Source of the DNA: a virus
Lineage: Duplodnaviria > Caudoviricetes
Virus record (IMG/VR): IMGVR_UViG_3300037067_027616
Span: 128,001 to 192,000 of that record
Reading direction: 5' to 3' (one strand)
Length of the DNA stretch: 64,000 nucleotides
The position numbers were made by a program, and so were the translations under genes. The notes beneath the pieces were generated by a model, which saw nothing but the letters and a program-made list of their open reading frames with translations, was not told where the DNA came from and did not search any database. Within the stretch, counting starts at the first letter, position 1; each line of letters opens with the position of its first letter. Positions 1-64,000 of this stretch are shown piece by piece.

Positions 1-140
1 GACCACGTCGCCGTACCAACAAACTTGATTTCTTTTCCGTTGACGGTCACCATGATCACAGTCCCTTCTTTGAGGTTGCCCGGATGATCCACTTGTGAAT
101 GACTTTAAAGATGCGCATAGACACCTCCCGGTTAAAGGAT

Positions 141-169
141 AATGTACTAAAATAATATACGTTTGTCAA
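141..169 (-). promoter_or_regulatory. sigma70-type promoter
   Basis: Minus strand TTGACA-17 nt-TACATT. Confidence 0.75.
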
Positions 170-187
170 CAGGAAACTTCAGGATTT

Positions 188-388
188 TCAAGAAAGGGGA
201 TTCACGTGCTTCGGTTTGGGAGCGGCTATGCATACTCTCACCGCGCTGCGTACCCTTCGCCACTCCAACCCGGACTTGATGCGGCGTGCTTGGGCGAGGA
301 CCTTCGCTTCATCCTCGCCCGTGGCGGTCACACCTACCTCACCAGAGTCCTCGAAGGACACCCACCATTGGAAGGCTGTCCCATTCAT
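188..388 (-). CDS. hypothetical protein
   Basis: ORF overlapping stop of upstream gene. Confidence 0.55.
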   Translation of the reverse strand: MNGTAFQWWVSFEDSGEVGVTATGEDEAKVLAQARRIKSGLEWRRVRSAVRVCIAAPKPKHVNPLS

Positions 389-981
389 GCGGTTGCCGCC
401 TGCGGGAACAAGTCCAACTGCTCCCCGTTACTTTTCAAGTCGCCGTCCACTTCCGCACGGGCCTCATTAAGGAGGCCGGACTTCTCAAAGTCACCGAGGA
501 AGCCCCACACGGAGGCGATGACGTCCCCGTCCTTGTCGGTGACCTTGAATCCGTAAGCGTCACCCCGAAGGTAGTGGTCATACTCTTCGACCTCGGCCTG
601 GAGGATGCCCATGAGGCGCTCGCGGCGCCGCGGGGTCACGACCTTCCACCCCATTTCCTTGCGGGCCTTTTCGAGGTCGATGAAGATGACTCCCACACAG
701 CTCGTGTCCCACCCCTGCGGGTCGCACGCATACGTCCCCGTGCTGATTGTTATACCGCTGTGGTCGAGAAGGTACAACGGAAGATGCACCGGGTTAGTGT
801 TCTTCAGGTGTTCCAGAAGGCTCTCACGGGTGTACCCGTGGTCCTTGTCCCCGAGGGTGTAGCGACTGTGGAAGCACACCATCGTTCCGAGGTTGTCATT
901 CTCACGGGGGTCGAAGGGTTCCTCGTCCTGTATAACCTCTATCTTATACCCCTTGTACTTCTGCGTGCTGATAACGGTCAT
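385..981 (-). CDS. conserved phage-type hypothetical protein (DPRE-DNLGTMVCFH motif)
   Basis: ORF; start moved to MTVIS after GGAGG RBS. Confidence 0.7.
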   Translation of the reverse strand: MTVISTQKYKGYKIEVIQDEEPFDPRENDNLGTMVCFHSRYTLGDKDHGYTRESLLEHLKNTNPVHLPLYLLDHSGITISTGTYACDPQGWDTSCVGVIFIDLEKARKEMGWKVVTPRRRERLMGILQAEVEEYDHYLRGDAYGFKVTDKDGDVIASVWGFLGDFEKSGLLNEARAEVDGDLKSNGEQLDLFPQAATA

Positions 982-1214
982 GTCATCCTCCGGGTTAGAA
1001 CCTTTAGTTGAATACACTTGTACGTGACCTTCTTGCAACCCTCCAAAGCTTTTCCAAACTTCACCAGTTCATCTGGAGAATCAGTGTTGACGGTCACAAC
1101 CATAGCACTTCCTTCTTCATTGCTGTGCCATTTACAAGGCAGTCCGGTCTTCTCCAACTTGTTCAAAGTTTCAAGTGGAGCATCGACCTCAATCTCTTTA
1201 ATCATACCGGGCAA
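978..1214 (-). CDS. hypothetical protein
   Basis: Tightly packed ORF in leftward operon. Confidence 0.5.
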   Translation of the reverse strand: MPGMIKEIEVDAPLETLNKLEKTGLPCKWHSNEEGSAMVVTVNTDSPDELVKFGKALEGCKKVTYKCIQLKVLTRRMT

Positions 1215-1474
1215 TGCTCGTGTTCGTATGAACCGTAGGGCTTGCCATCGAAGTCGGCAAGCATCTCATGGGGAAGTCCGGTACGCCCGCACTGCACACA
1301 CCGGAGAACGACCGTCCCCTCGATGTCCCGTGACCTCGAAGGGGCCGCCTGCACTGGAGCCAGGCGCCGGAGGCCGAGGACCTTCGCTACATCCTTCAGC
1401 GACGGGAGGAGTCCTTCCGCCACCGCCATCTCCATGCCGTCCCCCCGCAGGTACGCAAGTCTGACCTCGCTCAT
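1202..1474 (-). CDS. hypothetical protein
   Basis: ORF with GGAGG RBS, CxxC motif. Confidence 0.6.
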   Translation of the reverse strand: MSEVRLAYLRGDGMEMAVAEGLLPSLKDVAKVLGLRRLAPVQAAPSRSRDIEGTVVLRCVQCGRTGLPHEMLADFDGKPYGSYEHEHCPV

Positions 1475-1486
1475 GCTACCCTCCCG

Positions 1487-1948
1487 TCATCTCTTGAGGA
1501 CATACCGTAACGCCTTGGCCACCTCCAGGGAGGAGATGTCCAGGCCTTCCAGGGTCAGGGCACCGAGGAGCCGTGCCGCATCTTTCGGCAGGTGTTCCCC
1601 GTCCACGTACACTTCGTTACCCTTGTGGGTCACCAGCACATCTCCCCCGAGGATGTACGTCACCGCCGTACCGTCCGGCAGGGAGGACTTTGTAGACTTC
1701 GAAGCGTCTTTGTTTTCGCGTGTCATCCACACGAAAGTAGGCTCACGTTTGCGGCTCTCGAACTGCGCTGTCTTGTTCTGGTAGTCGATGGAGAAAATAC
1801 CGTCCTCCACCCCATCGGGGATGTGTCCGGGGTTCACCACCGGGAAGGTCTGTTGCAAGTTACCGTCCACCGCGAACACCTGTTGCCCGTGGCGCAGTAC
1901 GCGCAATCGCTGAAGGTTCATGCGGTCATCCTTTCTATATCTTATCAA
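1487..1948 (-). CDS. hypothetical protein
   Basis: ORF in operon; true start probably at 1921. Confidence 0.6.
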   Translation of the reverse strand: MIRYRKDDRMNLQRLRVLRHGQQVFAVDGNLQQTFPVVNPGHIPDGVEDGIFSIDYQNKTAQFESRKREPTFVWMTRENKDASKSTKSSLPDGTAVTYILGGDVLVTHKGNEVYVDGEHLPKDAARLLGALTLEGLDISSLEVAKALRYVLKR

Positions 1949-2570
1949 GGAAGTCGGTTACGTCTTTGCAGTGTTCAAGCAGGGAGGCGATGTCCGCGAT
2001 GTCCCCCGCCGATATCTTTTTACCATCGTCCCGTTTGGCTTCAACTACTTGGGTTATCTCCGGCATGTACTCGGGTTCCTTTGGCTCGGGGTACTCGTGT
2101 TCCTCCACACCTTTCGGAGTCACCACCACGATGTGCCGGATACCTTGCGCCTTCCCAAACACCTCGACCATCAACTTCGCAGCGAATTCATCCGAGGTAA
2201 CGGCCACCACCACGACCACGGCGGGCCGTACCATGATCAAGGCATTCAACCCGAACTCCGGGAGTTGCTTTGACACTTTGCGCAGACGTTCCTTAACCAT
2301 GGCGGGGTCACACCCCTTGAAATTCGAGTCGCTGATCCACCGCACCTCGACACCCTTGGCCTTCGAGTTGTGTTCGATGGCCTTCTTGAACGCGCCGAGG
2401 TCCAGGGACCCGGTGGTCTCTGGGGGAAGAAGCATGTACGCAATGTCCTTGCCCGCTGGTACCGGGATGAGGACGGAGTCGCAGCCCGCCTTGGCGAACC
2501 CCTCGCGTCCACCGGGGAAGTGGACGGCGATGGTCTTTTCAAGATACATACCCATCAAGTAACTTGGCAT
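1935..2570 (-). CDS. hypothetical protein
   Basis: ORF with AAGGAG RBS directly after promoter. Confidence 0.75.
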   Translation of the reverse strand: MPSYLMGMYLEKTIAVHFPGGREGFAKAGCDSVLIPVPAGKDIAYMLLPPETTGSLDLGAFKKAIEHNSKAKGVEVRWISDSNFKGCDPAMVKERLRKVSKQLPEFGLNALIMVRPAVVVVVAVTSDEFAAKLMVEVFGKAQGIRHIVVVTPKGVEEHEYPEPKEPEYMPEITQVVEAKRDDGKKISAGDIADIASLLEHCKDVTDFLDKI

Positions 2571-2590
2571 GATTTACTCCTTCCACTTTT

Positions 2591-2619
2591 AATATACCAA
2601 AGTAACACGGGCCTGTCAA
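2591..2619 (-). promoter_or_regulatory. sigma70-type promoter
   Basis: TTGACA-17-TATATT. Confidence 0.8.
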
Positions 2620-2621
2620 CG

Positions 2622-2894
2622 CTATTCTACTTCGTACCCCATGTTTTTGACAACGGCCCACAGGCTCACGATGCTTGCGAACTGATCCGCAGGGGTGTAC
2701 TTCACGATCACAAAGTCACCTTCCGCGAGTCGGTAGTCAATGGAGTCAATGTTAAGCACGGCGAATCGCACCACCTTGCCTTCCGGCAGTCTGACTTCTA
2801 CGCCGTACGTATAGGTGGCACCCGGAGGGGCATTAAATATTTCGCCAAGGGAGAAGCATATATCGTCTTTCGTTTTAACCGTTTCGTGTAGCAT
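2622..2894 (-). CDS. hypothetical protein
   Basis: ORF with GGAGG RBS. Confidence 0.65.
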   Translation of the reverse strand: MLHETVKTKDDICFSLGEIFNAPPGATYTYGVEVRLPEGKVVRFAVLNIDSIDYRLAEGDFVIVKYTPADQFASIVSLWAVVKNMGYEVE

Positions 2895-2952
2895 GTCATC
2901 CTCCTGCGGTTGGACCTCGGGGCCGGGCGGCCCCGAGGATGTTGAGTAGAAC

Positions 2953-3744
2953 CTATGCCGTCACCGGCACGCCCTTCAGCGTCGCTTCCGCCTCGGCCTC
3001 CATCTTGGCCTTGGCTTCGGCGGCTATTTTGCGATCCTCGGCCTTAATCGTTTTGTTATTGGCGATCTCGTCCACGAACCGAGGCGTGAACTCCGGCACC
3101 ACACTGAACTTGTGTAGCTTGTTCATGGCGATGTCAAGGTAGTCGGCCCGATCCGCACTCGTCTTGAGTGCAAGGCGGCACAACCACGACACCCACCCAC
3201 TCACCTGTGCCGCCGAAAGCGGCTTGATGTTCGGGTTGTTCTTGTTGATGAAGTCGGCGATAGGCTGACAGTCACCGCCGTCCATCAGTTTCTGGTTAGC
3301 GTTCCACCACTTGTTGATGGCATCACGGCCATCGGGCGGGATGTCGTTTTCCTTGCGGGAAACTTTGTTCACCACATCCTTCAGCCTGCGGAACTTGCCA
3401 CCCGCCTCCACCGTCTGGTGAAGGGTGGGCATACGGACGTTCGTGCCACCGCCCACAGGTTTCTCGACCACCTTGATCTCGGTGACCTTGACCTGTTTTT
3501 CCACGACCTTCTCACGGATGACTTCACGCACCCGGAAGAACTCTTCGATCTTCTCACGGGTATAACGCTCCGTCAACTCCACGAACTTCGGATCGTTCGT
3601 GATGGACGGGTCACTCTCCGCAAGCATCGGCAACACGAGTCCACCGAACACCATCTCCCACGGCTTCAGCATGTGGGAGTGTTCCGGGGTGAGTGTCTTG
3701 GCACTCACGGCGGCGATGACTTCGGTCAGCAACTTCGTGTCCAT
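2953..3744 (-). CDS. hypothetical protein
   Basis: ORF; start at MDTK after GGAGG RBS and promoter. Confidence 0.75.
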   Translation of the reverse strand: MDTKLLTEVIAAVSAKTLTPEHSHMLKPWEMVFGGLVLPMLAESDPSITNDPKFVELTERYTREKIEEFFRVREVIREKVVEKQVKVTEIKVVEKPVGGGTNVRMPTLHQTVEAGGKFRRLKDVVNKVSRKENDIPPDGRDAINKWWNANQKLMDGGDCQPIADFINKNNPNIKPLSAAQVSGWVSWLCRLALKTSADRADYLDIAMNKLHKFSVVPEFTPRFVDEIANNKTIKAEDRKIAAEAKAKMEAEAEATLKGVPVTA

Positions 3745-3763
3745 ACTACCTCCCATTGAAAGG

Positions 3764-3792
3764 AATATACTAAAATAATACCCGTCTGTCAA
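3764..3792 (-). promoter_or_regulatory. sigma70-type promoter
   Basis: TTGACA-17-TATATT. Confidence 0.8.
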
Positions 3793-3815
3793 CAACTTTC
3801 TTGAAAAACCTGAAA

Positions 3816-5522
3816 CTATTTTGACCGTTCGGAGCGATGACGACCAAGTATCTCGGTCATCCTCTTGACCAAATATGTTCCTATTTGATCGGGCAAAAGG
3901 TCTATGAAGTCATCACCAAAGATCGGTGACAACTTAACCTGTATACCCACGCCGATGACGACCACGCCGTTTTTGCGCATGGCATCCACCACCTCGCGAC
4001 ATGCACCTGTACCTTGATCACAATTCGGTTGACCATCAGTCAACACGATGGCGATCTTTTTGTTCTCGCGGCGGGTGAGCAACCTCTTGGCCATGATTAT
4101 CATGGACGACCCAAGCGGCGTGCCGCCGAAACCAAACGGATACACCCGCGTCATGGCTTTTCCCTGCCATGTTTCTTCAAATGACTTTGACATAAGATGA
4201 TACTCGCGGGAAAAATACGCTACTTCAAAAGGCACCTGTGCCTTGTTAAAGTAGTACGCCATGCCATGCACCACCAAAGCGGAATATGTGTTCCGATTGT
4301 GATTCTTCATGGACGAACTTCCATCTATCAAGATGGACACGGCCGCCCTGTCAAGTCCGCCCTCACGGCACTGCGTGTATAAGTCCTTGCGTACATCCAT
4401 GCGATCACCCACGAGTGACCGCACGTCCAGGCGCCCGCAAGTCCGGTTATACACGGTCACCGGACGGTTATACGCAATCATTTCACGGGTCATTCTGCAC
4501 CCGTCCGCACCAAGCAACTTGACACCTTCTGCGGATAGTTCCTGTGCGTTTTTGATGTCCCCGTTATCCATTTGGTAAACACGGTTCTCGTCAACTTTAA
4601 TATTGTTGTGTTCCTCTGCCGATACCTCGGCACGTTCCTTGATCATCTCGGAGATCGTTTTGCCCTCGGCCTCTTCGATCTCTTTGATTATCTCGTCCAC
4701 TTCTTTGGCGGCAGCTTTCTTCTGCGCGGGAGTCAGTCCACCCGCACCATTGGCACCCTCGGAGTCCTCGGCATCCTCGGAGTCCTCGGCATCCTCGGAG
4801 TCCTTGGCACCCTCGGAGTCCTCGGCATCCTCGGAGTCCTTGTCACCTTCGGCACCCTTGGAGTCCTGTTTTTTCTGGTGCTGTTCGGCATCCTGTTCAA
4901 GCATCTTGCGTAGACGCTCGAACACCACCTGGCCCAGGTCAATCGTCTGTTGCGGGTCAGTGGCGTCGACCACGGCATCGACCACATCGGACAACGCACG
5001 GTCATAAATGTCATCGACCGTCTTTGACGTGTTGATGTCCGCGACCACACCTAACTGTTTGCACCGTGCAACAACCAGAAGCTTACACAATGCACCACGC
5101 ACGGCGGTAGGCACATCATCCGCCATGAACACCTTGTCTGTGCCTAAACGGGAAGCGGCTTTCTTAAACGTGCGGTAGAACCCCGCACGCCACGCCCTTA
5201 ACCCCGGATAGTTCCGAAGTTCCTGTGCGTTCTCTACTCGTACATCCTCGATACAATTTCTCACATAGTGTTCGAGTTTGTTAGTGGCCATGCCGACACT
5301 GAACGACCCTTCGGTGATGTGTGCCGGCTCGTGGCTGATCATGTGCGTGTGTATGGCTACGTCCATGTCATCCGCCGTGATCGGAATCTGCGGGATGTAA
5401 ACGGTTTTGCCATCGGTGCAGGCGTTTCTTTTGCCGATGACGACCGACACGTTCTCGCCGGACATGAGGCGACAAAGCGCCTCGGTACGGCTGAACACGT
5501 TCTTTATATAATCCCGTATCAT
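3816..5522 (-). CDS. CobT-like protein (N-terminal HExxH metallopeptidase-like domain, acidic linker, C-terminal VWA)
   Basis: HEPAH and NCIEDVRVE motifs; MIDAS DGSSSM, GGTP, LTDG. Confidence 0.85.
   Translation of the reverse strand: MIRDYIKNVFSRTEALCRLMSGENVSVVIGKRNACTDGKTVYIPQIPITADDMDVAIHTHMISHEPAHITEGSFSVGMATNKLEHYVRNCIEDVRVENAQELRNYPGLRAWRAGFYRTFKKAASRLGTDKVFMADDVPTAVRGALCKLLVVARCKQLGVVADINTSKTVDDIYDRALSDVVDAVVDATDPQQTIDLGQVVFERLRKMLEQDAEQHQKKQDSKGAEGDKDSEDAEDSEGAKDSEDAEDSEDAEDSEGANGAGGLTPAQKKAAAKEVDEIIKEIEEAEGKTISEMIKERAEVSAEEHNNIKVDENRVYQMDNGDIKNAQELSAEGVKLLGADGCRMTREMIAYNRPVTVYNRTCGRLDVRSLVGDRMDVRKDLYTQCREGGLDRAAVSILIDGSSSMKNHNRNTYSALVVHGMAYYFNKAQVPFEVAYFSREYHLMSKSFEETWQGKAMTRVYPFGFGGTPLGSSMIIMAKRLLTRRENKKIAIVLTDGQPNCDQGTGACREVVDAMRKNGVVVIGVGIQVKLSPIFGDDFIDLLPDQIGTYLVKRMTEILGRHRSERSK
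4742..4866 (-). repeat. 9-nt periodic tandem repeat encoding acidic (EDS/EDA) linker
   Basis: Repeats of ctcggagtc/ctcggcatc. Confidence 0.85.
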
Positions 5523-5550
5523 GATCCCCCCTTGTGGGGGCGCGGCGCTT

Positions 5551-6687
5551 TTAGCGCCACGCCAATTCGGTCTGCACTGCCTCGGCGGTACCCTTGTCCG
5601 CCGTTTTGCCCACGAACGTAGGCCATGCGGCAGGCACTACGACCTTTGACCATAGGTCACTGTCGCAAGTACCAGAGAACCCGCGTTTGATACCCCGCGC
5701 CACCTCGCGGCACCATGATTCGGTTTCGCGGTGTGACACGATGAGATCGATGCTCCGCCCCTCGTACAGGGCGCGGATGTTGTTCGCCGCCGCGACCATC
5801 TTTTTAATGATGGTCAACGGGACTTCCGGCACACGGGCCTTCAACAACTTGGCCTCGGAATCCGGAACCATGTACCGTACTTCGACCATGTAAGATACGC
5901 GGGTCATCAGCGCACGGCTCTGTATCTGCGTGTGCGCATACTCCGCCACGTTCTCGCCGAACCCTATGGAGTTTCCGGCGAGTATGCTACGGAATCTCGG
6001 ATGCTTTTCGTACGACTTGCACCCGTTGATCCAATACTGCAACTTGCGTATCTTGCGGTCAAACAGCGGGTGACATACCGCGTTCACCCCGGCAGGAACT
6101 ACGTCACACTCATCGAAGAAGAAGACATGGCCTTCGACTGCCGCGTTCAACGCCTTGCCAAGGCGTTCGACCACGACCCGGTTACCGTGGCCATCGTAGG
6201 CCAGATCAACATCACCGATCAACTCGGCAACACGCGTTTCCGGCGAGCCGTTCAACTGATCAAGGACGTAGGGAACATCTTTGTACGGCTCAAGGTCCTC
6301 GGCCTGTTTCCCGGCCTTGACCTGTGCGGCGTTCCGTGCGAACACCTTGCGGTTATGTTCCCGCACGGGATTGTTGAACAGGTCAACAAGGTGACTGACA
6401 AGCGTACCCTTGCCGGAACCCGAAGGCCCATACAGGTACACCACTTCATCACCGATCACCGCGTCCGCCACCTCTTTGACCGGGACTTCCCGGTTACCTT
6501 GGAACAGGATGCCTGTGTCAATGTAATCCGGCACCGATGCCGTGATCAACTCTGGCGGCGGCTCGATGGCATGTATCTTCGCCATCTCAACTTCGCGTGC
6601 CGCACGCTCGACTTTCGCCGTGTCCGTCTTGCTCAATTTGTCGAGCAAGTCACAAACCCCGGCGACCGAAGCATTCATTTCGCTCAT
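5551..6687 (-). CDS. CobS/MoxR-like AAA+ ATPase
   Basis: Walker A GPSGSGKG, Walker B FFFDE, AGN sensor; adjacent VWA partner. Confidence 0.85.
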   Translation of the reverse strand: MSEMNASVAGVCDLLDKLSKTDTAKVERAAREVEMAKIHAIEPPPELITASVPDYIDTGILFQGNREVPVKEVADAVIGDEVVYLYGPSGSGKGTLVSHLVDLFNNPVREHNRKVFARNAAQVKAGKQAEDLEPYKDVPYVLDQLNGSPETRVAELIGDVDLAYDGHGNRVVVERLGKALNAAVEGHVFFFDECDVVPAGVNAVCHPLFDRKIRKLQYWINGCKSYEKHPRFRSILAGNSIGFGENVAEYAHTQIQSRALMTRVSYMVEVRYMVPDSEAKLLKARVPEVPLTIIKKMVAAANNIRALYEGRSIDLIVSHRETESWCREVARGIKRGFSGTCDSDLWSKVVVPAAWPTFVGKTADKGTAEAVQTELAWR

Positions 6688-6880
6688 TGCTCCCCCTCGT
6701 TAGAGGATGTATGACTATCGGACGTCCACCGCCACGGGGGCAGTGGTTTTTGTGTATATCGCTTCAAGCCGCACGGCCCGTACTTCGGCCTTGCGGTGAT
6801 ACTCGCGGCGGTCATACTCCCGCCGTGCCTGTTGCCCGTATGTGCGAAACCTCTTCAGTTTATCTGCCATGGTGTTCGTC

Positions 6881-7075
6881 CTATGCGTTGATCACGTCCC
6901 GCACGTCTTTCGATGTGCCAAGGATGATCCGTAGGTTCATGATGTCATCGGCGCTGATCACCTTGCGATCCTCGTACTTCCGGTGGTCCGCTTCTATCTG
7001 CACCTTCAATGCCCACGCCGCACGTTCCGTGTCGGGCGCGGTGGGTGTTCCTCTGTGTTCGGGGTGCATGGTCAT
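6881..7075 (-). CDS. hypothetical protein
   Basis: ORF; C-terminal motif shared with 1935..2570. Confidence 0.6.
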   Translation of the reverse strand: MTMHPEHRGTPTAPDTERAAWALKVQIEADHRKYEDRKVISADDIMNLRIILGTSKDVRDVINA

Positions 7076-7321
7076 CCTCCGGGGTAAATCAGTGACAGGA
7101 TCGTTTCGTCCGGATACGCGATCCCCGGCTCGGTTATTCCCTCGTCCCGCTCGGCCTCGTATGCATCAAGCATACGATCCACCCGCCTTGCGGTGGCGAT
7201 CCCGGCCTTGCACGTTTTGATCGCTTCAAGGCGAATCTTCGCCACGGCCTTGCGTCCCCCGAGTAAATCCAAAACGTATTTGTTGTTGTGCATGTCCATC
7301 CTCCCGTGAAGGTGAAGTAAC

Positions 7322-7350
7322 AATATACTAAAACAATACGCGGTGCGCAA
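7322..7350 (-). promoter_or_regulatory. sigma70-type promoter
   Basis: TTGCGC-17-TATATT, same AT-rich spacer as the other early promoters. Confidence 0.6.
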
Positions 7351-7372
7351 CCTTTATTTCAAGTTTTTCAAG

Positions 7373-8086
7373 TTACGCGGCGACTTCGCTTTCTACCTTG
7401 TCAAGTATAACGATGTCCCCGAGTGTATCCCGAAGCACGTTGCCACGGGCCTCGGTGTCAATGTCCTTGTAGCTTCTGTCACAATCGCTAACCACGTTTC
7501 CATTGGCGGCAACGTATACCCGATCCACGTTTACATCATCGTCGTACTCTTCCACCTCGAACGGCTGAAATGCTCGCGGTTCCCGTCCGCCGATACAGTT
7601 CTCTTCCGCGCGTCCCGTGCGGATGACATACTCTTCATCTTTCGGCCCGTGACGTTCCTTGCTTAAAAACGCAAGGCCTTTGTATACGTTCGGTATGTTT
7701 ACTTCCTCGTGGAACATGTCACCGCTCACGGTCAACGCGGTGATCCCTTCTTCGGCCTCATCGAGTGTTGAATACAGATCAAGCAAACACAGGGCAAAAC
7801 GTTTTGCCGTCTTGGCGTTCGTCTTACCGTTCGTGACCACGAAAAAATTACCGATAGACACCCGCGCCGCCCGTGCGGCCTCGATCACCTTCTCAATCAC
7901 AGGCACCGCCATTGTCGGCTCGCCACCTGTGAAGGTGACGTCACCCACGTGACGCACACCCTTGAACATGGCGGCGATCACTTCGTCACTCATGTCAAGG
8001 CGCTGGGCGTTTCCCCGCAAGCAATGTTCACATTTCATGTTGCACTTGCGGGTAACTTCAACGATCAAATTGTTGATGTTCAGCAT
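7373..8086 (-). CDS. radical SAM protein
   Basis: CNMKCEHC, FTGGEP, VTNG. Confidence 0.9.
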   Translation of the reverse strand: MLNINNLIVEVTRKCNMKCEHCLRGNAQRLDMSDEVIAAMFKGVRHVGDVTFTGGEPTMAVPVIEKVIEAARAARVSIGNFFVVTNGKTNAKTAKRFALCLLDLYSTLDEAEEGITALTVSGDMFHEEVNIPNVYKGLAFLSKERHGPKDEEYVIRTGRAEENCIGGREPRAFQPFEVEEYDDDVNVDRVYVAANGNVVSDCDRSYKDIDTEARGNVLRDTLGDIVILDKVESEVAA

Positions 8087-8134
8087 GGGGAACCTGGCCC
8101 GTGTACCACGCCCACGGGCAGGCGGTAGATGGTT

Positions 8135-8794
8135 CTACGCAACAGACACGCCCACGCCGATCGGCGCGGAGTTTATCGCTTCCAAGAAACTCACCTGGCG
8201 GGCCTCGATCATGTCGGCAAGCAATGCCGCCGCGCCCCTGTGGGCGTCCGCCTCGGCACTCATGCGGGACAGCGTTTCGTTCAGCCCGGCGATCTTCACC
8301 TTGATGCTTTCCACGTCCGCCGCCGCCGTCCGGGCCTCATCCCGGACCCTTGCAAACTCTTCCCGGCTCACCGTCCCGCCCACGCGGCGGGCCTTCTCGG
8401 TCACCCGCCCCGCCTTCTCGGCGAGGGCCTCGGCCTTGTGTTTCATCCATTCGAGTTTTCCGGCCTTGTCGGTGACCTGCATTTCGACCGCATCGGCCCG
8501 GTCAATCAGCCGCGACCTGTGCCACCGAAGATCGTTGACCGAAAATCCCGTGTCACCCGGGAACGCTCCCGGGATGCTGACCGCGAGTAAAGCGCGGTCA
8601 ATGGGCGCGGCCTCGTCACTCCGGCACGCCGCCACCAGACGCGACACCATGTCGCGCCGCCACGCGTTCGCCTGCATGATCCGGTCATTCATAAAGCCCC
8701 CCGTGTAGTTATCGGGTACACGGCCCCGTATAGGTTTCCCCGTTTGCGTACCAATCAGCGGCACCGCGTGAAGGTGGGGGTAAAACGCCGCCAT
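8135..8794 (-). CDS. coiled-coil hypothetical protein
   Basis: Ala/Glu/Arg-rich ORF; start probably at MNDR (~8691). Confidence 0.6.
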   Translation of the reverse strand: MAAFYPHLHAVPLIGTQTGKPIRGRVPDNYTGGFMNDRIMQANAWRRDMVSRLVAACRSDEAAPIDRALLAVSIPGAFPGDTGFSVNDLRWHRSRLIDRADAVEMQVTDKAGKLEWMKHKAEALAEKAGRVTEKARRVGGTVSREEFARVRDEARTAAADVESIKVKIAGLNETLSRMSAEADAHRGAAALLADMIEARQVSFLEAINSAPIGVGVSVA

Positions 8795-8911
8795 GTATTA
8801 TGGGGCAGCCTTGCGACTGCCCCGTAGTAGTGTTTGCGAGTGTGTACGGTAGTTACAGGAAGGTCACCCCCTGTTAAGGTGAGAAGCGGTCACGGCCCAC
8901 GGGGCCGATTG

Positions 8912-9520
8912 TTACTTCATGATCGGGACGTAAGCTTTTCCGTTCACCGTCAGCGAACGGATCGATTCGAGTTTGTAAGTCCGCACGATCACTTCGCGGC
9001 CATCGTCAACGCCTTGGTTGCTTGGCGTGTGTTCCACGTCAAGGAAATTCACCAGACGATCACGAGGTATATCCGTCCCGGTTGTGATGTCGACGAACCG
9101 GGTGCGCGGCTTCAGATGTATCCACGAACCATCCGCCCTCTGGGCCTTGCCGACATAGGCCGCCCAGAAGTACAACTCGGAGGGATTCTTTTTGTTGCGC
9201 CGGAGCAAGGGCGCGCCCGGCACTGCCTCGTGCCAGCATTTTCCTGCCATGTAGGCGGACGGATCTTTGCCTTCCCGTTCCAATTCCGCCTCGACCATCT
9301 TTTTGTATTCCGGGCCGCAAAGAACGGCGGAGTTTGTGATCTTCCGCACGTTCGCACGGTTAATAGACGGAAAGAGAATTTCCCACGGCGTTTTCGTAAC
9401 ACGATCTTTGACCGTGAGTTTTGGCACCGTGCAACCGCACAACCCCGCAAACGGCTTGCGGGTGATGCCGCTGATCGCCGCCACAAACTCCGCCACCGTC
9501 ACCATGTGAATCTTGGCCAT
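8912..9520 (-). CDS. hypothetical protein (first gene after early promoter)
   Basis: ORF with GGGGG RBS. Confidence 0.75.
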   Translation of the reverse strand: MAKIHMVTVAEFVAAISGITRKPFAGLCGCTVPKLTVKDRVTKTPWEILFPSINRANVRKITNSAVLCGPEYKKMVEAELEREGKDPSAYMAGKCWHEAVPGAPLLRRNKKNPSELYFWAAYVGKAQRADGSWIHLKPRTRFVDITTGTDIPRDRLVNFLDVEHTPSNQGVDDGREVIVRTYKLESIRSLTVNGKAYVPIMK

Positions 9521-9572
9521 CTATTCCCCCCGCGCAGTTATCGGGTGCGCGGCCCCGTGAGAGTGAAAGAAC

Positions 9573-9601
9573 AATATACACAAAGAATATACGTTTGTCA
9601 A
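9573..9601 (-). promoter_or_regulatory. sigma70-type promoter
   Basis: TTGACA-17-TATATT. Confidence 0.8.
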
Positions 9602-9628
9602 CACCCATATTCAAGTTTATCAAGTTTC

Positions 9629-9832
9629 CCCTTACACCCATAACAGGGAGTTTAGATAGGGAATCCGGGCACGGATTTTTCCCGCCCCCCTTGTTGCCCT
9701 TCACCCAATACAGGGAGGACAGGTAGGCAAACCGGGCACGGATTTTTCCCCCTTGTTGCCGTGCCGCTTGTTGCCCTTACACACCATACAGGGAGTTTAG
9801 ATAGGGAATCCGGGCACGGATTTTTTCCCCCC
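9629..9832. repeat. three ~55-bp imperfect direct repeats (cctt..ca..acagggag...ccgggcacggatttttccc)
   Basis: Copies at ~9629, ~9697 and ~9774; copies 1 and 3 nearly identical. Confidence 0.9.
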
Positions 9833-9973
9833 TATACCTATATATGGCCTATTGTAAAAAAGCTAAAACAGCGCAAAAGGCATGCCAACCCCGCCCCCCG
9901 GGTTTGAGGATCGTACGAATTTTCAACGACTTATGCATCCATGACGGAAAATTTTCTACATATCCACAGGGAC

Positions 9974-10052
9974 GGGTACGGGGACTTTCCTTGGGTGACC
10001 TTTCCTTGGTAACCTCTCCTCTCCTACCTATCGGTACGGGGACTTTCCTTGG
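9974..10052. repeat. direct repeat ggtacggggactttccttgg (x2)
   Basis: Seen at ~9975 and ~10033. Confidence 0.85.
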
Positions 10053-10232
10053 TCGATAGTTTCACATTCCAAGTACATCATCCATAGGTATCTTGGGGGC
10101 GCCCTTCAGTATTCATCTTGGATTCTGTTGTGGGGCCTTCCTGGGGGCCTTCCCGGGCAGTTATTCTATTTTCCGTGTTGTGGGCAGGGTATGGTTGCGC
10201 GGATGGTTTGTAGGGGTTATATTTGATTCTAT

Positions 10233-10418
10233 ATGGGTTCTTTATTTCGCATATTAGGTGTAGTCTTTTTGTGTGCCTTGTTTTGTCGTGGGGCGGACAG
10301 TTCGTCTATTGCTGTATGTTCTCCGGTGAAGGTACTTGTTCAGGACACTTTGGTGAAGCGGGTGGTGGTACCGCGTCCGAAGACGAATTGGTCCAAATTG
10401 AAGGAGTTATTCATGTAG
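10233..10418 (+). CDS. small protein with signal-peptide-like N-terminus
   Basis: Hydrophobic N-terminus; followed by terminator. Confidence 0.4.
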   Translation: MGSLFRILGVVFLCALFCRGADSSSIAVCSPVKVLVQDTLVKRVVVPRPKTNWSKLKELFM

Positions 10419-10452
10419 GCAGGGGGGTGGTAGCGGGGCCAGGGGAGGGTAG

Positions 10453-10482
10453 GGCGGGTCTTTCGGGATCCGCCCTTTTTTT
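10453..10482 (+). terminator. intrinsic terminator
   Basis: ggcgggtc-tttcgg-gatccgcc followed by T-run. Confidence 0.7.
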
Positions 10483-10555
10483 ATAAAATTTTTTAGGGAT
10501 CCTCTTTTTCTATGGCGGGTGTGGTCGATTTTAAAAAATTTTATAAAAAAAGGCT

Positions 10556-11125
10556 CTACGCGTGAGGCTTTTCCTTCCGTCTAGGGTGGACGGATTCTGT
10601 AGGTGCTTCGAGTCGTTTGAGGGCGGCGGTTTGTATTTTTTTGTTGTGATGTACGGCCAGTAGAGGCAGGTCTTTTTCTGACAGGATTGGCACGATGTAG
10701 ATAGCTGTGTCCGACTTCCAGCGCCAAGGTTTATTTTCTGGGTAGTAGTGTTCCCAGATTTTTTCGACCCACTTGAATTTCCTGTGTTCTGAGTCTGGTG
10801 TCCCGCCGTGGATTTCGCTGCACCGTTGCTTGCTGTCCTTTTTGGTTTTCAGGGGTTGGATCTTCCAGATGACGAGGGTGTGACCGTCATCATCTCCGCA
10901 CCATTCGCAGAAGTACCATTGAGTTCCTACGAGGAGTCCGTTACCTCCATCGGACACGAGGTACGGGGAGACACCGCCTACTTTTCGATTCATCGTTTTC
11001 CTTCCGTCCAAGGTGGACGGATTTCGAGGTGTCGATACTTTTGAAAAGCTATCGCCGTTTATTTCAATTTTTGCCTGGTGTAAATTGTAGCTTGTGAAAC
11101 GCTTTTGAAGACACATAGACATCAT
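10556..11125 (-). CDS. hypothetical protein
   Basis: ORF; start probably at MNRK (~10993). Confidence 0.5.
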   Translation of the reverse strand: MMSMCLQKRFTSYNLHQAKIEINGDSFSKVSTPRNPSTLDGRKTMNRKVGGVSPYLVSDGGNGLLVGTQWYFCEWCGDDDGHTLVIWKIQPLKTKKDSKQRCSEIHGGTPDSEHRKFKWVEKIWEHYYPENKPWRWKSDTAIYIVPILSEKDLPLLAVHHNKKIQTAALKRLEAPTESVHPRRKEKPHA

Positions 11126-11420
11126 TCATATTTTCGCTATCTGCAATAGCGTCATACCCTTCACTTAATGCTCTATCCATATCCATATCTCTTCTTTGCT
11201 CTACGTCATGACCTAAATATTTTATTTTCAATTCTCCTGTGACATCTGTTTTCCGCGGTCCCGTTAGTCCGTGTCTGCTCATGTAGTATGGATCAGATGT
11301 TAGATGTATTCCTTCTCTATTTTTAATATAAAAATCAATATCAAATGGTCGTATTGAAAAATGCATCAGGGAGATATGCTGTACTGGCTTTTCATTAAGA
11401 AATTTGTCGATACTGCTCAT
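11064..11420 (-). CDS. hypothetical protein
   Basis: AT-rich ORF with RBS. Confidence 0.6.
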   Translation of the reverse strand: MSSIDKFLNEKPVQHISLMHFSIRPFDIDFYIKNREGIHLTSDPYYMSRHGLTGPRKTDVTGELKIKYLGHDVEQRRDMDMDRALSEGYDAIADSENMNDVYVSSKAFHKLQFTPGKN

Positions 11421-11453
11421 TTTTCCTTCTTCCGGGATCGGTGTGATTTCCTT

Positions 11454-12119
11454 TTAGCCTATGGTCATCATTTTGAGCATGAGGTCGAACGCTTTTTTGG
11501 TGTCATCCACGAACGTGGCGGTTACCGTATTTTTCCAGACGACGAAGATGGGTACTTCCCACAGGACTTCGGTGCCTGTTTTCGGGTAGGTGTCGCCTTT
11601 GATTCGCAGGTTGTGGTCGGCGTCATTCAAGGCCTGCGCGAGGTTGGCGATGGTGACGGCGGGGGGTTGATCGGCCCAATATGTTTCGTAGTGGGGTGTG
11701 CTGTCGGGGCAGTCGGTTTGGGTTTTGAGTTGGATTTCGATGGACCAATCGTTGTTGAGTCCTTTGAGTACGTTGAGGAGCAGGGCGCTGTGTGATTTTC
11801 TTTTGAGTATTTGTCTGAAGCTGAGCATGGCTTCGACGTTGTGGTAGGTGACGCCGAGGCTTCCATTTAGGGCGCCGGCGCCATCATCGGTGATTTCTTT
11901 GTCTTCCGCGACGGACACGAACATATTGGGCATGGGCATGGTGGCGCCTTCGCGCAGGGAGTTGATGCCGTATTTCGGGAACATGATCCATCTGTTTTCG
12001 CTGACGAAGTCCCGTGCCTGGTGTACGGTTTTTGTGCCGTAGTAAGGTCCGACGGCTTCTTCTACCCTGTTGAAGATGCGGTGGGCGGCTGCGGTTTCCG
12101 ATGCGTTGATGCGGTGCAT
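11454..12119 (-). CDS. hypothetical protein
   Basis: 221-aa ORF with GGAG RBS; strongly C/A-biased codons. Confidence 0.75.
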   Translation of the reverse strand: MHRINASETAAAHRIFNRVEEAVGPYYGTKTVHQARDFVSENRWIMFPKYGINSLREGATMPMPNMFVSVAEDKEITDDGAGALNGSLGVTYHNVEAMLSFRQILKRKSHSALLLNVLKGLNNDWSIEIQLKTQTDCPDSTPHYETYWADQPPAVTIANLAQALNDADHNLRIKGDTYPKTGTEVLWEVPIFVVWKNTVTATFVDDTKKAFDLMLKMMTIG

Positions 12120-12333
12120 AGGTACTCCTGTTTCGATGGAGGATATGGTTTAGTTATTCGTCCTTGACCACAGGTGTTAGAGGCTTATCGAGCATGACAT
12201 CCACACCATCCCCACGACGCCAGACACGCCCACGATGAACAGAACCCACTCCAGCACGGGTGGAAGGTGGATGTTAGATTCCTCCCCTTGACCAGAGTAC
12301 CATTCTCCCCCGAACCCAAGACCGGTGCCGTAG

Positions 12334-15300
12334 TTACGCATGGGGTCTCCTTTTTATGGTTTTAGATGTCTGTTTGCGCTTATTGGCTGTTGTAATTTTG
12401 CGTTCCCTGTTTTTCAGGGCGGCGATAACATTTACTGCCGTTCTGTCACACACTTCCCAAGAGGAGGGAGGGTCGACTCTATCATCAAACAAACCGCACA
12501 CACCATTATGAATAACGCTGGATACAAGTTCCGTTTTAGATACCATCGTCGCTCCTATGATATGGCCGCGCAAAGTACAGCACCCATGTTCTTTAAACGG
12601 ACAGTTGCCTCAGTTCTTGCAAAACAACATTGAGGATGTTGATAGCCTCGGTAGTGCCTATAAAGCCGATTGCTTTGTGTTCGATTGCGGCTATTTCAGC
12701 CTTTAGTTTTTGTAGATTGTTAAAATTTTCTACCCCGACTTTAGCACAGGGCGGGACTTCATTACCGTACTGTTCATCGCATTTATCAAAAGCCTTACAT
12801 TTATCACACATTTCATTATTAAAATTAGCCATGTGCCTATAACCCCTTATTGTAAAAGCACGACTGAAGTTTCGTAAAACGCCGCCGTGACGGCCCGCGT
12901 TTTGACTCTCATCGAGCTACTCCTCAATAATGCACACGATGTTGCAGATCGGTATGCGCCACTGTTTGCCGTTTCTTATGAACCCCACCCATTGTCCTGC
13001 CCAGTCTACTTCGGAGCATCCTGTTATGGTAGCGGTGAGCGGTTCGTAGCGACCGATGTTGACCCGATAGGTGATGGTGAAAGTCATGTGTCCTCCGTTT
13101 CTATAAGATGGTATCCGCAAAATTGCGTGCAATGTCCGGGCCATGCGTGCTGAAGCTACCTGTTGGCATCACTGGCCTTGTCGTGTGATGGCTCAAACCG
13201 TTCCGTAGTGTCAGTGGCGAGGGGTTCCAAACGGTACACTACGTCTTTATAATTGACGGTTAACACAGAACCTTTTGTTCCACTCACAACAACAACATTG
13301 CCAGGAATTACCATTGCGCAACTCCCCAAAATGAAGCCGATGACAAACATTGCAACAACCCATCCTGAACCATTCATAGATCGCCGCCTTTCATATAAAA
13401 ACGTTTTGAATTTTCATAGAACTTCCGGAAAACGGGTACCGTGTTACGTCCCGGAATACTCACCACGACACATTGCACTAACTGAAAAGTACTTGCACAC
13501 CGACCGTTTACTACACGTAGAGCATGGCACCACAGCGTTGTTGTCTGTGTCTTGCGCTTGGACCGGTTTACAGGTGATGGTGTACCCACGGTCAAGTAAC
13601 TGTCGCGCGATATCGTTTGGCATACATCCGCCGACAAAGTACAGGTGTTTGTCACTCACGGTTTCTCCTTCGGCCCGCAGGCCCTGGACATCAAATGCTA
13701 CACGGCAAATAATTTGCCCGTCCAAGATGTATCACATCGTCCACATACCAACAAGGTATTTGTAAGTGGTTTAACCCTGCGACTACCACAGTTAGGACAA
13801 ACGGCTGCCTGTAGCTGTTGTTTGACTGTTTGTGGCAACTCAACTTTATTTCTGTCACGTTTTGGATCACCTACCAGGCAATCGGGAATAATCGTTTTCG
13901 ACTTTATCTTTTCTCGATGTGTACGTTTCGGATTGCGCTTGTTGGTGGATGCCACAGCTGCTTCTACATTTTCTTCTGCGGCACGCTTCCTTATTTCGTT
14001 TGTTATAGCATGTTGCCTATCAAGTACATCAGATAGCTGGTTCCGAAAAGATTTCCAATTGGTGTCTCTGCCGTCTCTTTTTGCAATTTGATAGGCAGAT
14101 CGAAGAGAATCGTTACTTTCAAGCAAGAGCTTTTCTACTGTTTTCATAATCGTGTTTCCTTTCAAAAAATTTTAGGGTTGCGGTTTACACCAACGTCCGC
14201 GCCACCGCACGCCGTTTATGTTTTATCATCGCATGGACACGGCCCATCCGATGAAGGACAAACCTCAGTGTTACACCCAACACCGTTACCTAAATGGCAC
14301 TCATGCGGCTGTTGTAGGCTGTTTGAGGAGTCTTCCACAGCTTCCTCAAATTTGACATACCTACCATCAACTGAATCTTCCATAGCTCCATAACCATGAC
14401 CACTCTCGTCACCAGTAACAAGATTATACCTTGTCAAATTTGCTACTGACATAAAAGCCTCCTCAAATTGACTATAGCGTTTCAGCAATGGTGACGTTGC
14501 CGTGTATCGTAGCAAGACTGACCACCGCGTAAATCACCATGAGCGCAATCAGCAGACTTACACTCGCACATAGAGCATAGCGGCAATGCGGCTTCAGCCC
14601 TAGCACCATTGCTGTGTTGTGGGGTGTGTTGCGCTGACTCTTTAGCGTCCTGCGCGGCAGCAATACACTTATTGCAATTTCCATTGTCACAACACTGAAT
14701 GTTACCTGCTGGCATAGTTAACCTTTCATTAAGTCGCGCCTATCTGTAAAGACTCAGCGCAGCATTTACCACAACGTTTCAGGCGTGGCGCTGTTGCACT
14801 ACGAAGGCATCCCATAGCCGCTTTACGTCATCGTACACAGATTCTGGTACTTGGATGGCGAGACACCGAATAGCCTTGTCCATCTCAGCAATGGCGTCCA
14901 TGCCTGTGTTGTTGGCCTGTGAATGCGCTTGGGTCGCAATGTACGCCAACAACTCTTCATCAACACCGCACCCCTGGTACTTCTCGACCGCGCCACGTAT
15001 GAAAGCAACCGCGTCCGTCCCACCGATTGGCTCAACTGTTCCCATCTTCATACTTCCTCCTCGTGGCCCGCAGGCCATTGACGACAACGTTCTGACAAAT
15101 GTGCGCCTACAGATCGCCCCAGTTCATCCAGTCGTCCGTTTCGGCACCGCACACCTCGCACCGATAGACGTTCATTTCGCACCCATGGTAGGCGAACCGC
15201 CACGTGTGCTTGGCGCACTATGTCTGTTGTGCGCTGGAAGAGGAGGTGTCCAACCGTGGAACAACACCAACGTTCCCTACCGGCGATAGCTCTTTCGAGA

Positions 15301-16081
15301 CGGCAACTTTTTTCATGGCCGACCTCCTCTTCTGGCGCAAAACCGTGTGCGGTACGGATGTTGTAACCGCCTATCAAATTCATAACTCCATAATGTCCAG
15401 CGGTTATGACATTCCTACCGCTGTTGTACGTAGTTTAACCGCGTTCCTTAATGTTCCTCCGGGGCGCTTTTTGTTTTATGACTTTGCCTTTATGTATGAA
15501 ACCATCTGGTTCATTATTCTTATCAACATGTATTATAGCCAACTGAAGCGTATCTTTGTTAATACCGATATGGCCATCCATCTTCCACACATTGAAACTT
15601 ATCATTCCATTTTTGGTTTTTTCATCGTCCAAAACTATAGACAGGTCTCTTTTATTTTTCCGCTGAAGTTGAAGTACCTTTTGACACAAACAAGCTATAA
15701 GACCAAAACGACGCTCCTTTATTAACGATTCCTCAGTCAACTGAAAATCAGCTAATGGTTTAGAAATAGCTTTCATTCTTTTTCCTTGTCTTGCGCCCCG
15801 GCTATAAATCCCAAACGGTTAAATTTTGCACAACGTTTCAACTATTGGTGCCGTGTAACAATATTACAAGCAATACCAGAACACACCTTTCCAGTTTTCC
15901 CACACCAGTTATCCTTACTTATATCGTTGCATGGCACCATAGTTGTGTTGGTGGATGGTTTTTGGCCACCCATCAGCTTGCGAATGTCGGCAACTTCCTT
16001 CGCAAGCGCGTCTATCCTGGTTTCTTGACCAACCACATATTTTTGTAGAAAAGATAGAGTCAGTTTCATTCGCAACTCCAA
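12334..16081 (-). other. array of ~15 very small hypothetical ORFs with embedded attC-like inverted repeats
   Basis: Tightly packed 70-155 aa ORFs; repeated CAAC-arm...arm'-AAC-GTT structures. Confidence 0.6.
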
Positions 16082-16109
16082 TCATAAAAGGCCAAAAACT
16101 TTACACCAA

Positions 16110-16343
16110 CTATACGTATGGTGAAACGCCTTTGTGTAAGACTTTGACTTTTTGGAACTTATGAGTTACCTCATCCAAAGGATACCCATCTGCTTTAAGT
16201 GCCAGGACAACTGCTCTTCGGATATATCTACTCATGGTGCGTACACCTACCTTATGGGCTTGATGAGAACACGCAAAAGCCAACACGGGTTCAAGGTATA
16301 CCCGATAGTCTTTCCGGATTGAGTCAGACATTATAGCTATCAT
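16110..16343 (-). CDS. possible ribbon-helix-helix DNA-binding protein
   Basis: Short beta-strand then TMSRYIRRAV helix pattern. Confidence 0.45.
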   Translation of the reverse strand: MIAIMSDSIRKDYRVYLEPVLAFACSHQAHKVGVRTMSRYIRRAVVLALKADGYPLDEVTHKFQKVKVLHKGVSPYV

Positions 16344-16350
16344 AGATACC

Positions 16351-17229
16351 TCAAAAAATCATGGACGCCGGCGAACTCCACGTGGTGTAGAGGTGACCGT
16401 CTTGGTTGTATACGAGGCTACGGATGTCATCGTCCCCGTTGGAGTCTTGCAGACAATATTCGAATTTGGTCACCGACACCCCCTCGAATTCTTTTATTAC
16501 GGCGCCGTAGGGGAGCCTGCGGATGGTGCGGGGATCTTTAGGCACTTGGGAAAGAAGGGCCATCTCGTTGACAGTCGGCTTGGGGTTGAATTTGGTTTCG
16601 AAATCCTTCTTCCACGCTTCGATTATTTTGTTGTCCTTGAGTTTGGTTATCCAATCAGCTACAACTTTGGCCTCGGGTGTGTTTTGGCAATCAGAAGGTA
16701 CTGTAATCTCCCTGAAAGAAAGACCCCGGATACCATAAATAGCACAGAGGCCAACCCAATTTTCAAAGTAAAGTTTACACACCTCCGGTGTGAGCATTAC
16801 CGTGATGCGTGTAGTTAGGACGGGGCTCTTTTTGATTGTTTCCCACAACGGAAGGTATTCATGGAGCTGTTCCGGGTCATCAATCGACACAGCTATGACA
16901 TTGAATAGGGGCCTGCCATCAACCATGAAGTTATTCAAATCTTGGGGGGACTTCGACCACGCCTTTCCGTTGGTCTGAACTACGACAGGCCAATCCCGGA
17001 ACTCGCTGGCCGCGAATGCAAGTTCACTGTTCTGCGATGGCTCACCTTTCCCGGTGATTATGACATCGGTGACTTGAGCCATCTTGGCGAAGTGGACAAC
17101 CTTGGGAAGGTTCCAATCCCAAGTCCGTCTGTCAACCGGAGGCGCCCAGGTCATTTTGCTGACGCAGTAGGGGCATTTTTTGTCACAAGCGGTACCGGGC
17201 AGGCAGATGGACAGGGTCTGGGCTTTCAT
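16351..17229 (-). CDS. radical SAM protein
   Basis: CDKKCPYC, ITGKGEP, QTNG. Confidence 0.9.
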   Translation of the reverse strand: MKAQTLSICLPGTACDKKCPYCVSKMTWAPPVDRRTWDWNLPKVVHFAKMAQVTDVIITGKGEPSQNSELAFAASEFRDWPVVVQTNGKAWSKSPQDLNNFMVDGRPLFNVIAVSIDDPEQLHEYLPLWETIKKSPVLTTRITVMLTPEVCKLYFENWVGLCAIYGIRGLSFREITVPSDCQNTPEAKVVADWITKLKDNKIIEAWKKDFETKFNPKPTVNEMALLSQVPKDPRTIRRLPYGAVIKEFEGVSVTKFEYCLQDSNGDDDIRSLVYNQDGHLYTTWSSPASMIF

Positions 17230-17250
17230 AGTTTTTTATCCTTTCATAGT

Positions 17251-17279
17251 AATATACCTTTCTACAACAGTTTTGTAAA
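17251..17279 (-). promoter_or_regulatory. sigma70-type promoter
   Basis: TTTACA-17-TATATT. Confidence 0.6.
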
Positions 17280-17284
17280 GTGCT

Positions 17285-17313
17285 AAATCCTTCCGTATAG
17301 TGGGAAGGATTTT
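17285..17313. terminator. hairpin terminator
   Basis: aaatccttcc...ggaaggattt inverted repeat. Confidence 0.55.
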
Positions 17314-17573
17314 TGTGTTATTGTTGACAAGTAGGTATTAAAAACTGATACTGATTCTCACGTAAGATTCTTCAAGCATACAATCAATAAAATCAAAAAA
17401 TCCAGCCTCTATTGTAGCCTCGTTGATCACGGGTTCTATGCCACATTCTTTTAGGTGTTCCTTAAACAGTCTTCTCATTCTCGGGGACTTCAATGCGGCC
17501 TCTTCCAATTCTTCAATGCCTATGGCGTTGGCAAGGTCAATAGAATACATAGTATCCACCACCAAATTTTTTC

Positions 17574-18080
17574 TCATTTTGATACCTTTCCGCTGTTGGG
17601 GTCACCTTGTATTTTATCCCGCAGGGGCAGTCTGTCTATGAGTCTGCATATGACTTTTTTGATACATTCGCGCCCATCGCATTCGTTGTCGATGGACCAC
17701 TTACCGTCTTTGCCTTTAAGGAAGGCATACTCCCCGAATCCACGGCCCTTCTCAGACCATTTGAAGATGATAAGATCTTCACGGACGTAGTCGATGCAGG
17801 TATGGTTATCGAAGCTGTTTAAAATATTTTTAAGCTTGTTGACTACGGTTTTTTTCGGTGGCTTTACAGGTGTCTTCAAGGACTTGGCATGTGCCTCATC
17901 TTTGGCCTTGAGGGCTTTCCATGCCTTCGCGGCGGACGAACCCGTGGCGAGCGGACGGGCGAATCCTGGCTTGGTAATTTCCATGATGACGTAGGTTTGG
18001 CTTTTACCATCGGCTTTTGGATTGTTACCGATGAACGCCTTGGGGTGATTACGTTTGCAAGACTCTTCAATTTTGTTCAT
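17574..18080 (-). CDS. hypothetical protein
   Basis: ORF in operon. Confidence 0.6.
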   Translation of the reverse strand: MNKIEESCKRNHPKAFIGNNPKADGKSQTYVIMEITKPGFARPLATGSSAAKAWKALKAKDEAHAKSLKTPVKPPKKTVVNKLKNILNSFDNHTCIDYVREDLIIFKWSEKGRGFGEYAFLKGKDGKWSIDNECDGRECIKKVICRLIDRLPLRDKIQGDPNSGKVSK

Positions 18081-18619
18081 AGGGGCCTTTCATTAGCGCC
18101 AGAATCTGTTTCATCTTCTTTTTTAGGTTTAGGATCGAGTTCATTTAGAGCTTGCACGAGGACGTCATGAGTCTGGTGATTACTCACATCTCTCAAGGCC
18201 ATTTGTATCATGAAGGAGGATTCCCCGAATCCGTTTAATAGAATAACTTTGAAGTATTCTTTTGTTGCAACGCCCTTGATGTCAACCGATGTCCGATACC
18301 CGTGGATATCATCACGATCTTTGTGCAGTACGGCCGCAGGAAATGCCTCGGTGATGAATTTAAAATCCTCGGGTGTTTCCCCTTCGTATATAAGATCATA
18401 TATCCGTTTTCTTGACTCCAATTCGTCCGGGTCACCGTAGGACCATTCTTGTGATAAATCTAATGGTCCTATATCCCCGCCGCAGTTCCAGCACGACAGG
18501 ATCGTAGGTTGTAGATTAGCCTGCCTGCTACTGAAGGCTTTCTTCCCGCAATTCGGACAAACGGTTTTTATGTCATCCGCGCGGTAACATGTTTGTCTAC
18601 TTTTCATATTTATCTCCAC
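18077..18619 (-). CDS. hypothetical protein with N-terminal Zn ribbon
   Basis: CPNC...CWNC. Confidence 0.65.
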   Translation of the reverse strand: MEINMKSRQTCYRADDIKTVCPNCGKKAFSSRQANLQPTILSCWNCGGDIGPLDLSQEWSYGDPDELESRKRIYDLIYEGETPEDFKFITEAFPAAVLHKDRDDIHGYRTSVDIKGVATKEYFKVILLNGFGESSFMIQMALRDVSNHQTHDVLVQALNELDPKPKKEDETDSGANERPL

Positions 18620-19682
18620 TCATGATTTCCATAACTGTTTTTATGAACACCGCCCCGACTTGTGGTACTATTGCGTTTCCGTACCCCCTAAGGACTGCGA
18701 CCCGCCCTTTGATTTTCGGCGCGAGGGGGTAGCCACTTTCAGACCCGCGTAGGTCCAAACCTTCGGGTACCCCATCATCCATGCGCTGAAGAAGGGATTC
18801 AGTCGGTATTCTCCGGTATTTTCCATCGATACATTTATGCCAGACGGAGTCTCTCCACACGTCCAGGCATCGCGCGTCAAACTGCGGGTCTGTCCGCTCT
18901 TCCGCGTGGCGTTGTTCGGGTCGTCGCAGTTCGGGGTCGCCCACCCCACAAACTGTATCTGTTGCTCCAACCCCGTTTCGCACAATCTGTTCGTGTCCTT
19001 GTCGTATGCTCTCTGCCCCGGCGACCAAGGCTTCCCTTCCTTCGTCACCAGCCTTTCCAGGGTTATCCCCGACTCCTGGTTGCTTGGGGTCCTCCAATCC
19101 GAAATTTCCTCCGGGCAAAGCGACCCAGAAGAGCCTTTGTCTGATGTGCGGCGCCCCGAGGCACGCAGCGCACAAATCGGCGGCCCCAACTTCATATCCC
19201 AGGACTTCCAGGTCAGCACGTACTCCGGCGAGCCAAGTCCTTCCAAGAGAAGACGCAACCTGCTCTCCAAAACAAGTTGAAGGCCGACATTTCTCGATGA
19301 TGCGGAAGAATTGTGGCCAGAGGTGGCGCGCATCTTCTGCACTTCGTTTTTTTCCTGCAGTAGAGAAGGGCTGGCAAGGACACGACCCGGAATATACGGG
19401 TCGGTCGTCTGGCCACCCGGCTGTGCGGAGGGCAAGGGGCCATCCCCCAATTCCTGCGAAGAAGTGACATTGGGTGTATCGAACAAGTTCTCGGTGGTCA
19501 ACATCGATGATGCTTCGTTCATCAACGTCCCCTTCAGGGATAAGATCCATGGCTATAAGTTCTCGCAGCCATGCGGCGGCGTTAGAGTCAAACTCGTTGT
19601 AGTATGCTCGACAGGATCCCACGGTATTAATATACCTTTTCGGGACTGCTATATTAAAGGGGGTTTCAGCGTTACCTATCAA
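18597..19682 (-). CDS. C5 cytosine DNA methyltransferase, alpha polypeptide (EcoHK31I-type)
   Basis: FFAGIGG (motif I), SCPCQPFS (IV), EQV (VI), HIRQRLF (VIII), YGNAIV (X); motif IX absent. Confidence 0.9.
   Translation of the reverse strand: MIGNAETPFNIAVPKRYINTVGSCRAYYNEFDSNAAAWLRELIAMDLIPEGDVDERSIIDVDHRELVRYTQCHFFAGIGGWPLALRTAGWPDDRPVYSGSCPCQPFSTAGKKRSAEDARHLWPQFFRIIEKCRPSTCFGEQVASSLGRTWLAGVRADLEVLGYEVGAADLCAACLGAPHIRQRLFWVALPGGNFGLEDPKQPGVGDNPGKAGDEGREALVAGAESIRQGHEQIVRNGVGATDTVCGVGDPELRRPEQRHAEERTDPQFDARCLDVWRDSVWHKCIDGKYRRIPTESLLQRMDDGVPEGLDLRGSESGYPLAPKIKGRVAVLRGYGNAIVPQVGAVFIKTVMEIMSGDKYEK
18668..19525 (-). CDS. C5 methyltransferase beta polypeptide in overlapping alternative frame
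   Basis: 285-codon nested ORF with WRTP/WATP and RLNPFFSAWMMGYP (motif IX-like). Confidence 0.75.
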   Translation of the reverse strand: MMNEASSMLTTENLFDTPNVTSSQELGDGPLPSAQPGGQTTDPYIPGRVLASPSLLQEKNEVQKMRATSGHNSSASSRNVGLQLVLESRLRLLLEGLGSPEYVLTWKSWDMKLGPPICALRASGRRTSDKGSSGSLCPEEISDWRTPSNQESGITLERLVTKEGKPWSPGQRAYDKDTNRLCETGLEQQIQFVGWATPNCDDPNNATRKSGQTRSLTRDAWTCGETPSGINVSMENTGEYRLNPFFSAWMMGYPKVWTYAGLKVATPSRRKSKGGSQSLGGTETQ

Positions 19683-19745
19683 GTTCAGGTTTGATAAGGT
19701 ACTAATATTAAAAGCCCTACATCTGATGTTCCTTGGAGATATATC

Positions 19746-22025
19746 ATGAATAATTTTGTCGATATAGATGGGATAGCAGGCCCCCTGCGTGCCGTGTGGG
19801 TATCTAAAGACTCCCCCGAGGAGGCGGCCAGAAAGAACCCGCTCCTTGTCAATGACAAGCCCACTGTCGAATTCTATGACCTTCGAGGAAAACAGACGCC
19901 AAACGGCACCTATACAGGTGCTTCATATAATGCGGACGAATTATTGGACGTTAAGGGCGGACTTAATCTAAATATTGGCGTAAAGGATTGGAAGGTACCT
20001 CTTGAAAGCATGTCCAATGTAAAAGCGTGGATAAAAGCCAAAAGGGAATCAGAAGGTACTAAAATTGTACAGACCGAGGGTAAAATGGACACAAACGAAA
20101 TGGCTAGGAAGATGGCTGATGAAGGTCTTGTGGCTTCTTTGGCAGAGGCGCGCAGATTTATTGCAGCCGGGGTCGACATAGAGAAGCTTAAAGAAATGCG
20201 CAAAAGGCATTCTGAGCCATTGATGGCACGCCGAGACTACGGTACCAAGCAGGCGGATGATGGCCGTAAAGCCATAGAGGATGAGGCCCGGTCTCTTTTC
20301 AAAGCAAGTGCCTTGAGCTACGGTCGCACGGTCACACCAGAAATAGAGAATAATTTTGACAAATTCCTGGGGACGTGTACTACGAGTCAGATCAAACGGG
20401 CTATCGATGACATCAAAGGTGCGAATGTTGGTGCCACGCCGAGGCAGGCTGATGATGAAGAAGCTGACCCAGAGGTAGTGTTGAAGGCCCTTATGACGGA
20501 GCCTGAGCTGCTTAAGGCGGTCGGGGCTATTGTTGAGGCTGTTAAGAAAAAGGAATGGCTTGCACTTCCTATCGCACAAAGGATATATGGGGATTTGCGC
20601 GAATTGGGGGCCCTCAGGAATTTGGCGGCGGCAGATTCGGATCCGACAAAGATTTTGGAGTCCATAAAAAATGAGCCGGACTTCAACGAGACAGTGATGC
20701 GTTTGATGAATGAACATTTGGTGAAGAACCTCAGCGAGGCTCGCAGGCTCGCGGCGGCGGGTGTGACCCCCGAATTCTTGCGTCATATACGAGGAGAGCG
20801 TCCTATGGATCCAAAGGCCTTGAAAGAGAGAAGTTCTTACGTGGTCAAACAGCTTGATGTACTTGCTGATCGACTCGAGGCTTATGGATTGCGTGAGGCA
20901 TCGGAGAAGTTGGATATCATCTCGAACACGATTGAAGCGACGGACGGAAAACCAGATTTGAAGGACGATCTTTCCGTGAAATTCTGGGAAAAATATGGAG
21001 AACAAATCACAAAAATCTTTAGTAGAACATACGCTGTTATTAACGTTGATTCTGTAATTTCTTTAGAGTCACTTAAAAACTATTTCGTTCTTGTTTTTTC
21101 TTCTGGTGATATGCTTCTTAGTCAGCTAACAGAACTATCAAAAGTTCTACAAGATCCATCCATAAAGATAGCTTCAAAAGGGAGTAAATTGGCGCTTACG
21201 GTGGAGGTTCATGACATCGATAAAGTTGTCACACCGAAAGATGCCGCCGCACTCGCCAACAAGCCTTATGTGGTCGAGCAATTGGAAAAGGTTGGATTCG
21301 AGGTATCACAGTATCCAGGCAGCGAAGAGTATCTCAAAGAATTATGGAAGAACAAGGATCCGATACAGCACCATTCAGTGCATGCCTGGTTGGTGTCACC
21401 TCCTGCGGACAGGGTATTTAACGTGGAAGGCATCGAACAAGAAAACGTGATATTGGTTACTCCGGGATCGGCGGAGAAGGAGCAGGAGGGGTATTTCACC
21501 GGAGAATCTCCCGATGATTACAAGTACCTAGTTATGAAGGCCTCTAAACCTTACAAAGGTATCGAATCGGAAGATATCATCGTTTCATCCAACAGGGAAC
21601 AGGATTTAATATCCAAACTGAAGAGGCTGCTAAAACCTGAAGGAATCGCAAAGTTGGCCACCAAATATTTGAGGGATACACCCACCAATGAGGTGCATGA
21701 ATTTTTGAAGAAAGCCGGCGAAAGTGTAAGTTTCCCGATCCATTTTTCGGATAATCCCGAACACCCTGAATTGAAAAGGGTGTTCACGTGGCTCACCAGG
21801 CACAAGATGGGGCCTGCGTTTGGCAGCCGACCTATAGGTTGGTATCAGCAGCACCAAATGGCCGCCATAGATATCATAGAGGAAGCTGTAAAAAAGGCCG
21901 TGGGCACCGGCGAGGTGCGTGTTGAGAAGGGTGATTTGATGGTGACCACAAACGGGCGCGATTGGGAAAGACTGATGAGTTGTGAAGAGGTTTACAAGAA
22001 AGCTGACGCGGCAGCCAGAAAATAA
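19746..22025 (+). CDS. modular hypothetical protein, putative virion-internal
   Basis: Carries the shared LDxxAxxLExxG module and a duplicated SLAEARR/NLSEARR helix. Confidence 0.75.
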   Translation: MNNFVDIDGIAGPLRAVWVSKDSPEEAARKNPLLVNDKPTVEFYDLRGKQTPNGTYTGASYNADELLDVKGGLNLNIGVKDWKVPLESMSNVKAWIKAKRESEGTKIVQTEGKMDTNEMARKMADEGLVASLAEARRFIAAGVDIEKLKEMRKRHSEPLMARRDYGTKQADDGRKAIEDEARSLFKASALSYGRTVTPEIENNFDKFLGTCTTSQIKRAIDDIKGANVGATPRQADDEEADPEVVLKALMTEPELLKAVGAIVEAVKKKEWLALPIAQRIYGDLRELGALRNLAAADSDPTKILESIKNEPDFNETVMRLMNEHLVKNLSEARRLAAAGVTPEFLRHIRGERPMDPKALKERSSYVVKQLDVLADRLEAYGLREASEKLDIISNTIEATDGKPDLKDDLSVKFWEKYGEQITKIFSRTYAVINVDSVISLESLKNYFVLVFSSGDMLLSQLTELSKVLQDPSIKIASKGSKLALTVEVHDIDKVVTPKDAAALANKPYVVEQLEKVGFEVSQYPGSEEYLKELWKNKDPIQHHSVHAWLVSPPADRVFNVEGIEQENVILVTPGSAEKEQEGYFTGESPDDYKYLVMKASKPYKGIESEDIIVSSNREQDLISKLKRLLKPEGIAKLATKYLRDTPTNEVHEFLKKAGESVSFPIHFSDNPEHPELKRVFTWLTRHKMGPAFGSRPIGWYQQHQMAAIDIIEEAVKKAVGTGEVRVEKGDLMVTTNGRDWERLMSCEEVYKKADAAARK

Positions 22026-22264
22026 CGGCATGAGACTCATTCCACAGGGGGAACTTCCCCTCACCCGCACGATGCGGGACTTGTTCCCGGGGCTGGTCGT
22101 TGAATGCGACCGGCCCCCACGGGACGAACCTTTGTGCGACATAGCCTCCAGGGAGGGCGCATACATAGGTGGAGCGGCAGGAACAAGATCAGACATCGAG
22201 CAGGCCCTAGATGAATGGGGTTGGCTCAAGAGACGCAGGAACACCACATCCAAAGGAGATACAA

Positions 22265-22597
22265 ATGAACCGCAAAACGAAGACCCCCGCCAAATCAAAG
22301 TTGAGTGTTGACAAAAACGGGTTCGGCAAGCACCTCGCCTCTGTTTTGAAAGAAATGTGCCGAAGGGTCAAGGCGAAATACGACGACATCGACTTCAAAT
22401 CTTCAGGTTGGTTTCGTCAGTATAAATGGACCCGGGAACAAGAGAAGTCGTTCGAGGGGTGGCTCACCGACTATTTGTACCATTCGCGCGAGGCACGTTG
22501 GGAGTTATGCGAACGTGGGTTATATATCGACAAAAAATGGTGCAAAAAGGTTGCTGAAGAGTTCACATTCATGTACGGGTGGGTTCTCTCCGATTAG
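22265..22597 (+). CDS. hypothetical protein
   Basis: Start MNRK after AAGGAG RBS. Confidence 0.65.
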   Translation: MNRKTKTPAKSKLSVDKNGFGKHLASVLKEMCRRVKAKYDDIDFKSSGWFRQYKWTREQEKSFEGWLTDYLYHSREARWELCERGLYIDKKWCKKVAEEFTFMYGWVLSD

Positions 22598-22944
22598 TAG
22601 CCCATAAGGCTTCTTAAATCGGATATACAGGATCTAATCAAGTCTCGTTGCATATGAAGTGAATGTTGCAATTTTAGGTCATCTTTGAAAGCTTCGGCGG
22701 CCCGGTGCATATCGGATGCTTTGACTTCCCATTTATCGATGAGGGCGTGTAAACCCTCCTGGGGAATGGCACGTTTTTTAAGCGTATCCCGGCGATCTAA
22801 TTCGATTTCTATTTCGGAACACATGTTTTGTGCTTGTACGTATGCAGACTCTGCCTTAGAAAGGTGTTCGGATGCCCTATCAAGTTCTTCATTGAGCTGC
22901 ATTTCGTCCAGATTTTTGAGGTTAGCCATTGGTATTCCTTTCAC
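22594..22944 (-). CDS. coiled-coil hypothetical protein
   Basis: ORF with AAGGA RBS. Confidence 0.6.
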   Translation of the reverse strand: MKGIPMANLKNLDEMQLNEELDRASEHLSKAESAYVQAQNMCSEIEIELDRRDTLKKRAIPQEGLHALIDKWEVKASDMHRAAEAFKDDLKLQHSLHMQRDLIRSCISDLRSLMGY

Positions 22945-23034
22945 CTTATGTCACCAAAATTAGAAGGTTATTTCTAAATAATACTTTATTGATACTTATG
23001 AGGTTAAGTAACACGTACCCACAAGGGGATCGTC

Positions 23035-25590
23035 ATGGCATTTCTATCTCTCCACGCGATACACGGCGTCATCGATTCTTTCCTGCACAATACCCAATAT
23101 ATGTTCAGGACAGCCAAAGAGGCTCCGGATATTGATGATGCTTATGAAGATGCAAAAAAAGAGGTCAACAAAGCCGGAATAAATTACGACAGGAATATAG
23201 GAAGGGCCTTCGGGCAACTTCTTACGCAGGCGATAGATCTTCCTGAAGATCCTTCGAAGTCTACTTTTTGGGGAGATGAGGACGTCGTAGATCTTTTGAA
23301 CAAGCTACCCTACCTCATACCGCATTGGACAGGTGAAGCTTTCGGTAAGGCTTTCGCCAAGAAGCTTAACCGATCGATGGGATCTTACGTCTACAAGTTA
23401 TTTGGTCGCTCGGATGAGGACTACAAAAAGCCAAAAACCATTGCGTGGTTTGAGTCCGGGGATCTTAACCCACAAGAAATTTTTAAAAGATTTGCTGTCA
23501 TACTCAACAAAGAGTCAAAGAAAAATTATACCCCCGAAACGGTACGAGAAAATTTCAAGTATGAAAAAAAAGAAAAGCCGTCCTATGATGACTACGATTT
23601 GAGAACAAATTCCACGGTGACAGCACAAAAAGCCCTTGAGTCAACAGTATCCATGTTGAGTGATGAACTTATAAATCCAAGCAACTTTATTAACAAGTTG
23701 GCAGAGCAAAGAGGTGGTAAAGAGGTTGCCGTGTCGTGGATGCGCCCACCACGAGGTAAAGCACCCTCCGCCAAAGAACAAACAGAAGAAACCGATCGCC
23801 GCAAGATGGACCCCGAAGTGGCAGATAAAATGTTCGAGGCCTTGGAATCGAAGCGACCGTTACACTGGAAATATGTCCGGCCGGAAGTTGCCCCTGGAAA
23901 AGGGGGTGCTGCCGTTACCATGTTGACTGTCTTTTTCCCGGCTCTTGGTGATAAAGAGTACAGCATTGTAGTACCCAATGACGTTGGATTAGCTCTTCGT
24001 GACTCACGTAAGGGTGAAGAGTATACGTTGCGCGTACTTGATTATGACCCGTCCAAAGGGTTCAAAGTTTCTTTCGACGGGTTCAAAGACAAGATACTTC
24101 TTTCAAGAAGAGAATCCATAAGGAAAACAGGTGTAACGGCCAAGCAGCTCTCTGACGCCATCAGGGATTTTATAGATGACTATGCTTCAGAACTTGTAAA
24201 ACCCACAATCTCTGAAGATGTTACAAAAGTAGCCGAACAGTTCTTTGGAAGAGTCATAGTCGATGGAAAGAACGTGGCGACTGATCAAGGCCTTTCTGAA
24301 TTGATTGACCTCCACGAACAACGTAAGATCCAAAGGGACCCCCGTGGAGGCAAGAAAAAAGATCCCGAAGACCAAAGCGAAGAGTCTGTGCTGAAAAGGT
24401 ACCTTAAAGAAAAAGAAGAACTCGAAAATAAACGCAAAGTGCAAGAAGAAGGCGTAGGCGAGGACATCGCATGGGTGCAACACCAAAGGATGGATCACGC
24501 AAATAAGGCGGCCTCAAAAATAGCCGACAAGATATCACGATCTCCATCGATACCCGAAAAAGGGCGCTTCACGCATAAAAGTGATACATGGACATATGCC
24601 AATGCTTTGAGAAGTAAAGCCGGGATAAGGTGGCTGGTCGAACTCGCAACATCAGAGGCGTTGCTTCCGACAAAAACAGGGAAAATACCGTGGGACACGT
24701 TAATAAATAACATCATGAAGTCCGACATTATCGGGAACGCCGAAAAATCGGTGTTGTTAGGCGGGAGTTCGATAGAAAAGATTCTACCAGCATTAAAAGT
24801 CGCCTATATCGCCCATAATGCGTCCATGTCAGATGACCAAAAAAGAAGTGCCTATGAGGAATACATGAAAGGCACTTTAAAAGTAAACCCTACCGAGCGT
24901 TCCGAGATATCCAAAGACTTGGCATCAAAGGAAGTTGACTACATCAGGACCAACATCGTTGACAACGTCAAAGAGGAGATACAAAGGGCTTTTATAAACA
25001 TGTACGCTGCGGGTGATCCGGACATTGTAGATATCGTAGAGGTTTCAAAAGCGCGCCTCCCGGAACGTATGACGGAAGAGGAGAAAGAGGAGTGGGACAT
25101 CGACAAGAAAAAGAAAAAGGTGACCACGACTTTCAAAACTAGAATCGATGAGGCCCGTGAAAGAATAAAGAACATAAGGGACTTCAATAGTCAAAAAGCC
25201 CGCGCCTTGGAAGACATTTTGGAAAACGGAGATTATGGAAAGGTACGTAAGGATCTTAAAGCTGTCAAAATGTCCCCCAAAGCCTTGGAAACATTCGAAG
25301 AACTTGAAAAATCTGGAAAAGCCACCCCGGACACTGCGGAATACGAAGGGATGCTCTCCAAAATAGAAACTGTTTCCGATGCCTACGAAAGAGCCTTGAA
25401 CGATGAGTCTGATAAGAGCCTTGAGAAGGTATTCAAGTCTGTTGCAACGAAGCAGAAAGGTAAAGAGGATACTTCGGGGGTAACAGAAAAACCAGAAGAT
25501 ACCTCGGAGGAAACAGAAGAACTTGAGGATAAACAGGCATCGTTGAACAGACTTGCTGTTAAAATTGCCTTTTCTAAAATGGGTTTGTAA
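23035..25590 (+). CDS. large Lys/Glu-rich hypothetical protein, putative virion-internal
   Basis: 851-aa ORF; C-terminal EDKQAS motif shared with next gene. Confidence 0.8.
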   Translation: MAFLSLHAIHGVIDSFLHNTQYMFRTAKEAPDIDDAYEDAKKEVNKAGINYDRNIGRAFGQLLTQAIDLPEDPSKSTFWGDEDVVDLLNKLPYLIPHWTGEAFGKAFAKKLNRSMGSYVYKLFGRSDEDYKKPKTIAWFESGDLNPQEIFKRFAVILNKESKKNYTPETVRENFKYEKKEKPSYDDYDLRTNSTVTAQKALESTVSMLSDELINPSNFINKLAEQRGGKEVAVSWMRPPRGKAPSAKEQTEETDRRKMDPEVADKMFEALESKRPLHWKYVRPEVAPGKGGAAVTMLTVFFPALGDKEYSIVVPNDVGLALRDSRKGEEYTLRVLDYDPSKGFKVSFDGFKDKILLSRRESIRKTGVTAKQLSDAIRDFIDDYASELVKPTISEDVTKVAEQFFGRVIVDGKNVATDQGLSELIDLHEQRKIQRDPRGGKKKDPEDQSEESVLKRYLKEKEELENKRKVQEEGVGEDIAWVQHQRMDHANKAASKIADKISRSPSIPEKGRFTHKSDTWTYANALRSKAGIRWLVELATSEALLPTKTGKIPWDTLINNIMKSDIIGNAEKSVLLGGSSIEKILPALKVAYIAHNASMSDDQKRSAYEEYMKGTLKVNPTERSEISKDLASKEVDYIRTNIVDNVKEEIQRAFINMYAAGDPDIVDIVEVSKARLPERMTEEEKEEWDIDKKKKKVTTTFKTRIDEARERIKNIRDFNSQKARALEDILENGDYGKVRKDLKAVKMSPKALETFEELEKSGKATPDTAEYEGMLSKIETVSDAYERALNDESDKSLEKVFKSVATKQKGKEDTSGVTEKPEDTSEETEELEDKQASLNRLAVKIAFSKMGL

Positions 25591-25624
25591 ATTTGAAACA
25601 TATTCGGAATATTGATAGGGGACT

Positions 25625-28600
25625 ATGGCTATTATGACCAACAAACTCGGCGTAGAACTTATGAATAAACTGGTAGGGTTGACGACCAGCGATGTCTATG
25701 ATCCAAAACGCGACCGAAAGTTGTTCGGTGACTTCACGGATGAACTCGTTAGGGAAATTTCTGGCGCGACTTATGCCCCTGAAGTTGTGGGTGTTATAGA
25801 GGAAACTGCCAAGAACGCCCAACAGGACGAATCTGCTGAATTCAGCAAAATGACCCACCAAAACAAAATAAAAGAATTGATTCGCGTATTGCATTGGGCA
25901 GAAGACACGACAGACCTTACACTTGGTCAAGCACCACAGGTATCTGCCCGAATACTTAAATCTATATACATACCGGATGTGTCCCACGTGAAAACGGATA
26001 CGAATGCTCCGGAGTTGGTTAATGCAGGTCCTCTTACAGAAGCCGAACTCAGTTTTTTCGAGAACGCCCCTGCATCGGCCACTATGTCAGAATACAACGA
26101 AGAACGCAACAAGCGTACCCCCACCAAAGATACCCTGCCGGAAACGTACGATCCGCTTACTTGGAATGACATAGGCAAAGACGCAGACGTGCAAAAGGTA
26201 ATCAACGCCGTGAGGTTCTTCCTTGGAAACCGCGAAGTCAAGGATGGAAAAAAGACCTATTCAAGGCGTGTGAAGGAACCACCCCTCAAGAGGTATCTCG
26301 CCGATTTGGCAACAGATGAGGCTGAAAATGAAGGCGAATCAAAAAAAGGCGGTACGGAAAGCGCCCAAAAAGTAAAAGACTTGATATTCAGGTTGCTTGG
26401 CCACGTGCGCGATGAGAAATACAAAGCTTGGGATGAAGCGCGCCGCAAGATGGTCGAACAACAACACGCTATCAATCCAGAACCTCTCAGTCCTGTCGAA
26501 AAAACCCACGCCATGTTCTATGGTGAAAACCACGGTAAAGACAGCGATGCCGCTAAAACTCTTGGAAGAACGAAGGCGCAACTCAAGCACGCAGTGGATA
26601 ATATCTTCAACAAAAGCGTTACTAAGTCCGGGGACATCCTTGGCGACCACAAAGTTGTGGCAATCAACGCAGGCGCCTTGAACGCTTCTATAAAAGCCTT
26701 CAAAAGATATCTCCAAGAAATGGGAAAAGAACGAAAAAGCAAAGATGACAGTGGCAAGGATATTGCCGTCCCAACAAACTTGCAAACGGATTTGAAGAGC
26801 CTGAAGAACTTCATAAACACCGGGGCTCACAAACCGGACATGCAAACATATAAGGATTTGCTCGGGCAACTTAATGGTGCTATTTCTGACGCCAACCTCA
26901 CCGAGGATCAAAGGGATTCTCTTTATGGGATATTCCCCAGTGCCTCCGGCGAAGAACGGTCGATGAAAACGGTGAATGACTGGATCTCCGGATTAGAAGA
27001 ACGCTCTGGATCTGCTAAAAAGAGGTCAAAGGAAATCGAAGATAAAATAAAGTTGCCTGAAGAAGATCGTGGGTCTTTGAAGAACATGATCGAACTTGCC
27101 AATAATAAAAGGTCAGAAGCTTACGAAGCTTATAGGAAGGCCCATACCCTCTCCGAGGATCTTGCCCCGAAGATCTTGAGAGATCTGCGGTCTCCGTTTC
27201 TCGTGCGCGGTGCGGATTTGTCTAACAAGGAAATTGAAGAATTGGCCGATCGCGTGTACAAGGTTACTTTGGAAAAATATGCTCCCAGGTACGGTGAGGA
27301 GAATGTAAAACGAGTTTTTGATTATGCTAAAAAGTACATGTTGGCTAAACATGAAGAGGAATCAACGTTGGAGGACATCAAATCTTCAAAAGATGGTGAA
27401 CTTTTGTATAACCTTGATACAGCCAAGAAAAACGAAGAAAACACTAAAAGACTTCTTGACGGCGCATTGTCACTCGTTGTGGAGAAAAGCACACCAGGAG
27501 ATAAAAATAAGTCGTATGACTTCTCGAACGATTCTTTGAAAGATATTCACAAAAAAGCTGACGGCCTTGTGAATTGGGTGTTCAATACAAGGGACGAGAG
27601 CATCAAATCAGCAAATTTCAAGGGTGTGAGAGATTTGATCCAAAAGCTTGATGACATACGAAAGAAGCTCGTCAAACTTTCGAGGACCTCCAAAGCAGCA
27701 ATGTTTTGGGACTATGGAACCGGTTGGATGTATCGGGACAAAGATGCAAAAACTCCCGCAGCATTCGGAGAGGGTAAATTTGACGAAGGAGCGTTGCTTT
27801 CTGATGACCCGGAAAAATGGATATCTGATTTACAAAATGACAGCAGGCTGAATTTTCTTGAAACGAAAACAGATGAACTATTTAAAGCCGGAAAAGGAAA
27901 GCCAGAAACAGTTGCTGGTCCGAGCTTCTCTCAAATACCCGTTATTTACAACCACATTGTTCGATTGATATCAAAATTGAAAAATTTCGACCCAAATGCG
28001 GTGAAGGACAAAATGATAAACGAGGCTATTTCGAGGGCCAACATTGGATACACTATTCGTTCGAAAGAAACCCAGAAGAAGAAAAAAACCGAAGAGAAGG
28101 AACGTCAGAAAGCCTACGAATCAGAAAACATAAAGCCCATTGAAATGGTTAAAGCAGAACCTGCGGCTCAACCACAACCCGAAGCCACGCCAAAAAGCGC
28201 TTCAAGTTTGTCCCAACTTGTAGTAGCGTTCATGGACAGGGTGGCCGCTATGCGCGAGGCCACATTTGATTTCTTGAGTCGCACCGCGAAGGGAAGAAAA
28301 ATACGTCCCGAGATACTCCCCGCCCATACGAAGCGCGAGAAGAAAACCGGCCCTGTGTACCTCAACGCATTTTTCATCGACCCCGATGGTGCCGATGAAT
28401 TCATACTTGAATTGGAAAGAAACGGTTTTGACTTCGTGAACTCGTTGGCCATGGAGGATGAAGCCCTATCGGGTAAAACCCCGAAGGAACTTGAGGAAAA
28501 GATGCCCGGTCCGGAGAAAAAGCCGGAACAGGCACAACCAGCCCGGGGTCACAAATTCGATATAGACGAAGCCATAGTAAAGACGATGATGAAAGGATCT

Positions 28601-31600
28601 TCGAGAATTCAAGAGCATATCTTGAAAAACAAAGATCGCATGGCGGATGTGCTTGGCAAACGTCTTAAAAACGTAGATGACCAGATGAAAGATGCGAAGA
28701 GAATGGTCGATGTCTACACTGCTGAGGTGGCAAACACCGAATTAAGAAACAAATTGAGCTTTTTGAAAGAACTTGCCTCATTCATACGGAATCCGGAGAA
28801 GGTAATAAAAGACTACGTACCTTTGGCGTTCCCTGAAAAAGCATGGAGCATGAGGCAACGTGAATTAAAGAACCAACAAAAGGATGTCGAGAAAATAATA
28901 GAAAAGGTCAAGCGTCGTAAAGAATTTGACCTCCGTCGCAATAAATTGAAAGCTAAATACGAAAGCATGGGGATCGACCCCGAAACGCGTGATGACTATC
29001 GTTATGCTGACAAGGTAGTTAAGCAAGTCGATAATTTGAAGAAGTTCATGTCTTTGAGCGAGTTGTATGAAATGTACGAAGACTTGCCGGAGTACGACAA
29101 GATAAACAGGCAGATACGGGGCATACGCAGTCGGGCAAATAAAAAAGGCCAGATGACTGATGCTGAATCGGATGAATTGTACGCCTTGGAGCAACGGGTA
29201 AGCAGACTTGATGCGTATTTGTCCAAAAAGGAAAGCTTCAAAAATATTCAGAAGCTTTATCCTGCAGAATCTGCACAATATACGGATCCCGAAACCGAAG
29301 CCTTGTACAAAAAACAGGTGAAAGACGTTCCTGAAGATGTCAAATCCGAGAAGCGTTATCAGTACGAGCAGAGGATGAAGGAGTTAGATGACCTGTCATC
29401 ATGGGATGAATTCAAGTCGTGGATAAGGAAGATACAGAAGGCGAAGCCCTCATCAGAAACAACATCAAAAGTATCCTTGGAGATTACTAGACAAAAGGCT
29501 TTGATAGAATCTCTGAAGAAAAGAATATCCAAGGCGGAAGGGGAAGCAAAATCTTTAAAGGGTGAAGATGCCACGAAGGCGAAGGCTCTCATCGATGATT
29601 TGAAGAAAAATCTTACCTCTGCGGAATCGAGCCTCTCCCAAGATGAGAAGAAGTTAGTAACCATGACTTCCCGCAAAAAAGGTCTTGGGGACACCCAATT
29701 TGGGAAAACGGAACCCAAAGAATTGGTTCGTTTAAGGAAAGAAGTTGCCGATGCCGAGGAACAACTGAAGAACGCCCCCGAAAACGAACGTGAAAACGCT
29801 AAAACTCGTCTTGAAGGACTAAAAGGTAAATTGACATCTGCAGAGGAAGATTTCAAAAAAACAAAAGCTTTGCGTGAAAAAGGGGTAAGTGACATAGGCC
29901 TTGGAGAATACGAGCCCAAAGAAGGTCGCAGATTGTGGGACAGATTCATGGACAATGTTAAAAATATCGTTGTCTTGGGAATGAAGAAAGATAGATATCC
30001 TAAGATGCTATTTGATTTGGCTAACGAAAACGTACTTTCGTACGTGGCGCCAGACGAATTCTTAAAAACGGTAAGCGATATGGAAAGACGCCTTTCGGAA
30101 GCTGGTGTAAAAAAATATTTGGTTCTCAAAAATTTGTTCGGATCCGAAGGCGATTGGAACACGATGAAGTCCTCCATAGAAAAACGCTTGGATTCGCTGA
30201 AAACCAATGCCGAAGACAAGAAGAAGGTGTTGGGGGAGGCCAGGAAGAAGCTGGAGGAACTCAAAAAAAGCACACCGGTGGAACCTGGAGAAGACGAACA
30301 AAATGTAGTGACAGAAGCCGAGTCCGATGTGAAAGGCCTTGAGAACGACATATCCTATACACTTGAAAACGAAAAAGCTTTACGCGGATTGATGGAAGAA
30401 ATAGACTCCATGTACTCCAAGCAGAAGGAATTGAGCAAAGCCTCTGAACCCGGGCTATCAAAAAATATCAATGAGGTGTTGTCGAAACCGCTACCGAAGC
30501 CCACAATGACAGATGCTGAAATGAAACAGACGGTCGAACAGTATGTGAAATCCAAAAACAGGCAAAAAATAATTGACTTCGTATTGGATGTGGACAATGC
30601 CAACAAGCCCATACAGAACGAATTGGAAATCTTGAAGAACACAAAATCTTCTGTGGACAAACTCTATGGGGACAGTCCAGAACGACAGGAAATGTATCGC
30701 AAGGTTGATGACAGAAAGAAAGAATTGTCTGAACTCCTTGTCAGTGACCCTCGAGAGTATTATGTCAACAAGGTTGTCGAGGGCTTCAAATCCCGTATGA
30801 AGGAAATGAGTCCCGAGCAGGAGAGCAAAATAAGAAAAGAACTCACGGAACATTTGGAAAAGAAAATCCCGGGTTCAAGGTGGAAAGCATACGAAGAAGA
30901 AGAGAAAAAGAAGGAAACTTCGGGATTAAAACCAAAAATGGTCATTGAAAAATACCTTCAATTATACCCCCTGTCATTCGGCGGTGAATCGGCCATAAGA
31001 GCTGTCGCCAAAAGTACCGTTGATTCCTTAAGTAAAAAGGCAGACGGCACCACGGATTCCCTAGGATTCAAAGAACTCGTGCGGGATGCTAAAAAATACG
31101 AATCCACTGCGCTCCAATTGGGAGACAGTTTCAAAAAATTTGTTGTAATAGGAACTACACAGGTTGTTATTAGATCTTTAGAGGATGTCGACAAGATGGA
31201 AAATCGATTTGTAAATTCTCTCTCTACGGTAAATGCCTATATCGATTTTGCCAACGAAACGCGTGCTGTGGTTGACTCCGCAGCGAATAAACTTGAAGCA
31301 TCCATTCCTAAAGACACACAAGAATGGAAGAAAAGTTCTGCCGAGGGCGTTAAGAAATTGGAGGAAATGAAGAAAGAAATAGATGACTTTTGGTCAGAGA
31401 TTAAAAAAGATATACTTGAATACAGAAAAAACAAAAATTTAAAACTAAACCTTGGCAAGGCCCAGCCTTTGAAGCCGGAAGAATCAGATCCGTTTTGGAG
31501 CACTCGGACACGCTACGAGGACATGCCAAAAGCACAAAAAGGAGTACCCGGACGCACAAAGCGCAAGACAGATTACCCGCTCCAAAAGGATACTGACCCC

Positions 31601-33082
31601 GAGTGGGGAAAACCTGCGCCGGTAGACGAATCAATCCCCGAAGCGGTAATGTCTAAAACCGCCTCTGAAGATGATGATGGTATCGACAAGAGCAACATCG
31701 AAAATTGGCTAAAATCGTCACCTCGCAAATATCTTGAAGATTTGTCACGCATAGGTATAAATGACTGGGATCTCATCGAGAGCCTTTATGGCGAGAAGAA
31801 GGCAGAGTACCGTGACCTCGTGCGTGGCAACCAGATGATAATCGATGGGCCGGAGGCTAAAGAACGCGTCAAGAAAATGATGGAGGAAGTAGATCGCAAA
31901 GCGAAGGAGTTGGCACGCATCGAATCTTTGAAAGACATGAGGATTCCGATCGGGGGACAGATGGTGAAGGTGTCCGATGTCGGCGATGTGTTCAACAGGG
32001 AACTTTCTTCGTATCTATCCAAGAAAAACACGGCACAGATGAAGCTCAGCATGTATCAGACGCTTTATGATCGGCTCATGCAGGAGTCTGCGGCGTACAA
32101 GGAATTTGTCGAAATCCCCGAGGATTTTGATACAAAACCCGTGATGGAGAGGGGCGAGGAAGATAAGGCTAAAGAGAAGATGGAACCTACCGAGCGCGAA
32201 ACCCAGGCTATAACCGACCAATTCTACCGGGGGCTGTTCTGGTATCTGCAGGATTATTGGAAGACTCGGTCCGGCAAGGAGTCTATGTTTGGATCTCGCG
32301 AATCTCCTGAATTCTCTAAACTGTATGATGCCACGAAAGCTATGGTCGGCGTACGCAGCACACCTGTCATACAGAAAGTCATACTCGCCGGGAGCCAGGC
32401 GAGAAAGCATCTTCGTGATGTGAAGAACTCCATAAGAGGAATAGCAACCAAGTTGAAGAGGATCGATGTGGATCCTTCTGCAGTGATCGAGCGGATAAAG
32501 AATCAATATGGGCTTTCCGACAAGAATTTCACAAGCATGGAAGACATCACAAAAGAAGAGGAACGCGTAAAAAGAAATATTCCTACAGAACCCACACAAA
32601 CGACCGGGGTACACTTATACTTCCTCATGAAGTACCGTGACCAATTAGAGTCCCTGTTGGAGTCCAAGAACGCGATGTACGAGATCCTCCGCGAGGTAGT
32701 GCCAGCAGAATACAAAGTATCTGTACTTGAGGCTATCAAATCAAAGACGGCCGACAAAAATCTCATAGGAGAAATTGACAAGCGCATAAAAATAATCAGG
32801 GAGGACGCAGAGGCCTTGGCTGAAAGAAAAACCAAAGATGCGGAGAAAGACATCGGTAAGGCCGTGCTCAAAGGAATAGATACAGTAAAAAAATCTGAAA
32901 TCCTTCAAGGGGCTATAGAAGAGACTCCACAATTGACAGAAGAATCAGTCGATGAGGAAGACAAGCAGGCCAGTTATATGAACCGTCCGGGATTCGACTT
33001 GGGTATCTTCTATGGTAAAGTCCTTCAAGACAAAATAGCGTCCATGGCCGCGCGGTATTTGAAGAATCGTTTGGAATCATAA
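25625..33082 (+). CDS. giant (2485 aa) helical/coiled-coil protein, putative virion-internal or ejection protein
   Basis: Uninterrupted ORF, K/E-rich, KxAS motifs; no recognisable catalytic motif. Confidence 0.8.
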   Translation: MAIMTNKLGVELMNKLVGLTTSDVYDPKRDRKLFGDFTDELVREISGATYAPEVVGVIEETAKNAQQDESAEFSKMTHQNKIKELIRVLHWAEDTTDLTLGQAPQVSARILKSIYIPDVSHVKTDTNAPELVNAGPLTEAELSFFENAPASATMSEYNEERNKRTPTKDTLPETYDPLTWNDIGKDADVQKVINAVRFFLGNREVKDGKKTYSRRVKEPPLKRYLADLATDEAENEGESKKGGTESAQKVKDLIFRLLGHVRDEKYKAWDEARRKMVEQQHAINPEPLSPVEKTHAMFYGENHGKDSDAAKTLGRTKAQLKHAVDNIFNKSVTKSGDILGDHKVVAINAGALNASIKAFKRYLQEMGKERKSKDDSGKDIAVPTNLQTDLKSLKNFINTGAHKPDMQTYKDLLGQLNGAISDANLTEDQRDSLYGIFPSASGEERSMKTVNDWISGLEERSGSAKKRSKEIEDKIKLPEEDRGSLKNMIELANNKRSEAYEAYRKAHTLSEDLAPKILRDLRSPFLVRGADLSNKEIEELADRVYKVTLEKYAPRYGEENVKRVFDYAKKYMLAKHEEESTLEDIKSSKDGELLYNLDTAKKNEENTKRLLDGALSLVVEKSTPGDKNKSYDFSNDSLKDIHKKADGLVNWVFNTRDESIKSANFKGVRDLIQKLDDIRKKLVKLSRTSKAAMFWDYGTGWMYRDKDAKTPAAFGEGKFDEGALLSDDPEKWISDLQNDSRLNFLETKTDELFKAGKGKPETVAGPSFSQIPVIYNHIVRLISKLKNFDPNAVKDKMINEAISRANIGYTIRSKETQKKKKTEEKERQKAYESENIKPIEMVKAEPAAQPQPEATPKSASSLSQLVVAFMDRVAAMREATFDFLSRTAKGRKIRPEILPAHTKREKKTGPVYLNAFFIDPDGADEFILELERNGFDFVNSLAMEDEALSGKTPKELEEKMPGPEKKPEQAQPARGHKFDIDEAIVKTMMKGSSRIQEHILKNKDRMADVLGKRLKNVDDQMKDAKRMVDVYTAEVANTELRNKLSFLKELASFIRNPEKVIKDYVPLAFPEKAWSMRQRELKNQQKDVEKIIEKVKRRKEFDLRRNKLKAKYESMGIDPETRDDYRYADKVVKQVDNLKKFMSLSELYEMYEDLPEYDKINRQIRGIRSRANKKGQMTDAESDELYALEQRVSRLDAYLSKKESFKNIQKLYPAESAQYTDPETEALYKKQVKDVPEDVKSEKRYQYEQRMKELDDLSSWDEFKSWIRKIQKAKPSSETTSKVSLEITRQKALIESLKKRISKAEGEAKSLKGEDATKAKALIDDLKKNLTSAESSLSQDEKKLVTMTSRKKGLGDTQFGKTEPKELVRLRKEVADAEEQLKNAPENERENAKTRLEGLKGKLTSAEEDFKKTKALREKGVSDIGLGEYEPKEGRRLWDRFMDNVKNIVVLGMKKDRYPKMLFDLANENVLSYVAPDEFLKTVSDMERRLSEAGVKKYLVLKNLFGSEGDWNTMKSSIEKRLDSLKTNAEDKKKVLGEARKKLEELKKSTPVEPGEDEQNVVTEAESDVKGLENDISYTLENEKALRGLMEEIDSMYSKQKELSKASEPGLSKNINEVLSKPLPKPTMTDAEMKQTVEQYVKSKNRQKIIDFVLDVDNANKPIQNELEILKNTKSSVDKLYGDSPERQEMYRKVDDRKKELSELLVSDPREYYVNKVVEGFKSRMKEMSPEQESKIRKELTEHLEKKIPGSRWKAYEEEEKKKETSGLKPKMVIEKYLQLYPLSFGGESAIRAVAKSTVDSLSKKADGTTDSLGFKELVRDAKKYESTALQLGDSFKKFVVIGTTQVVIRSLEDVDKMENRFVNSLSTVNAYIDFANETRAVVDSAANKLEASIPKDTQEWKKSSAEGVKKLEEMKKEIDDFWSEIKKDILEYRKNKNLKLNLGKAQPLKPEESDPFWSTRTRYEDMPKAQKGVPGRTKRKTDYPLQKDTDPEWGKPAPVDESIPEAVMSKTASEDDDGIDKSNIENWLKSSPRKYLEDLSRIGINDWDLIESLYGEKKAEYRDLVRGNQMIIDGPEAKERVKKMMEEVDRKAKELARIESLKDMRIPIGGQMVKVSDVGDVFNRELSSYLSKKNTAQMKLSMYQTLYDRLMQESAAYKEFVEIPEDFDTKPVMERGEEDKAKEKMEPTERETQAITDQFYRGLFWYLQDYWKTRSGKESMFGSRESPEFSKLYDATKAMVGVRSTPVIQKVILAGSQARKHLRDVKNSIRGIATKLKRIDVDPSAVIERIKNQYGLSDKNFTSMEDITKEEERVKRNIPTEPTQTTGVHLYFLMKYRDQLESLLESKNAMYEILREVVPAEYKVSVLEAIKSKTADKNLIGEIDKRIKIIREDAEALAERKTKDAEKDIGKAVLKGIDTVKKSEILQGAIEETPQLTEESVDEEDKQASYMNRPGFDLGIFYGKVLQDKIASMAARYLKNRLES

Positions 33083-33083
33083 C

Positions 33084-34628
33084 ATGAAGATTTTCTTGGA
33101 TCTTGATGGTGTTTTGACCGATTTTCAAAAATCGATGTGTGCATTGATGGGTGTGAAGCTTGACCGCGACAAGGTGTGGGACGATAGCAGGAAACTGTGG
33201 TCAAAAGTCGATGAAGAGGGTGAGAAATTCTGGACCGAGATGGAGTGGCAACCCGGGGGCAAGAATCTGTGGGAGGCTTTGAAGGAGTACACCCCTACCA
33301 TACTGTCATCGCCGACAAGGCACGAGTCGTCAAAGACGGGAAAACGTAAATGGGTGCGGGAAAATCTTGGTGATGACGTAAAGGTCATCTTGGAAACAAA
33401 AAAGGAGAAATACGCTTCACCCGATGCCATCCTTGTGGACGATAGGAAGAAGAATATCGCCAAATGGAAAGAGGCAGGCGGCATAGGCGTATTGCATACC
33501 GACCCCGATAAGACCATAGACAAGGTTAAAGAACTCATGTCAACAAACAAGGAAGCATCCAATATAAAGTACGTGGCGGATCCAAAAAATCCTACCAGGA
33601 GAATAGTGCTTGAAAAACTCCACGGGGGCAGGGGAACAAAGACGCACACCAATGAAACCGCGTACAAAAGAAAGCGTGAAAAGGATTGGCGCCAACACAC
33701 TGTAGAAGGTTCTCTACGCGTCGTCTTGGCCTATCTGTCCAAAGAGGAAGCCCTCGATAACTTCAAATTTAGATCGCACCCCGTAGTGATAGACCCTTAC
33801 GACGCTATCGTGCAGCAGGCTCTACAGAAAATGGGTCCTTCTGGCAGGAACGTTGACGTGGTGAAGCTTGAGCCTACCTGCCCCGGTGATAGAGTGGCTT
33901 GGGTAGCCAATGAAGATTTCTTCCAAGGAAAAAAGGATAGGAAAAGAGTCGTGCATCTCTGCCTAAACAAAATCAAATCAGATTTCAAAAAGGCACACGG
34001 CAAAGATTTCAATATGACCAACGCCGAGGATACCAAGAGGATGCGTGAGGTAGTCCTGTCCTACTTGAAAGACGTGGTGCTTCCGCATGAGGAAACTCAC
34101 ATCGAGCAGGAGACCAAAGGAGAAGGACAGTTTGGAGCATCGCCGGAGGTAGGCGCCGAGAGGGCGGAGGACTGGTCGAAACTTGAACAAATGGGTATTA
34201 AAAAGAAAGCTGGATTCTTTCCGGATAACTATGATCCAAAAAAGGGAGAATTCATCGGTAAACTAACACCTATATACACAGACAAACCCATGCGCCGAGA
34301 AGTTCCATTTTCCTTTAAAAGGTTGCGCACGGAAAACCTCAACTATGTTAGAAATGCCCTGTTGAAATTAAAGGACCAAAAAGCAACGAAAATATGGGAT
34401 GCCATAGAGTCTGGATTACAGGGTGACTACAGCCGGGAACAAGAAGAGGAACTCAAAAGAATCATACAGGAAGATGCCCGGGACTATAGCTTATCTGTCG
34501 GGGAACTGATAAATAATTTGTTTGGAAATACTAAGATAGAAGACCTCCGTTCATCCCCTGTTTATCAAGGGATAACCAGAAAATTTGCCCAAAGTGTAGT
34601 GATAAGATACCTCCATAAAAAAATGTAA
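33084..34628 (+). CDS. multidomain protein: N-terminal HAD 5'(3')-deoxyribonucleotidase-like domain plus HExxH domain
   Basis: FLDLDGV, ILSSP, LVDDR; later PHEETH. Confidence 0.8.
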   Translation: MKIFLDLDGVLTDFQKSMCALMGVKLDRDKVWDDSRKLWSKVDEEGEKFWTEMEWQPGGKNLWEALKEYTPTILSSPTRHESSKTGKRKWVRENLGDDVKVILETKKEKYASPDAILVDDRKKNIAKWKEAGGIGVLHTDPDKTIDKVKELMSTNKEASNIKYVADPKNPTRRIVLEKLHGGRGTKTHTNETAYKRKREKDWRQHTVEGSLRVVLAYLSKEEALDNFKFRSHPVVIDPYDAIVQQALQKMGPSGRNVDVVKLEPTCPGDRVAWVANEDFFQGKKDRKRVVHLCLNKIKSDFKKAHGKDFNMTNAEDTKRMREVVLSYLKDVVLPHEETHIEQETKGEGQFGASPEVGAERAEDWSKLEQMGIKKKAGFFPDNYDPKKGEFIGKLTPIYTDKPMRREVPFSFKRLRTENLNYVRNALLKLKDQKATKIWDAIESGLQGDYSREQEEELKRIIQEDARDYSLSVGELINNLFGNTKIEDLRSSPVYQGITRKFAQSVVIRYLHKKM

Positions 34629-34633
34629 GCGGT

Positions 34634-36094
34634 ATGTACTACACCAAACTATCGTCATACATAAGGAAAATCGCCGCCTCCGGTGGTGGTCCTATTCCTA
34701 AAAGGTCCTTCGGAAAAACAGGCCTCGATGTTACCATCCTCGGACTCGGGGGCGGCGCCGTTGTGGGTCTCAAAGGTAAAGAAAACGAGAGCAAAGCCGA
34801 AGGTGTGATCCGGGCTGCCTTGAGGTTCGGGGTCAATTACTTTGACACCTCTCCGGAGTACGGCCCCAGTGAGGTTCGTATAGGCTCCGCGTTGGGCAAG
34901 GATAGGCCTTCAGTCGTTTTGGCGACCAAGACCCATGACAGGACGAGGGATGGCTCCTTGAGGCTCCTAGAGGCCTCCTTAAAGGCCCTAAAGACCGACC
35001 ATGTTGATGTGTGGCAGATGCACCACATCGACCATGAAGATGAAGTAAAAATGGTACTAGCAAAGGATGGCGCTTTAAAGGCCCTGCAGGAGGCTAAATC
35101 GCAAGGTATGACACGTTATATAGGTGTCACCGGCCATTACGACCCAGCCCCCTTATCTGCCCTCATAAAGACGGGGGAATTGGACACGGCTCTGCTCGCC
35201 ATGAACGCCGCAGACGTACACGACCAACACAGTTTCATAAAAGGAGTCCTTCCATCGGCTATAAAAGCCAGGCTTGGCGTGGTGTGCATGAAGGTCGCGA
35301 GCATGGGAAGGATATTTAACCCTTGGAATCTCAATAACATACGTGACGCTCTTTATTATTGTCTCAGTCTTCCTGTGTCCACGGCAATCATCGGGGTGGA
35401 TGACGAGGATCAACTTGCAGAGAACGTGACATTAGTTAAAATGTTTGAGAAGCTATCCGATGACGAAATGGGTCGCATCCACGATCTCACTGAAGAATAC
35501 CATGAAATTGCTAATTTCTTCAGGAAGGGTCACGAGGTTCACAACCCTTTCTGGAAGCCCTACGGTTACCAGGGAAAAAAAGCATCCGATAAAGGAAAAA
35601 GGTTGATCATACTTCGAGGTATAAGTGGCACGGGCAAGTCGACCTTGGCGAGGGATCTCGAGCGTGAACACAAGACGAAGGCGCTCGGGTCAGACGACTT
35701 TTTCATGAAGGGCGGGAAGTACATCTATGACATGGCCAAGCTTTCGGAGGCCCACTCTTGGAACCAGCAGAGGGTACGCGAAACGATGAAGCGTGGTGAC
35801 CCCGTAGTCATTGTTGATAACACGAACACACAAGCTTGGGAGATGAAGCCGTACGTGCAGGCCGCCAAGGAATTTGGGTACTCTGTAGAATTCAAGGAGC
35901 CCGGTTGGTCGCCGAAACTCAAGGACGAGCAAGGCAAATGGAATGTCGACTTCATTGAAAAATTGCAAAGAAACAAAGATAGATCAAACATAGGAAAAAC
36001 GATACCGCGCGAGGTGCTGGAGAGAATGCGCGACAGGTACCAATATGGGGTTACTGAAGAAGACGTACTCAAATCCCAAATGCCAGAAATTTGA
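34634..36094 (+). CDS. aldo/keto reductase fused to N4BP2-like (AAA_33) polynucleotide kinase
   Basis: FDTSPEYG, ATKT, IGVTGH; then LRGISGTGKS, SDDFF, IVDNTN. Confidence 0.85.
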   Translation: MYYTKLSSYIRKIAASGGGPIPKRSFGKTGLDVTILGLGGGAVVGLKGKENESKAEGVIRAALRFGVNYFDTSPEYGPSEVRIGSALGKDRPSVVLATKTHDRTRDGSLRLLEASLKALKTDHVDVWQMHHIDHEDEVKMVLAKDGALKALQEAKSQGMTRYIGVTGHYDPAPLSALIKTGELDTALLAMNAADVHDQHSFIKGVLPSAIKARLGVVCMKVASMGRIFNPWNLNNIRDALYYCLSLPVSTAIIGVDDEDQLAENVTLVKMFEKLSDDEMGRIHDLTEEYHEIANFFRKGHEVHNPFWKPYGYQGKKASDKGKRLIILRGISGTGKSTLARDLEREHKTKALGSDDFFMKGGKYIYDMAKLSEAHSWNQQRVRETMKRGDPVVIVDNTNTQAWEMKPYVQAAKEFGYSVEFKEPGWSPKLKDEQGKWNVDFIEKLQRNKDRSNIGKTIPREVLERMRDRYQYGVTEEDVLKSQMPEI

Positions 36095-36118
36095 CACCCT
36101 CCCAAAAAAGGATTTGAC

Positions 36119-36580
36119 ATGCGCATTACTGATTACCTCGACAGGATAGCGAGTGACCTTGAATCAAAAGGCCTGTTCAAAGAAGCTTACGATATTGATA
36201 TACTCGCCAACACACTTGACCTCATGACTCAACACGCCAAGGTCACCGAGCGCGAAAGGATGGAAGAACTCAACTATGCCGGGCAGTATATTTCGGCAAC
36301 CCGGCCTAATCTCGCTATGCAGTCCTTCTTGGATTATTGGGGGCCGGAGTACGGCCCGACAATTTATGACTTGGCGAAGAGGAAAGCATCCGGCGACACA
36401 AACCCTGGTCTTTTCCAAAATTGGCAGACGGTCGTGGGGAAGGCAAGGCAATCCAAATCGGTAAGAAGGCAATTGACCCCGGAGCAAACTTCACAGGATC
36501 CCTTCATGTCACAAGCGGAACGTGAAAAACTTCGTAGGCCCGTTCAACAAAAAGATGATGTTTTTACTAGAAGTGAATAG
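36119..36580 (+). CDS. hypothetical protein with shared N-terminal module
   Basis: LDRIASDLESKGLFKEAYDIDILANTLD. Confidence 0.7.
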   Translation: MRITDYLDRIASDLESKGLFKEAYDIDILANTLDLMTQHAKVTERERMEELNYAGQYISATRPNLAMQSFLDYWGPEYGPTIYDLAKRKASGDTNPGLFQNWQTVVGKARQSKSVRRQLTPEQTSQDPFMSQAEREKLRRPVQQKDDVFTRSE

Positions 36581-36605
36581 AATCCCTGCCGAGGTCAAGG
36601 CTTTT

Positions 36606-38396
36606 TCAGACAAGTTCCTCAAAAGGTGGGGCTTTTAACGGAAGACCTTTTTCCCTATCCTCTTGTTTCTTTTTGGTTTTTTGTAAAATTTCAGAGTCAA
36701 CTTTATTCTTCAATATTTTCTCCCAGCCTTTTCTTGAAGCCATCTCGCCAAGTATCTTTCGAGCCTCCGCCGCGCGTTGGCGTTCGTCCATGTTGTCAAA
36801 GTGCCCTTCTAAAAGCTTCTTTTTTAGTATTGCTTTTATTTCCCCAACTACAGGGCCTTTTGTAACTTCTGAAAATTCCGCCATGATTTCATCGCCGGAC
36901 ATGGGATCTATATACCGATACGACCCTCCGGAGGGCGCCAGCAATCCTTTTTTGATGTCATCATCCTTGAGTCTTTTTAAGTCTTGTTTAATTTTGTCGA
37001 TCCTTGATTTTTCAGTATCATCGAGAGCTTGATCAGCCTCGATGACAGCAAGAGCGTCATCAAGGTCATTGAAAACACACTGCAGGAAAGTCCTCAAAAG
37101 CATCGATGATTCTTGGGGCGTTTTCGGATCCTTGGTAAAAGCCATATGCGAATGTATTATTTTGGTAATAGAATCAATATCCTCGTTATCGTACGTAAGT
37201 TCTTTGAGGGCTTTTCTTGCCAAATCTACGCCGTATTCAGCGTGTTCTGCGAAATATACGACGGGCTTTCCTTGTTTGTTGATTGCCTTTTTCTCGGTTA
37301 AAAGCTTGCCGATGTCATGGAACAAAGCTGCAAGTCGTGCTTTTTTGGAACCCGGAGTCTTTTTTATAACATCAAGGGTATGTTCCCACACGTTCTCCCC
37401 ATGATGCCATTTTCTTGATGCATCGTGATATACATCGAGCATTTTAGATAAAGTGGGTGATACAAAATCGAGGACACCCATGTCACGCATAAGATCTAGC
37501 CCTTCTGCTGCGACATTCCCATCAGGGTGTTCGAGTATTTTGTTTAATTCTTCACGGATTCTTTCTGGTTTTACTTTGTCTTTTATGATCTCTTTTCCTT
37601 CTTGAGTCTTTGCGAAACGCTTTATGAATTCCTCCGTACTCGGGTCAAATTCAAAATTAGGAAGTTTTCCTTTGAAGCGAATTATGCGGAAAATTCGCAA
37701 TGGGTCGTCTTTGTATATCTGAACCATGCCCCCTGGATGAGGGGGTGGTTTCAGAATTTTTTTCTTTAGATCTTCAACACCGCCGACGAAATCCTTTATT
37801 TCTCCGGACGCGACGTCTTGGTATATGGCGTTCACAGTTAAGTCGCGCCTTTTTGCATCATCTTCAAGTGTGGTATACTTCACGTAGGAAGGTCCACGTC
37901 CTTTGATATAGGGTCCCTCAAGCCGCGGGGGTGTCATTTCAATGACATACCCTGACACATCGATGCCATCGTAAACGAATGGCTGTTGCTTTTCTCGTGG
38001 CTGGACAAGGGCAAGAGTCCAAATGCCATACTGCTCCTTGAGTACCGCCGGGTTGTTAGGGGTTGTGATCCCCAAAGCATCGCCTAATTTTTTTGTGAAT
38101 ATCTCTGCGGCTTTCATGTCGTCTTCTGGGGAGTCCACGACAAGATCTATATCTTTGGGATTCGTGTTCAACATCTTGTCCCGCACGTATCCACCGACAG
38201 CGTAGACTTTGCCTTTGTATTCGGGGAGAGTAGTCGTGACCATGTCTTTCAGAAGCTTTTCTACAGCCTTCGTTTGTGTCGCCTTATCCTCTTTGGACTT
38301 ACGGATTTCGGTTACCGTATGTGCCGTTTGCTTCTGAAGATATGCCAACACTACTCTTATCGAATCTCCCATAGCATCTTTATCCTTGTTATTCAT
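36606..38396 (-). CDS. cca: tRNA nucleotidyltransferase (CCA-adding, class II) with HD domain
   Basis: VGGYVRD, DIDL, RRDLTVNA, DDPLRIFR, ERIREEL, ALFHDIGK. Confidence 0.9.
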   Translation of the reverse strand: MNNKDKDAMGDSIRVVLAYLQKQTAHTVTEIRKSKEDKATQTKAVEKLLKDMVTTTLPEYKGKVYAVGGYVRDKMLNTNPKDIDLVVDSPEDDMKAAEIFTKKLGDALGITTPNNPAVLKEQYGIWTLALVQPREKQQPFVYDGIDVSGYVIEMTPPRLEGPYIKGRGPSYVKYTTLEDDAKRRDLTVNAIYQDVASGEIKDFVGGVEDLKKKILKPPPHPGGMVQIYKDDPLRIFRIIRFKGKLPNFEFDPSTEEFIKRFAKTQEGKEIIKDKVKPERIREELNKILEHPDGNVAAEGLDLMRDMGVLDFVSPTLSKMLDVYHDASRKWHHGENVWEHTLDVIKKTPGSKKARLAALFHDIGKLLTEKKAINKQGKPVVYFAEHAEYGVDLARKALKELTYDNEDIDSITKIIHSHMAFTKDPKTPQESSMLLRTFLQCVFNDLDDALAVIEADQALDDTEKSRIDKIKQDLKRLKDDDIKKGLLAPSGGSYRYIDPMSGDEIMAEFSEVTKGPVVGEIKAILKKKLLEGHFDNMDERQRAAEARKILGEMASRKGWEKILKNKVDSEILQKTKKKQEDREKGLPLKAPPFEELV

Positions 38397-38563
38397 GATT
38401 CATGAATTGAAGAAAAACGTGAAGCACGGATTTATTAGCCTCAATGCGGTCTTCAAATTTCTCACACGAAGGTGTTTCCGTGCACGCAAAGTACGGCACG
38501 CCTTCTTTTGACACCATGTCTTCGAAGGATCCGTCATGGACTTTGTACTCTATATAGTCGCGC

Positions 38564-39190
38564 TCATGTTTTTGTCACCTTCAAACATTCCCCAGCATCG
38601 GAATATACCAAAGTTTCAACCCCGTGTGCCTTTAATTCCCGGAGCACAAGGGGATCGTAACCTGCACATATTGTCACAGGTATCACATGCGAGTACAGAT
38701 GGTAGTGAAGTCGCAGCATCATGTACATACGGTATTTAAGTATCTGACCTATCAAGTCATGCTCCCCTACACGCACCTTCACTTCAGTCGGGTAAACGGT
38801 GTCATCCGACCTGTAGAGCATGTCCACCCGGCCGTGCGGAGGACAAGGATGTTCGAGGTTCTCAAGCCACACGGGCTGACCGAGTATTTCCCTTATGTCC
38901 CCAAGAGCTTCGGAATGGATCCTCTTGACGATGCTGTCCTGCTTCGAATTGGCGCCCTCCGCCTTGTCGGTCGCAAAAGGGGACTCATCGACCCAGGCCT
39001 TGTCGGAGATCAACCCTGTCGACAAAGCGTTCCGTATCTTCTTCAACTCTTTGTATTGGTTCTCGGAAAGAACGGTAGGGGTGCCTTTTGACCGATACTC
39101 CTCCCGGAGCATGTCAAGGTACAAAGAGGCATACTTTCGGCTGCCCTTCAAATATGAATAAAGGCACATGTAGTAGAGGGTATCTATCAA
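38564..39190 (-). CDS. PD-(D/E)xK nuclease-like protein
   Basis: GRVDML...EVK...IGQILKY. Confidence 0.65.
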   Translation of the reverse strand: MIDTLYYMCLYSYLKGSRKYASLYLDMLREEYRSKGTPTVLSENQYKELKKIRNALSTGLISDKAWVDESPFATDKAEGANSKQDSIVKRIHSEALGDIREILGQPVWLENLEHPCPPHGRVDMLYRSDDTVYPTEVKVRVGEHDLIGQILKYRMYMMLRLHYHLYSHVIPVTICAGYDPLVLRELKAHGVETLVYSDAGECLKVTKT

Positions 39191-39194
39191 AACA

Positions 39195-39225
39195 GCCTAC
39201 CTGTAAAAGTGACTTACAGGTAGGC
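39195..39225. terminator. hairpin terminator
   Basis: gcctacctgtaa...ttacaggtaggc. Confidence 0.55.
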
Positions 39226-39251
39226 CAGAAAATTAAGAGGTAATTATTCGA

Positions 39252-40487
39252 CTATTTTGCTGATGGGTACTTGTAGATGTCCCCTAAATAATTTTTCAAA
39301 AACGTCTGTGTGGAATTGTGGTGTACCTCATTGTCGTCCATGATAGGTACCTTGCCTCCCCCTCCCGGGGCGTCCACCACGTAAGTAGGCACTGCGTACC
39401 CACTTATCCGTCCGCGCATGTCGGACACTATCTTCCTGCCTGTTGCGATCATTGTTCTGAAATGGCTGGATCCAAGTATCGGATCGCATTGGTATAGATA
39501 ATATGGTCGTACGCGCCGGCGCATCAACTCCGTGCACAATTTGCTTATAACAGACACGTTGTCGTTGATACCTTTAAGAAGGACTGTTTGGCTCCCCAAC
39601 GGGATACCTGCATCGGCAAGCATGGCCAATGCCTGTGTGGATTCATTCGTAAGTTCATGTGGATGCGTGACATGCACGCTCATCCAAACAGGATGGAACT
39701 TGGAGATGAGCTTGCACAACGCCGGGGTTATTCTTTGGGGGAGTACCATAGGCACCTTCGTACCTATCCTGATAACCTCTACGTGTGGTATGCTCCGGAA
39801 TAGTTCTAACAATTTGAAAAGGCGGGCGTCAGTCATTGTGAGAGGGTCACCACCAGAGAGTATAACATCCCGCACTTCTGGATGTTCCCTGACGTAATCT
39901 GCGCACCTTTTCCACCTTGCCTCGTCTGGCCTTGCACACGAGGATCTTCCACCCACCAAACGAGACCTGGTGCAGTACCGACAATAACAGGAACACATGT
40001 CGGTGGTCATGACGAGGACTCTATCAGGATAACGGTGCACGAGTCCGTCAACGGGAGATTGTTTGTCCTCGTGCAAGGGGTCACTTTCCTCCCCTTCAGA
40101 GAATAATAGTTCCATTTTGCTTGGAACCATGCACTTTCGTAAGGGGTCGTTTCTGTCGTTTGGATCCATCAAAGACAAGTAATAGGGGGTAACAGCCATA
40201 GGCATATCTGCCTCATGATCTGTATCCCATTCGGAAAAACCGAATTTTTTCAAATCTGATGTGCTTCTAACGGTATTGCGGATTTGCCATCTCCAATCGT
40301 TCCAATCTTTATTAGAGGACTCTGGGAAGTTCCTCTCACGGAACGATGCCGTTTTTATCTTTTCTTCTTGTATGGTTGTTGTAAGGGTACTACCCGGAGG
40401 CTCCGAGTATGAAACTTCGTCCGAACCCATCTTTCTACACTCCTTGTGTGCTTGCCTTAAGCTGTCAATCGTTACTGCAAAATACAC
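39252..40487 (-). CDS. kamA: KamA-family radical SAM (lysine 2,3-aminomutase-like)
   Basis: HRYPDRVL, CSCYCRYC, LSGGDP, PYYLYQCD, DAPGGGGK. Confidence 0.9.
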   Translation of the reverse strand: MYFAVTIDSLRQAHKECRKMGSDEVSYSEPPGSTLTTTIQEEKIKTASFRERNFPESSNKDWNDWRWQIRNTVRSTSDLKKFGFSEWDTDHEADMPMAVTPYYLSLMDPNDRNDPLRKCMVPSKMELLFSEGEESDPLHEDKQSPVDGLVHRYPDRVLVMTTDMCSCYCRYCTRSRLVGGRSSCARPDEARWKRCADYVREHPEVRDVILSGGDPLTMTDARLFKLLELFRSIPHVEVIRIGTKVPMVLPQRITPALCKLISKFHPVWMSVHVTHPHELTNESTQALAMLADAGIPLGSQTVLLKGINDNVSVISKLCTELMRRRVRPYYLYQCDPILGSSHFRTMIATGRKIVSDMRGRISGYAVPTYVVDAPGGGGKVPIMDDNEVHHNSTQTFLKNYLGDIYKYPSAK

Positions 40488-40536
40488 ATAGTGCGGCGTA
40501 TTAGCAATGTATTACTTTATTATTTTTGTAAATGTT

Positions 40537-41493
40537 TCAGAAAGGTCTATCATCAAGTTGCAGAACGACTAAATTAAGGTCACGCCAATTTGCACAGACC
40601 GATGGACGGTCATCCACCACGTAGCGAACGTCATATTTCCCGGCAACGTTGGCCTCGTACAGTTCACGTTTGACAGTGGTATCCGGCCTTGAATCCCCCG
40701 TAACGCGCATGAAAAAAGGTCCATCAGACGGCAACCCGGCTACATCGGAGAGCCATTGGCACGTGCCTGTGCGCCACTTGTCTTCCCTACCGGACATGAA
40801 AATAAGAGCATGCCCGGCATCCATAAGTAGTTTGACCAAAGTTACAACGTGCGCGAACGGGACATCCTCCATCAATCGGGATCCATCATAGGGGTTCCTG
40901 ATGCCCCGAGACAAGGCCAGCGTCCCATCGATGTCCACAATGATAGCCTTTGGAAGGCCTGGGATGTCCACAGGCGCCGAGTATGGCTCGATGGGGTAGT
41001 ATTGAGTCCGGCATTCGATGTGCTTTCCTTTCACATGCTTGCGGTGCATATCACGGATTATCTGCTCCGGCACGCGCTCGGACTCGGGTCGACCCTCATT
41101 ACGACGTATGGCTTCGTTCAAGTCTACATCAAAATACTTCTCGACTACCATGACATCGCCCACGCGTTTGGCGATGCGACACATGCTGTCCCAATGTTTA
41201 TCGGAGAAGTTAGTGTCATCCACGATGACATCGAAATCTCGGAGTAGCGACCTTTGGACGGCGTAATCCCGGATGTCGAGCATGAACCGTTCTTGCGCCG
41301 GGGACCAAGCCTCCCCATCAAGCATGGCGCGGAGGAGATCCTTGTTGACGCGCTTGAACCTTTTAGGGCTCCTACGCATCTCCTCTTTCGTCCACGTACT
41401 TTTTCCACTGGCTGGAATTCCTTTAGTCATTATGATGGTTCGCATGCTTGACCCCTTGCCAAACCGTTTGGCTTTACAGGTTTGCTTAACCAA
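40537..41493 (-). CDS. pseT: polynucleotide 5'-kinase/3'-phosphatase (T4 PseT-like)
   Basis: GIPASGKST kinase plus DIDGT HAD, DDRP; start probably at 41445. Confidence 0.9.
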   Translation of the reverse strand: MVKQTCKAKRFGKGSSMRTIIMTKGIPASGKSTWTKEEMRRSPKRFKRVNKDLLRAMLDGEAWSPAQERFMLDIRDYAVQRSLLRDFDVIVDDTNFSDKHWDSMCRIAKRVGDVMVVEKYFDVDLNEAIRRNEGRPESERVPEQIIRDMHRKHVKGKHIECRTQYYPIEPYSAPVDIPGLPKAIIVDIDGTLALSRGIRNPYDGSRLMEDVPFAHVVTLVKLLMDAGHALIFMSGREDKWRTGTCQWLSDVAGLPSDGPFFMRVTGDSRPDTTVKRELYEANVAGKYDVRYVVDDRPSVCANWRDLNLVVLQLDDRPF

Positions 41494-42470
41494 TGTTCAT
41501 CGGTTTGTACGTGGTTCTTTCTAACTAGTTTTGCCGTACTCCTTGAAAACGCCTCATATCTGAAATCAGAGGCAAGTCTTACCACGTATCCTTCAACAGG
41601 GTCGGGGCTGGCGGCACAATATTTCTCAAAGGATCTATCTACGAACTCCCTCCCCCATACTTCATGATAGAACACGGGTACTGTTTGAAGCCCTAGCAAT
41701 TTAGAATAGGTGGCTGTATCGTGCCAAGAAAGGCACCTGTTAAGGTCATCCCATATCGAGTAAACGAGAAAAAAAGAGGGGAGATTTTTGTAGGCTATGC
41801 TGTGTTCGGCATACAGGTTCTCCCCACAAACACGCCATTTTTTTGGGATATCATGTTTGATTGACCCGTGAAGGGCATGTACCCAATCGCGGCTTGGGTG
41901 CGGTCCGGAGTTTACCGATCGTGCAAATACCTTTTCTTGAGTCATCGTGGTACACTCACCGTCCATCTTCACCGTAGCCACCACTTCCTTGCCGTCAAAC
42001 AAGTTGTCGTCTTTATGCATCCTGTCATCGTTTTGGACATTTGGGGAATACGAAAAATGATACGTGCGGGGGTATTTGATGTTCCATGTGAATGAATCAA
42101 GCACTCCACCATCTTTCAAAGCTATCCGGACGCTGTCCTTCAAGAACAAGGGTCCTGGATAGCGGACGCCTGTAGGTTCCACCACATTTCCCCAGTGGTC
42201 GTATTCGTTCTCCTCATCGAAACCAGGAGGACATACACGTGACTTGATACCCGCTTTTTCCCGGAGCACGGAACACGGAATAACAGTCCGTTCTGCATCG
42301 AGGTGACAACGTTCGCACAAAGTTACTCCGTTTTCGGTGTAATACCCACCATCGGGCCACAAGCTTCTATCCATCAAGTGGTGCACGGCCGTACCGCGCG
42401 CCGGACACCCCACGCAGAGTCCCTGGTCGCGTTTCCTCACAGCTATGTTGAATTCATCCCTTGTTGGCAT
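41430..42470 (-). CDS. HNH domain fused to ATP-dependent RNA ligase
   Basis: RDQGLC..C..HH..N..LC..CH; KYPRTYH, KMDGE, EGYVVR, KLVRKNH. Confidence 0.85.
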   Translation of the reverse strand: MPTRDEFNIAVRKRDQGLCVGCPARGTAVHHLMDRSLWPDGGYYTENGVTLCERCHLDAERTVIPCSVLREKAGIKSRVCPPGFDEENEYDHWGNVVEPTGVRYPGPLFLKDSVRIALKDGGVLDSFTWNIKYPRTYHFSYSPNVQNDDRMHKDDNLFDGKEVVATVKMDGECTTMTQEKVFARSVNSGPHPSRDWVHALHGSIKHDIPKKWRVCGENLYAEHSIAYKNLPSFFLVYSIWDDLNRCLSWHDTATYSKLLGLQTVPVFYHEVWGREFVDRSFEKYCAASPDPVEGYVVRLASDFRYEAFSRSTAKLVRKNHVQTDEHWLSKPVKPNGLARGQACEPS

Positions 42471-42607
42471 TGTCCTGCGCTTCTTTCAAAACATCATCAA
42501 TGGTTTCGTCCGGTTTTCCCTCCAAGCGCCTAGCCTTAAGTCTTATGCGCTCGAGCTTCAAACCAGGCTCCAAGGCATCAGCGCCTATGTCATATCCAAT
42601 ATATTGC

Positions 42608-43264
42608 TCAAGCATTTTGCGACCTCAACTTCATAAGAGAGAGGGCAATGTTTGCACGTGCCAGCTTCTCATACTTATTTCGGAACGTATTTGTCTGGTA
42701 GATTTGCGGCCGACGCATGAACCCATCGAGGATCAGTTGCCTGCCTGTGGAGAATTCTTTGTCATTTACGTGTGCGTATTCCTTTCGTATTTGACTCTCG
42801 TACTCCGAAAATCTTTCCCAGGGACTTCCCAAAATGGCCAAATCAATGTCCGCGACAAGGGCTGCATCTCCAGAAAGGGCGTCCACGTGACGGGTTGCCA
42901 ATATAAGTTCCATTACGGCATCGTGGAATACCTTGTCTTCGATGCCAAGGCGCAGGCAATCAAAAAGGGCCTTGTTTGCGCTCAAACGTTCGTTTCCGGT
43001 AGCTGTTGGTTCATAAACTATGTCGTGGTACCACAAAGCCATTTCTACGGTAATAGGATTAGAACACTCCATGGATACTCCGCCAAATTCGTGCAAGCAC
43101 TCCTCGATATGGCGAAGGTTGTGGTAATGTCTATGTTCTTGGCTGTATAGCCTGAGAAGTTCCTCGGCTAGTTCATCTGCGATACCTGGGTGGCTTATGG
43201 CGCCGCGCGGCATCCTGCAGTAGAAATTCTTCAAAAGGCATAAGAGTGGATATTCTCTATCCAT
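42608..43264 (-). CDS. HD-superfamily metal-dependent phosphohydrolase
   Basis: RHYHNLRH, WYHD, DIDLAILG, IRKEY. Confidence 0.85.
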   Translation of the reverse strand: MDREYPLLCLLKNFYCRMPRGAISHPGIADELAEELLRLYSQEHRHYHNLRHIEECLHEFGGVSMECSNPITVEMALWYHDIVYEPTATGNERLSANKALFDCLRLGIEDKVFHDAVMELILATRHVDALSGDAALVADIDLAILGSPWERFSEYESQIRKEYAHVNDKEFSTGRQLILDGFMRRPQIYQTNTFRNKYEKLARANIALSLMKLRSQNA

Positions 43265-44376
43265 ACGTTCATCCCGGTAAGGGTGCCTGCATTGATCTCC
43301 CCGCTGTTATCAATTTCGAGCATTGAACCGTGTTGACACTCCTTGATTTTTCCCTCTATCAATGACCTTTTGTGATCCGCATCCAACTGTGAATTCATGC
43401 GGCGCTCTATTTCGTCATCCCCGTAATTGCGTTCCTTGAGGCGCTTGCGCCGAACATCCTTGTTGGCAGTAACAAGAATGACGTTGTTGTTTACGATGTG
43501 CAATCCGTTGGCATCAGCGAGTAGTGCGCCGCTTATAATTACTATGCTGTTTCTTTTAGAGAGGTAATCTCGGCGAAGGTAGTATAAGATAGGTTCGAGC
43601 ATGATGTCGTTGTATGAACAACGCAACACCTCGTCAGAGAAAACGGCCTTGGACAGTTCCTGGATGTTTACTTTTCCGTTTTCTAACGAGACACTCAGTT
43701 CCGATGAAATCTCCCGGCGAACATCAGCACACACGGGATCCTCGTGGTTTAAAAGTATATCTTTTGCTATGCGATCCAAATCAGCATCCACCAAAGAGAA
43801 CCACGCCGGACCATAAGAATCCTTGAACTTCTGTTTGTATTTCTCCACAAGGAACGATTTACCCGCCCCAATTTCTCCAGTCACGCCAATACGAACTTGT
43901 TTGAGCATCCTCTCTTCCAAGGCCTGCTTAACAGACATCGGCACATACTCGAGGATCTCTTTTGCGGAATGAGCCTGCAGTTCCTTTACCGCGCTGGAAC
44001 TCACATGAGAAAGGGATTGGTCGGCTATGATCAAAAAGGTATCGATGCCCATCCTTTGGCCATAGTTGATATCGTGCAATATCTGCTCGAAGGCAAAGTC
44101 GGTGCTGTTGCGGACGCCACGTATGATGGTGCGTATGTTTTTGCTGTAGGCAAAATCAACGAGGAGGCCCTCAAACGGCACCACCTCCACGTTGATGCGG
44201 TTGAGAGCCTTGCGTGCCAAAGCGACACGTTCCTCTATTGAGAACGTATATTTCTTTGATACGTTGTTTCCGATCCCTACGATGACCTTGTCAAACACGC
44301 GCAAGGCTCTGTTTACGATGTCGATATGACCGTACGTTATTGGGTCAGCACTCAACGCATAAATTGCCTCACGCAT
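43231..44376 (-). CDS. coaD: phosphopantetheine adenylyltransferase-dephospho-CoA kinase fusion (CoaD-CoaE)
   Basis: DPITYGH, IRGVR, VSSSAVKE; then GVTGEIGAGKS, DAD, RMNSQL. Confidence 0.85.
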   Translation of the reverse strand: MREAIYALSADPITYGHIDIVNRALRVFDKVIVGIGNNVSKKYTFSIEERVALARKALNRINVEVVPFEGLLVDFAYSKNIRTIIRGVRNSTDFAFEQILHDINYGQRMGIDTFLIIADQSLSHVSSSAVKELQAHSAKEILEYVPMSVKQALEERMLKQVRIGVTGEIGAGKSFLVEKYKQKFKDSYGPAWFSLVDADLDRIAKDILLNHEDPVCADVRREISSELSVSLENGKVNIQELSKAVFSDEVLRCSYNDIMLEPILYYLRRDYLSKRNSIVIISGALLADANGLHIVNNNVILVTANKDVRRKRLKERNYGDDEIERRMNSQLDADHKRSLIEGKIKECQHGSMLEIDNSGEINAGTLTGMNVWIENIHSYAF

Positions 44377-44385
44377 GTTATCTCC

Positions 44386-44976
44386 TTACGCAGCCACAAG
44401 TTCATTAAGATACTTCTTGTACGCCACGTGGGCTTCGTTTTCAGGGTTGTAGTTGAACGAAACAAACGCCCATCCACCCCTGCGGATCTTTGGCTCGACC
44501 GGAGTCCGGATAAGTTTCAACCCGGCTTCTTTAGGCGTCCTTCCGCCTTTGCGTCTGATATTGCACGTCTTGCAAGCGCAAACGCAGTTTTCGTAACTGT
44601 CAGCACCCCCACGCCATTGAGGAAAGATGTGGTCGATGGTACGGTCGTTCGCGGTGCACTTGTACACGAAACGATGACCAAATTCGTCATAGTGCCAATA
44701 TTGGCAGTTGTTTTGGTCGCGTTCGTACACCAGGTCGTCACTGTAATGAAGCGGCCCGGCTTTGATTGAGCAACCAAAAAACGTCTTGAGCATCACGACA
44801 AGCGGTATGGGCATGACGAAATGATTTCCGTTTCTGTTATATGCTGCTCGGATTTGCTTAGATTCGTCTGCCTTGACCATGACTACCTTGTTTTTCACGT
44901 GAAGCTTTATGACGTCCTTAATAGACCTGTCTCCCCAATACTGACCACTACCGTTCAATACAACGACCGACCCCAT
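44386..44976 (-). CDS. HNH endonuclease
   Basis: VVVLN N-terminus, RDQNNCQY, TIDHIFP, NCVCACKTCN..KG. Confidence 0.85.
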   Translation of the reverse strand: MGSVVVLNGSGQYWGDRSIKDVIKLHVKNKVVMVKADESKQIRAAYNRNGNHFVMPIPLVVMLKTFFGCSIKAGPLHYSDDLVYERDQNNCQYWHYDEFGHRFVYKCTANDRTIDHIFPQWRGGADSYENCVCACKTCNIRRKGGRTPKEAGLKLIRTPVEPKIRRGGWAFVSFNYNPENEAHVAYKKYLNELVAA

Positions 44977-44998
44977 GATGGACCTCCTTCCTCGGAAC

Positions 44999-45046
44999 TT
45001 AAAGTAAGAACAAAGCGTTAAGACCCAACCATTCTCTCGCTTTCAT
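44999..45046 (-). CDS. putative Leu-rich leader peptide MKAREWLGLNALFLL
   Basis: AAGGAGG RBS; lies between promoter and HNH gene. Confidence 0.6.
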   Translation of the reverse strand: MKAREWLGLNALFLL

Positions 45047-45096
45047 ACGACCCTCCTTTTAACAGCACGGATTGTTTGCATGTGCTCATATGCAGT

Positions 45097-45126
45097 AATA
45101 TACTAAAATACATAGCGTTGTGTCAA
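45097..45126 (-). promoter_or_regulatory. sigma70-type promoter of HNH-CoaDE-HD-ligase-PNKP operon
   Basis: TTGACA-18-TATATT. Confidence 0.75.
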
Positions 45127-45132
45127 CCTAAA

Positions 45133-45732
45133 TCACGCGCTTCGCGACAATGCTTTAAGATGCTCGAAGCATTCCATGACACGGTCGAGGAGCCCGATTG
45201 AATCAACTACGATGAACTTTTTGGGCGGGAACAATTTGAAGATGAAGGGTATCAAGCTGTCGGCCTCTTTGCGCCATCTTTCATCTAACTGTTCTGCAGA
45301 CCTGACGTTGTCGTCCACGGCCGCCATCACGGGCGGTAAGTGAAATACGATGTCGTAGCGCCTCGGTACATTCAGTTCACACAGCCTCGCGAAAAGATCG
45401 GATGCATACATGGCATCCTTTTTACTGTCTTGTTTCATTAGCATCGCATAAAGCCACCCGAGGTGTATGGGGCTGTCAGTTACCATGGCGTCCACAGGGG
45501 TTATGACCGCCCTATCCTCCCACTCTACCTGCCTCATGGAAACGGTGTATTGATCGGCAAGCGTGTCGATAGGGCCGTACTCGGCGATGTGCGCCCTGGC
45601 GTACTCGTGCACGAGTTCCACGCGCTTCATCCAATCGGTTTCAGTCCCGCACAATCCTGCGAGGGCGCGTGCGGTGCTCGTTTTACCTGACCCGGGTACG
45701 CCTGCGAATGCTATCCTTAATGGGTTTGACAC
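45133..45732 (-). CDS. NadR-type (AAA_28) kinase
   Basis: RIAFAGVPGSGKTS, HEYAR, DDNVR. Confidence 0.75.
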   Translation of the reverse strand: MSNPLRIAFAGVPGSGKTSTARALAGLCGTETDWMKRVELVHEYARAHIAEYGPIDTLADQYTVSMRQVEWEDRAVITPVDAMVTDSPIHLGWLYAMLMKQDSKKDAMYASDLFARLCELNVPRRYDIVFHLPPVMAAVDDNVRSAEQLDERWRKEADSLIPFIFKLFPPKKFIVVDSIGLLDRVMECFEHLKALSRSA

Positions 45733-45900
45733 CGTTTTTCTCCAAATTGTCTATGTATATTTTCAAGATGTCTTCCACCATTTGATTCAAAGTTATGTCT
45801 TTGCGGTGCGCTTCATTGAAGAGCCACCACAAAATATCCTCTTTGATTTCAATGGTAATCTTCACACGGCCGTCTTTTTTCATAATCACCTTTCTGTAAT

Positions 45901-45985
45901 TGGCGGAGGATGAGAGGGTCGAACTCCCACGACCTTTCAGTCACGTGTGTTCCAGACACGCCACTTACCATTAGTGTAATCCTCC
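45901..45985 (-). tRNA. tRNA-Ser(GGA)
   Basis: Cloverleaf, long V-arm, CCA encoded. Confidence 0.9.
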
Positions 45986-45995
45986 ATTAATTCGG

Positions 45996-46078
45996 CGGCG
46001 GGCAGAGGACTCGAACCCCTACACCCTTTCGGGCGCCTGATCTCGAATCAGGTGCATTACCAATTATGCAAGCCCGCC
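45996..46078 (-). tRNA. tRNA-Ser(CGA)
   Basis: Cloverleaf; followed by CCG, so CCA not encoded. Confidence 0.9.
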
Positions 46079-46329
46079 TTCCAGCATTTTCTTGACCTTG
46101 TTGAGATCCTCTTCAACTTTTGACATGTCATTGGCAACCATGTCAAGTGCATCGATTTCGTTCTCGTTGAAATTTGTGTCAGACTCCACCCGGCTCTCCT
46201 CCACATCAACATATTTGTCTACGAACACCACCAAATTCGAAAAGTCCTCGATGGCACCTTTGAATTTGGATCGCAGTTGGGCCTCGACAAGTAATTTTTC
46301 TATTTCATCTGCCATAGGATCCCACACAA

Positions 46330-46421
46330 TGGTGGAGGGAGCAAGATTTGAACTTGCGGGAGAGTTGCCCCTCCTCTAGTTTTCAAGACTAGCGCGATAA
46401 ACCAGGCTCTGCCATCCCTCC
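46330..46421 (-). tRNA. tRNA-Ser(TGA)
   Basis: Cloverleaf, long V-arm, CCA. Confidence 0.9.
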
Positions 46422-46572
46422 TCATTTATGAATCGTTCTTTGCACCATGCACTCGACACAAAACCGTATGGCTCGTATCCTGTGCAGGATGTCCTCGAGC
46501 AGGCGGTCGGCTTCCTCCGCCTTCTTCGAGGCCTCGATGTCTTTGTTCTTTGGCTGTGTGTCTTCCATGAAG

Positions 46573-46815
46573 TCAACCTCCAGCGCCTTTGGAACTCTTG
46601 GTATTTTTGCCCCACTCCACGTATCCATAACACGCGATTGCCAAGAATACTGCAAATAACACGACATTGTACAATTCATTCTTGTAGTATCCTACAGCCA
46701 CGAGTATCACGTTGGCGGCGATGTAGAACATAAAACCGATGCGGTTCCTGCGCGCGTTGAGGAGCGCCCCAATTACCCCGAGAAGACTTCCGATCCACCC
46801 AAACACATCAGTCAT
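46573..46815 (-). CDS. PnuC-like small membrane protein
   Basis: Three TM segments, C-terminal YGYVEW motif. Confidence 0.6.
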   Translation of the reverse strand: MTDVFGWIGSLLGVIGALLNARRNRIGFMFYIAANVILVAVGYYKNELYNVVLFAVFLAIACYGYVEWGKNTKSSKGAGG

Positions 46816-47054
46816 TTCAACGGCCCCCGAAGATGACCCACAGCCAGCACACCAAGGATATTAGGAACGGGTAAAAAAGTGGGAACGTTGCTTTTTTGCC
46901 TTTCATTGCGTCATTCAGTTGCTCTAACTTTCCCCAATTGGTGCTCGTGTAACATACAAAGAGTAACAACCGAAGTATGAAAATAAGACCGAACAGTATA
47001 CCGAGCGACCAAGATAAAGCGTTCAAAAAGGCCACGACTTCCTCCTTGAATAAT

Positions 47055-47138
47055 TGGTGCGCCGAGAGAGCATCGAACTCACACGGGTTTCCCCACTGGC
47101 TCCTAAGACCAGCGCGTCTGCCATTCCGCCACCGGCGC
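47055..47138 (-). tRNA. tRNA-Leu(TAG)
   Basis: Cloverleaf, CCA. Confidence 0.9.
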
Positions 47139-47480
47139 TCAATCAAATACCCCGGGGTCGAATTTTGAATTCTTGTAACTGTAACATGTCAATATTACTT
47201 TTTCGCATGGGTCATATCGCGGTCCGTATTCATGCACGACCACTATGAGATTGCCATATTTGTAATACACTGCGTCCTTGAGATACTTTATGGTTTGCCT
47301 CAAACTCTTTTTGGGGGACACAGGAATCAAATCCCCGCGTAAATAAGCGTTTATAAGTCGTTGCTTGGTCAACACCTCATTGATTTTATCGTCTATGCGT
47401 GTACGATATTGCTTGATCGCATGTGGGGCGACTATTACAAATTTACGTAGCTTCGACAGTTGACGATAGGTGACCATCAT
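47139..47480 (-). CDS. hypothetical protein
   Basis: ORF overlapping HPr stop; HAIKQY motif. Confidence 0.6.
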   Translation of the reverse strand: MMVTYRQLSKLRKFVIVAPHAIKQYRTRIDDKINEVLTKQRLINAYLRGDLIPVSPKKSLRQTIKYLKDAVYYKYGNLIVVVHEYGPRYDPCEKVILTCYSYKNSKFDPGVFD

Positions 47481-47749
47481 TCCACCATAAAATTCTCGAG
47501 GATGTCAGCTATTTCTTTGTATGCTTTTTCCTCTTCGGGGCCGCGCACCACAAGACTGACTGTTTTTCCTCCGTCCACCGCGAGCGACAGGAGACTCAAG
47601 ATGCTTTTGGCATCCGCCTTCATGCCGTTCTCCGGGTTCTCAATGGTTATTTCAGTGTTGTCGTACTCCTTGGCCCTTTGACAAATGCACAGCGAAGGTC
47701 TTGCGTGTAGTCCTATCTCGCTGCGTAACCTTACCGTTCCCTTTACCAT
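47477..47749 (-). CDS. ptsH: HPr-family phosphocarrier protein
   Basis: GLHARP, DAKSILSLL. Confidence 0.9.
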   Translation of the reverse strand: MVKGTVRLRSEIGLHARPSLCICQRAKEYDNTEITIENPENGMKADAKSILSLLSLAVDGGKTVSLVVRGPEEEKAYKEIADILENFMVE

Positions 47750-47765
47750 TTCAACCTTTCTTCCT

Positions 47766-47841
47766 TGGAGCCGATGAAGGGACTCAAACCCCCGACCCCC
47801 GCATTACAGGTGCGGTGCTCTATCAGCTGAGCTACATCGGC
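47766..47841 (-). tRNA. tRNA-Thr(TGT)
   Basis: Cloverleaf; C33, A19-U56. Confidence 0.85.
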
Positions 47842-47846
47842 TTATG

Positions 47847-48131
47847 TCAATATTCGTAATGTCCACGATCTTGATCACGCTCTTCTCTATCCCGGCGGCT
47901 CTTCCTCTTCTGCGGGAATTTGTCGAGCATCGCCTTCCTGATTGCATCCTTACGTTTCCGGCGTTTCTGCTCACTCGGTTTCTCGTACGAGCGCCTCTTC
48001 TTCAGTTCTGCGAGGATACCTGCGGACTCGGCGACCCTTTTGAACCTCCTGAGCATCCTCTCGATATTCTCCATACCGCCCTTGGTGTCTACTACTCCGT
48101 ACATTTTTGCTCCTTTGAATGTGTCCTTCAA
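47847..48131 (-). CDS. rpsU: ribosomal protein bS21
   Basis: ENIERMLRRFKR...YEKPSEQKRRK. Confidence 0.9.
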   Translation of the reverse strand: MKDTFKGAKMYGVVDTKGGMENIERMLRRFKRVAESAGILAELKKRRSYEKPSEQKRRKRKDAIRKAMLDKFPQKRKSRRDREERDQDRGHYEY

Positions 48132-49042
48132 GCCCTGCGCATCAAATCCGATACGAGGTGCTTTACTACTGGTGGTGGAAAACCGTTTCCTATACCCTCG
48201 AGCATTTTCGTCCTCGAAAGTACATTAATATCATATTCGTCACCGAGTCCTTGCAACCTCGCCGCAAGTCTGGGGCCACACATGTGAAGTTCCCCCGAGG
48301 GCATGACCACAACCCCATAAGGAACCCCTCGTTTGTAGTTGCTGACTACCGTACCAGCCACCACGTCAAAACGTAACGGTGGATGTCTCTTGCACCTTTT
48401 CGGGTCGCGAAACCAATACTTTTTCTCGTTGTAACTCATGGGACGCGTCAAAGGTTGCGTGTCCTTTTCAGGAGAATCGTAGAGATATTCCCGGACAAGG
48501 CTGGGTTTTTCCCAAGGTTCCTCCGGGTATGTCACGTTCCACTGTATCTTTTTAGAGCAGAGCATAACAACACGGCGCCTGTTCTGCGGCACACCATAAT
48601 CATAGCAGTTTATTTCTTGGCAGTCTACTGCGTACCCGCGTGCTTTCAAATCATTTATTATGGTACATAAATAGCTTTTAAACCGCGAAAGCCCAAAGCT
48701 GTTCTCGATAAGTACGTGATCCGGGTTGCACCGATCAATTGCCCTGAAGAAATGCGGGAAGGTGTTGCGTGAATCGTCTTCCCCCTTTGTGCCAAATCTG
48801 TTGGCACCTGGGGAAAAAGCCTTGCAGACGGGACCTCCGCTGAGAAGGTCACATTCAGTTATCTCGTATTTGTCGACATCTGCGCATATAGCTACGGGAC
48901 TGAGGTACATTGGTTGGCTGTTGTAGGCTTGCACAAACTTCGGGTCGATCTCGCAAGCCCCGACTACATTGGCCCCTGCCTGTGTCATACCCCAAGAGGA
49001 TAGTCCTACGCCAGAGAAGATTTCGACTACACGCATGCTCAC
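48128..49042 (-). CDS. C5 cytosine DNA methyltransferase
   Basis: FSGVG, GGPVC, EN, PQNRRR, GNG. Confidence 0.85.
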   Translation of the reverse strand: MSMRVVEIFSGVGLSSWGMTQAGANVVGACEIDPKFVQAYNSQPMYLSPVAICADVDKYEITECDLLSGGPVCKAFSPGANRFGTKGEDDSRNTFPHFFRAIDRCNPDHVLIENSFGLSRFKSYLCTIINDLKARGYAVDCQEINCYDYGVPQNRRRVVMLCSKKIQWNVTYPEEPWEKPSLVREYLYDSPEKDTQPLTRPMSYNEKKYWFRDPKRCKRHPPLRFDVVAGTVVSNYKRGVPYGVVVMPSGELHMCGPRLAARLQGLGDEYDINVLSRTKMLEGIGNGFPPPVVKHLVSDLMRRA

Positions 49043-49051
49043 CTGTCCATT

Positions 49052-49139
49052 TGGTGCCCGAACCCGGACTTGAACCGGGACGAGGGTTTACCCCCAAGAG
49101 GGTTTAAGCCTCTTGTGTCTTCCATTCCACCACTCGGGC
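49052..49139 (-). tRNA. tRNA-Leu(TAA)
   Basis: Cloverleaf, CCA. Confidence 0.9.
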
Positions 49140-49157
49140 AAAACCTGAAACAAAATA

Positions 49158-49772
49158 CTACTTGCCGGCGACGATGTAAACCCCGGGGGTGCCGTATCCT
49201 TCATAATTCTCGGCCTCCCGGATGCTGTACCCTATCCCCCGCATTTCCTCTACGAGGGTCCTTTTTGAGTATCCGCACGTGTGGAATTGCCCCGGGTCCA
49301 CCGGTGGATCCTCAACATCGCCGCATTCCATGTCGGCTTGGTAACCGAAAAGTGTGTATAAAAACCATCGACGCGAATTCGCGTTCAAGTCCCCACGAAG
49401 AAGGACTCCCATTATCATGTCTATGTCCGGCATGCTGAGGAGCAGGGTGCCCCCAGGCTTAAGAACACGGTGCCAATCTTTCAATGCCAACTTTGCTCTT
49501 CGTATCGGGAGATGCTCCAATGAATGAGCCGAAAAAAGTCCGTCTGCCGTGTTGGGTTTCATCGGTAGCTTGTAGATGTCAGCCTTCAACACTGATGGGA
49601 GCCGTGTATATCGATCGATGTTCACAAACCCTTGCAGAATACGCTTTCCGGAGCCAAGATTTAGGTACACCCCCGGGACATCCACCGCCCTTTTAAACAT
49701 GTCAGCCTCAATCGATTTGAGTCTTTCTCGGGCGTCCACATAGGACTTTGGCAAGTTAAAGGGGGTGCCCAT
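49158..49772 (-). CDS. class I SAM-dependent methyltransferase
   Basis: LNLGSG, HSLEH, RVLKPGG. Confidence 0.85.
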   Translation of the reverse strand: MGTPFNLPKSYVDARERLKSIEADMFKRAVDVPGVYLNLGSGKRILQGFVNIDRYTRLPSVLKADIYKLPMKPNTADGLFSAHSLEHLPIRRAKLALKDWHRVLKPGGTLLLSMPDIDMIMGVLLRGDLNANSRRWFLYTLFGYQADMECGDVEDPPVDPGQFHTCGYSKRTLVEEMRGIGYSIREAENYEGYGTPGVYIVAGK

Positions 49773-49778
49773 ATTGTG

Positions 49779-49807
49779 AATATACTAACTCGGTGTCCTT
49801 TTGTAAA
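49779..49807 (-). promoter_or_regulatory. possible internal sigma70 promoter (leaderless mRNA)
   Basis: TTTACA-17-TATATT just upstream of ATG. Confidence 0.5.
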
Positions 49808-49882
49808 CATCGATCCACCAATAAGTTGTTTATATCCCCTTCCGTTATGCAGGCGGCACACCAGTAACCTGAGGCACGCATC

Positions 49883-50257
49883 ATGGAAGAACAAGAATTA
49901 AAAGAAGTAATCCAAAAGCAACAGGTCGAATCCTGTGATGAGAGGTATGTCCTTGAAAAGGTATATTGGCAACGCACGGTCAAAATGCTTGTCATGATCG
50001 TGTCACTGCTGATCACATTATCAGGAGGCATAATCGCTTGGGGTTTCAAGACTTCCGCAGAGGTTACAAACAACACCCAAGGCAGACGGGAAATCGAACG
50101 CAGGATTAGTGACATCGAATCCTTTTACAGAATTGCCAACGAAAACTACAGCAATGTTGCCAAAAACCAATTGGAAGCCCTACAATACTCACAGAGATTG
50201 AGCAGAAAATTGGACATCCTCATAGAACGGGCCGGGGCAAAATATTTGGAAGAGTAG
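49883..50257 (+). CDS. single-TM coiled-coil membrane protein
   Basis: Hydrophobic segment; GAGG RBS; opposite strand to neighbours. Confidence 0.65.
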   Translation: MEEQELKEVIQKQQVESCDERYVLEKVYWQRTVKMLVMIVSLLITLSGGIIAWGFKTSAEVTNNTQGRREIERRISDIESFYRIANENYSNVAKNQLEALQYSQRLSRKLDILIERAGAKYLEE

Positions 50258-50260
50258 GTG

Positions 50261-50336
50261 TGGTGGAGCCTGAGAGAGTCGAACTCTCGGTCTCCTGCGT
50301 GCAAGGCAGGCGCTTTTCCAATTAAGCTAAGGCCCC
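50261..50336 (-). tRNA. tRNA-Ala(TGC)
   Basis: Cloverleaf, G3-U70, CCA. Confidence 0.92.
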
Positions 50337-50344
50337 ACAATGTT

Positions 50345-50421
50345 TGGAGCCCACGAGTGGATTCAAACCACCGACTTTTTCCTTACCAAGGAAATACTCA
50401 TATCAACTGAGTTACGTGGGC
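50345..50421 (-). tRNA. tRNA-Thr(GGT)
   Basis: Cloverleaf; A19-U56. Confidence 0.85.
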
Positions 50422-50728
50422 TTATCTACCGTATTTGATGCTTAACGATGCCGCTCCGGCTACGCACATCAAAAAAAGATCGTATGTCCTGATCGCATAT
50501 GTGGGTATCTTGCGTAGTTTGTGAATCGTATTTTTAAGTTGTTCTTCGTCCAACAGCAGCGGAACTATCGTCTTGTGAACTCCGTCATACACCATAAAAT
50601 GCACAAAACCTGGATACATAGTTCCTTCAGAAGCAACCGTCCAGGCTCCTTCCGTGTGTGCATACTCATACACAATTAATGATTCCTTTGTCTCCATGTG
50701 TGTGGAGAAAAATGAATGTGTTATTCGG

Positions 50729-50804
50729 TGGCAGGGTGAGAGGGCATCGAACCCCCAGCCTCAGGTTTTGGAGACCTGCGCTCTGCCGATTGAGCTATCA
50801 CCCT
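50729..50804 (-). tRNA. tRNA-Trp(CCA)
   Basis: Cloverleaf, CCA. Confidence 0.92.
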
Positions 50805-52212
50805 AAAAGAGATATGAACTGATCGTAATTTTGTTTTGATCCGCCCACGCCCTCATAATTCGTTGCTCTTGAGGAGTAGGCGATCTGTTGCTCATACCAC
50901 GTGCTTGACAGATCTGCCCTTTGGTGAGTTCCATGGTGACCATCCTCCACGAGCCTTCCTTGTCAAACAACCTCAACGACCATATCGAGGATCTTCCCGA
51001 TGAGCAGGCCCATGTGTATGATGCCACGCAATGTTTCATGGCCCGGCCTTCATCGTACAGTTCCTTCGAGGTCAAAAGTTCCTTGATAATCCAAACCCTG
51101 CGGTTCTGCCCAGTTCCTTCCTCGAGCCGGAAGTCAGACACCACGCTGTGACTCCAAGAGGACGCACCTTTTTTAGCCTTTCCAAGTTCTTTGTGCCACC
51201 GTTCAACTTGATCCATCAAGGTATTGGCGTTCCGGCCGTTCATGCTGAAGTTTGGTTGTTCGGGATTTTGAGTAACGATGTTGCCTCGGTCGTCATATTC
51301 ATTGCGTATCTCATATTTAATGTGGCATATGTAATCGATGATCGGACCATATTGATTCGAGTCGAGCATGGGATTTGCAATGAGAAATTTTATAAACGAC
51401 TGCCGGAACTCATCATCAAACCGTTGCATGCGAGTGCCCCGCAAACGGGATGATATCCTCGTGTCCCCGCCGAGGGCAACGACCTGGCCATGTAAGAGGG
51501 CATCTATTACAGAGAAATACCCGGGGGCTTCAAGGAAATGGTGCGCCATCTTTTTCGTCAGCGGGAACGGAAGATTTCTCGCCGTCCGTATGTTGTTGCC
51601 GTTCCCTATGTGTATGTACCACTCTTGATGGAGTTGTTCATCAGCCTCCCAAACGCTGTCCATGAAGGTTGGTATGGGATACTTCGTGAAAAGGTGCCGT
51701 AACAACGATGATATCTGCCGTTGCAAGCTGTGGCTCTTCACCACCCACGTGGTGGGATCCTTTATCCAATACGGGGACCACCTCGCGATTTTTATGAGCA
51801 TCCTGATCGCTTGGGTGTCTTTAAGGATCTTTGACCGGTCATTACCTTTTCCAGACACGGAGTCGACAAGTTTGATTAAAGATCTTTTTGTGTCTTCGTC
51901 TAAAACAGACCTGTGATCAAACAGCGCGTTAGAAACAGAGGAAAATTCACACGATTTAGTTGGGTCTTGCAGGACCCTGTGAATGGCTTCCCGTTCGTTT
52001 CGAGGGGTGTGACTGCTTTTTTCCAAAGCTTTGATAGCCTTGTCTGCTTTGTATATCGAGGCCTCCCGTGCAATTTGCCAAGGGGTTTTATACCACGTGG
52101 CCTCAAACCCTGCTTCCTGGCACCACTCAAGGTACTTCGGCATCTCCAAACCGAAGCTACGAAGTATGACTTGTTCGGCGCTCTCCTTGTTGTACTTTTT
52201 CTGTACGGCCAT
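50803..52212 (-). CDS. PcfJ-domain protein
   Basis: EGRAMKHCVASY...SIWSLR...QARG..NR. Confidence 0.85.
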   Translation of the reverse strand: MAVQKKYNKESAEQVILRSFGLEMPKYLEWCQEAGFEATWYKTPWQIAREASIYKADKAIKALEKSSHTPRNEREAIHRVLQDPTKSCEFSSVSNALFDHRSVLDEDTKRSLIKLVDSVSGKGNDRSKILKDTQAIRMLIKIARWSPYWIKDPTTWVVKSHSLQRQISSLLRHLFTKYPIPTFMDSVWEADEQLHQEWYIHIGNGNNIRTARNLPFPLTKKMAHHFLEAPGYFSVIDALLHGQVVALGGDTRISSRLRGTRMQRFDDEFRQSFIKFLIANPMLDSNQYGPIIDYICHIKYEIRNEYDDRGNIVTQNPEQPNFSMNGRNANTLMDQVERWHKELGKAKKGASSWSHSVVSDFRLEEGTGQNRRVWIIKELLTSKELYDEGRAMKHCVASYTWACSSGRSSIWSLRLFDKEGSWRMVTMELTKGQICQARGMSNRSPTPQEQRIMRAWADQNKITISSYLF

Positions 52213-52223
52213 AAGGTCACCTT

Positions 52224-53111
52224 CTACAGGATGACGATTCTGACATCAGGTACTCCCGCAGGATCCGCCTCTATGACTGCGGCGATTAGTTTGGAGGTTT
52301 CCACCCACGGGTGTCTCATGAGGTAGTCTTCTCTCATGGTTTCCATCCTCGAGGGGTCGATGACGGCGGCGGACAGATACTGTCCAGGTTGCACGACAAC
52401 GGTTCTGCCGATGGTGGCTGTACGTATTTTTGTCCTCCAGGGGCATTCATGTATGTGTCCGGACAATACCATGTACGGCTGCTTTTCCTCAATCCATTCT
52501 TTGATGGCGTTTGACCCGACCTCGCGGCCATCTATGCACACATCCAACCCGACCAATTTGGGAGGGGAATGTATGGCTATTATCTCGTTCGGCTTCGCCT
52601 TTCTCGACCGCAAATCATCTTCGATGGTGCCTTTTTTTCGGAAGTATTCTTTCACATCTATTATGGGTACCAACCCGTGTTCGGTGTCTTCTGTGGGTAT
52701 CTGTATATACGATTCAGGTTTCCACCCCTTGTGGTCATACTTGCAGGCGGTCTTCAACCCGAACGGATAGTCAGGCACGTACGGGTATCCAGTAAACGTA
52801 AACCCCTCGAAATCGATGGGTTTCTCATCGATGAGATCCCCGCATCTTTCCCGGTAGAGGGGTTTGCGTGTCCACAAGTCATCATTGCCAAACATGGCCA
52901 TGAACTTTATGTCCTTATCTCCGCACTTCTTGATGAACCCCGGCAAGAATTTCTTTATGAATTCCTTCTGCCGCGGTTGCATGGAGTAACCTTTTGGGAG
53001 TATGTCGGCTCCCACGTGAAGGAGTTTTGCTCCTTCAGTTACGCATAAATCGAGAGCCTTTGCGTACTTCCCCTCATCCCCATGTAAATCTGTGGCATAA
53101 ACGAACTTCAT
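52224..53111 (-). CDS. calcineurin-like metallophosphoesterase
   Basis: TDLHG, GAD, GNDD, HSPP, SGHIHE. Confidence 0.85.
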   Translation of the reverse strand: MKFVYATDLHGDEGKYAKALDLCVTEGAKLLHVGADILPKGYSMQPRQKEFIKKFLPGFIKKCGDKDIKFMAMFGNDDLWTRKPLYRERCGDLIDEKPIDFEGFTFTGYPYVPDYPFGLKTACKYDHKGWKPESYIQIPTEDTEHGLVPIIDVKEYFRKKGTIEDDLRSRKAKPNEIIAIHSPPKLVGLDVCIDGREVGSNAIKEWIEEKQPYMVLSGHIHECPWRTKIRTATIGRTVVVQPGQYLSAAVIDPSRMETMREDYLMRHPWVETSKLIAAVIEADPAGVPDVRIVIL

Positions 53112-53137
53112 TCGTCACCCCATTCAAAAGGTAAGAT

Positions 53138-53166
53138 AATATACTATTTTGAATATCTTTTGTCAC
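53138..53166 (-). promoter_or_regulatory. possible internal sigma70 promoter
   Basis: GTGACA-17-TATATT. Confidence 0.5.
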
Positions 53167-53175
53167 CTTGAATTT

Positions 53176-53254
53176 TGGTAGGATCGGTGAGATTTGAACT
53201 CACGACCAGCTGCTTATAAGGCAGCTGCTCATCACCAGGCTGAGCTACGATCCT
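53176..53254 (-). tRNA. tRNA-Ile(TAT)
   Basis: Cloverleaf with UAU anticodon, CCA. Confidence 0.88.
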
Positions 53255-53303
53255 ACAAACCGGAGTGTGCTGACAATGAAGCATGTCCATACTTTGATAA
53301 TTG

Positions 53304-53376
53304 TGGAGCTGAGGGGGATCGAACCCCTGGCCTCGACATTGCGAACGTCGCGCTCTCCCAGCTGAGCTACAGCCCC
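53304..53376 (-). tRNA. tRNA-Ala(CGC)
   Basis: Cloverleaf, G3-U70; CCA not encoded (CAA). Confidence 0.9.
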
Positions 53377-53397
53377 GTATTAGATTCTTAAAATTTG

Positions 53398-53694
53398 TCA
53401 TGCGGCCCAAGGACGTATATCAGAAAGATCTTCCTGCCAAGGTCTGCAGTATCTTTTCTCCTGCATAGTCCTTTTGTCTTTGTTCCAACGACTTCTACGT
53501 GGGTTTCCGCAGGAAGAACAAGAACACAATTTGGTCGTGTTCCTTCTCAAGTAACCCCAACGTTCGAGAAGTTTCTTCTTCTGTTCTTCGGTACACCATG
53601 TCCACCGGTATGAACTGGTTTCACCGCGAGCACGTGCGTCACCTTTCCACTTTCCTACGAGGAAGCGTTCCCGGCGATTGCGGGGATGAGGCAT
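53398..53694 (-). CDS. small basic protein (CSCxxCGNPRR)
   Basis: AAGGAGG RBS; Arg/Lys-rich. Confidence 0.75.
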   Translation of the reverse strand: MPHPRNRRERFLVGKWKGDARARGETSSYRWTWCTEEQKKKLLERWGYLRRNTTKLCSCSSCGNPRRSRWNKDKRTMQEKRYCRPWQEDLSDIRPWAA

Positions 53695-53797
53695 CAGTAA
53701 CCTCCTTATGAGTTAAATACTGATTGCCATCATTTTACCCCTTTGTTGGAAAAGTGATTACACTATCATCTTTTAAAAATGAGTAGATGATTAATTT

Positions 53798-53873
53798 TGG
53801 TGGAGCTGGCGAGGGTCGAACTCACTACCTCCTCGTAGCCAACGAGGCGCTCTCCCAATTGAGCTACAGCCCC
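53798..53873 (-). tRNA. tRNA-Ala(GGC)
   Basis: Cloverleaf; U37; CCA. Confidence 0.9.
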
Positions 53874-53902
53874 ACATTGATAATATACTATCAAAAACAT
53901 TG

Positions 53903-54014
53903 AAATGGACTGCGGTCTCCGGTTCGCCTATGGGAGCCACCTGTGCTTGATAACGGGAGAGGTGGGCGCCCACGTCACCGCCATTCCGGTTCACACGATA
54001 CCCGCAGTCCATTT
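53903..54014 (-). ncRNA. unidentified ~105-nt structured RNA
   Basis: Terminal stem aaatggactgcgg/ccgcagtccattt, internal stem and possible pseudoknot. Confidence 0.6.
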
Positions 54015-54020
54015 TTGTTT

Positions 54021-54098
54021 TGGAGCCAACGACTGGACTCGAACCAGCAACCCCCGCATTACGAATGCGGTGCTCTACCAAATTGAAGCTACGTTGGC
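54021..54098 (-). tRNA. tRNA-Thr(CGT)
   Basis: Cloverleaf, CCA. Confidence 0.92.
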
Positions 54099-54099
54099 A

Positions 54100-54176
54100 T
54101 GGTGGGCGACAGAGGGCTCGAACCTCTGATCTCCGCGATGTGGACGCGGCGCCTTAGCCGACTGGGCCAGTCGCCC
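54100..54176 (-). tRNA. tRNA-Val(CAC)
   Basis: Cloverleaf; C33; CCA. Confidence 0.88.
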
Positions 54177-54186
54177 CTGAAGATTG

Positions 54187-54275
54187 TGGTGGGAGGTGAT
54201 GGAGTCGAACCACCCGAGCCCGTTAAAGGCAACAGCTCTACAGGCTGTCCCGCTACCCCTACGGTATAACCTCCC
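54187..54275 (-). tRNA. tRNA-Tyr(GTA)
   Basis: Cloverleaf, long V-arm, CCA. Confidence 0.9.
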
Positions 54276-54286
54276 ATAAATAAAAA

Positions 54287-54492
54287 GGGGACACTCCCGT
54301 AATTGGACTTCTGTTCTATGGCCACATTTGACTGAGCCCGAGACCCGTCCATTGTAGCCCTGCTCACCGGCTAGGACTGTTTTCGGTTGCTACCGAGGAA
54401 GTGCGGGCGACCTTGCGATCTCCTTCCACGAGCAGTGTAGGTCCAATTTCCTCACCGGACTGACGTCCGGCGCGTGACCTCGGAGTGTCCCC
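54287..54492 (-). ncRNA. rnpB: minimal RNase P-like RNA
   Basis: P1, P2 and P3 helices; GAGGAA and ACAGAA flanking a complementary P4 (AAUUGGAC/GUCCAAUU). Confidence 0.75.
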
Positions 54493-54497
54493 GGGAT

Positions 54498-54583
54498 TGG
54501 TGCTCAAGGAGAGACTTGAACTCTCACGAAGTTTCCCTCGGTGGGTTTTGAGTCCACTGGGTCTGCCATTCCCCCACTTGAGC
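54498..54583 (-). tRNA. tRNA-Leu(CAA)
   Basis: Cloverleaf, CCA. Confidence 0.9.
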
Positions 54584-54627
54584 ATGTTCATAATTTCACG
54601 AATGTTCACGTAAACGTGAACAAAAAT

Positions 54628-54711
54628 TGGTGCGGCTGACTGGATTTGAACCAGCAAGGCGTTTGCCATAACGTTCTTAGCGTTACGTGTATGCCATTCC
54701 ACCACAGCCGC
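54628..54711 (-). tRNA. tRNA-Leu(AAG)
   Basis: Cloverleaf with A34, CCA. Confidence 0.88.
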
Positions 54712-54718
54712 ATATTTA

Positions 54719-54874
54719 TAAGATCCGCGTCCGAGTCGATGGGGCGTCTTCTTTCGAAGACTGATTAACCATCAGTTGCTCCACCCTGGAGCATACTCCC
54801 CATAAGTGGGGAGTCGTGGGATCGAACCACGCATACACGGAATGTACGCCCTCTCATGGAGGACGCGGATCTTA
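54719..54874 (-). ncRNA. circularly permuted tRNA-like / Y-RNA-like element 1 (loop GTT)
   Basis: Order T-arm, closed acceptor, D-arm, anticodon arm, inside a 14-bp terminal stem. Confidence 0.8.
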
Positions 54875-54882
54875 ATTTCAGT

Positions 54883-55042
54883 AGGACACCGTCCGAGTCG
54901 ATGGAGCGTCATCGTCAGATGATGGTTTAGAGACCATTGCGTTTACCATTTCGCCATCCCGGCATTGGTGCCGGGGCCAGGATTTGAACCTGGAGTTGCC
55001 TTTCGGCTTAAATGTACGCTTCGTCCTGGAGGACGGTGTCCT
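54883..55042 (-). ncRNA. circularly permuted tRNA-like / Y-RNA-like element 2 (loop CTA; ACCA in acceptor loop)
   Basis: Same architecture and conserved flanks. Confidence 0.8.
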
Positions 55043-55048
55043 TTTTCT

Positions 55049-55134
55049 TGGTGCGGATGAAAGGATTTGAACCTTCATGGGTGTTAGCCCACTAGCGCCT
55101 GAAACTAGCGTGTCTGCCTTTCCACCACATCCGC
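55049..55134 (-). tRNA. tRNA-Leu(CAG)
   Basis: Cloverleaf, CCA. Confidence 0.9.
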
Positions 55135-55144
55135 GCATCTTAAT

Positions 55145-55293
55145 GGGATCCCCGCCTGAGTCGACGGAGCAAGTGACGCATTTTGACTGTTTTACTGACA
55201 GTTGCCTTACCATTTGGCTATTCCCCCATATAAGGGGGAATCAGGAGTTGAACCTGAAGAGTGTATGCTTTCATCATGGAAGGCGAGGATCCC
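55145..55293 (-). ncRNA. circularly permuted tRNA-like / Y-RNA-like element 3 (loop GTA)
   Basis: Same architecture and conserved flanks. Confidence 0.8.
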
Positions 55294-55302
55294 TAACTTG
55301 TT

Positions 55303-55380
55303 TGGGGTGACCGGCGAGACTCGAACTCGTAACCGCTGGATTCACAATCCAGTGCTCTGACCAATTGAGCTACGGCCACC
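55303..55380 (-). tRNA. tRNA-His(GTG)
   Basis: Cloverleaf, G-1:C73, CCA. Confidence 0.92.
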
Positions 55381-55392
55381 ATAATTCTCCTT

Positions 55393-55466
55393 TGGAGCTG
55401 GCGCCCAGATTTGAACTGAGGATGAAGGTTTTGCGGACCTTTGCCTTTCCACTTGGCTACGCCAGC
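55393..55466 (-). tRNA. tRNA-Cys(GCA)
   Basis: Cloverleaf, U73, C33, CCA. Confidence 0.9.
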
Positions 55467-55623
55467 ATAAGGTAACAAGGAGGAGGGAACGGGCCGGGGA
55501 GCACCGCCCCCACCCCTTGATGCTATTGACATGACTGCGTCCCGCATCAGCGGGCGCATTCATCATGTGCTTCATGCAAACAATCCGTATTTTCAATGAA
55601 CCAGAAACCACAAACAACTCCGT

Positions 55624-55668
55624 AAAAACTTAAAGGCCCCCGTCCGAATCTCTCCGGGCGGGGGCCTT
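55624..55668 (-). terminator. attenuator A terminator
   Basis: AAGGCCCCCGCCCGGA-GAGA-TTCGGACGGGGGCCTT followed by TAAGTTTTT; 5' arm can alternatively pair with 55700-55714. Confidence 0.85.
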
Positions 55669-55690
55669 CTGGTTTTCGCTATGGGCTTGT

Positions 55691-55813
55691 TCAGCCCTTC
55701 AGAAGTCCCCCGCCGTAACTATCCCACGTGAGGTGCAAATACGACAGTCGGCATGCGGCTATCGCTTGCACGTTTGTGGATGATCCGGTTAGTAAGGACT
55801 CTCTGCGTTTCAT
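55691..55813 (-). CDS. leader peptide A (MKRRESLLTGSSTNVQAIAACRLSYLHLTWDSYGGGLLKG)
   Basis: CAGGAG RBS after promoter; codons match all 20 downstream tRNAs. Confidence 0.85.
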   Translation of the reverse strand: MKRRESLLTGSSTNVQAIAACRLSYLHLTWDSYGGGLLKG

Positions 55814-55835
55814 TTGAAAACTCCTGATGGCTCCA

Positions 55836-55864
55836 AATATACCACACAAAAATGGTTTTGTCAA
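55836..55864 (-). promoter_or_regulatory. sigma70 promoter of tRNA array A
   Basis: TTGACA-17-TATATT. Confidence 0.85.
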
Positions 55865-56094
55865 CCTGTTTCTTCCAAAGGCCTTTGGGACAGCGGGAAC
55901 AGCCTCTCATCCACCTGCTTTACGAGGCTCCAAAGTGATGGACACTCCGGCCCATCACCGTAGGTGCTTATGTACTGCCGGATGTACGCACGGGCGTTTT
56001 CAAGTTGCTCGCGGGTCATGCACCCTGTGGTCGTGGACACCGCCTTGGTGAACGCTGTTTCCTTCTCGCTCAACTGCTCGGTGACATCGTCCAT
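55861..56094 (-). CDS. hypothetical protein
   Basis: AAGGAG RBS. Confidence 0.6.
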   Translation of the reverse strand: MDDVTEQLSEKETAFTKAVSTTTGCMTREQLENARAYIRQYISTYGDGPECPSLWSLVKQVDERLFPLSQRPLEETG

Positions 56095-56104
56095 AGGGTC
56101 TCCT

Positions 56105-56557
56105 TTACCAGGTGACTACGAACGGCCCGAAATGGAAACCTTTGCACCATTTACAGGCGTACCCATCTCCTTTGAAAGGCACCGGCCGCGTGACAAGGAA
56201 AAGGCTGAAACGCCAGTCGAAAGGCACGATCTGCAGGCCGATGTCATCGACTTTGTCATACAGCTTCCACCACCATTTCTTTTCGCGCTCCGTGCGCTCC
56301 GCCTCGTGCTTTTCGTACTCCGGGTCAGGCTCATACACTTTTTCCTCATCCGCCTCAAGCCCGAACACTACTTTCAATACGTCATCCCGCTCTTCATCCG
56401 GAAAATCAAAACAAATACCCGCGCTGTCATCATCACCTTTTTTCAGCAATTTCCATATGCAACAACCGACACCGTCCGGGTAGCGTATTTTCTCACCCCG
56501 ATACTCGTTTGATCTCACCATGGTCGTCCCCCTTTTGTATCGGGATAAACTAATCAA
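56105..56557 (-). CDS. hypothetical protein
   Basis: ORF; start probably at MVRS (56521). Confidence 0.65.
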   Translation of the reverse strand: MISLSRYKRGTTMVRSNEYRGEKIRYPDGVGCCIWKLLKKGDDDSAGICFDFPDEERDDVLKVVFGLEADEEKVYEPDPEYEKHEAERTEREKKWWWKLYDKVDDIGLQIVPFDWRFSLFLVTRPVPFKGDGYACKWCKGFHFGPFVVTW

Positions 56558-56561
56558 GACA

Positions 56562-57224
56562 TTATTGCGAGGGACTATAGATTCCTTTGTCCACTATGAA
56601 AGCGAGAACCATACTCGAGAGTCCTGCTTTCAGTATCCCCGGCACGGGGGTGGTCCTGTCCTTCCACGTATGCAATGCCTCGCGTGCTTTCGTGGATGAC
56701 ATGTCGGGTGTGGCCAGGCCCTCCAGATACCTGTGACCACCGGTGGTGTACCATGCCCCGGGGATGTGAACGTATCCCGGCCGTGGCACAACGATAAACG
56801 ATGCGAAGATCCGCAGTTCCTCAAAGTGCTTCCACCTGCCAAAATCGAGGGCATTGTCCAAGCCTATGACGAATTTGAAGGTCACATCTTCGTAGTCGCC
56901 GGCGAGGTTCATGGCCGTCTTCATGGTGCTGCCGTCATCCCAACAGGACCACCGTTTGGCGACTTCAAACTCGAAGTCGCTGACGATTATGCGCTTCTCT
57001 CCTTCAGGCACGGCGAGTGTACACAATTTCACCCGTTCGGAGAAGTCTGTCATGACCTTGCCGAAACAATGATCGATGCACGGCATCAGCCATACCTCAT
57101 CCACCTTGAGTGTCGGGTTGTTGAGTATCCCCAAGGCAACATCGATGTGTCCCGTGGTCGGCGGGTCGAAAGATCCCCCGAACACAGCCACCACCTTGGT
57201 CGGTTTTTTATCCGTGACGGTCAT
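56562..57224 (-). CDS. nadD: nicotinate/nicotinamide mononucleotide adenylyltransferase
   Basis: FGGSFDPPTTGH, IGLDN, W, MSST. Confidence 0.85.
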   Translation of the reverse strand: MTVTDKKPTKVVAVFGGSFDPPTTGHIDVALGILNNPTLKVDEVWLMPCIDHCFGKVMTDFSERVKLCTLAVPEGEKRIIVSDFEFEVAKRWSCWDDGSTMKTAMNLAGDYEDVTFKFVIGLDNALDFGRWKHFEELRIFASFIVVPRPGYVHIPGAWYTTGGHRYLEGLATPDMSSTKAREALHTWKDRTTPVPGILKAGLSSMVLAFIVDKGIYSPSQ

Positions 57225-58067
57225 TCACTCTCCTCAAAGTGGTGGATATTGTAGATTGTGAAGTCGAAAACCGTGTGGTTAAAAAGGGCAAACCGCACGA
57301 AGAATTGAGGATTGTGATCCCCTTTGAACCAACTGAAGTTTACATCAGCGTTTATTACGGTAAGTCCGTCTTTGAAGGAACGGTATTGATAGAACACGCA
57401 CAAATCCATGGCGTAGTTTTTGCCAAGTTTTATACTGAATCCTGTCATGATTGTTACTCCTTATCTCCTTTGAAGAAGCCCATCTTTCTCTTCTTCGCTG
57501 GACGCCATTCCTTGAGGAAGCTTACGAATCTCACTATGGTCTCGAAGGCGATAATCACGGAAACAACAATGTTCAACGCCGTCACGAAAACATTTAGGGC
57601 GTTACCCATCCGTATACCTTGTCGACTGCCAGAAAACGACTTGGTCATAGATCTCCTGTGGTCACCACAGGAATATACCAAACTTAACGGCAAAATTACT
57701 TAAAATTTTAGCGGCACCGTGTTATTTGACACGGATTCGTAGAGATGTTTGGCACGCAGATATGCTTCACGGGATACGGGCTTGGGATTGCCAAGGCTCT
57801 CGATGAACCTCTTGGCATCCCGTCCCGTAAGGGTGGGTGTGGGTTTTGGTAGGGTTTCCAACACCTTTTTGAGTTCAAGGTTCACAGGGGTACTCCGGTA
57901 GGTTCCTTGTGGTCATGGACGCGCTGTAGCTTCACTACAGTCTCCTTGGGAAGAGAGGTGGTGTCCAGATACCCTTGGGCTATTTGACGTGCCTGGAGGT
58001 TGTCTAGGGCCTCGTAGGGGATTTTAATGACCAATTGGTATTGGTATAGTTCGAGTTTGTCGGGCAT
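57221..58067 (-). other. four small hypothetical ORFs
   Basis: Tightly packed ORFs 57221-57448, 57454-57649, 57700-57885, 57882-58067. Confidence 0.5.
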
Positions 58068-58084
58068 GTGGACACCTTTCAAAA

Positions 58085-58177
58085 TGGCGGAGGGTGAAGG
58101 ATTTGAACCTTCGGTAGAGCTTTTGGCCCTACAGACGTTTAGCAAACGCCCGCTTTAGACCTCTCAGCCAACCCTCC
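58085..58177 (-). tRNA. tRNA-Ser(GCT)
   Basis: Cloverleaf, long V-arm, CCA. Confidence 0.92.
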
Positions 58178-58180
58178 GTT

Positions 58181-58269
58181 TGGTAGGTCCGGGTGGAATT
58201 GAACCACCGTTTACCTTTCGGCCCCTTGCGTATCAGACAAGTGCTCTAACCGGGCTGAGCTACGGACCT
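58181..58269 (-). tRNA. tRNA-Ile(GAT) with atypical long variable arm
   Basis: Cloverleaf; V-arm GCC-GAAA-GGT. Confidence 0.85.
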
Positions 58270-58276
58270 GCATATA

Positions 58277-58369
58277 TGGTAGCGGGGGCAAGATTCGAAC
58301 TTGCGACCTCCGTTAGGAAGTTCTGGCTTATGAGGCCAGTGACTTAGACCTGCTCTAGTCTACCCCGCA
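58277..58369 (-). tRNA. tRNA-Met(CAT), initiator-like, long variable arm
   Basis: U1xU72 mismatch, GCGGGG acceptor, V-arm CTTCC-TAAC-GGAGG. Confidence 0.8.
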
Positions 58370-58375
58370 ATGTAT

Positions 58376-58747
58376 TCATCTCAACTCTATTTTTGCCCCG
58401 ACCTCCTCGAACCTCGTTTTGAGAGCCTCGGCCTCCGCTTTCGCGAGTCCGTCCTTTATCACCGCTCCTGGCACCGTGTTCTTGCCGGCGTCCATCAAAC
58501 TTGCTCCGGTCACCTCACGGAGTATCTTGATGACTTGGATGCGTTTTTCTCCGACCTCTGACAATACTACCGAGAACTCTGTCTGTTCCTCGACCACCGG
58601 CGCCGTGTTTACCTGTGGCACCATCGGTGTAATCACATCCGAAGCCTTCACCCCAAATTTTTCTTCAAGCGCCCGGGTGAGTTCGACAAGTTCCATCACG
58701 GTCATCGACCCGAAGGCTTCAAGCAGCTGCTCGTTTGTATAAGACAT
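58376..58747 (-). CDS. rplL: ribosomal protein bL12 (L7/L12)
   Basis: MTVMELVELTRALEEKFGV...EEQTEFSVVL...IQVIK; start MSYTN after CAGGAG RBS. Confidence 0.93.
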   Translation of the reverse strand: MSYTNEQLLEAFGSMTVMELVELTRALEEKFGVKASDVITPMVPQVNTAPVVEEQTEFSVVLSEVGEKRIQVIKILREVTGASLMDAGKNTVPGAVIKDGLAKAEAEALKTRFEEVGAKIELR

Positions 58748-58771
58748 GTCTATCTCCTGTCTTTGAATGTC

Positions 58772-58850
58772 TGGTACCGGAAGCCGGGGTCGAACCGGCG
58801 ACAGACCTGCCGTATGAGAGCAGCGCTCTACCACGCTGAGCTATTCCGGT
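58772..58850 (-). tRNA. tRNA-CAT (elongator Met or Ile2)
   Basis: Cloverleaf, CCA. Confidence 0.88.
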
Positions 58851-58857
58851 ATAACTT

Positions 58858-59226
58858 TTACTGCAAAACTTTCAGCTTGTATTTCTTCACCAATCCTTCT
58901 ATTTCTTTTTGATCCGAGTTTATCCACAAGAAATGCTCCGGACTCGTCATCGTCCTGAAACCTGTTTCCAAGTACCATTTCCAATTTTCGAAGCCCCTCC
59001 GATGGATGAACACACAAAGAGATCCAGGTAACAGCTTCATTACATCCTCAAAAGACATTTGAACAGTTTGTCTTTGATATGACTTTTTGCAATCTAACGT
59101 ATCCACCCACCAATGAAAAGATTTTTCCTTTGCCTCACGAAGAAGACTTTCCTGTCTTTTCAAAGAAAGCCTCTGAATATCGTAAAAAACATCAGGACTG
59201 TGGATCATTTTCTCCGTGCTTTCCAC
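58858..59226 (-). CDS. hypothetical protein
   Basis: ORF in operon. Confidence 0.6.
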   Translation of the reverse strand: MESTEKMIHSPDVFYDIQRLSLKRQESLLREAKEKSFHWWVDTLDCKKSYQRQTVQMSFEDVMKLLPGSLCVFIHRRGFENWKWYLETGFRTMTSPEHFLWINSDQKEIEGLVKKYKLKVLQ

Positions 59227-59462
59227 AACGGGTCAGGATCGTATGACTCCATCACCCCGTTTCTCCAATAATAACTTGTCCAAGGTTCCCATTTCCACCG
59301 ATAATCGCAGATATCCCAAGGATTGAAATATCTGCGGTACGCATTACCGTTTGGAACATCTTCCGTGTTTCTGACGATACGGTTGGCGTACCTCTTCATC
59401 CAACGCTTGCGTGCGGTACCATACCCATCGACAGTCCACGGCTCCCTGTAGGAACGTGACAT
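59205..59462 (-). CDS. small basic protein (MSRSY...ANRIVR...WDICDY)
   Basis: AAGGAG RBS; Arg/Trp-rich. Confidence 0.7.
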   Translation of the reverse strand: MSRSYREPWTVDGYGTARKRWMKRYANRIVRNTEDVPNGNAYRRYFNPWDICDYRWKWEPWTSYYWRNGVMESYDPDPLWKARRK

Positions 59463-59527
59463 GCTCCAGCTCCTTTGTTAAGGTAACTAATGCATGTGTT
59501 CCCCCTTTTCTTTTGTTTGACGTGTGT

Positions 59528-59743
59528 TCATGCCGCTTCTACCATTTCCTCACGGTACTTCCTGATGTACCGCATAAGATAAATAGCTTTGTCATCACGT
59601 AGGAAAGTGGCATTGCCCACATCGCTGATCGGTACCGGGAACAGAAAACCTGAGTCCGTTTTGTACCACAGTTCATTGTCCCTGTAGTACTGGAAGTGGG
59701 CTTTCTGCTCCTTCACCAGGTCAATCAGCTTCGGCGTGGACAC
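59528..59743 (-). CDS. hypothetical protein
   Basis: GTG start with RBS; FPVPISDVGNATF motif. Confidence 0.7.
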   Translation of the reverse strand: MSTPKLIDLVKEQKAHFQYYRDNELWYKTDSGFLFPVPISDVGNATFLRDDKAIYLMRYIRKYREEMVEAA

Positions 59744-59763
59744 CTGACACCTTCCTTTCTATT

Positions 59764-59841
59764 TGGCGGGGGTGACGAGGCTCGAACTCGCGAATCTCGA
59801 CCGTGACAGGGTCGCGTGCTAACCAGCTGCACCACACCCCC
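59764..59841 (-). tRNA. tRNA-Asp(GTC)
   Basis: Cloverleaf, G73, CCA. Confidence 0.92.
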
Positions 59842-60018
59842 GTATTTTACTTGTCCTCAACTACATCGAACCAATCTCCTGCGATCGTGTAGCAACTATG
59901 ATCCTCTTCGCGTTCCTTTGATATCTTCCTGCATTTCTCGCACTCACCCTCTGCGGTCGTGTGCACGCAGATCACTTCCTCGTACAGAGGATCCCAATTC
60001 ACGAATACCTTTGCCATG

Positions 60019-60336
60019 TTATGCTACTTCCTGCTTAAGGATATTCTCTTCAATGTACTTCTTTACCATCCTTGGTGTAACTGATATATTGCCGTACTCA
60101 GCGCAACCATAACACTCGGCACAATGCTCTTCTGTCACACCACAACGCTCTGGAGACAACTTGAAATACTCCAACGGCACTCGGTAGAACTTCTTTGTCG
60201 GAGAGTATATGCCGATTGTTCCTTTGACTCCATTTATTAGGTTGAGTAATCCTTGGAGTCCATTCACTACCCCAACTTTCCGAGTCGACCACACCCAAGC
60301 CTCTCCATTGATGTGCACTTTTCTCGGGGAACTCAT
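60019..60336 (-). CDS. hypothetical protein
   Basis: GGGAG RBS. Confidence 0.6.
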   Translation of the reverse strand: MSSPRKVHINGEAWVWSTRKVGVVNGLQGLLNLINGVKGTIGIYSPTKKFYRVPLEYFKLSPERCGVTEEHCAECYGCAEYGNISVTPRMVKKYIEENILKQEVA

Positions 60337-60359
60337 AGTGTGTCACTCCCTCTCAAATT

Positions 60360-60436
60360 TGGTGGTCCCGAACGGATTTGAACCGCTGACGCCCAGGTCT
60401 TCGGCCTGGCGCTCTACCGGGCTGAGCTACAGGACC
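60360..60436 (-). tRNA. tRNA-Phe(GAA)
   Basis: Cloverleaf; C33, G37; CCA. Confidence 0.9.
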
Positions 60437-60516
60437 ACGATATAACACGTGGCCCTTGTAGCCACGTGTTTATGTAGAGTCTGTAAATCGATCTTCCATC
60501 TCATATCTCCTAAACG

Positions 60517-60553
60517 AAAAAACCCCACCGATCCTTTTGGGCCCGGTGGGGTT
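60517..60553 (-). terminator. attenuator B terminator
   Basis: CCCCACCGG...TCGGTGGGG followed by TTTTTT; 5' arm can alternatively pair with GCCCGGTGG after the leader stop. Confidence 0.85.
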
Positions 60554-60578
60554 CAGAATGCTAACGAGTCCACCGGGC

Positions 60579-60650
60579 TTACATGGCAATATCCATGCTA
60601 TCAAAGTCGATAGCGCTGAAGATAATGCTGATGCCGATGGTAGTACGCAT
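60579..60650 (-). CDS. leader peptide B (MRTTIGISIIFSAIDFDSMDIAM)
   Basis: AAGGAG RBS after promoter; Ile/Ser(AGC)/Phe/Asp/Met-rich. Confidence 0.85.
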   Translation of the reverse strand: MRTTIGISIIFSAIDFDSMDIAM

Positions 60651-60683
60651 TGAAAGTATTGCTCCTTTTACGACGTTGGGCAT

Positions 60684-60712
60684 AATATACCACGGATTTA
60701 GAAGATTGTCAA
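60684..60712 (-). promoter_or_regulatory. sigma70 promoter of tRNA array B
   Basis: TTGACA-17-TATATT. Confidence 0.85.
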
Positions 60713-60725
60713 TAGGAATCTTATA

Positions 60726-61148
60726 TTAAGTGATCCCTGCGAGTATCTTGCCCCTCAACATGCCCTTCAAAAGGTCAACTTCACCTTCCGACTTATCCAT
60801 TGCCCTCAACCATCCAGTGACATCTTCGAGGATTAAGTCTGTTGTAGCTTCCGCCTCTATTTTATCAATGTTGTAGTCGGGATGAGCCTTCATCGCCTGA
60901 TCATAGGCCCTCTTGCCTTGGGCGCTGTCTACATACTCTTGATAGAGTTTATTCACATACTGTTGACTTTTATTCTTAAGATAGTCTGCGGTAATGAACC
61001 CTTGCGCGGTCACGGATTGGTCAATAGTATTGCTTACCACATCCAAATCATGAGCCTCTTTGATCATACCGAGGGATTCAAGATGGGAAGCTATTTTGTC
61101 GAGTTTCTTTGCGATGTCTTTCATAGGGTCATCAAAAATGATATTCAT
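60726..61148 (-). CDS. hypothetical protein with shared module
   Basis: LDKIASHLESLGMIKEAHDLDVVSNTID. Confidence 0.75.
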   Translation of the reverse strand: MNIIFDDPMKDIAKKLDKIASHLESLGMIKEAHDLDVVSNTIDQSVTAQGFITADYLKNKSQQYVNKLYQEYVDSAQGKRAYDQAMKAHPDYNIDKIEAEATTDLILEDVTGWLRAMDKSEGEVDLLKGMLRGKILAGIT

Positions 61149-62016
61149 TCAAATGTTGCAGTATGTCCGCTGCGTTCTCTTTTATTTCTTTTTCATAATC
61201 TCGTTGTGGGACCATAGATGACCTTGGGTCTTGAGAATTTTGGCTTATTGATACTACGGCTAAACCGTCCCCAATTCGTATTGTTATGGTGCTAACAACC
61301 ACAAAGCTTTCGTATAGTTTAGCTCTCCTCTGTGCCTTCGAAACTAGGTATCCTGGAGCGCCTCCTGTTGAGTCGAGAGCCATACCAACGCCAAAAGTCA
61401 TTCGACCGTATGTGCTGTCAACTACTTCCACGGATCCAACTGTTCTTCCTGGTTTCTGCTTTAGAAACTCATCAACTATTGGGTTAGAACCACCAAAAAC
61501 TTCCCCCAAAACTTGGGTTTTTGATACCTTCTTAGTTGGTGTTTCAGCTGTTGTATCTGCGGTATCTTGTTTTAAAGCCTGCCATTCTAGGCGTTCCTTT
61601 TGAATTGCGTCTTTAAACTTCCCAGCGTCTGCGGTCTGAAACACCCCCATTAAAGCTATAATGGCAAGAATGACTTTTGGGTTTGTGATTGTCTTTACAC
61701 CCCTCATCAATCCTTGTAGGTTAAAAGCCTCTTTATTAGAAGCCTGCCGTACCATTGAATTACCACCAAGTGCCCCGGCTATTTCATTGATAGCAACTTC
61801 CAATTTTCCTGGAGAGGTTTGCGCGAAATCGAGTACGATTTTGAGGGCTTCCTCTTTAGAAGGTAGTCCGGGTATTTTTGATACAATACCACGGATCCAT
61901 TGCCCCGCACCTGCCTCCAAAGTATTACTCACCACATCCAAATCGTGTGCCTCTTTGATCATCCCAAGGGACTCAAGGTGTGTGGAGAGGGAATCAAGGC
62001 GGTAAGTGATTTTCAT
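61132..62016 (-). CDS. hypothetical protein with shared module and TM segment
   Basis: LDSLSTHLESLGMIKEAHDLDVVSNTLE. Confidence 0.75.
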   Translation of the reverse strand: MKITYRLDSLSTHLESLGMIKEAHDLDVVSNTLEAGAGQWIRGIVSKIPGLPSKEEALKIVLDFAQTSPGKLEVAINEIAGALGGNSMVRQASNKEAFNLQGLMRGVKTITNPKVILAIIALMGVFQTADAGKFKDAIQKERLEWQALKQDTADTTAETPTKKVSKTQVLGEVFGGSNPIVDEFLKQKPGRTVGSVEVVDSTYGRMTFGVGMALDSTGGAPGYLVSKAQRRAKLYESFVVVSTITIRIGDGLAVVSISQNSQDPRSSMVPQRDYEKEIKENAADILQHLNEYHF

Positions 62017-62030
62017 GATATGATGCCTTA

Positions 62031-62774
62031 TTAAAACTTGGGTTTCAGTTCTTTGGCATTATCTAATGCTGTTTTGTATTCTTTGTTATCCGGATACATT
62101 TTGCAAAGCCTGTCTATAGCGTTGACAATTTGCTGTTTGTTTTCTTCCCCAAGAAAACCCCTGCCTACAATCGTGTAATAAAACCCGTGTAATACCTCTT
62201 TAGCAGGAAGGTCGCTATTATTAACATTAACTAATTCCTCATCCGTGGGATCCCTGTATGTTGTGTACGTAAATATAGAGGGTTTTTCGTTGGCTTTTTT
62301 GATCGTGCCAAGTGTTTCGGGGTGAGAAGAGTAGGGCTTTTTGTTTGCCATGACCTTATTGACTTCATCACCAAGCGTACGCGCTATTTCCGGGTATTTC
62401 TTCAAAGTAGCTACAGAGGCGCGATAGGCGCTGGAATTATCCATATCAAGAGATTCTTGTAGAAGATCCGATAGGGCTATCCGAATGTTTTCTGGCAGCA
62501 CTCTCTGGATATACGCCTCGTCAAGGAGACTGCTTGTGGCTTCGAGTGTATTACTGACGACATCCAAATCATGGGCCTCTTTGACCATCCCGAGGGACTC
62601 AAGGTGTGAGGCTATTTTATCAAGTGCAGAAGATAATTTTGCACGTAATACCTTACCGGTTTGATCAATGGTCGCACCACAATGTGGGCAGATAATTGCA
62701 CCCATGGCCACTTCAGGAGTGTTACCATAATCAACTTCTTTTCCACATCCTTGACATTTTACCTTATTAGTCAT
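62031..62774 (-). CDS. Zn-ribbon protein with shared module
   Basis: CQGC...CPHC; LDKIASHLESLGMVKEAHDLDVVSNTLE. Confidence 0.75.
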   Translation of the reverse strand: MTNKVKCQGCGKEVDYGNTPEVAMGAIICPHCGATIDQTGKVLRAKLSSALDKIASHLESLGMVKEAHDLDVVSNTLEATSSLLDEAYIQRVLPENIRIALSDLLQESLDMDNSSAYRASVATLKKYPEIARTLGDEVNKVMANKKPYSSHPETLGTIKKANEKPSIFTYTTYRDPTDEELVNVNNSDLPAKEVLHGFYYTIVGRGFLGEENKQQIVNAIDRLCKMYPDNKEYKTALDNAKELKPKF

Positions 62775-62801
62775 GTGCTTATCAATTCTCTCTTTTTGGC
62801 T

Positions 62802-63077
62802 TCAACGATCTATATCGGCTGTTACCTCACGAGACACCGCTTCTTTGAGATAAATATGAGCCACCTTGAGGGGTTTAGTTCCCTTGCTCTCACGCGCCAT
62901 TGAACGAGCAGCTTGTTCACGAGTTTTATGAGACGTTCCAATGTGAGGTTGACCCATAACAACCCATCCCACACCCCCGATACGTGTCCAACCCTTTACA
63001 ATATTACCAAGAACGACCCCATCCTCGCTCACTTCATATTCTTCTTCGTTTATTTTGTGGTACGTGAAGTTACTCAT
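62802..63077 (-). CDS. hypothetical protein
   Basis: ORF flanked by 19-bp direct repeats. Confidence 0.6.
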   Translation of the reverse strand: MSNFTYHKINEEEYEVSEDGVVLGNIVKGWTRIGGVGWVVMGQPHIGTSHKTREQAARSMARESKGTKPLKVAHIYLKEAVSREVTADIDR

Positions 63078-63108
63078 CCTACATTCCGGTTTCAGAATAT
63101 GTTTACTA

Positions 63109-63369
63109 TCAATTCTCTCTTTTTGCTTTTGCTACTTCTGATTCTAGGGACCCAAGGCGGGCAGAGTGGTTGCTGAGGCGTTCACTTAACAACGTATTTA
63201 CGTACCCCAGCGTGTCAGTGATTTTGTCCAATTTTCTGTCAAATTTCGAAAAGTATTCCAAGAACACCTTGTTGCACTTCTGCTCTTGTTGTGAAATGGC
63301 CTCTTTAAGTTGATCAGGGGTGATGTGGGATTTTCCGTTTCCGCCGCTGTTAGGTGTCTTGGAGTTCAC
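63109..63369 (-). CDS. coiled-coil hypothetical protein
   Basis: GTG start, GAGGA RBS. Confidence 0.55.
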   Translation of the reverse strand: MNSKTPNSGGNGKSHITPDQLKEAISQQEQKCNKVFLEYFSKFDRKLDKITDTLGYVNTLLSERLSNHSARLGSLESEVAKAKREN

Positions 63370-63384
63370 GGTGTCTTCCTCAAG

Positions 63385-63939
63385 TTAGTTGGACGGTTGG
63401 TTGCCCGATTCAATGGTGTTACTCACCACATCGAGGTCATGAGCCTCTTTGACCATCCCGATGGACTCAAGGCGGTCAGCAATTTTGTCTAAAGCAAACG
63501 GCACTGAAGCTTCTTTTGTTTTTACACCCAATGACTTAAGCATTTCTATCCGCTTTGAGTCAGTGACGTTCATTGGAGACAGAGGGGTGTATGTGAACGT
63601 AATATCGAACCTGTCGAGAGGATCCTCAACAGAGCCTGCGCCGTGTGCCTTTATCTGTGCAGGAACAACGCGTTGTACGCCTGCAGGGGTGACAAAAACT
63701 CCTAGGAAATTCCAAATCTTCGATTTGTTTGGCATCTCATTGTCGTAGAAGGATTCCACGAGACTGAATGTAGGAAGGATATCTTTGAGTTCCTTCATCA
63801 TCTTTTGGATGGGCGCCCAAGACGTGTCGTCCTTGTAAAAGTCGTGCGTGTACTTGTCGGAAATGCGACCAAAAGCGGACTTCAACTTTGCATCGGTCAT
63901 TACCGGGAGGGATTCAGTCTGCACACCGGATTCATTCAT
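63385..63939 (-). CDS. hypothetical protein with C-terminal shared module
   Basis: LDKIADRLESIGMVKEAHDLDVVSNTIE. Confidence 0.75.
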   Translation of the reverse strand: MNESGVQTESLPVMTDAKLKSAFGRISDKYTHDFYKDDTSWAPIQKMMKELKDILPTFSLVESFYDNEMPNKSKIWNFLGVFVTPAGVQRVVPAQIKAHGAGSVEDPLDRFDITFTYTPLSPMNVTDSKRIEMLKSLGVKTKEASVPFALDKIADRLESIGMVKEAHDLDVVSNTIESGNQPSN

Positions 63940-64000
63940 ACTATCCTCTATTTCTTAACAGGGTGCTTCACAACCCTCACCGGAGCCGAAGTACGAACGA

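Follow-up and report, generated by a model that had tools for sequence, protein, structure and literature searches.

A 206-nucleotide RNase P-like RNA in a phage tRNA array and the inherited loss of the bulged U from its P4 helix

Can an RNase P RNA dispense with the bulged U of its P4 helix? Only two ribozymes are universal, RNase P RNA among them, and this U (U69 in E. coli) is treated as an invariant part of the RNase P active site. An earlier note on the DNA studied here, made from the letters of the sequence, proposed that a phage encodes a minimal RNase P-like RNA of ~206 nt with a perfect 8-bp P4 helix lacking the bulge, and offered two readings of it, an active mini-ribozyme maturing the neighboring tRNA array or an inactive mimic that binds RnpA or tRNA. 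The locus raises the questions of whether this element is an RNase P RNA at all, whether the missing bulge is real, and what such an RNA might still do. According to PMC3488217, the bulged U is universal and coordinates M1, the catalytic metal.

The DNA analyzed (the window) is a stretch of 64,000 nt, bases 128001-192000 of a 466,729-bp IMG/VR virus record that is estimated to be 98% complete. The element occupies positions 54287-54492 on the minus strand, and its 206 nt are numbered so that RNA position n corresponds to window position 54493-n. At gathering thresholds no RNase P model of Rfam clan CL00002 matched in the window, where tRNAs were the sole Rfam matches. In the E-value mode of cmscan, the archaeal RNase P model RF00373 matched 54288-54491 over its full length (model positions 1-288 of 288) with 54.8 bits and an E-value of 2.8e-14, and this was the only site in the 466,729-bp genome at which the model was significant; a second, canonical RNase P RNA copy was not found in the phage genome by the same search. 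The score lies below the RF00373 gathering score of 84 because the specificity domain (S-domain) is replaced by a single 35-nt hairpin, 29 nt of the RNA standing against 117 model positions in this region of the alignment, and the RNA also falls below every other Rfam RNase P gathering threshold. RF00010 and RF02357, searched over the phage genome, gave no match. Three relatives described below (L179, L131 and L139) each matched RF00373 end to end on their own, with 60.6, 51.3 and 46.8 bits, respectively, and the minimum free energy z-score of the 206-nt RNA is -3.96. The identification proposed in the earlier note, for which a search with the Rfam RNase P models had been suggested as a check, was thus borne out by one of the three models, below its gathering score but far beyond what chance would give. 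Judged from sequence, the element is a phage-encoded RNase P RNA cut down to the catalytic domain, that is, P1-P6, P15-P17, CR-I, CR-IV and CR-V.

The fold can be followed from the 5' end, all features lying on the minus strand. P1 is formed by 11 bp between GGGGACACUCC at 54482-54492 and the strand at 54287-54297 (RNA 1-11/196-206), and P2 by 6 bp between GGUCAC at 54474-54479 and GUGGCC at 54320-54325 (RNA 14-19/168-173). P3 is a hairpin of 8 bp closed by a GUCA loop at 54453-54472 (RNA 21-28/33-40). CR-I, read directly as GAGGAAA, and the P4 5' strand AAUUGGAC (54441-54448) together span 54441-54453; the P4 3' strand GUCCAAUU lies far downstream at 54301-54308 (P4, RNA 45-52/185-192), so that the long-range P4 between CR-I and CR-V, pseudoknotted with P2, is present in this RNA. 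P5 pairs CUAC at 54437-54440 with GUAG at 54390-54393 (RNA 53-56/100-103), and the P6 pseudoknot pairs CUGCUC at 54430-54435 with GAGCAG in the P17 loop at 54360-54365 (6 bp, RNA 58-63/128-133). What remains of the S-domain is a two-stem hairpin that contains an internal loop and is capped by a GCAA tetraloop, 35 nt at 54395-54429 (RNA 64-98); the CR-II/CR-III specificity domain, which reads the elbow formed by the T and D loops of tRNA, is absent. The 3-nt linker J5/15, CAA at 54387-54389, is aligned to the CAA of the Rfam consensus and occupies the place of A248/A249 (E. coli numbering). It is followed by the P15-P16-P17 arm at 54338-54386 (P15, RNA 107-110/152-155; P16, 116-119/143-146; P17, 120-124/134-138), in which J15/16 is AAACA and J16/15 is GGGUC (54342-54346). 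The GCAAC-CGAAA stretch corresponds to J5/15 plus P15. CR-IV (AGUCAAAUG, containing the AAAUG motif), the P2 3' strand and CR-V (AUAGAACAGAA, which carries ACAGAA) fill 54309-54337 according to the RF00373 alignment, and the RNA lacks P18. All helices and motifs listed in the earlier note were found at the positions given for them, with P3 extended from its inner 6 bp to 8 bp, and the severe reduction of the specificity domain was confirmed; P5, the 6-bp P6 pseudoknot and the P15-P16-P17 arm with J16/15 GGGUC are added here.

Neither the element nor the surrounding 17 kb matched any of 50,697 phage records by blastn, and two other family members used as BLAST queries did not match these records either; a third matched two published but unannotated genomes of uncultured phages of the Al-Shayeb type, LR745206 (634,780 bp) and LR756501 (735,411 bp). 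The members in these two genomes were confirmed, at 40 and 45 bits, by R1, a covariance model built from the window RNA sequence alone. The route to the other relatives led through the neighboring metallophosphoesterase gene, which is widely represented by homologues on contigs as long as 474 kb; the same phosphoesterase found no related loci in IMG/VR. Full-length R1 matches of 80-153 bits were obtained at four phosphoesterase-linked loci, from which a DNA pattern for CR-IV/CR-V was derived and scanned over metagenomes. R1 matched at E < 1e-3 in 41 of the 120 metagenome loci listed, among at least 120 loci, with 24-208 bits. In all, at least about 45 homologues of ~160-275 nt were recovered, nearly all on metagenome contigs and most within same-strand tRNA arrays. 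Of the 120 viral loci given by a first DNA pattern, which demanded G after ACAGAA, 100 were searched and R1 matched in none; a stricter pattern gave five matches in viral contigs, which we judged to be chance. No cellular copy was found when the pattern was applied to one genome per species (185,579 prokaryote species; 112 loci, with 0 of the 100 searched matching R1), a search bounded by the CR-IV/CR-V pattern and by the single-sequence model R1.

The periphery of the RNA varies within the family. One or two extra P18-like hairpins follow P15 in L146 (6442-6684) and L130 (1928-2177), and L131 (7289-7549) carries a 56-nt insertion in the hairpin that remains of the S-domain, while the window RNA and L139 represent the stripped forms. 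In the member from LR745206 (L379, 2955-3173) the core motifs have diverged, GAGAAA standing for GAGGAA and GCAAAA for ACAGAA, and the bulged U is kept.

We aligned 21 sequences to R1 and counted pairs over 10 helices and 59 pairs. Standard pairs filled 91.5% of the cells, compared with 35-40% when the partners were slid by 1-3 columns; both sides had changed at 48/59 pairs, the covariation score was 0.69 against 0.07-0.13 in the slid controls, and none of 500 shuffles reached any of the observed measures. Since the alignment was fitted to the nested helices, these values favor them; P6 is free of that fit and, though absent from the search model, was paired in 91.9% of its cells with both-side changes at 4/6 pairs, appearing for example as CUGCU/AGCAG, CCGCU/AGCGG, UAGCU/AGCUA and AAACC/GGUUU. 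Among the other helices, both-side changes were seen at 11/11 pairs of P1, 7/8 of P3, 4/6 of P2 and 3/4 of P5, the last two being 100% paired. Conservation of CR-IV and CR-V among the metagenome matches is partly imposed by the scan pattern. The GGGU of J16/15 is kept in most homologues though it lies outside that pattern, and GCAAC is also kept in most of them. Covariation, the absence of which the earlier note had named as evidence against its proposal, is therefore strong, and by this comparison the structure is under selection.

We then compared P4 itself, taking its 5' strand to follow GAGGA and its 3' strand to be the 8 nt behind ACAGAA. In the window RNA, AAUUGGAC and GUCCAAUU form eight perfect Watson-Crick pairs, in which U48 (54445), the counterpart of the universal bulged U, pairs with A189 (54304); the continuous-helix model fits 8/8 and the bulged-U model 5/8. 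Registers bulging U47 or U48 were tried and rejected, since A189 then has no partner and a G is set against an A. Each of the 31 family members examined forms P4, and all of them have U as the fourth nucleotide after GAGGA. The canonical form, 3 bp, a bulged U at position 4 and 5 bp, fits 8/8 in 26 of these 31, and a regular-expression survey of all pattern-bearing loci counted 59 canonical P4s. The bulged U is thus the family norm, and the unbulged state is therefore a derived minority state.

The continuous 8-bp P4 was found only in the window RNA and in L179 among the 31 members examined, that is, in two robust sequences that both come from assemblies. L179 (contig Ga0172365_10021539, from a different metagenome) is the nearest relative, with 208 bits to R1 and 83.7% identity, and its P4, AAUUAGGC/GCCUAAUU, also fits the continuous model 8/8 without a bulge, from which we infer that the missing bulge described in the earlier note is real and inherited. 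Inside P4 the two RNAs differ by two compensatory pair changes (GGAC/GUCC versus AGGC/GCCU), indicating that the unbulged P4 has been inherited and maintained and is not an assembly slip. Outside P4 they differ by 5 compensatory changes, 6 one-sided changes that keep the pair and 1 disruptive change, and GAGGAAA, GCAAC, GGGU and AUAGAACAGAA are kept in both. The simplest origin of the unbulged helix would be the loss of one U from AAU-U-UGGAC opposite GUCCA-AUU, UUU becoming UU opposite AA. A scan of IMG/VR with a pattern specific to this AAUU (unbulged) subclade found no further members. A second departure from the canonical form is shared by L189 and L152, whose P4 is AGCUAGGA/UCCAGGCU with the conserved U in a U-G/A-A 2x2 loop, and a possible third, weaker one is seen in L161 (AAUUAUGA/UCAUGGGU). 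The L189 element (1525-1734) lies among 21 closely packed tRNAs on a contig of 4.4 kb.

The RNA resembles several known RNase P RNAs and coincides with none of them. Like bacterial type A (E. coli M1 RNA, rnpB; RF00010), it has P1-P5, the P6 pseudoknot to the P17 loop, a P15-P16 internal loop with GGU on its 3' side, the 3-nt CAA J5/15, and CR-I, CR-IV and CR-V, and the tRNAs around it have an encoded CCA as in many bacteria. Unlike type A, it is about half the size, has neither the P7-P14 S-domain with its CR-II/CR-III elbow reader nor P18, is encoded by a phage within a tRNA array, and has a U-A pair in place of the P4 bulge. The curated model that scores best and aligns end to end is that of archaeal type A (RF00373), whereas the phage genome encodes no Pop5 or Rpp30 and its tRNA-His gene encodes G-1, a bacterial trait. 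Archaeal type T RNA of the Thermoproteaceae (RF02357; PMC3579882) is likewise a natural RNA of ~200 nt in which the catalytic domain is kept and most of the S-domain is gone. The marks of type T are a P2 of 3 bp, a shortened P15 and a J5/15 of 2 nt (PMC3579882), whereas the phage RNA has a 6-bp P2 and a 3-nt J5/15 and is not matched by RF02357. As the defining traits of type T are not shared, the loss of the S-domain looks independent of type T, and convergent. A functional precedent is provided by engineered E. coli C-domain constructs, in which the S-domain is gone and the C-domain alone cleaves pre-tRNA with reduced efficiency (PMC5839562); those are laboratory truncations, whereas the phage RNA is a natural, conserved gene. 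The other S-domain-less RNAs of large phages belong to the same family by R1 and also lie in tRNA arrays, and the window RNA and L179 stand apart from most of them by the continuous P4.

By ARAGORN, the window has 26 tRNA genes, which occupy 45901-60436 on the minus strand and are the presumed substrates; 24 of them have an encoded CCA. The whole genome holds 49 tRNAs and a tmRNA, two minus-strand arrays accounting for 47 of the tRNAs. The RNA begins 5 nt after the end of tRNA-Leu(CAA) (54498-54583, minus strand, with encoded CCA), and tRNA-Tyr(GUA) (54187-54275, minus strand) starts 11 nt after it. Leu(CAA), RNA, Tyr, Val and Thr follow one another in this order in the window, L130, L131, L146 and L179, and same-strand tRNA genes flank the RNA at most loci, sometimes abutting within 2 nt (L183). 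The nearest promoter-like site, matching the sigma-70 consensus at 11/12 positions (TTGACA, a 17-nt spacer, TATATT and an upstream TG; consensus match only), lies upstream of this array block at 55836-55864 on the minus strand. Because no promoter-like site was found between it and the RNA, and no minus-strand terminator-like site before 53544, co-transcription of the RNA with the tRNAs would be the simplest reading.

Several other features were noted in this genome and its relatives. A 14-bp GC-rich hairpin lies at 55633-55668 (minus strand) just downstream of the extended -10 promoter at the head of the array block. The spacer between tRNA-Ala(GGC) and tRNA-Thr(CGU) at 53874-54020 (minus strand) has a predicted fold of ~110 nt with a 13-bp closing stem (minimum free energy -51.1 kcal/mol, z-score -2.45) and no Rfam match. 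The tRNA-His gene (55303-55379, minus strand) encodes G-1 opposite C73, the bacterial arrangement, in which RNase P must cut one position upstream. The tmRNA is encoded outside the window (G000:C1 422973-423321, plus strand) and has the tag AEDYSYAMAEAA. One of the 49 tRNAs has a CUA anticodon and is possibly an amber suppressor; L203 also has a CUA tRNA. Genes for a CCA-adding enzyme (PolyA_pol head plus HD, 36606-38396), a polynucleotide kinase (40537-41493) and an RNA ligase (41430-42470) lie on the minus strand at a distance of a few kb from the arrays and make up a tRNA maturation and repair set. In L130 a Cas12f1/TnpB-like fragment and a Y1 transposase gene (2688-3113 and 9699-10094) sit in the tRNA array next to the RNase P RNA.

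How could such an RNA work? It would be transcribed within the polycistronic tRNA precursor and released by the enzymes that trim the 3' end of tRNA-Leu and the 5' end of tRNA-Tyr, the cut at the latter freeing its own 3' end. RnpA (PF00825) had no match at E <= 10 in the six-frame translated phage genome, and family searches found no Pop5 or Rpp30 homologues in it; the likely partner would therefore be a host protein, most likely RnpA. The resulting ribonucleoprotein would cleave the 5' leaders of the phage's 49 tRNA precursors. Since the elbow-reading S-domain is absent, the acceptor stem, the CCA and the leader would have to suffice for recognition; in type A RNase P, a GGU loop pairs with the 3' RCCA of bacterial pre-tRNAs, and the GGGU of J16/15, which we take to be the counterpart of that loop and the presumed 3'-CCA binder, could read the acceptor stem and the encoded 3' CCA instead of the tRNA elbow. 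With the loss of a single nucleotide in this lineage, the U of P4 that is otherwise bulged and binds metal would have become part of a U-A pair, and the ribozyme is expected to be weaker or to depend differently on metal ions and still to work.

The cost of such a change can be estimated from cellular enzymes. In T. maritima, O4 of the bulged U52 contacts metal M1, and U52C lowers kcat/KM ~13-fold; deletion of the bulged U costs an archaeal holoenzyme 13-fold at 100 mM Mg2+; overall, mutation or deletion costs ~13- to 100-fold, and the authors call the U 'not irreplaceable' (PMC3488217). As these losses leave activity, and as the core nucleotides are kept and the changes between the two unbulged RNAs are compensatory, we lean toward continued selection on the RNA and, probably, continued catalysis, and we rank first, as the reading with a somewhat better than even chance, a weakened but working ribozyme that borrows host RnpA. 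A U enclosed in an uninterrupted helix may be worse than the point mutants tested so far, which counts against this reading, and the stricter claim, that an RNase P ribozyme has dispensed with the universal P4 bulged U and yet cleaves pre-tRNA, is one that we hold tentatively, as possible and somewhat short of probable.

For the same reason of residual activity (PMC3488217), an inactive decoy takes the second place and is unlikely. It would keep the RNase P core fold without cleaving and would titrate host RnpA or hold the acceptor and CCA ends of pre-tRNAs, thereby modulating tRNA maturation in the host or in the phage. This would agree with the pairing of the universal metal-binding U and with a fold that is still selected, as a binding decoy would need; moreover, the bulge is kept in 26 of 31 members, so that the family is normally constrained to it and the unbulged lineage may have changed its function. 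The genome has no second, canonical copy, and the phage may rely on host RNase P for cleavage in any case. On the other hand, both unbulged RNAs keep the single-stranded core of GAGGAAA, ACAGAA and the CAA linker, not all of which a decoy would need, loss of the U lowers activity in the tested enzymes and does not abolish it, and the position in the array is the same as in the canonical relatives. That shared slot, with the same neighbors, also speaks against a change of target, by which the ribozyme would act on other substrates in the array such as tRNA-like spacer RNAs, on the tmRNA precursor or on its own flanks, and by which these would tolerate or favor the altered P4. The transcript does contain several structured spacers that are not tRNAs and the genome has a tmRNA, and nothing specific points to them as targets, making this idea quite improbable.

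Two simpler accounts do not fit the comparison of the two unbulged RNAs. If the loss of the bulge had disabled the gene, as its rarity in the family might suggest, the RNA should be drifting; since the two RNAs split, however, 7 compensatory changes (2 of them in P4) and 6 pair-preserving ones have accumulated against 1 disruptive change, and the conserved joints are intact, so that decay is very improbable. Slightly more improbable still is an assembly or sequencing artefact in which a U was dropped from a UUU run. One restored U would indeed give a perfect canonical P4, AAU-U-UGGAC/GUCCA-AUU, but L179, on an independent metagenome contig, likewise has two U there, with a different distal sequence, and a 3-nt homopolymer is not error-prone in short-read data. 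The weakened but working ribozyme remains our preferred reading.

No account of a virus-encoded RNase P RNA turned up in a full-text literature search, which was not exhaustive, nor is one mentioned in a 2024 review of RNase P, and no model of Rfam 15 reaches its threshold for this RNA. What is new here, on the comparative evidence, is the inherited and compensated loss of the P4 bulged U. The unbulged lineage amounts to a natural experiment on the active site, for which the canonical relatives in the same genomic slot are a control at hand, and an RNA of 206 nt, easily transcribed, makes it testable whether the bulged U serves metal placement or only rate. The half-sized RNA itself, being encoded by a virus, shows that large phages carry a putative catalyst of tRNA maturation in addition to tRNAs, a CCA-adding enzyme and enzymes of RNA repair. 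Should the RNA prove inactive, it would be the first RNase P decoy found in nature. If it cleaves, the backbone alone, or a U-A pair that opens transiently, would suffice to place the catalytic metal, and, together with L189 and L152, this phage family would be tolerating a remodeling of the active site that has never been seen tolerated in cellular life.

Follow-up and report, generated by a model that had tools for sequence, protein, structure and literature searches.

The closest described counterparts of the element reported here are the leaders of enterobacterial amino-acid operons, such as trpL, hisL, leuL and pheL, in which a short open reading frame (ORF) near the promoter carries runs of regulatory codons ahead of an intrinsic terminator. 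Some of these leaders have several inputs, namely, Ile, Leu and Val codons in the ilvGMEDA leader, and Thr and Ile codons in the thr leader. A component of the translation apparatus is also controlled in this way in Escherichia coli, where the pheM leader mediates attenuation of phenylalanyl-tRNA synthetase (pheST), whereas T-box riboswitches bind uncharged tRNA directly, without a ribosome, have one specifier codon and control synthetase or amino-acid genes. A general model of leader-peptide attenuators is available (PMC1183508), and leaderless poly-cysteine short ORFs of mycobacteria are reported to act as attenuators (bioRxiv 10.1101/834739). Large phage tRNA sets, for their part, are thought to sustain translation when host tRNAs are lost (eLife 2023, PMC10264068), and a second article is reported to link phage tRNA arrays to tRNA-targeting host defences (Nat Commun 2024, PMC11555353). 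What phages gain from tRNA genes has been asked for fifty years, and the regulation of large arrays has hardly been studied. The words attenuator, leader, terminator and promoter are absent from PMC10264068, and our search found no published account of leader-peptide attenuation controlling tRNA genes.

The locus described here lies in a 466,729-bp IMG/VR phage record (IMGVR_UViG_3300037067_027616), within a stretch of 64,000 nucleotides (positions 128,001 to 192,000), hereafter the window. The genome has 49 tRNAs in total, and its array of 47 tRNA genes is split over five units, each with a promoter, a leader and a terminator. We are fairly confident that the element at the head of the fifth of these (unit 5) is a ribosome-mediated (leader-peptide) transcription attenuator, one of five that would divide the 47-tRNA array into separately gated operons. 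The best reading of the sequence is that trp/his-type attenuation has been reused as isoacceptor-level feedback on tRNA supply, so that a tRNA set is probably made only when ribosomes read its leader codons slowly.

All features of unit 5 are encoded on the minus strand of the window, and the coordinates stated in the initial annotation were all correct. The promoter (55836-55864) consists of TTGACA, a 17-nt spacer and TGnTATATT, with 11 of 12 matches and a TG extension; it is of the type used by all five tRNA units and by many other genes of this genome, and is kept in five related phage fragments (L005, L008, L009, L010 and L012). A Shine-Dalgarno (SD) sequence, AGGAG (55821-55825), was read directly 7 nt 5' of an ATG situated about 23 nt past the -10 box, and the equivalent site reads GGAGG, GAGAGG or GGGAGG in relatives. 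The leader ORF (55691-55813) comprises 40 sense codons, 36 of them distinct, and a TGA stop. Within it, region 1 (codons 3-7, 55794-55805) pairs in minimum free energy folds of the untranslated RNA with region 2 (codons 34-38, 55700-55714), the predicted antiterminator strand, which ends 6 nt before the stop. Regions 3 and 4 form the terminator hairpin (55633-55671; 14 pairs, 11 of them GC), whose 5' arm is common to the antiterminator. The GC-rich hairpin proper spans 55668-55633 and is followed by a T-run, the U-rich tail TTTAAGTTTTT (55620-55632), which is kept in relatives.

Downstream, ARAGORN detected exactly 20 tRNA genes between 55466 and 45901, all on the minus strand: Cys, His, five Leu, Tyr, Val, three Thr, three Ala, Ile-UAU, Trp and three Ser. 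Genes for a metallophosphoesterase, a PcfJ-like protein and two methyltransferases are interspersed in this block, whose 20 tRNAs are all those located between the leader and the next strong promoter. The tRNA operons of this genome also carry translation proteins, namely, an RF1-domain protein and bL12.

Compared with enterobacterial amino-acid operon leaders, the following sequence-level features of a trp/his-type attenuator are present: a short ORF with SD close to a promoter, codons suited to regulation, an intrinsic terminator, and a predicted antiterminator with the same 5' arm, located where a ribosome terminating at the stop would block it. Several inputs per leader also recall ilvGMEDA and thr. 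The differences are as follows. First, unit 5 would control tRNA genes and a few translation and other proteins, and not biosynthetic enzymes or a synthetase as the classical cases do. Second, instead of runs of codons for one to three amino acids, its leader covers 20 tRNAs and 10 amino acids, mostly with single codons. Third, the regulatory codons match isoacceptor anticodons. Fourth, the direct gene product would be what is sensed, from tRNA to ribosome speed to tRNA transcription. Fifth, the element has no match to the Rfam families Trp_leader, His_leader, Leu_leader, Thr_leader or Phe_leader. As in pheST, leader-peptide attenuation of a translation component would respond to charged tRNA, but pheST encodes a synthetase with a single amino-acid input, whereas the phage units would control the tRNA genes themselves.

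The initial annotation had claimed that the leader contains the exact cognate codon of each of the 20 tRNAs of its block. This holds for 20/20 (hypergeometric P = 1.2e-6), and AGC, ATC, GAC and TTC, cognate to tRNAs encoded upstream, are missing. The ORF was picked after looking, and a codon-diverse ORF may lie beside a terminator by chance. The overlap was compared with that of every stop-free 40-codon window of the 467-kb genome, 308,358 in all over six frames. No more than four windows reach 20/20, and these overlap one another at the unit 5 leader; windows scoring at least 18 are confined to this locus, and the best elsewhere scores 17, making the leader the unique genome-wide maximum. When the peptide was held fixed and its synonymous codons were redrawn, the match still had P ~5e-6. 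Since the leader also pairs 14/15 with the terminator 5' arm, four further units match their own blocks as well, and the inventory is conserved with compensation in relatives (see below), mere coincidence is refuted at any reasonable threshold, and we give it practically no credence.

At the level of isoacceptors, the leader has five Leu, three Ala, three Thr and three Ser codons that match the block, and therefore tRNA species, rather than amino acids, would be sensed. Most tRNAs are represented by one codon each, and not by a run, which makes sensitivity to a moderate tRNA shortage uncertain. Moreover, TAC (codon 33) and the sole CTT (codon 37) are situated within the antiterminator strand or adjoin it, and a ribosome stalled there would leave that strand unavailable. 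Wobble equivalents are found in the working part of the leader, namely, TAT at codon 25 for TAC and CTC at codon 28 for CTT, and the leaders of relatives retain TAT, not TAC.

Relatives were fragments of related phages, with about 50% identity in the neighbouring PcfJ-like proteins; one of them (L027) belongs to a 278-kb record. The tRNA order of the unit 5 block is the same in four of them (L005, L006, L010 and L017). Five further unit 5 leaders represent 19-20 of the 20 tRNAs despite 13-22 differing codons, which amounts to a third to a half of the leader: inventory codons lost at one position reappear elsewhere, as with the swap of ATA and ACA and, in L010, the move of GCG, while positions outside the inventory vary freely. 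Retention of the inventory has P values of 0.001-0.02 per lineage, and most indels are whole codons. The expectation that leader codons and tRNA content would co-vary among relatives was thus borne out in part, with the inventory kept through relocation but an imperfect correspondence in four loci. L005 keeps GCG and ATA in its leader, and neither Ala-CGC nor Ile-UAU was found in the visible 7 kb of its array; L010 and L017 keep Ala-CGC and have no Ile-UAU at the expected place; and the L030 leader keeps ATA, GGC and GGT, with no CAU or GCC tRNAs in the visible sequence.

The 14 of 15 pairs previously noted between codons 34-38 (55714-55700) and the terminator 5' arm (55671-55657) were recovered, and yield a predicted helix of -34.6 kcal/mol for the antiterminator (2:3 helix) versus -30.7 kcal/mol for the terminator. 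When a ribosome at the stop was masked in the folds, the terminator alone remained, and when ribosomes were placed at codons 6-26, the antiterminator formed. When untranslated RNA extending as far as the terminator loop was folded on thermodynamics alone, the 2:3 helix already won, and basal termination would therefore depend on kinetics or on translation. Across six sequences, 95% of the 2:3 helix is paired, L005 carrying compensatory double changes at two of the pairs, and the terminator hairpin is 93% paired across relatives. Region 2 ends 6 nt before the stop in the window; in relatives this distance is 0-3 nt, also in those with a changed frame, and the sequence of region 2 is kept in L005 though read in a different frame. 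A 1:2 helix in the untranslated RNA is plausible: it appears in the full-length fold and is 83% paired across the six sequences, without covariation beyond controls, and it is not evident in every unit. These data, together with the relatives that keep both inventory and switch, support at the sequence level the trp/his-type geometry originally proposed.

A translation-independent RNA switch, in which the leader RNA would bind tRNA anticodons as a T-box-like element with multiple specifiers, or would bind a protein, agrees with the high nucleotide-level conservation of the core and with the strong structure of the leader RNA (z = -4.6). T-boxes are indeed similar in that they read a specific tRNA state by way of its anticodon to choose between terminator and antiterminator. 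However, the SD and ATG of the phage leader are conserved and properly spaced, its inventory triplets all share a single open frame, indels mostly have lengths divisible by three, the position of the stop follows that of region 2, and many inventory triplets are buried in helices of the free RNA. An Rfam search (cmscan, E up to 10) of 55300-55900 retrieved no T-box and no leader family on the leader strand, its sole hit being a 17-bit match to Phe_leader (gathering score 55 bits) on the opposite strand. We regard a ribosome-free switch as very improbable, and a translated attenuator as the preferred reading.

Four further promoter, leader and terminator units precede the remaining tRNA blocks, each leader being matched to its own block. 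It had been predicted that the Arg, Asn, Gln, Glu, Gly, Lys and Pro tRNAs would lie behind similar leaders, and they were found a short way upstream in this genome, where three leaders with the same architecture precede them. Unit 4 lies in the window, also on the minus strand. Its promoter (60684-60712) is followed by a 23-codon leader (60579-60650), kept in L011, with ATC (four times), ATT (twice), AGC (three times), TTC, TTT, GAC, GAT (twice) and ATG (three times), and then by tRNAs for Phe, Asp, Met (two), Ile-GAU and Ser-GCU (60436-58085). The predicted unit 4 switch (60522-60578), as judged from its fold, comprises the antiterminator strand GCCCGGTGG, which begins right after the TAA and has the terminator 5' arm as its partner, the terminator hairpin and a T-run. 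In L011, regions 2, 3 and 4 show a three-way compensation, from GGTGG/CCACC/GGTGG to GACGG/CCGTC/GACGG. As in unit 5, units 2 to 4 have a short ORF with SD and start near the transcription start, whereas unit 1 is nearly leaderless, with its ATG only about 10 nt past the -10 box. Unit 1 thereby resembles the mycobacterial poly-cysteine ORFs, which also start at or near the transcript 5' end; those are reported to have a single amino-acid input and cysteine-related genes, and such a terminator/antiterminator pair is not known there. The leaders of units 1 to 3 keep the same build in L027, L028, L030 and L031. The CAU tRNA of unit 1 may be of the Ile2 (lysidine) type, which would account for the ATA conserved in the unit 1 leader.

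In every unit of the genome, a segment at or near the leader stop can pair with the terminator 5' arm. These partner spans fall between -26 and +17 nt relative to the stop, with the stop codon close by in most of the units and relatives, and the five terminators range from -22 to -31 kcal/mol; the automated antiterminator check failed for unit 1 of L028 and for unit 4 of L011. Exact coverage of the own block, for units 1 to 5, respectively, is 6/8, 5/6, 6/6, 5/5 and 20/20, with empirical genome-wide P values of 3.5e-3, 6.9e-3, 6.5e-4, 4.2e-3 and 1.3e-5. Off-diagonal coverage is low in most pairings, the exception being the unit 5 leader, which has 6/8 of the unit 1 codons. With the amino-acid sequence fixed, the match of units 1 to 4 is not significant (P 0.15-0.36). 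Some amino acids have their tRNAs split over more than one unit (Arg AGR versus CGN, Ser AGC versus TCN, Ile and Val); of the 27 leader codons for these, 24 are decoded by tRNAs of their own unit, versus 15 expected (P 1.4e-4).

These comparisons bear on the notion that the ORFs encode micropeptides or ribosome-arrest peptides, the tRNA match being a by-product of composition and the hairpin the ordinary terminator of a small gene. Amino-acid composition alone does explain the codon match of units 1 to 4, and the C-terminal half of the unit 5 peptide (LSYLHLTW and GGGLL) is conserved in six out of six sequences, so that a role for this peptide is possible. Yet synonymous choice alone gives P ~5e-6 in unit 5, and the N-terminal half of its peptide swaps amino acids freely while the codon set is kept by relocation. 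Moreover, the five peptides are unrelated, and each matches the block behind it and no other, save for the unit 1 codons shared by unit 5, and the split codon families follow the tRNAs of each unit. Nor does a plain terminator need a conserved and covarying alternative partner at the stop codon, while region 2 is conserved as RNA in another frame in L005. Peptide function as the sole explanation is accordingly a slim prospect.

A further possibility is that these are real attenuators that report general translation capacity or amino-acid starvation, with the codon match ensuring that the leaders are read by the phage's own tRNAs. Stalls depend on charged tRNA, and a shortage of amino acids would open the switch too; units 1 to 4 are matched at the amino-acid level; and the RF1-domain protein and bL12 in the operons would suit such a role. 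On the other hand, amino-acid sensing has no need of a list that gives an amino acid three to five synonymous codons, one for each isoacceptor gene, and this list is kept by compensation; Arg, Ser and Ile codons follow the isoacceptors of each unit; and extra tRNA does not relieve amino-acid starvation. This account is unlikely in our view, if less so than a purely peptide- or RNA-based one, and feedback on individual isoacceptors is the reading we retain.

Under isoacceptor feedback, the mechanism would proceed as follows. First, host RNA polymerase would start at the sigma-70-type promoter, and a ribosome would load on the leader at once. Second, when decoding is prompt, the ribosome reaching the stop would cover region 2, the terminator would form, and transcription would end before the first tRNA. 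Third, when a charged tRNA is scarce, decoding at any listed codon would be slow and the ribosome would lag, such that region 2 could pair with the terminator 5' arm as it is made and polymerase would enter the tRNA block. Each operon would be fed back by its own products, because the tRNAs it encodes are the ones that decode its regulatory codons, with little tRNA leading to readthrough and enough tRNA to termination. A strict OR-gate, in which any one codon suffices, is no more likely than a race between ribosome and polymerase that sums over the codons, and an anticodon nuclease as the trigger of the switch, as suggested at first, is speculation.

It is tempting to consider, tentatively, that the five attenuators form an inducible replacement system with isoacceptor resolution, in which a lost tRNA species would stall and open just the operon of its substitute, and the leader may be a ribosome-based meter of the tRNA pool. 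Loss may come from a host anticodon nuclease, from phage-driven decay of host RNA, or from a host pool that lacks the isoacceptor. The two articles on phage tRNA sets cited above are reported to treat such arrays as compensation for, or escape from, tRNA-targeting host defences, whereas our finding would be a control circuit for them. To the extent of our search, it would be the first case in which decoding speed feeds back directly on tRNA genes, extending textbook leader-peptide attenuation from amino acids to individual isoacceptors, with up to 20 inputs per 40-codon leader. Which tRNAs are limiting, and when, would become readable from sequence and testable with simple reporters. Such leaders could also serve as compact natural sensors of specific tRNA states, and could mark tRNA operon boundaries in the annotation of huge phages.

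The caution that internal promoters may drive distal tRNAs is partly borne out by a promoter-like site at 53138-53166 (minus strand; 10 of 12 matches) before the metallophosphoesterase gene, which has neither leader nor terminator and may supply nine distal tRNAs of the 20 regardless of the switch. Three relatives also have such a promoter-like site: in L005 and L006 it lies directly 5' of this gene, and L010 has one (7129) that was not mapped to the gene. In L017 none was found before it. A TTGACAG box 3' of the terminators was considered as a second promoter and rejected, having no -10 element, and a reading of the leader peptide (MKRR...AIAAC) as a signal peptide of the lipoprotein or Tat type was likewise rejected, its hydrophobic core being weak and its N-terminus not conserved.

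Several searches for relatives gave no tRNA-linked loci. Queries with the NadD-like and PcfJ-like proteins returned no relatives from viral_contigs, and a 150-aa neighbour protein returned three loci, all without tRNAs, as were six loci with PcfJ homologues (L007, L014-L016, L018 and L019). Alignment of a 77-aa upstream protein gave nothing in metagenome_contigs or viral_contigs, and a pattern built on the spacer described below gave nothing in viral_contigs and, in genome_contigs, hits to unrelated high-GC bacteria only, which were discarded. L013 was dismissed as spurious. A blastn comparison with GenBank phages produced tRNA-His matches only. The 27-tRNA array of Mycobacterium phage ScoobyDoobyDoo is preceded by hairpins and a 24-codon ORF that covers 13/27 of the tRNAs (P 0.086), which gives no support, and inspection by eye of Vibrio phage D479 and Burkholderia phage FLC9 revealed nothing obvious. 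A general scan of tRNA blocks for preceding short ORFs with matching codons proved too crude and was dropped, as it ranked unit 5 low and missed terminators.

Between the unit 5 terminator and tRNA-Cys lies a structured spacer (55470-55612, minus strand) that is without a match to any Rfam family. It is near-invariant in seven loci and does not keep a reading frame, and its hairpins show compensatory changes.

On the minus strand of window 55400-56100 we recovered the promoter, ribosome-binding site, 40-codon leader and GC-rich terminator that the initial annotation had described, which together with the tRNA block behind them are termed here unit 5. The promoter (TTGACA-17 nt-TGnTATATT, window 55864-55836, 11/12 in the consensus scan) is followed, on the same strand, by an AGGAG ribosome-binding site (55825-55821), a leader ORF of 40 codons with its ATG at 55813 and its TGA at 55693-55691, and a terminator hairpin (55668-55633) of 14 pairs, 11 of them GC, and then a T-rich tail. 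ARAGORN called 26 tRNA genes in the window, every one of them minus-strand, and twenty lie between this leader and position 45901. The claim that the leader lists the exact cognate codon of all 20 proved correct: scripted comparison of the ARAGORN anticodons with the leader codons gave a Watson-Crick match for 20/20, one codon for each tRNA. AGC, ATC, GAC and TTC, cognate to tRNAs upstream of the leader, were not found in it.

The leader holds 36 distinct codons out of 40, and the probability that 36 of 61 codons contain a stated set of 20 is 1.2e-6. A comparison of codon/anticodon overlap with other ORFs had been proposed; we scored 308,358 stop-free 40-codon windows from the six frames of the whole genome. 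Coverage of 20/20 occurred in only four overlapping windows, all at the unit 5 locus, as were all windows scoring at least 18, and the top score elsewhere was 17. When only synonymous codons were redrawn, leaving the peptide unchanged, uniform choice gave P of about 5e-6 for 20/20, and choice by the genome's codon usage gave 20/20 in 0 of 200,000 draws. Since synonymous-only redrawing rarely or never reaches 20/20, the match is not an effect of amino acid composition; the feature is real and highly non-random.

The window makes up bases 128001-192000 of a single 466,729-bp IMG/VR virus record (49% GC; 98% complete according to CheckV; no 16S gene in the record), which encodes 49 tRNAs and one tmRNA. 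Forty-seven tRNAs lie together on the minus strand as a single array (genome 210277 down to 173901). A promoter-motif search gave 22 minus-strand sites in the genome, five of them inside this array, at genome 210479, 206100, 199991, 188712 (window 60712) and 183864 (window 55864), and behind each come, in order, a short ORF, a GC-rich hairpin that leads into a T-run, and tRNAs. First, the 19-codon leader of unit 1 (L004:18382-18441, minus, within a stretch of this phage's genome) emphasises GAA, GAG, GGT, GGA, AGA and AGG, before two Glu tRNAs, a CAU tRNA, Arg-UCU, Arg-CCU and three Gly tRNAs. Second, the 21-codon leader of unit 2 emphasises AAA, AAG, GTC, GTA, CGA, CGC and CGG, before two Lys tRNAs, two Val tRNAs, Arg-CCG and Arg-ACG. 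Third, the 26-codon leader of unit 3 emphasises CAG, CAA, AAC, CCA, CCC and CCG, before Asn, two Gln and three Pro tRNAs. Fourth, the 23-codon leader of unit 4 emphasises Ile (ATC/ATT), Ser (AGC), Phe, Asp and Met, before Phe, Asp, two Met, Ile-GAU and Ser-GCU tRNAs.

Exact coverage of their own blocks by units 1-5 is 6/8, 5/6, 6/6, 5/5 and 20/20, with empirical genome-wide P of 3.5e-3, 6.9e-3, 6.5e-4, 4.2e-3 and 1.3e-5, respectively; when a leader is paired with the block of another unit, most combinations give low coverage. Units 1-4 gave P of 0.15-0.36 in synonymous-only tests, and the match of their leaders lies in amino acid composition. For Arg, Ser, Ile and Val, whose tRNAs are divided between units, 24 of 27 leader codons are readable by the unit's own tRNAs versus 15 expected (P 1.4e-4). 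The initial annotation had predicted the Arg, Asn, Gln, Glu, Gly, Lys and Pro tRNAs behind similar leaders, which came true in the same genome, since leader-bearing units 1-3 carry them and match their own blocks. The remaining two tRNAs, an Asn-AUU and another Leu-UAA (genome 411456-411917, plus), are remote from the array and lie directly behind a consensus promoter, with neither leader ORF nor terminator.

In computed folds of unit 5 the terminator reaches -30.7 kcal/mol versus -34.6 kcal/mol for the alternative helix between codons 34-38 (region 2) and the terminator 5' arm (region 3). The full transcript folds into a helix of codons 3-7 (region 1) with codons 35-38, plus the terminator (z = -4.6 versus shuffles). 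With a ribosome stalled within codons 6-26, and the RNA masked as far as that ribosome, the fold contains the antiterminator; with the ribosome placed at the stop codon instead, the terminator alone is left. Units 1-4 behave likewise, their antiterminators folding at -20 to -26 and their terminators at -23 to -31 kcal/mol. Counted from the first stop-codon base, the antiterminator strands of all five units lie between about -26 and +17 nt. Two codons of the unit 5 leader, TAC (codon 33) and the sole CTT (codon 37), lie in or beside region 2, which a ribosome stalled there would mask; the effective part of the leader holds TAT (codon 25) and CTC (codon 28) as equivalents.

We then turned to related phages, whose tRNA arrays are all seen in part only. 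The PcfJ-like neighbour protein has ~50% identical homologues on short metagenomic contigs, through which loci L005 and L006, with the same tRNA order, were found; a 22-nt pattern from the conserved spacer downstream of the terminator, neutral to leader codons, retrieved L008-L012. These searches provided five further distinct unit 5 leaders, which differ from that of the window at 13-22 codon positions yet leave at most one of the 20 tRNAs unrepresented, a coverage that random replacement of the differing codons reached with P of 0.001-0.02 per lineage. Inventory codons, those cognate to the block's own tRNAs, are lost at one position and turn up at another: in L010, ATA and ACA are swapped, GCG is found at codon 10 instead of codon 17 and an inserted codon supplies GCA, and in L008 TCG was relocated to codon 4. 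Non-inventory positions vary freely, and the C-terminal half of the peptide is conserved. Indels are whole codons except in L005, which keeps the region 2 nucleotides in a different frame with a stop immediately after. Across these sequences pairing amounts to 95% in the 2:3 helix, where two pairs have changes in both partners, to 93% in the terminator, and to 83% in the 1:2 helix, which shows no covariation. Unit 4 of L011 shows a matched three-strand change, from GGTGG/CCACC/GGTGG to GACGG/CCGTC/GACGG.

Homologues of unit 1's truncated release-factor gene led to L027, L028, L030 and L031, where the leaders and switches of units 1-3 are conserved, the automated antiterminator check having failed for unit 1 of L028, as it did for unit 4 of L011. 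A Gly-like tRNA of L030 (L030:12026-12100), about 75-80% identical to the phage's Gly tRNAs, has anticodon GCA rather than GCC, and the L030 leader (about 9494-9556) has TGC at codon 2, the sole Cys codon among five unit 1 leaders, which may be covariation, as an anecdote. Co-variation of leader codons with tRNA content is imperfect: some fragments retain leader GCG, ATA, GGC or GGT with no matching tRNA in the visible part of the array. ARAGORN also called a tRNA with the four-base anticodon GUAG within a relative's array (L006:4679-4772).

Classical ribosome-mediated attenuation of tRNA operons is the best-supported reading, the units resembling such attenuators in their short leader ORF, matched codons, intrinsic terminator, alternative antiterminator and stop-codon placement. 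A ribosome that decodes quickly would reach the stop codon and sit over region 2; the terminator would then form, leaving no tRNA precursor. A ribosome delayed at any of the listed codons would leave region 2 free to capture the terminator 5' arm, and the operon would be transcribed. The leader lists the codons of its own operon's tRNAs, and the circuit would hence be product feedback on tRNA supply, resolved in unit 5 to the isoacceptor. Given the anatomy, statistics and evolutionary conservation observed here, we infer that the switch is coupled to tRNA level. By design the units would work as do the multivalent ilv and thr attenuators, with the tRNA genes they control lying beyond the scope of the classical cases. 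Unit 5 matched neither an Rfam leader family nor the T-box model, full-text literature searches found no leader-peptide attenuation of tRNA genes in phages or cells, and a study of phage tRNAs and anticodon nucleases (PMC10264068) makes no mention of attenuators, leaders, terminators or promoters. From its sequence, unit 5 is best explained as a new form of leader-peptide attenuation in which decoding speed gates the transcription of phage tRNA operons. The cultured Mycobacterium phage ScoobyDoobyDoo gave no support for the same design, which is therefore not universal.

Possible triggers are a host pool short of the listed isoacceptors, host tRNA loss during infection, and tRNA cleavage by a defence nuclease. 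Near the array are genes for a tRNA nucleotidyltransferase (CCA-adding enzyme; window 36606-38396, minus), a polynucleotide-kinase-like ATPase-domain protein (34634-36094, plus), bL12 (58376-58834, minus) and a NadD-like cytidylyltransferase (56562-57224, minus), and relatives carry bS21 and HPr genes inside the unit 5 block. The CCA-adding enzyme and the kinase-like protein fit a phage invested in tRNA upkeep, and are no proof about defence. A single codon per tRNA may confer weak sensitivity. Internal promoters had been raised as a caveat, and a promoter-like site with neither leader nor terminator precedes the metallophosphoesterase gene (window 53166-53138), so the nine distal tRNAs may receive an additional input that the switch does not gate. 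L005 and L006 keep this site, as L010 perhaps does, but L017 has none ahead of the metallophosphoesterase gene.

The ~140 nt between the unit 5 terminator and tRNA-Cys (window 55470-55612, minus) are almost invariant in seven loci (counterparts L005:1700-1835, L006:1-145 and matching parts of L008-L012) whose proteins are only ~50% identical. An indel breaks any reading frame, hairpins with compensatory changes include one with a CUGAUG loop and a GC-rich 3' hairpin, and no Rfam family matched; candidate functions of this spacer are those of a processing platform, a small RNA or an additional layer of regulation. A TTGACAG box lies a few bases 3' of attenuator terminators on the minus strand, at genome 210310-210290 (unit 1), genome 199795-199780 (unit 3), where a tRNA starts 14 nt after it, and window 55606-55596 (unit 5), where it reads TTGAAAA in the window and TTGACAG in relatives; unit 4 has TTTACAG. 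No -10 element is recognisable behind these boxes.

The unit 1 leader has three ATA codons, one at the same place in all four relatives, and therefore the CAU tRNA (genome 209153-209227) may be a lysidine-type Ile2 and not a Met tRNA. Four of the five unit 1 leaders lack GGG, the Gly-CCC codon. Among the phage's other genes are one for a truncated RF1-domain protein (188 aa; L004:17383-17949, minus) and one for a tRNA with anticodon CUA (L004:3861-3937, minus), and the stop of the unit 2 leader (L004:13981-14046, minus; see also L027 and L031) is TAG, conserved in three genomes, in all of which readthrough would bring the ribosome onto or against the terminator 5' arm. This suggests possible cross-talk of suppressor activity with the unit 2 attenuator, or stop-codon recoding. 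A separate 37-aa ORF precedes the RF1-domain gene in four of five relatives' loci (L027, L028, L029 and L031, not L030), with a weak PCRF match in L028 and L029, and therefore this gene may be interrupted. Last, the phage's PcfJ-like protein has many ~40% identical homologues (P0013-P0120, e.g. locus L007) in ordinary chromosomal contexts of genomes labelled Candidatus Poribacteria, a weak hint of host lineage or gene exchange.

Follow-up and report, generated by a model that had tools for sequence, protein, structure and literature searches.

A putative leader-peptide attenuator ahead of a phage tRNA operon, largely written in the codons of the downstream tRNAs

Organization of the tRNA operon

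The window, which is the entire 64,000-nucleotide stretch of DNA that was analysed, corresponds to bases 128001–192000 of a 466,729 bp record with a G+C content of 49%. The record is classed as a provirus in IMG/VR and is approximately 98% complete as estimated by CheckV. ARAGORN locates 49 tRNA genes and one tmRNA in this genome, with 47 of the 49 tRNA genes lying within 36 kb on the minus strand. The putative attenuator described here, at positions 60517–60712 of the minus strand, heads one block of six tRNAs.

The six tRNA genes found by ARAGORN between the terminator at 60517 and the next promoter with an 11/12 match (55864) are Phe-GAA, Asp-GTC, two with a CAT anticodon, Ile-GAT and Ser-GCT, exactly the set listed in the initial annotation. 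All are on the minus strand and are also recognized by Rfam. The tRNA-Phe gene (60360–60436) is the first of the cluster and is followed by tRNA-Asp (59764–59841), a tRNA with a CAT anticodon (58772–58850) and, within 58085–58369, a 93-nt CAT tRNA, tRNA-Ile and tRNA-Ser. Immediately 5' of tRNA-Phe is a short segment (60445–60499, minus strand) comprising a second mini-ORF, MEDRFTDST followed by a stop codon (60499–60470), and a strong hairpin that has no U-tract (60469–60445). Both are present in four of the five homologues described below.

More than half of the 4.6-kb operon consists of protein genes. These include a homologue of ribosomal protein L7/L12 within the cluster (58376–58747, minus strand; PF00542, 1.4e-17 and PF16320, 2e-11) and a co-directional, cytidylyltransferase-like (NadD-like) gene ahead of the 55864 promoter (56562–57224, minus strand; PF01467, 2.3e-12). 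In addition, a 105-aa ORF follows tRNA-Phe, for which no homologue is detectable in the protein collection searched. A promoter and terminator scan from 60517 to the promoter at 55864 revealed no comparable promoter or terminator. Since none intervenes, the L7/L12 and NadD-like genes, named rplL and nadD in the initial annotation, probably belong to the same operon, and it is plausible that both would be under the control of the attenuator as well.

The promoter, ribosome-binding site and leader ORF

The unit can be divided into three parts: a promoter, a short ORF with its ribosome-binding site, and a region that can adopt alternative RNA structures. The promoter has the sequence TTGACA-17-TATATT, with a score of 11/12 and an extended -10 element. 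Its -35 hexamer, TTGACA (60707–60712, minus strand), is part of this 11/12 match, and TTGAC is invariant in the homologues. The extended -10 element, TGG-TATATT, spans 60684–60692 on the minus strand (hexamer 60689–60684), and here TATATT is invariant in all homologues. Matches of 11/12 are rare, as only three are found in 19 kb, this promoter being one of them.

The promoter is directly upstream of the short ORF and its ribosome-binding site, the arrangement that is characteristic of a leader-peptide attenuator. The Shine-Dalgarno sequence, AAGGAG (60662–60667, minus strand), is positioned 11 nt 5' of the ATG. In the homologues, this element reads AGGAG or GGGAG and is followed by a conserved ACTTTC(A/T)ATG. 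At 11 nt, the spacing exceeds the usual optimum, which counts against the assignment, yet it is kept in four of the five homologues. The leader ORF itself, MRTTIGISIIFSAIDFDSMDIAM, comprises 23 sense codons and a TAA, with the ATG at 60650 and the stop codon at 60581–60579 of the minus strand. The promoter, the AAGGAG and the 23-codon ORF had all been proposed in the initial annotation and are present on the minus strand as described there.

Codon content of the leader

The codons of the leader are far from random. Codons 5–23 include six for Ile (four ATC and two ATT), three for Ser (AGC), three for Asp, two for Phe and two for Met, giving a total of 16, which on recounting agrees exactly with the original count. 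Sixteen of the 22 sense codons can be read by the six downstream tRNAs, relative to a background of 18.0% (binomial P = 2.9e-8). This background was taken from the 282 long ORFs of the genome, where it is the share of the nine codons that Phe-GAA, Asp-GUC, CAU, Ile-GAU and Ser-GCU can read. Furthermore, none of the 2566 ATG-started ORFs of 18–45 codons in the whole genome reaches the 73% of the leader, the maximum being 52%. For each of the five tRNA species of the block, the leader contains the exact Watson-Crick codon (5/5; P = 0.005).

The agreement extends to the choice among synonymous codons. All three Ser codons of the leader are AGC, while AGY accounts for only 28% of the Ser codons genome-wide. 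The TCN codons are found instead in the leader at 55813–55691, whose cluster has Ser-GGA, Ser-CGA and Ser-TGA. This division of Ser codons, with AGC here and TCN in the leader that has the TCN-reading tRNAs, had been claimed previously and is borne out by both the codon counts and the ARAGORN clusters. Similarly, AUA is absent from the leader even though it is the commonest Ile codon of the genome, and its tRNA (UAU) belongs to the next block. What counts against the match is that six of the 22 codons (CGT, ACT, ACC, GGC, GCT and GCC) have no reader in the block. As the leader is nevertheless written almost wholly in codons of the downstream tRNAs, the tRNA set is probably made only when these codons are decoded slowly.

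Five parallel units in one genome

The tRNA region contains five exact TTGACA-N17-TATATT promoters, and downstream of each come a short ORF, a terminator and a block of tRNA genes. The five blocks are Glu/Gly/Arg(AGR); Lys/Val/Arg(CGN); Asn/Pro/Gln; the present block, Phe/Asp/CAU/CAU/Ile/Ser; and a block of 20 tRNAs. When every leader was compared to every block in a 5x5 matrix, the diagonal was the largest entry in each row. The true assignment of leaders to blocks was the best of 120 permutations, with a score of 20.0 compared to 16.1 for the runner-up. The leader at 55813–55691, which has 39 codons, carries an exact cognate codon for 20 of its 20 tRNA species (null mean 8.7, P < 5e-5). The suggestion that the system is replicated internally, using a leader of unrelated sequence, therefore holds for five units, each with a leader that best matches its own tRNA cluster.

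Codon families are divided among the leaders as the tRNAs are divided among the blocks, and this applies to Ser (AGY/TCN), Ile (AUY/AUA) and Arg (AGR/CGN). Because the families are split exactly like the tRNAs, it is the anticodons and not the amino acids that seem to be matched. Leader 1 carries three ATA codons and cluster 1 has a CAT tRNA, for which an Ile tRNA modified with lysidine was considered as an explanation. A domain search bearing on this lysidine reading of the cluster 1 CAT tRNA found no TilS domain in the genome.

Alternative RNA structures

The leader ORF is immediately followed by region 2, GCCCGGUGG (60570–60578, minus strand), whose first base comes right after the stop codon. 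This is the 5' strand of a 9-bp antiterminator. As GCCCGGTGG (60578–60570), it is perfectly complementary to CCACCGGGC (60549–60541), which is region 3 (60541–60549, minus strand) and which, by folding and covariation, belongs both to the antiterminator and to the terminator's 5' arm. This perfect pairing, between the segment right after the stop codon and the 5' arm of a U6 terminator, was part of the initial annotation and is confirmed on the minus strand. The intrinsic terminator (60517–60554, minus strand) consists of a hairpin (60554–60520) and a U6 tract (60522–60517), and is situated downstream of the leader and ahead of the first structural gene, tRNA-Phe.

The terminator has a folding energy of -22.8 kcal/mol (z -3.8) and the antiterminator one of -20.2 kcal/mol, with each being better than all 200 shuffles. 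As the seven bases CCACCGG are common to both helices, antiterminator and terminator are mutually exclusive. The placement of the stop codon relative to the 5' strand of the antiterminator is also that of an attenuator; the argument that a ribosome positioned there would have a footprint over this strand is drawn from established toeprint distances.

Two further structures involve the leader itself. The first is formed by region 1, CCAUCGG (codons 4–6; 60634–60640, minus strand), for which pairing with region 2 is predicted in the absence of leader translation. In the full-length minimum free energy (MFE) fold, codons 4–6 are paired with region 2 and the terminator is formed (the 1:2 + 3:4 state), and this modelled fold corresponds to the state expected without a ribosome. 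Pairing of early codons to region 2 is present in the MFE fold of all homologues, as predicted from energies in a part of the alignment that is too gapped for a covariation count. Region 1 is upstream of most of the regulatory codons, so a late-stalled ribosome would not cover it, which counts against the mechanism proposed below. The second is a leader-internal hairpin, GCUAUC-GACUUU-GAUAGC (codons 13–18; 60597–60614, minus strand), identified by folding and conservation. Its stem is invariant in all six homologous sequences, synonymous sites included, making it a candidate RNA polymerase pause element that may serve as an alternative to 1:2 pairing.

Conservation in diverged homologues

Relatives of the unit were not found among GenBank phages, where a distant blastn search with 57900–61200 returned only unrelated tRNA genes and a tblastn search with the L7/L12 homologue only unrelated records. 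In IMG/VR, there was no relative of the 294-aa protein encoded upstream, and three DNA patterns derived from the leader had no match. Homologous units were instead reached on metagenome contigs by protein searches in which the queries were the 294-aa upstream gene and an 85-aa gene located within the operon. The contigs with a homologous unit are L003, L004 and L005; L007; L017; L055 and L056; and L057. They are counted as five diverged homologues (L003/L005, L007, L017, L056 and L057), so that there are six sequences when the window is included.

The 85-aa neighbouring protein has 55–64% amino-acid identity between the contigs and the window. From leader to terminator, the nucleotide identity is 62–82%, a level comparable to or higher than the 63–68% of the gene for the 85-aa protein. 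On contigs that reach the end of the block, the tRNAs downstream of the unit are Phe, Asp, two or three CAU, Ile-GAU and Ser-GCU; the L056 and L057 contigs end before the last tRNA genes of the block, and the Ile-GAU tRNA of L007 was overlooked by ARAGORN and recovered with Rfam. The interspersed ORFs vary among the homologues while the tRNA set is constant. In addition, L017 has leaders of the Asn/Pro/Gln type and of the 20-tRNA type, and these are in the same order as in the window.

The homologous leaders are MRTTIGIGIGISIVFSAIDFDSMDIAM in L003, with one more Ile-Gly unit in L005, MTARISIIIASDAISFDSDMDDIV in L007, MQSVQTTIIIGIDAISFDSDMSDFM in L017, MRTTVSISIVFSAISFDSMDIAM in L056 and MRGTIGIGSIFSAISFDSMDITM in L057. 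Each of them keeps the codon set, which accounts for 15–18 of the 22–28 sense codons. Ser is encoded by AGY in 22 of 23 instances, the exception being codon 3 of L017, and Ile is always AUC or AUU and never AUA. Replacements stay within the codon set, as for example at codon 15, where Asp GAC becomes Ser AGC or AGT. The features conserved among these sequences are the codon set and the switch, and not simply the peptide.

Further support for the switch came from covariation, which was counted on an in-register alignment of the six sequences. For the antiterminator, 96.1% of the cells are paired with three double-sided pair changes (C-G/U-A, G-C/A-U and U-A/C-G), and its covariation score was reached by 0 of 500 shuffles. 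For the terminator, 93.9% of the cells are paired with four double-sided pair changes and 1 of 500 shuffles reached the score. Both signals were lost when the partners were displaced by one to three columns. In region 3, two bases co-vary with both of their alternative partners, that is, with regions 2 and 4. Here, the triplet formed by regions 2, 3 and 4 is U/A/U in the window and C/G/C in L003, L007 and L017, and the adjacent triplet changes from G/C/G to A/U/A in L003. Selection that maintains two helices, only one of which can form at a time, is the hallmark of a switch. Counting against this are L056 and L057, which are intermediate with one mismatch per helix, and the U-tracts of the homologues, which are interrupted (UUCUUUCG). 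In all six sequences, region 2 starts 0–1 nt past the stop codon or 1 nt inside it.

Wider occurrence

The family of the 85-aa protein comprises 141 relatives and, in 22 of its 37 IMG/VR loci, the contig has tRNA genes. Three AT-rich, unrelated phage contigs (L011, L015 and L027) have leaders of 39–42 codons that follow the same logic with different sequences. In each, the end of the leader overlaps a strand able to compete with the terminator for its 5' arm, and the unit is found ahead of an array of 15–26 tRNAs. The leader covers 14 of 15 tRNA species in L011 (P = 0.011), 20 of 22 in L015 (P = 0.0012) and 19 of 24 in L027 (P = 0.03). The automatic detector of attenuators is strict and missed units of the L3 and L5 types in L017 and L005 that can be recognized by eye, so that its negatives at other IMG/VR loci are uninformative.

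Proposed mechanism

On the anatomy of the unit, its codon statistics, its conservation and the covariation of both helices, the region at 60517–60712 is quite likely to be a leader-peptide attenuator by which transcription of the phage tRNA operon is made to depend on the speed at which the codons read by its own tRNAs are decoded. Its operation would involve translation of the leader, ribosome footprints, pausing and conditional read-through in response to a physiological signal, and the following sequence of events is proposed. Host sigma-70 RNA polymerase would initiate at TTGACA-17-TATATT, approximately 7 nt past the -10 hexamer, and may pause after the hairpin in codons 13–18 (60614–60597). 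A ribosome would translate the 23-codon leader while closely trailing the polymerase.

Fast reading of the Ile (AUC/AUU), Ser (AGC), Phe, Asp and Met codons would bring the ribosome to the UAA, where it would mask the adjacent region 2, as approximately 12–15 nt downstream of the stop codon would be protected, which is all of region 2. Region 3 would then pair with region 4, and transcription would stop at the U6 tract before tRNA-Phe. When an aminoacyl-tRNA is scarce, the ribosome would stall with one of codons 5–19 in its A-site, and a free region 2 would capture region 3 immediately upon its synthesis so that no terminator is formed. All five amino acids are present in this interval: Ile at codons 5, 7, 9, 10 and 14; Ser at 8, 12 and 18; Phe at 11 and 16; Asp at 15 and 17; and Met at 19. 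The last four codons (GAU AUU GCC AUG) are close to region 2, and stalling there should consequently favour termination and not read-through. If there is no translation, codons 4–6 are predicted to sequester region 2, again leading to termination.

Read-through would produce the Phe, Asp, CAU, CAU, Ile-GAU and Ser-GCU tRNAs and probably also the products of the interspersed genes, including the L7/L12 homologue and the cytidylyltransferase-like protein. The new tRNAs would relieve the stall and close a negative feedback loop; as the product removes the stall, such a loop is homeostatic. Stalling alone cannot reveal whether a tRNA is lacking, an amino acid is lacking or a synthetase is inhibited, and extra tRNA cures neither of the last two.

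At the level of the genome, it is conceivable, although this is put forward tentatively and as less than probable, that the five attenuators form a codon-resolved surveillance network for counter-defence. Each would report how fast its own subset of the code is decoded and switch on replacement tRNAs for precisely this subset. As part of the same tentative proposal, the trigger would be depletion of particular tRNAs during infection by host anticodon nucleases or a host shut-off, and the phage tRNAs, several of which have unusual anticodon loops and variable arms, would act as resistant substitutes.

Alternative explanations

As an uncharged tRNA stalls the ribosome in just the same way as an absent one, the unit could be a genuine attenuator that senses amino-acid starvation of the host or general translation stress. 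Its outputs would then be the protein genes of the operon (the L7/L12 homologue, the NadD-like gene and others), which occupy more than half of the 4.6 kb, and the tRNAs would be passengers. This is unlikely. Among the five leaders, codons are divided according to the anticodons of the tRNAs and not the amino acids, a split that is not needed to sense amino acids, and it is the tRNA set that the homologues keep while the interspersed ORFs differ.

A second possibility, for which the chances are small, is that a constitutively leaky terminator either fixes tRNA transcription at a low level or insulates the tRNA genes from upstream transcription, with the ORF and the alternative helix having no regulatory function. 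The genes upstream of the attenuator promoter are co-directional with it and there is no terminator between them and the promoter, so that transcripts from these genes also enter the leader. This counts against the attenuator and is in keeping with insulation, as is the presence of the terminator in the full-length MFE fold. A leaky terminator does not, however, account for an antiterminator that is 96% paired with three double-sided pair changes in diverged relatives, for a stop codon within 0–1 nt of region 2 in all six sequences, for the codon enrichment (P = 3e-8) or for the dedicated strong promoter immediately before the leader.

Small phage peptides are common, and the ORF could encode a functional peptide of this kind (23 aa, hydrophobic and acidic), with the hairpin being its plain terminator and the codon match a by-product of composition. 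The pattern MRTT..FSAI.FDSMDIAM is indeed partly conserved, in four of the six homologous sequences. This explanation is nonetheless very improbable, as the four other leaders encode unrelated peptides and match their own clusters, with the true assignment being the best of 120. In addition, the match is at the level of codons, with Ser being AGY in 22 of 23 cases and AUA absent; L007 and L017 differ at their N- and C-termini while the codon set is the same, and replacements remain within that set. The copy number of the hexanucleotide ATCGGC differs between L003 and L005, which would be odd for a structured peptide, and a plain terminator needs no covarying helix to compete with it. It is scarcely credible that a small molecule or factor causes the nascent peptide to arrest the ribosome, as with TnaC, SecM and ErmCL, and that the codons are irrelevant: a C-terminal FDSMDIAM that ends at the stop codon is kept in four homologues, but the C-terminal residues that arrest would need are different in L007 (..FDSDMDDIV) and L017 (..FDSDMSDFM), and the restriction on synonymous codons and the five matches of leader to cluster would be left unexplained. 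Chance, a functional peptide and an arrest peptide are accordingly rejected, based on the codon statistics, the five matched units, the covariation and the variation among homologues.

Significance

The expression of tRNA genes is generally held to be set by promoter strength together with growth-rate and stringent signals, and not by sensing of their own product. If the attenuator operates as proposed, a textbook device would have been redeployed: the ribosome gauges the level of tRNA on a set of test codons and transcription of the same tRNA corrects it. This would provide a direct reason for giant phages to sort their tRNA genes into blocks, and near-complete sets of tRNAs could be carried without constant cost. 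The question of why phages carry tRNAs (codon usage, decay of host tRNA or anti-defence) would become testable by asking which condition opens each attenuator, and the unit is short enough for reporter assays in laboratory strains. Finally, such units would be ready-made orthogonal sensors of the availability of single isoacceptors for synthetic biology.

Comparison with known systems

A cmscan search of 44000–64000 (E <= 1) produced only tRNA-like matches, one RNase P-like match and a few weak, unrelated ones; at 60517–60712 nothing matched the Rfam leader families (Trp_leader, His_leader, Leu_leader, Thr_leader, Phe_leader and others) or the T-box. Leader-peptide attenuators before tRNA genes or phage tRNA arrays were not found described in the full-text literature searched, whose coverage leaves out most subscription journals; the one candidate paper gives 'tRNA operon' a different meaning.

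The closest systems in mechanism are the ilvL (ilvGMEDA) and thrL leaders, in which, as predicted for the phage leader, several amino acids are sensed by one leader. These, and also trpL, hisL, leuL and pheL, have the same components: a promoter, a leader with regulatory codons, the 1:2, 2:3 and 3:4 helices, an intrinsic terminator and a stop codon placed so that region 2 is masked. The enterobacterial leaders control biosynthetic enzymes, whereas the phage unit would control tRNA genes with codon/anticodon resolution. The phage leader also differs in combining five amino acids in one leader, in being phage-borne and present in five copies that cover most of the code, and in having no sequence similarity to the enterobacterial leaders and no match to an Rfam leader family.

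In class of target, the closest is the pheM leader of pheST in Escherichia coli, which is an attenuator that controls a translation component via decoding of cognate codons, as proposed here. pheM is cellular, controls a synthetase and involves one amino acid, whereas the product of the phage unit is the tRNA itself, so that the product would directly relieve the stall. The T-box riboswitch also uses conditional antitermination to report the state of a specific tRNA and has targets related to translation. It binds uncharged tRNA directly by means of a specifier codon and needs no ribosome, in contrast to the phage unit, which has a predicted translated ORF and no T-box match.

The tRNA clusters of T4, T5, large myoviruses and huge phages are, as here, arrays of tRNA genes with interspersed small ORFs. 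In the literature found, such clusters are discussed in terms of codon usage, loss of host tRNA and escape from anticodon nucleases. Taken together, these comparisons support a unit that is a classical leader-peptide attenuator in mechanism, in which the distinguishing elements are the tRNA-gene target, the codon/anticodon resolution, the number of species sensed and the occurrence of five such units in a phage.

Variation among the leaders

The 23-codon leader that precedes the six-tRNA block has diverged homologues on several metagenome contigs, and these differ in length. The contigs L003 (positions 3962–3985) and L005 (1203–1232) are near-identical, but within the regulatory stretch of the leader L005 has one more copy of the ATCGGC (Ile-Gly) repeat unit. 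This change in copy number is slippage, and it would adjust how many Ile codons the leader offers for testing. In contig L056 (565–621), an insertion of approximately 30 nt forms a small hairpin (CACUUUC..GAAAAGUG) and separates the Shine-Dalgarno sequence (SD) from the leader ATG. Here, either the hairpin brings the SD near the start codon, or a different start signal is in use.

The leader that heads the Glu/Gly/Arg(AGR) block lies outside the window, at 210451–210380 (minus strand) of the whole 466,729-bp record. As its start codon is 9 nt past the -10 hexamer and there is no SD, it may be translated from a leaderless mRNA. This leader contains three ATA codons and zero internal ATGs, and a CAT tRNA is present in its block; the genome has no gene with a TilS domain.

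A second mini-ORF and hairpin

Between the terminator and tRNA-Phe is a second mini-ORF, MEDRFTDST*, at 60499–60470 (minus strand; within 60445–60510), which has its own SD. The pattern M-x-(D/G)-R-F-T-x-x-x-T* is kept in L007, L017, L056 and L057, and L003 lacks the mini-ORF. The mini-ORF is followed on its 3' side by a strong hairpin that lacks a U-tract and ends 8 nt upstream of the 5' end of tRNA-Phe. The sequence of this hairpin varies among homologues, and it may function as a processing signal or as a second checkpoint.

Components of the tRNA array

The tRNA-Ile(GAT) (89 nt) and a CAT tRNA (93 nt), both within 58181–58369 (minus strand), have long extra arms, which are unusual for these identities. 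The Ile-GAU tRNA of L007 (3904–3980) scores just 32.7 bits with the Rfam tRNA model and is so atypical that ARAGORN does not call it. The last tRNA of the Asn/Pro/Gln block (195861–195937 of the record, outside the window) has the amber-reading anticodon CTA, and this tRNA is also found in L017 and L057.

The six-tRNA operon also encodes an 85-residue protein (59205–59462, minus strand; alignment A1) that is basic, has a high content of Trp, Tyr and Arg, matches no Pfam family and has 141 metagenome relatives. As tRNA genes share a contig with its gene in 22 of 37 IMG/VR loci, the protein is a marker of tRNA arrays and is possibly a tRNA-related factor. Finally, a 204-nt RNA within the array (54288–54491, minus strand) matches the archaeal RNase P model with 54.8 bits (E = 4.5e-13), short of the gathering score, 84. 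This RNA may represent a minimal RNase P-like RNA of phage type.
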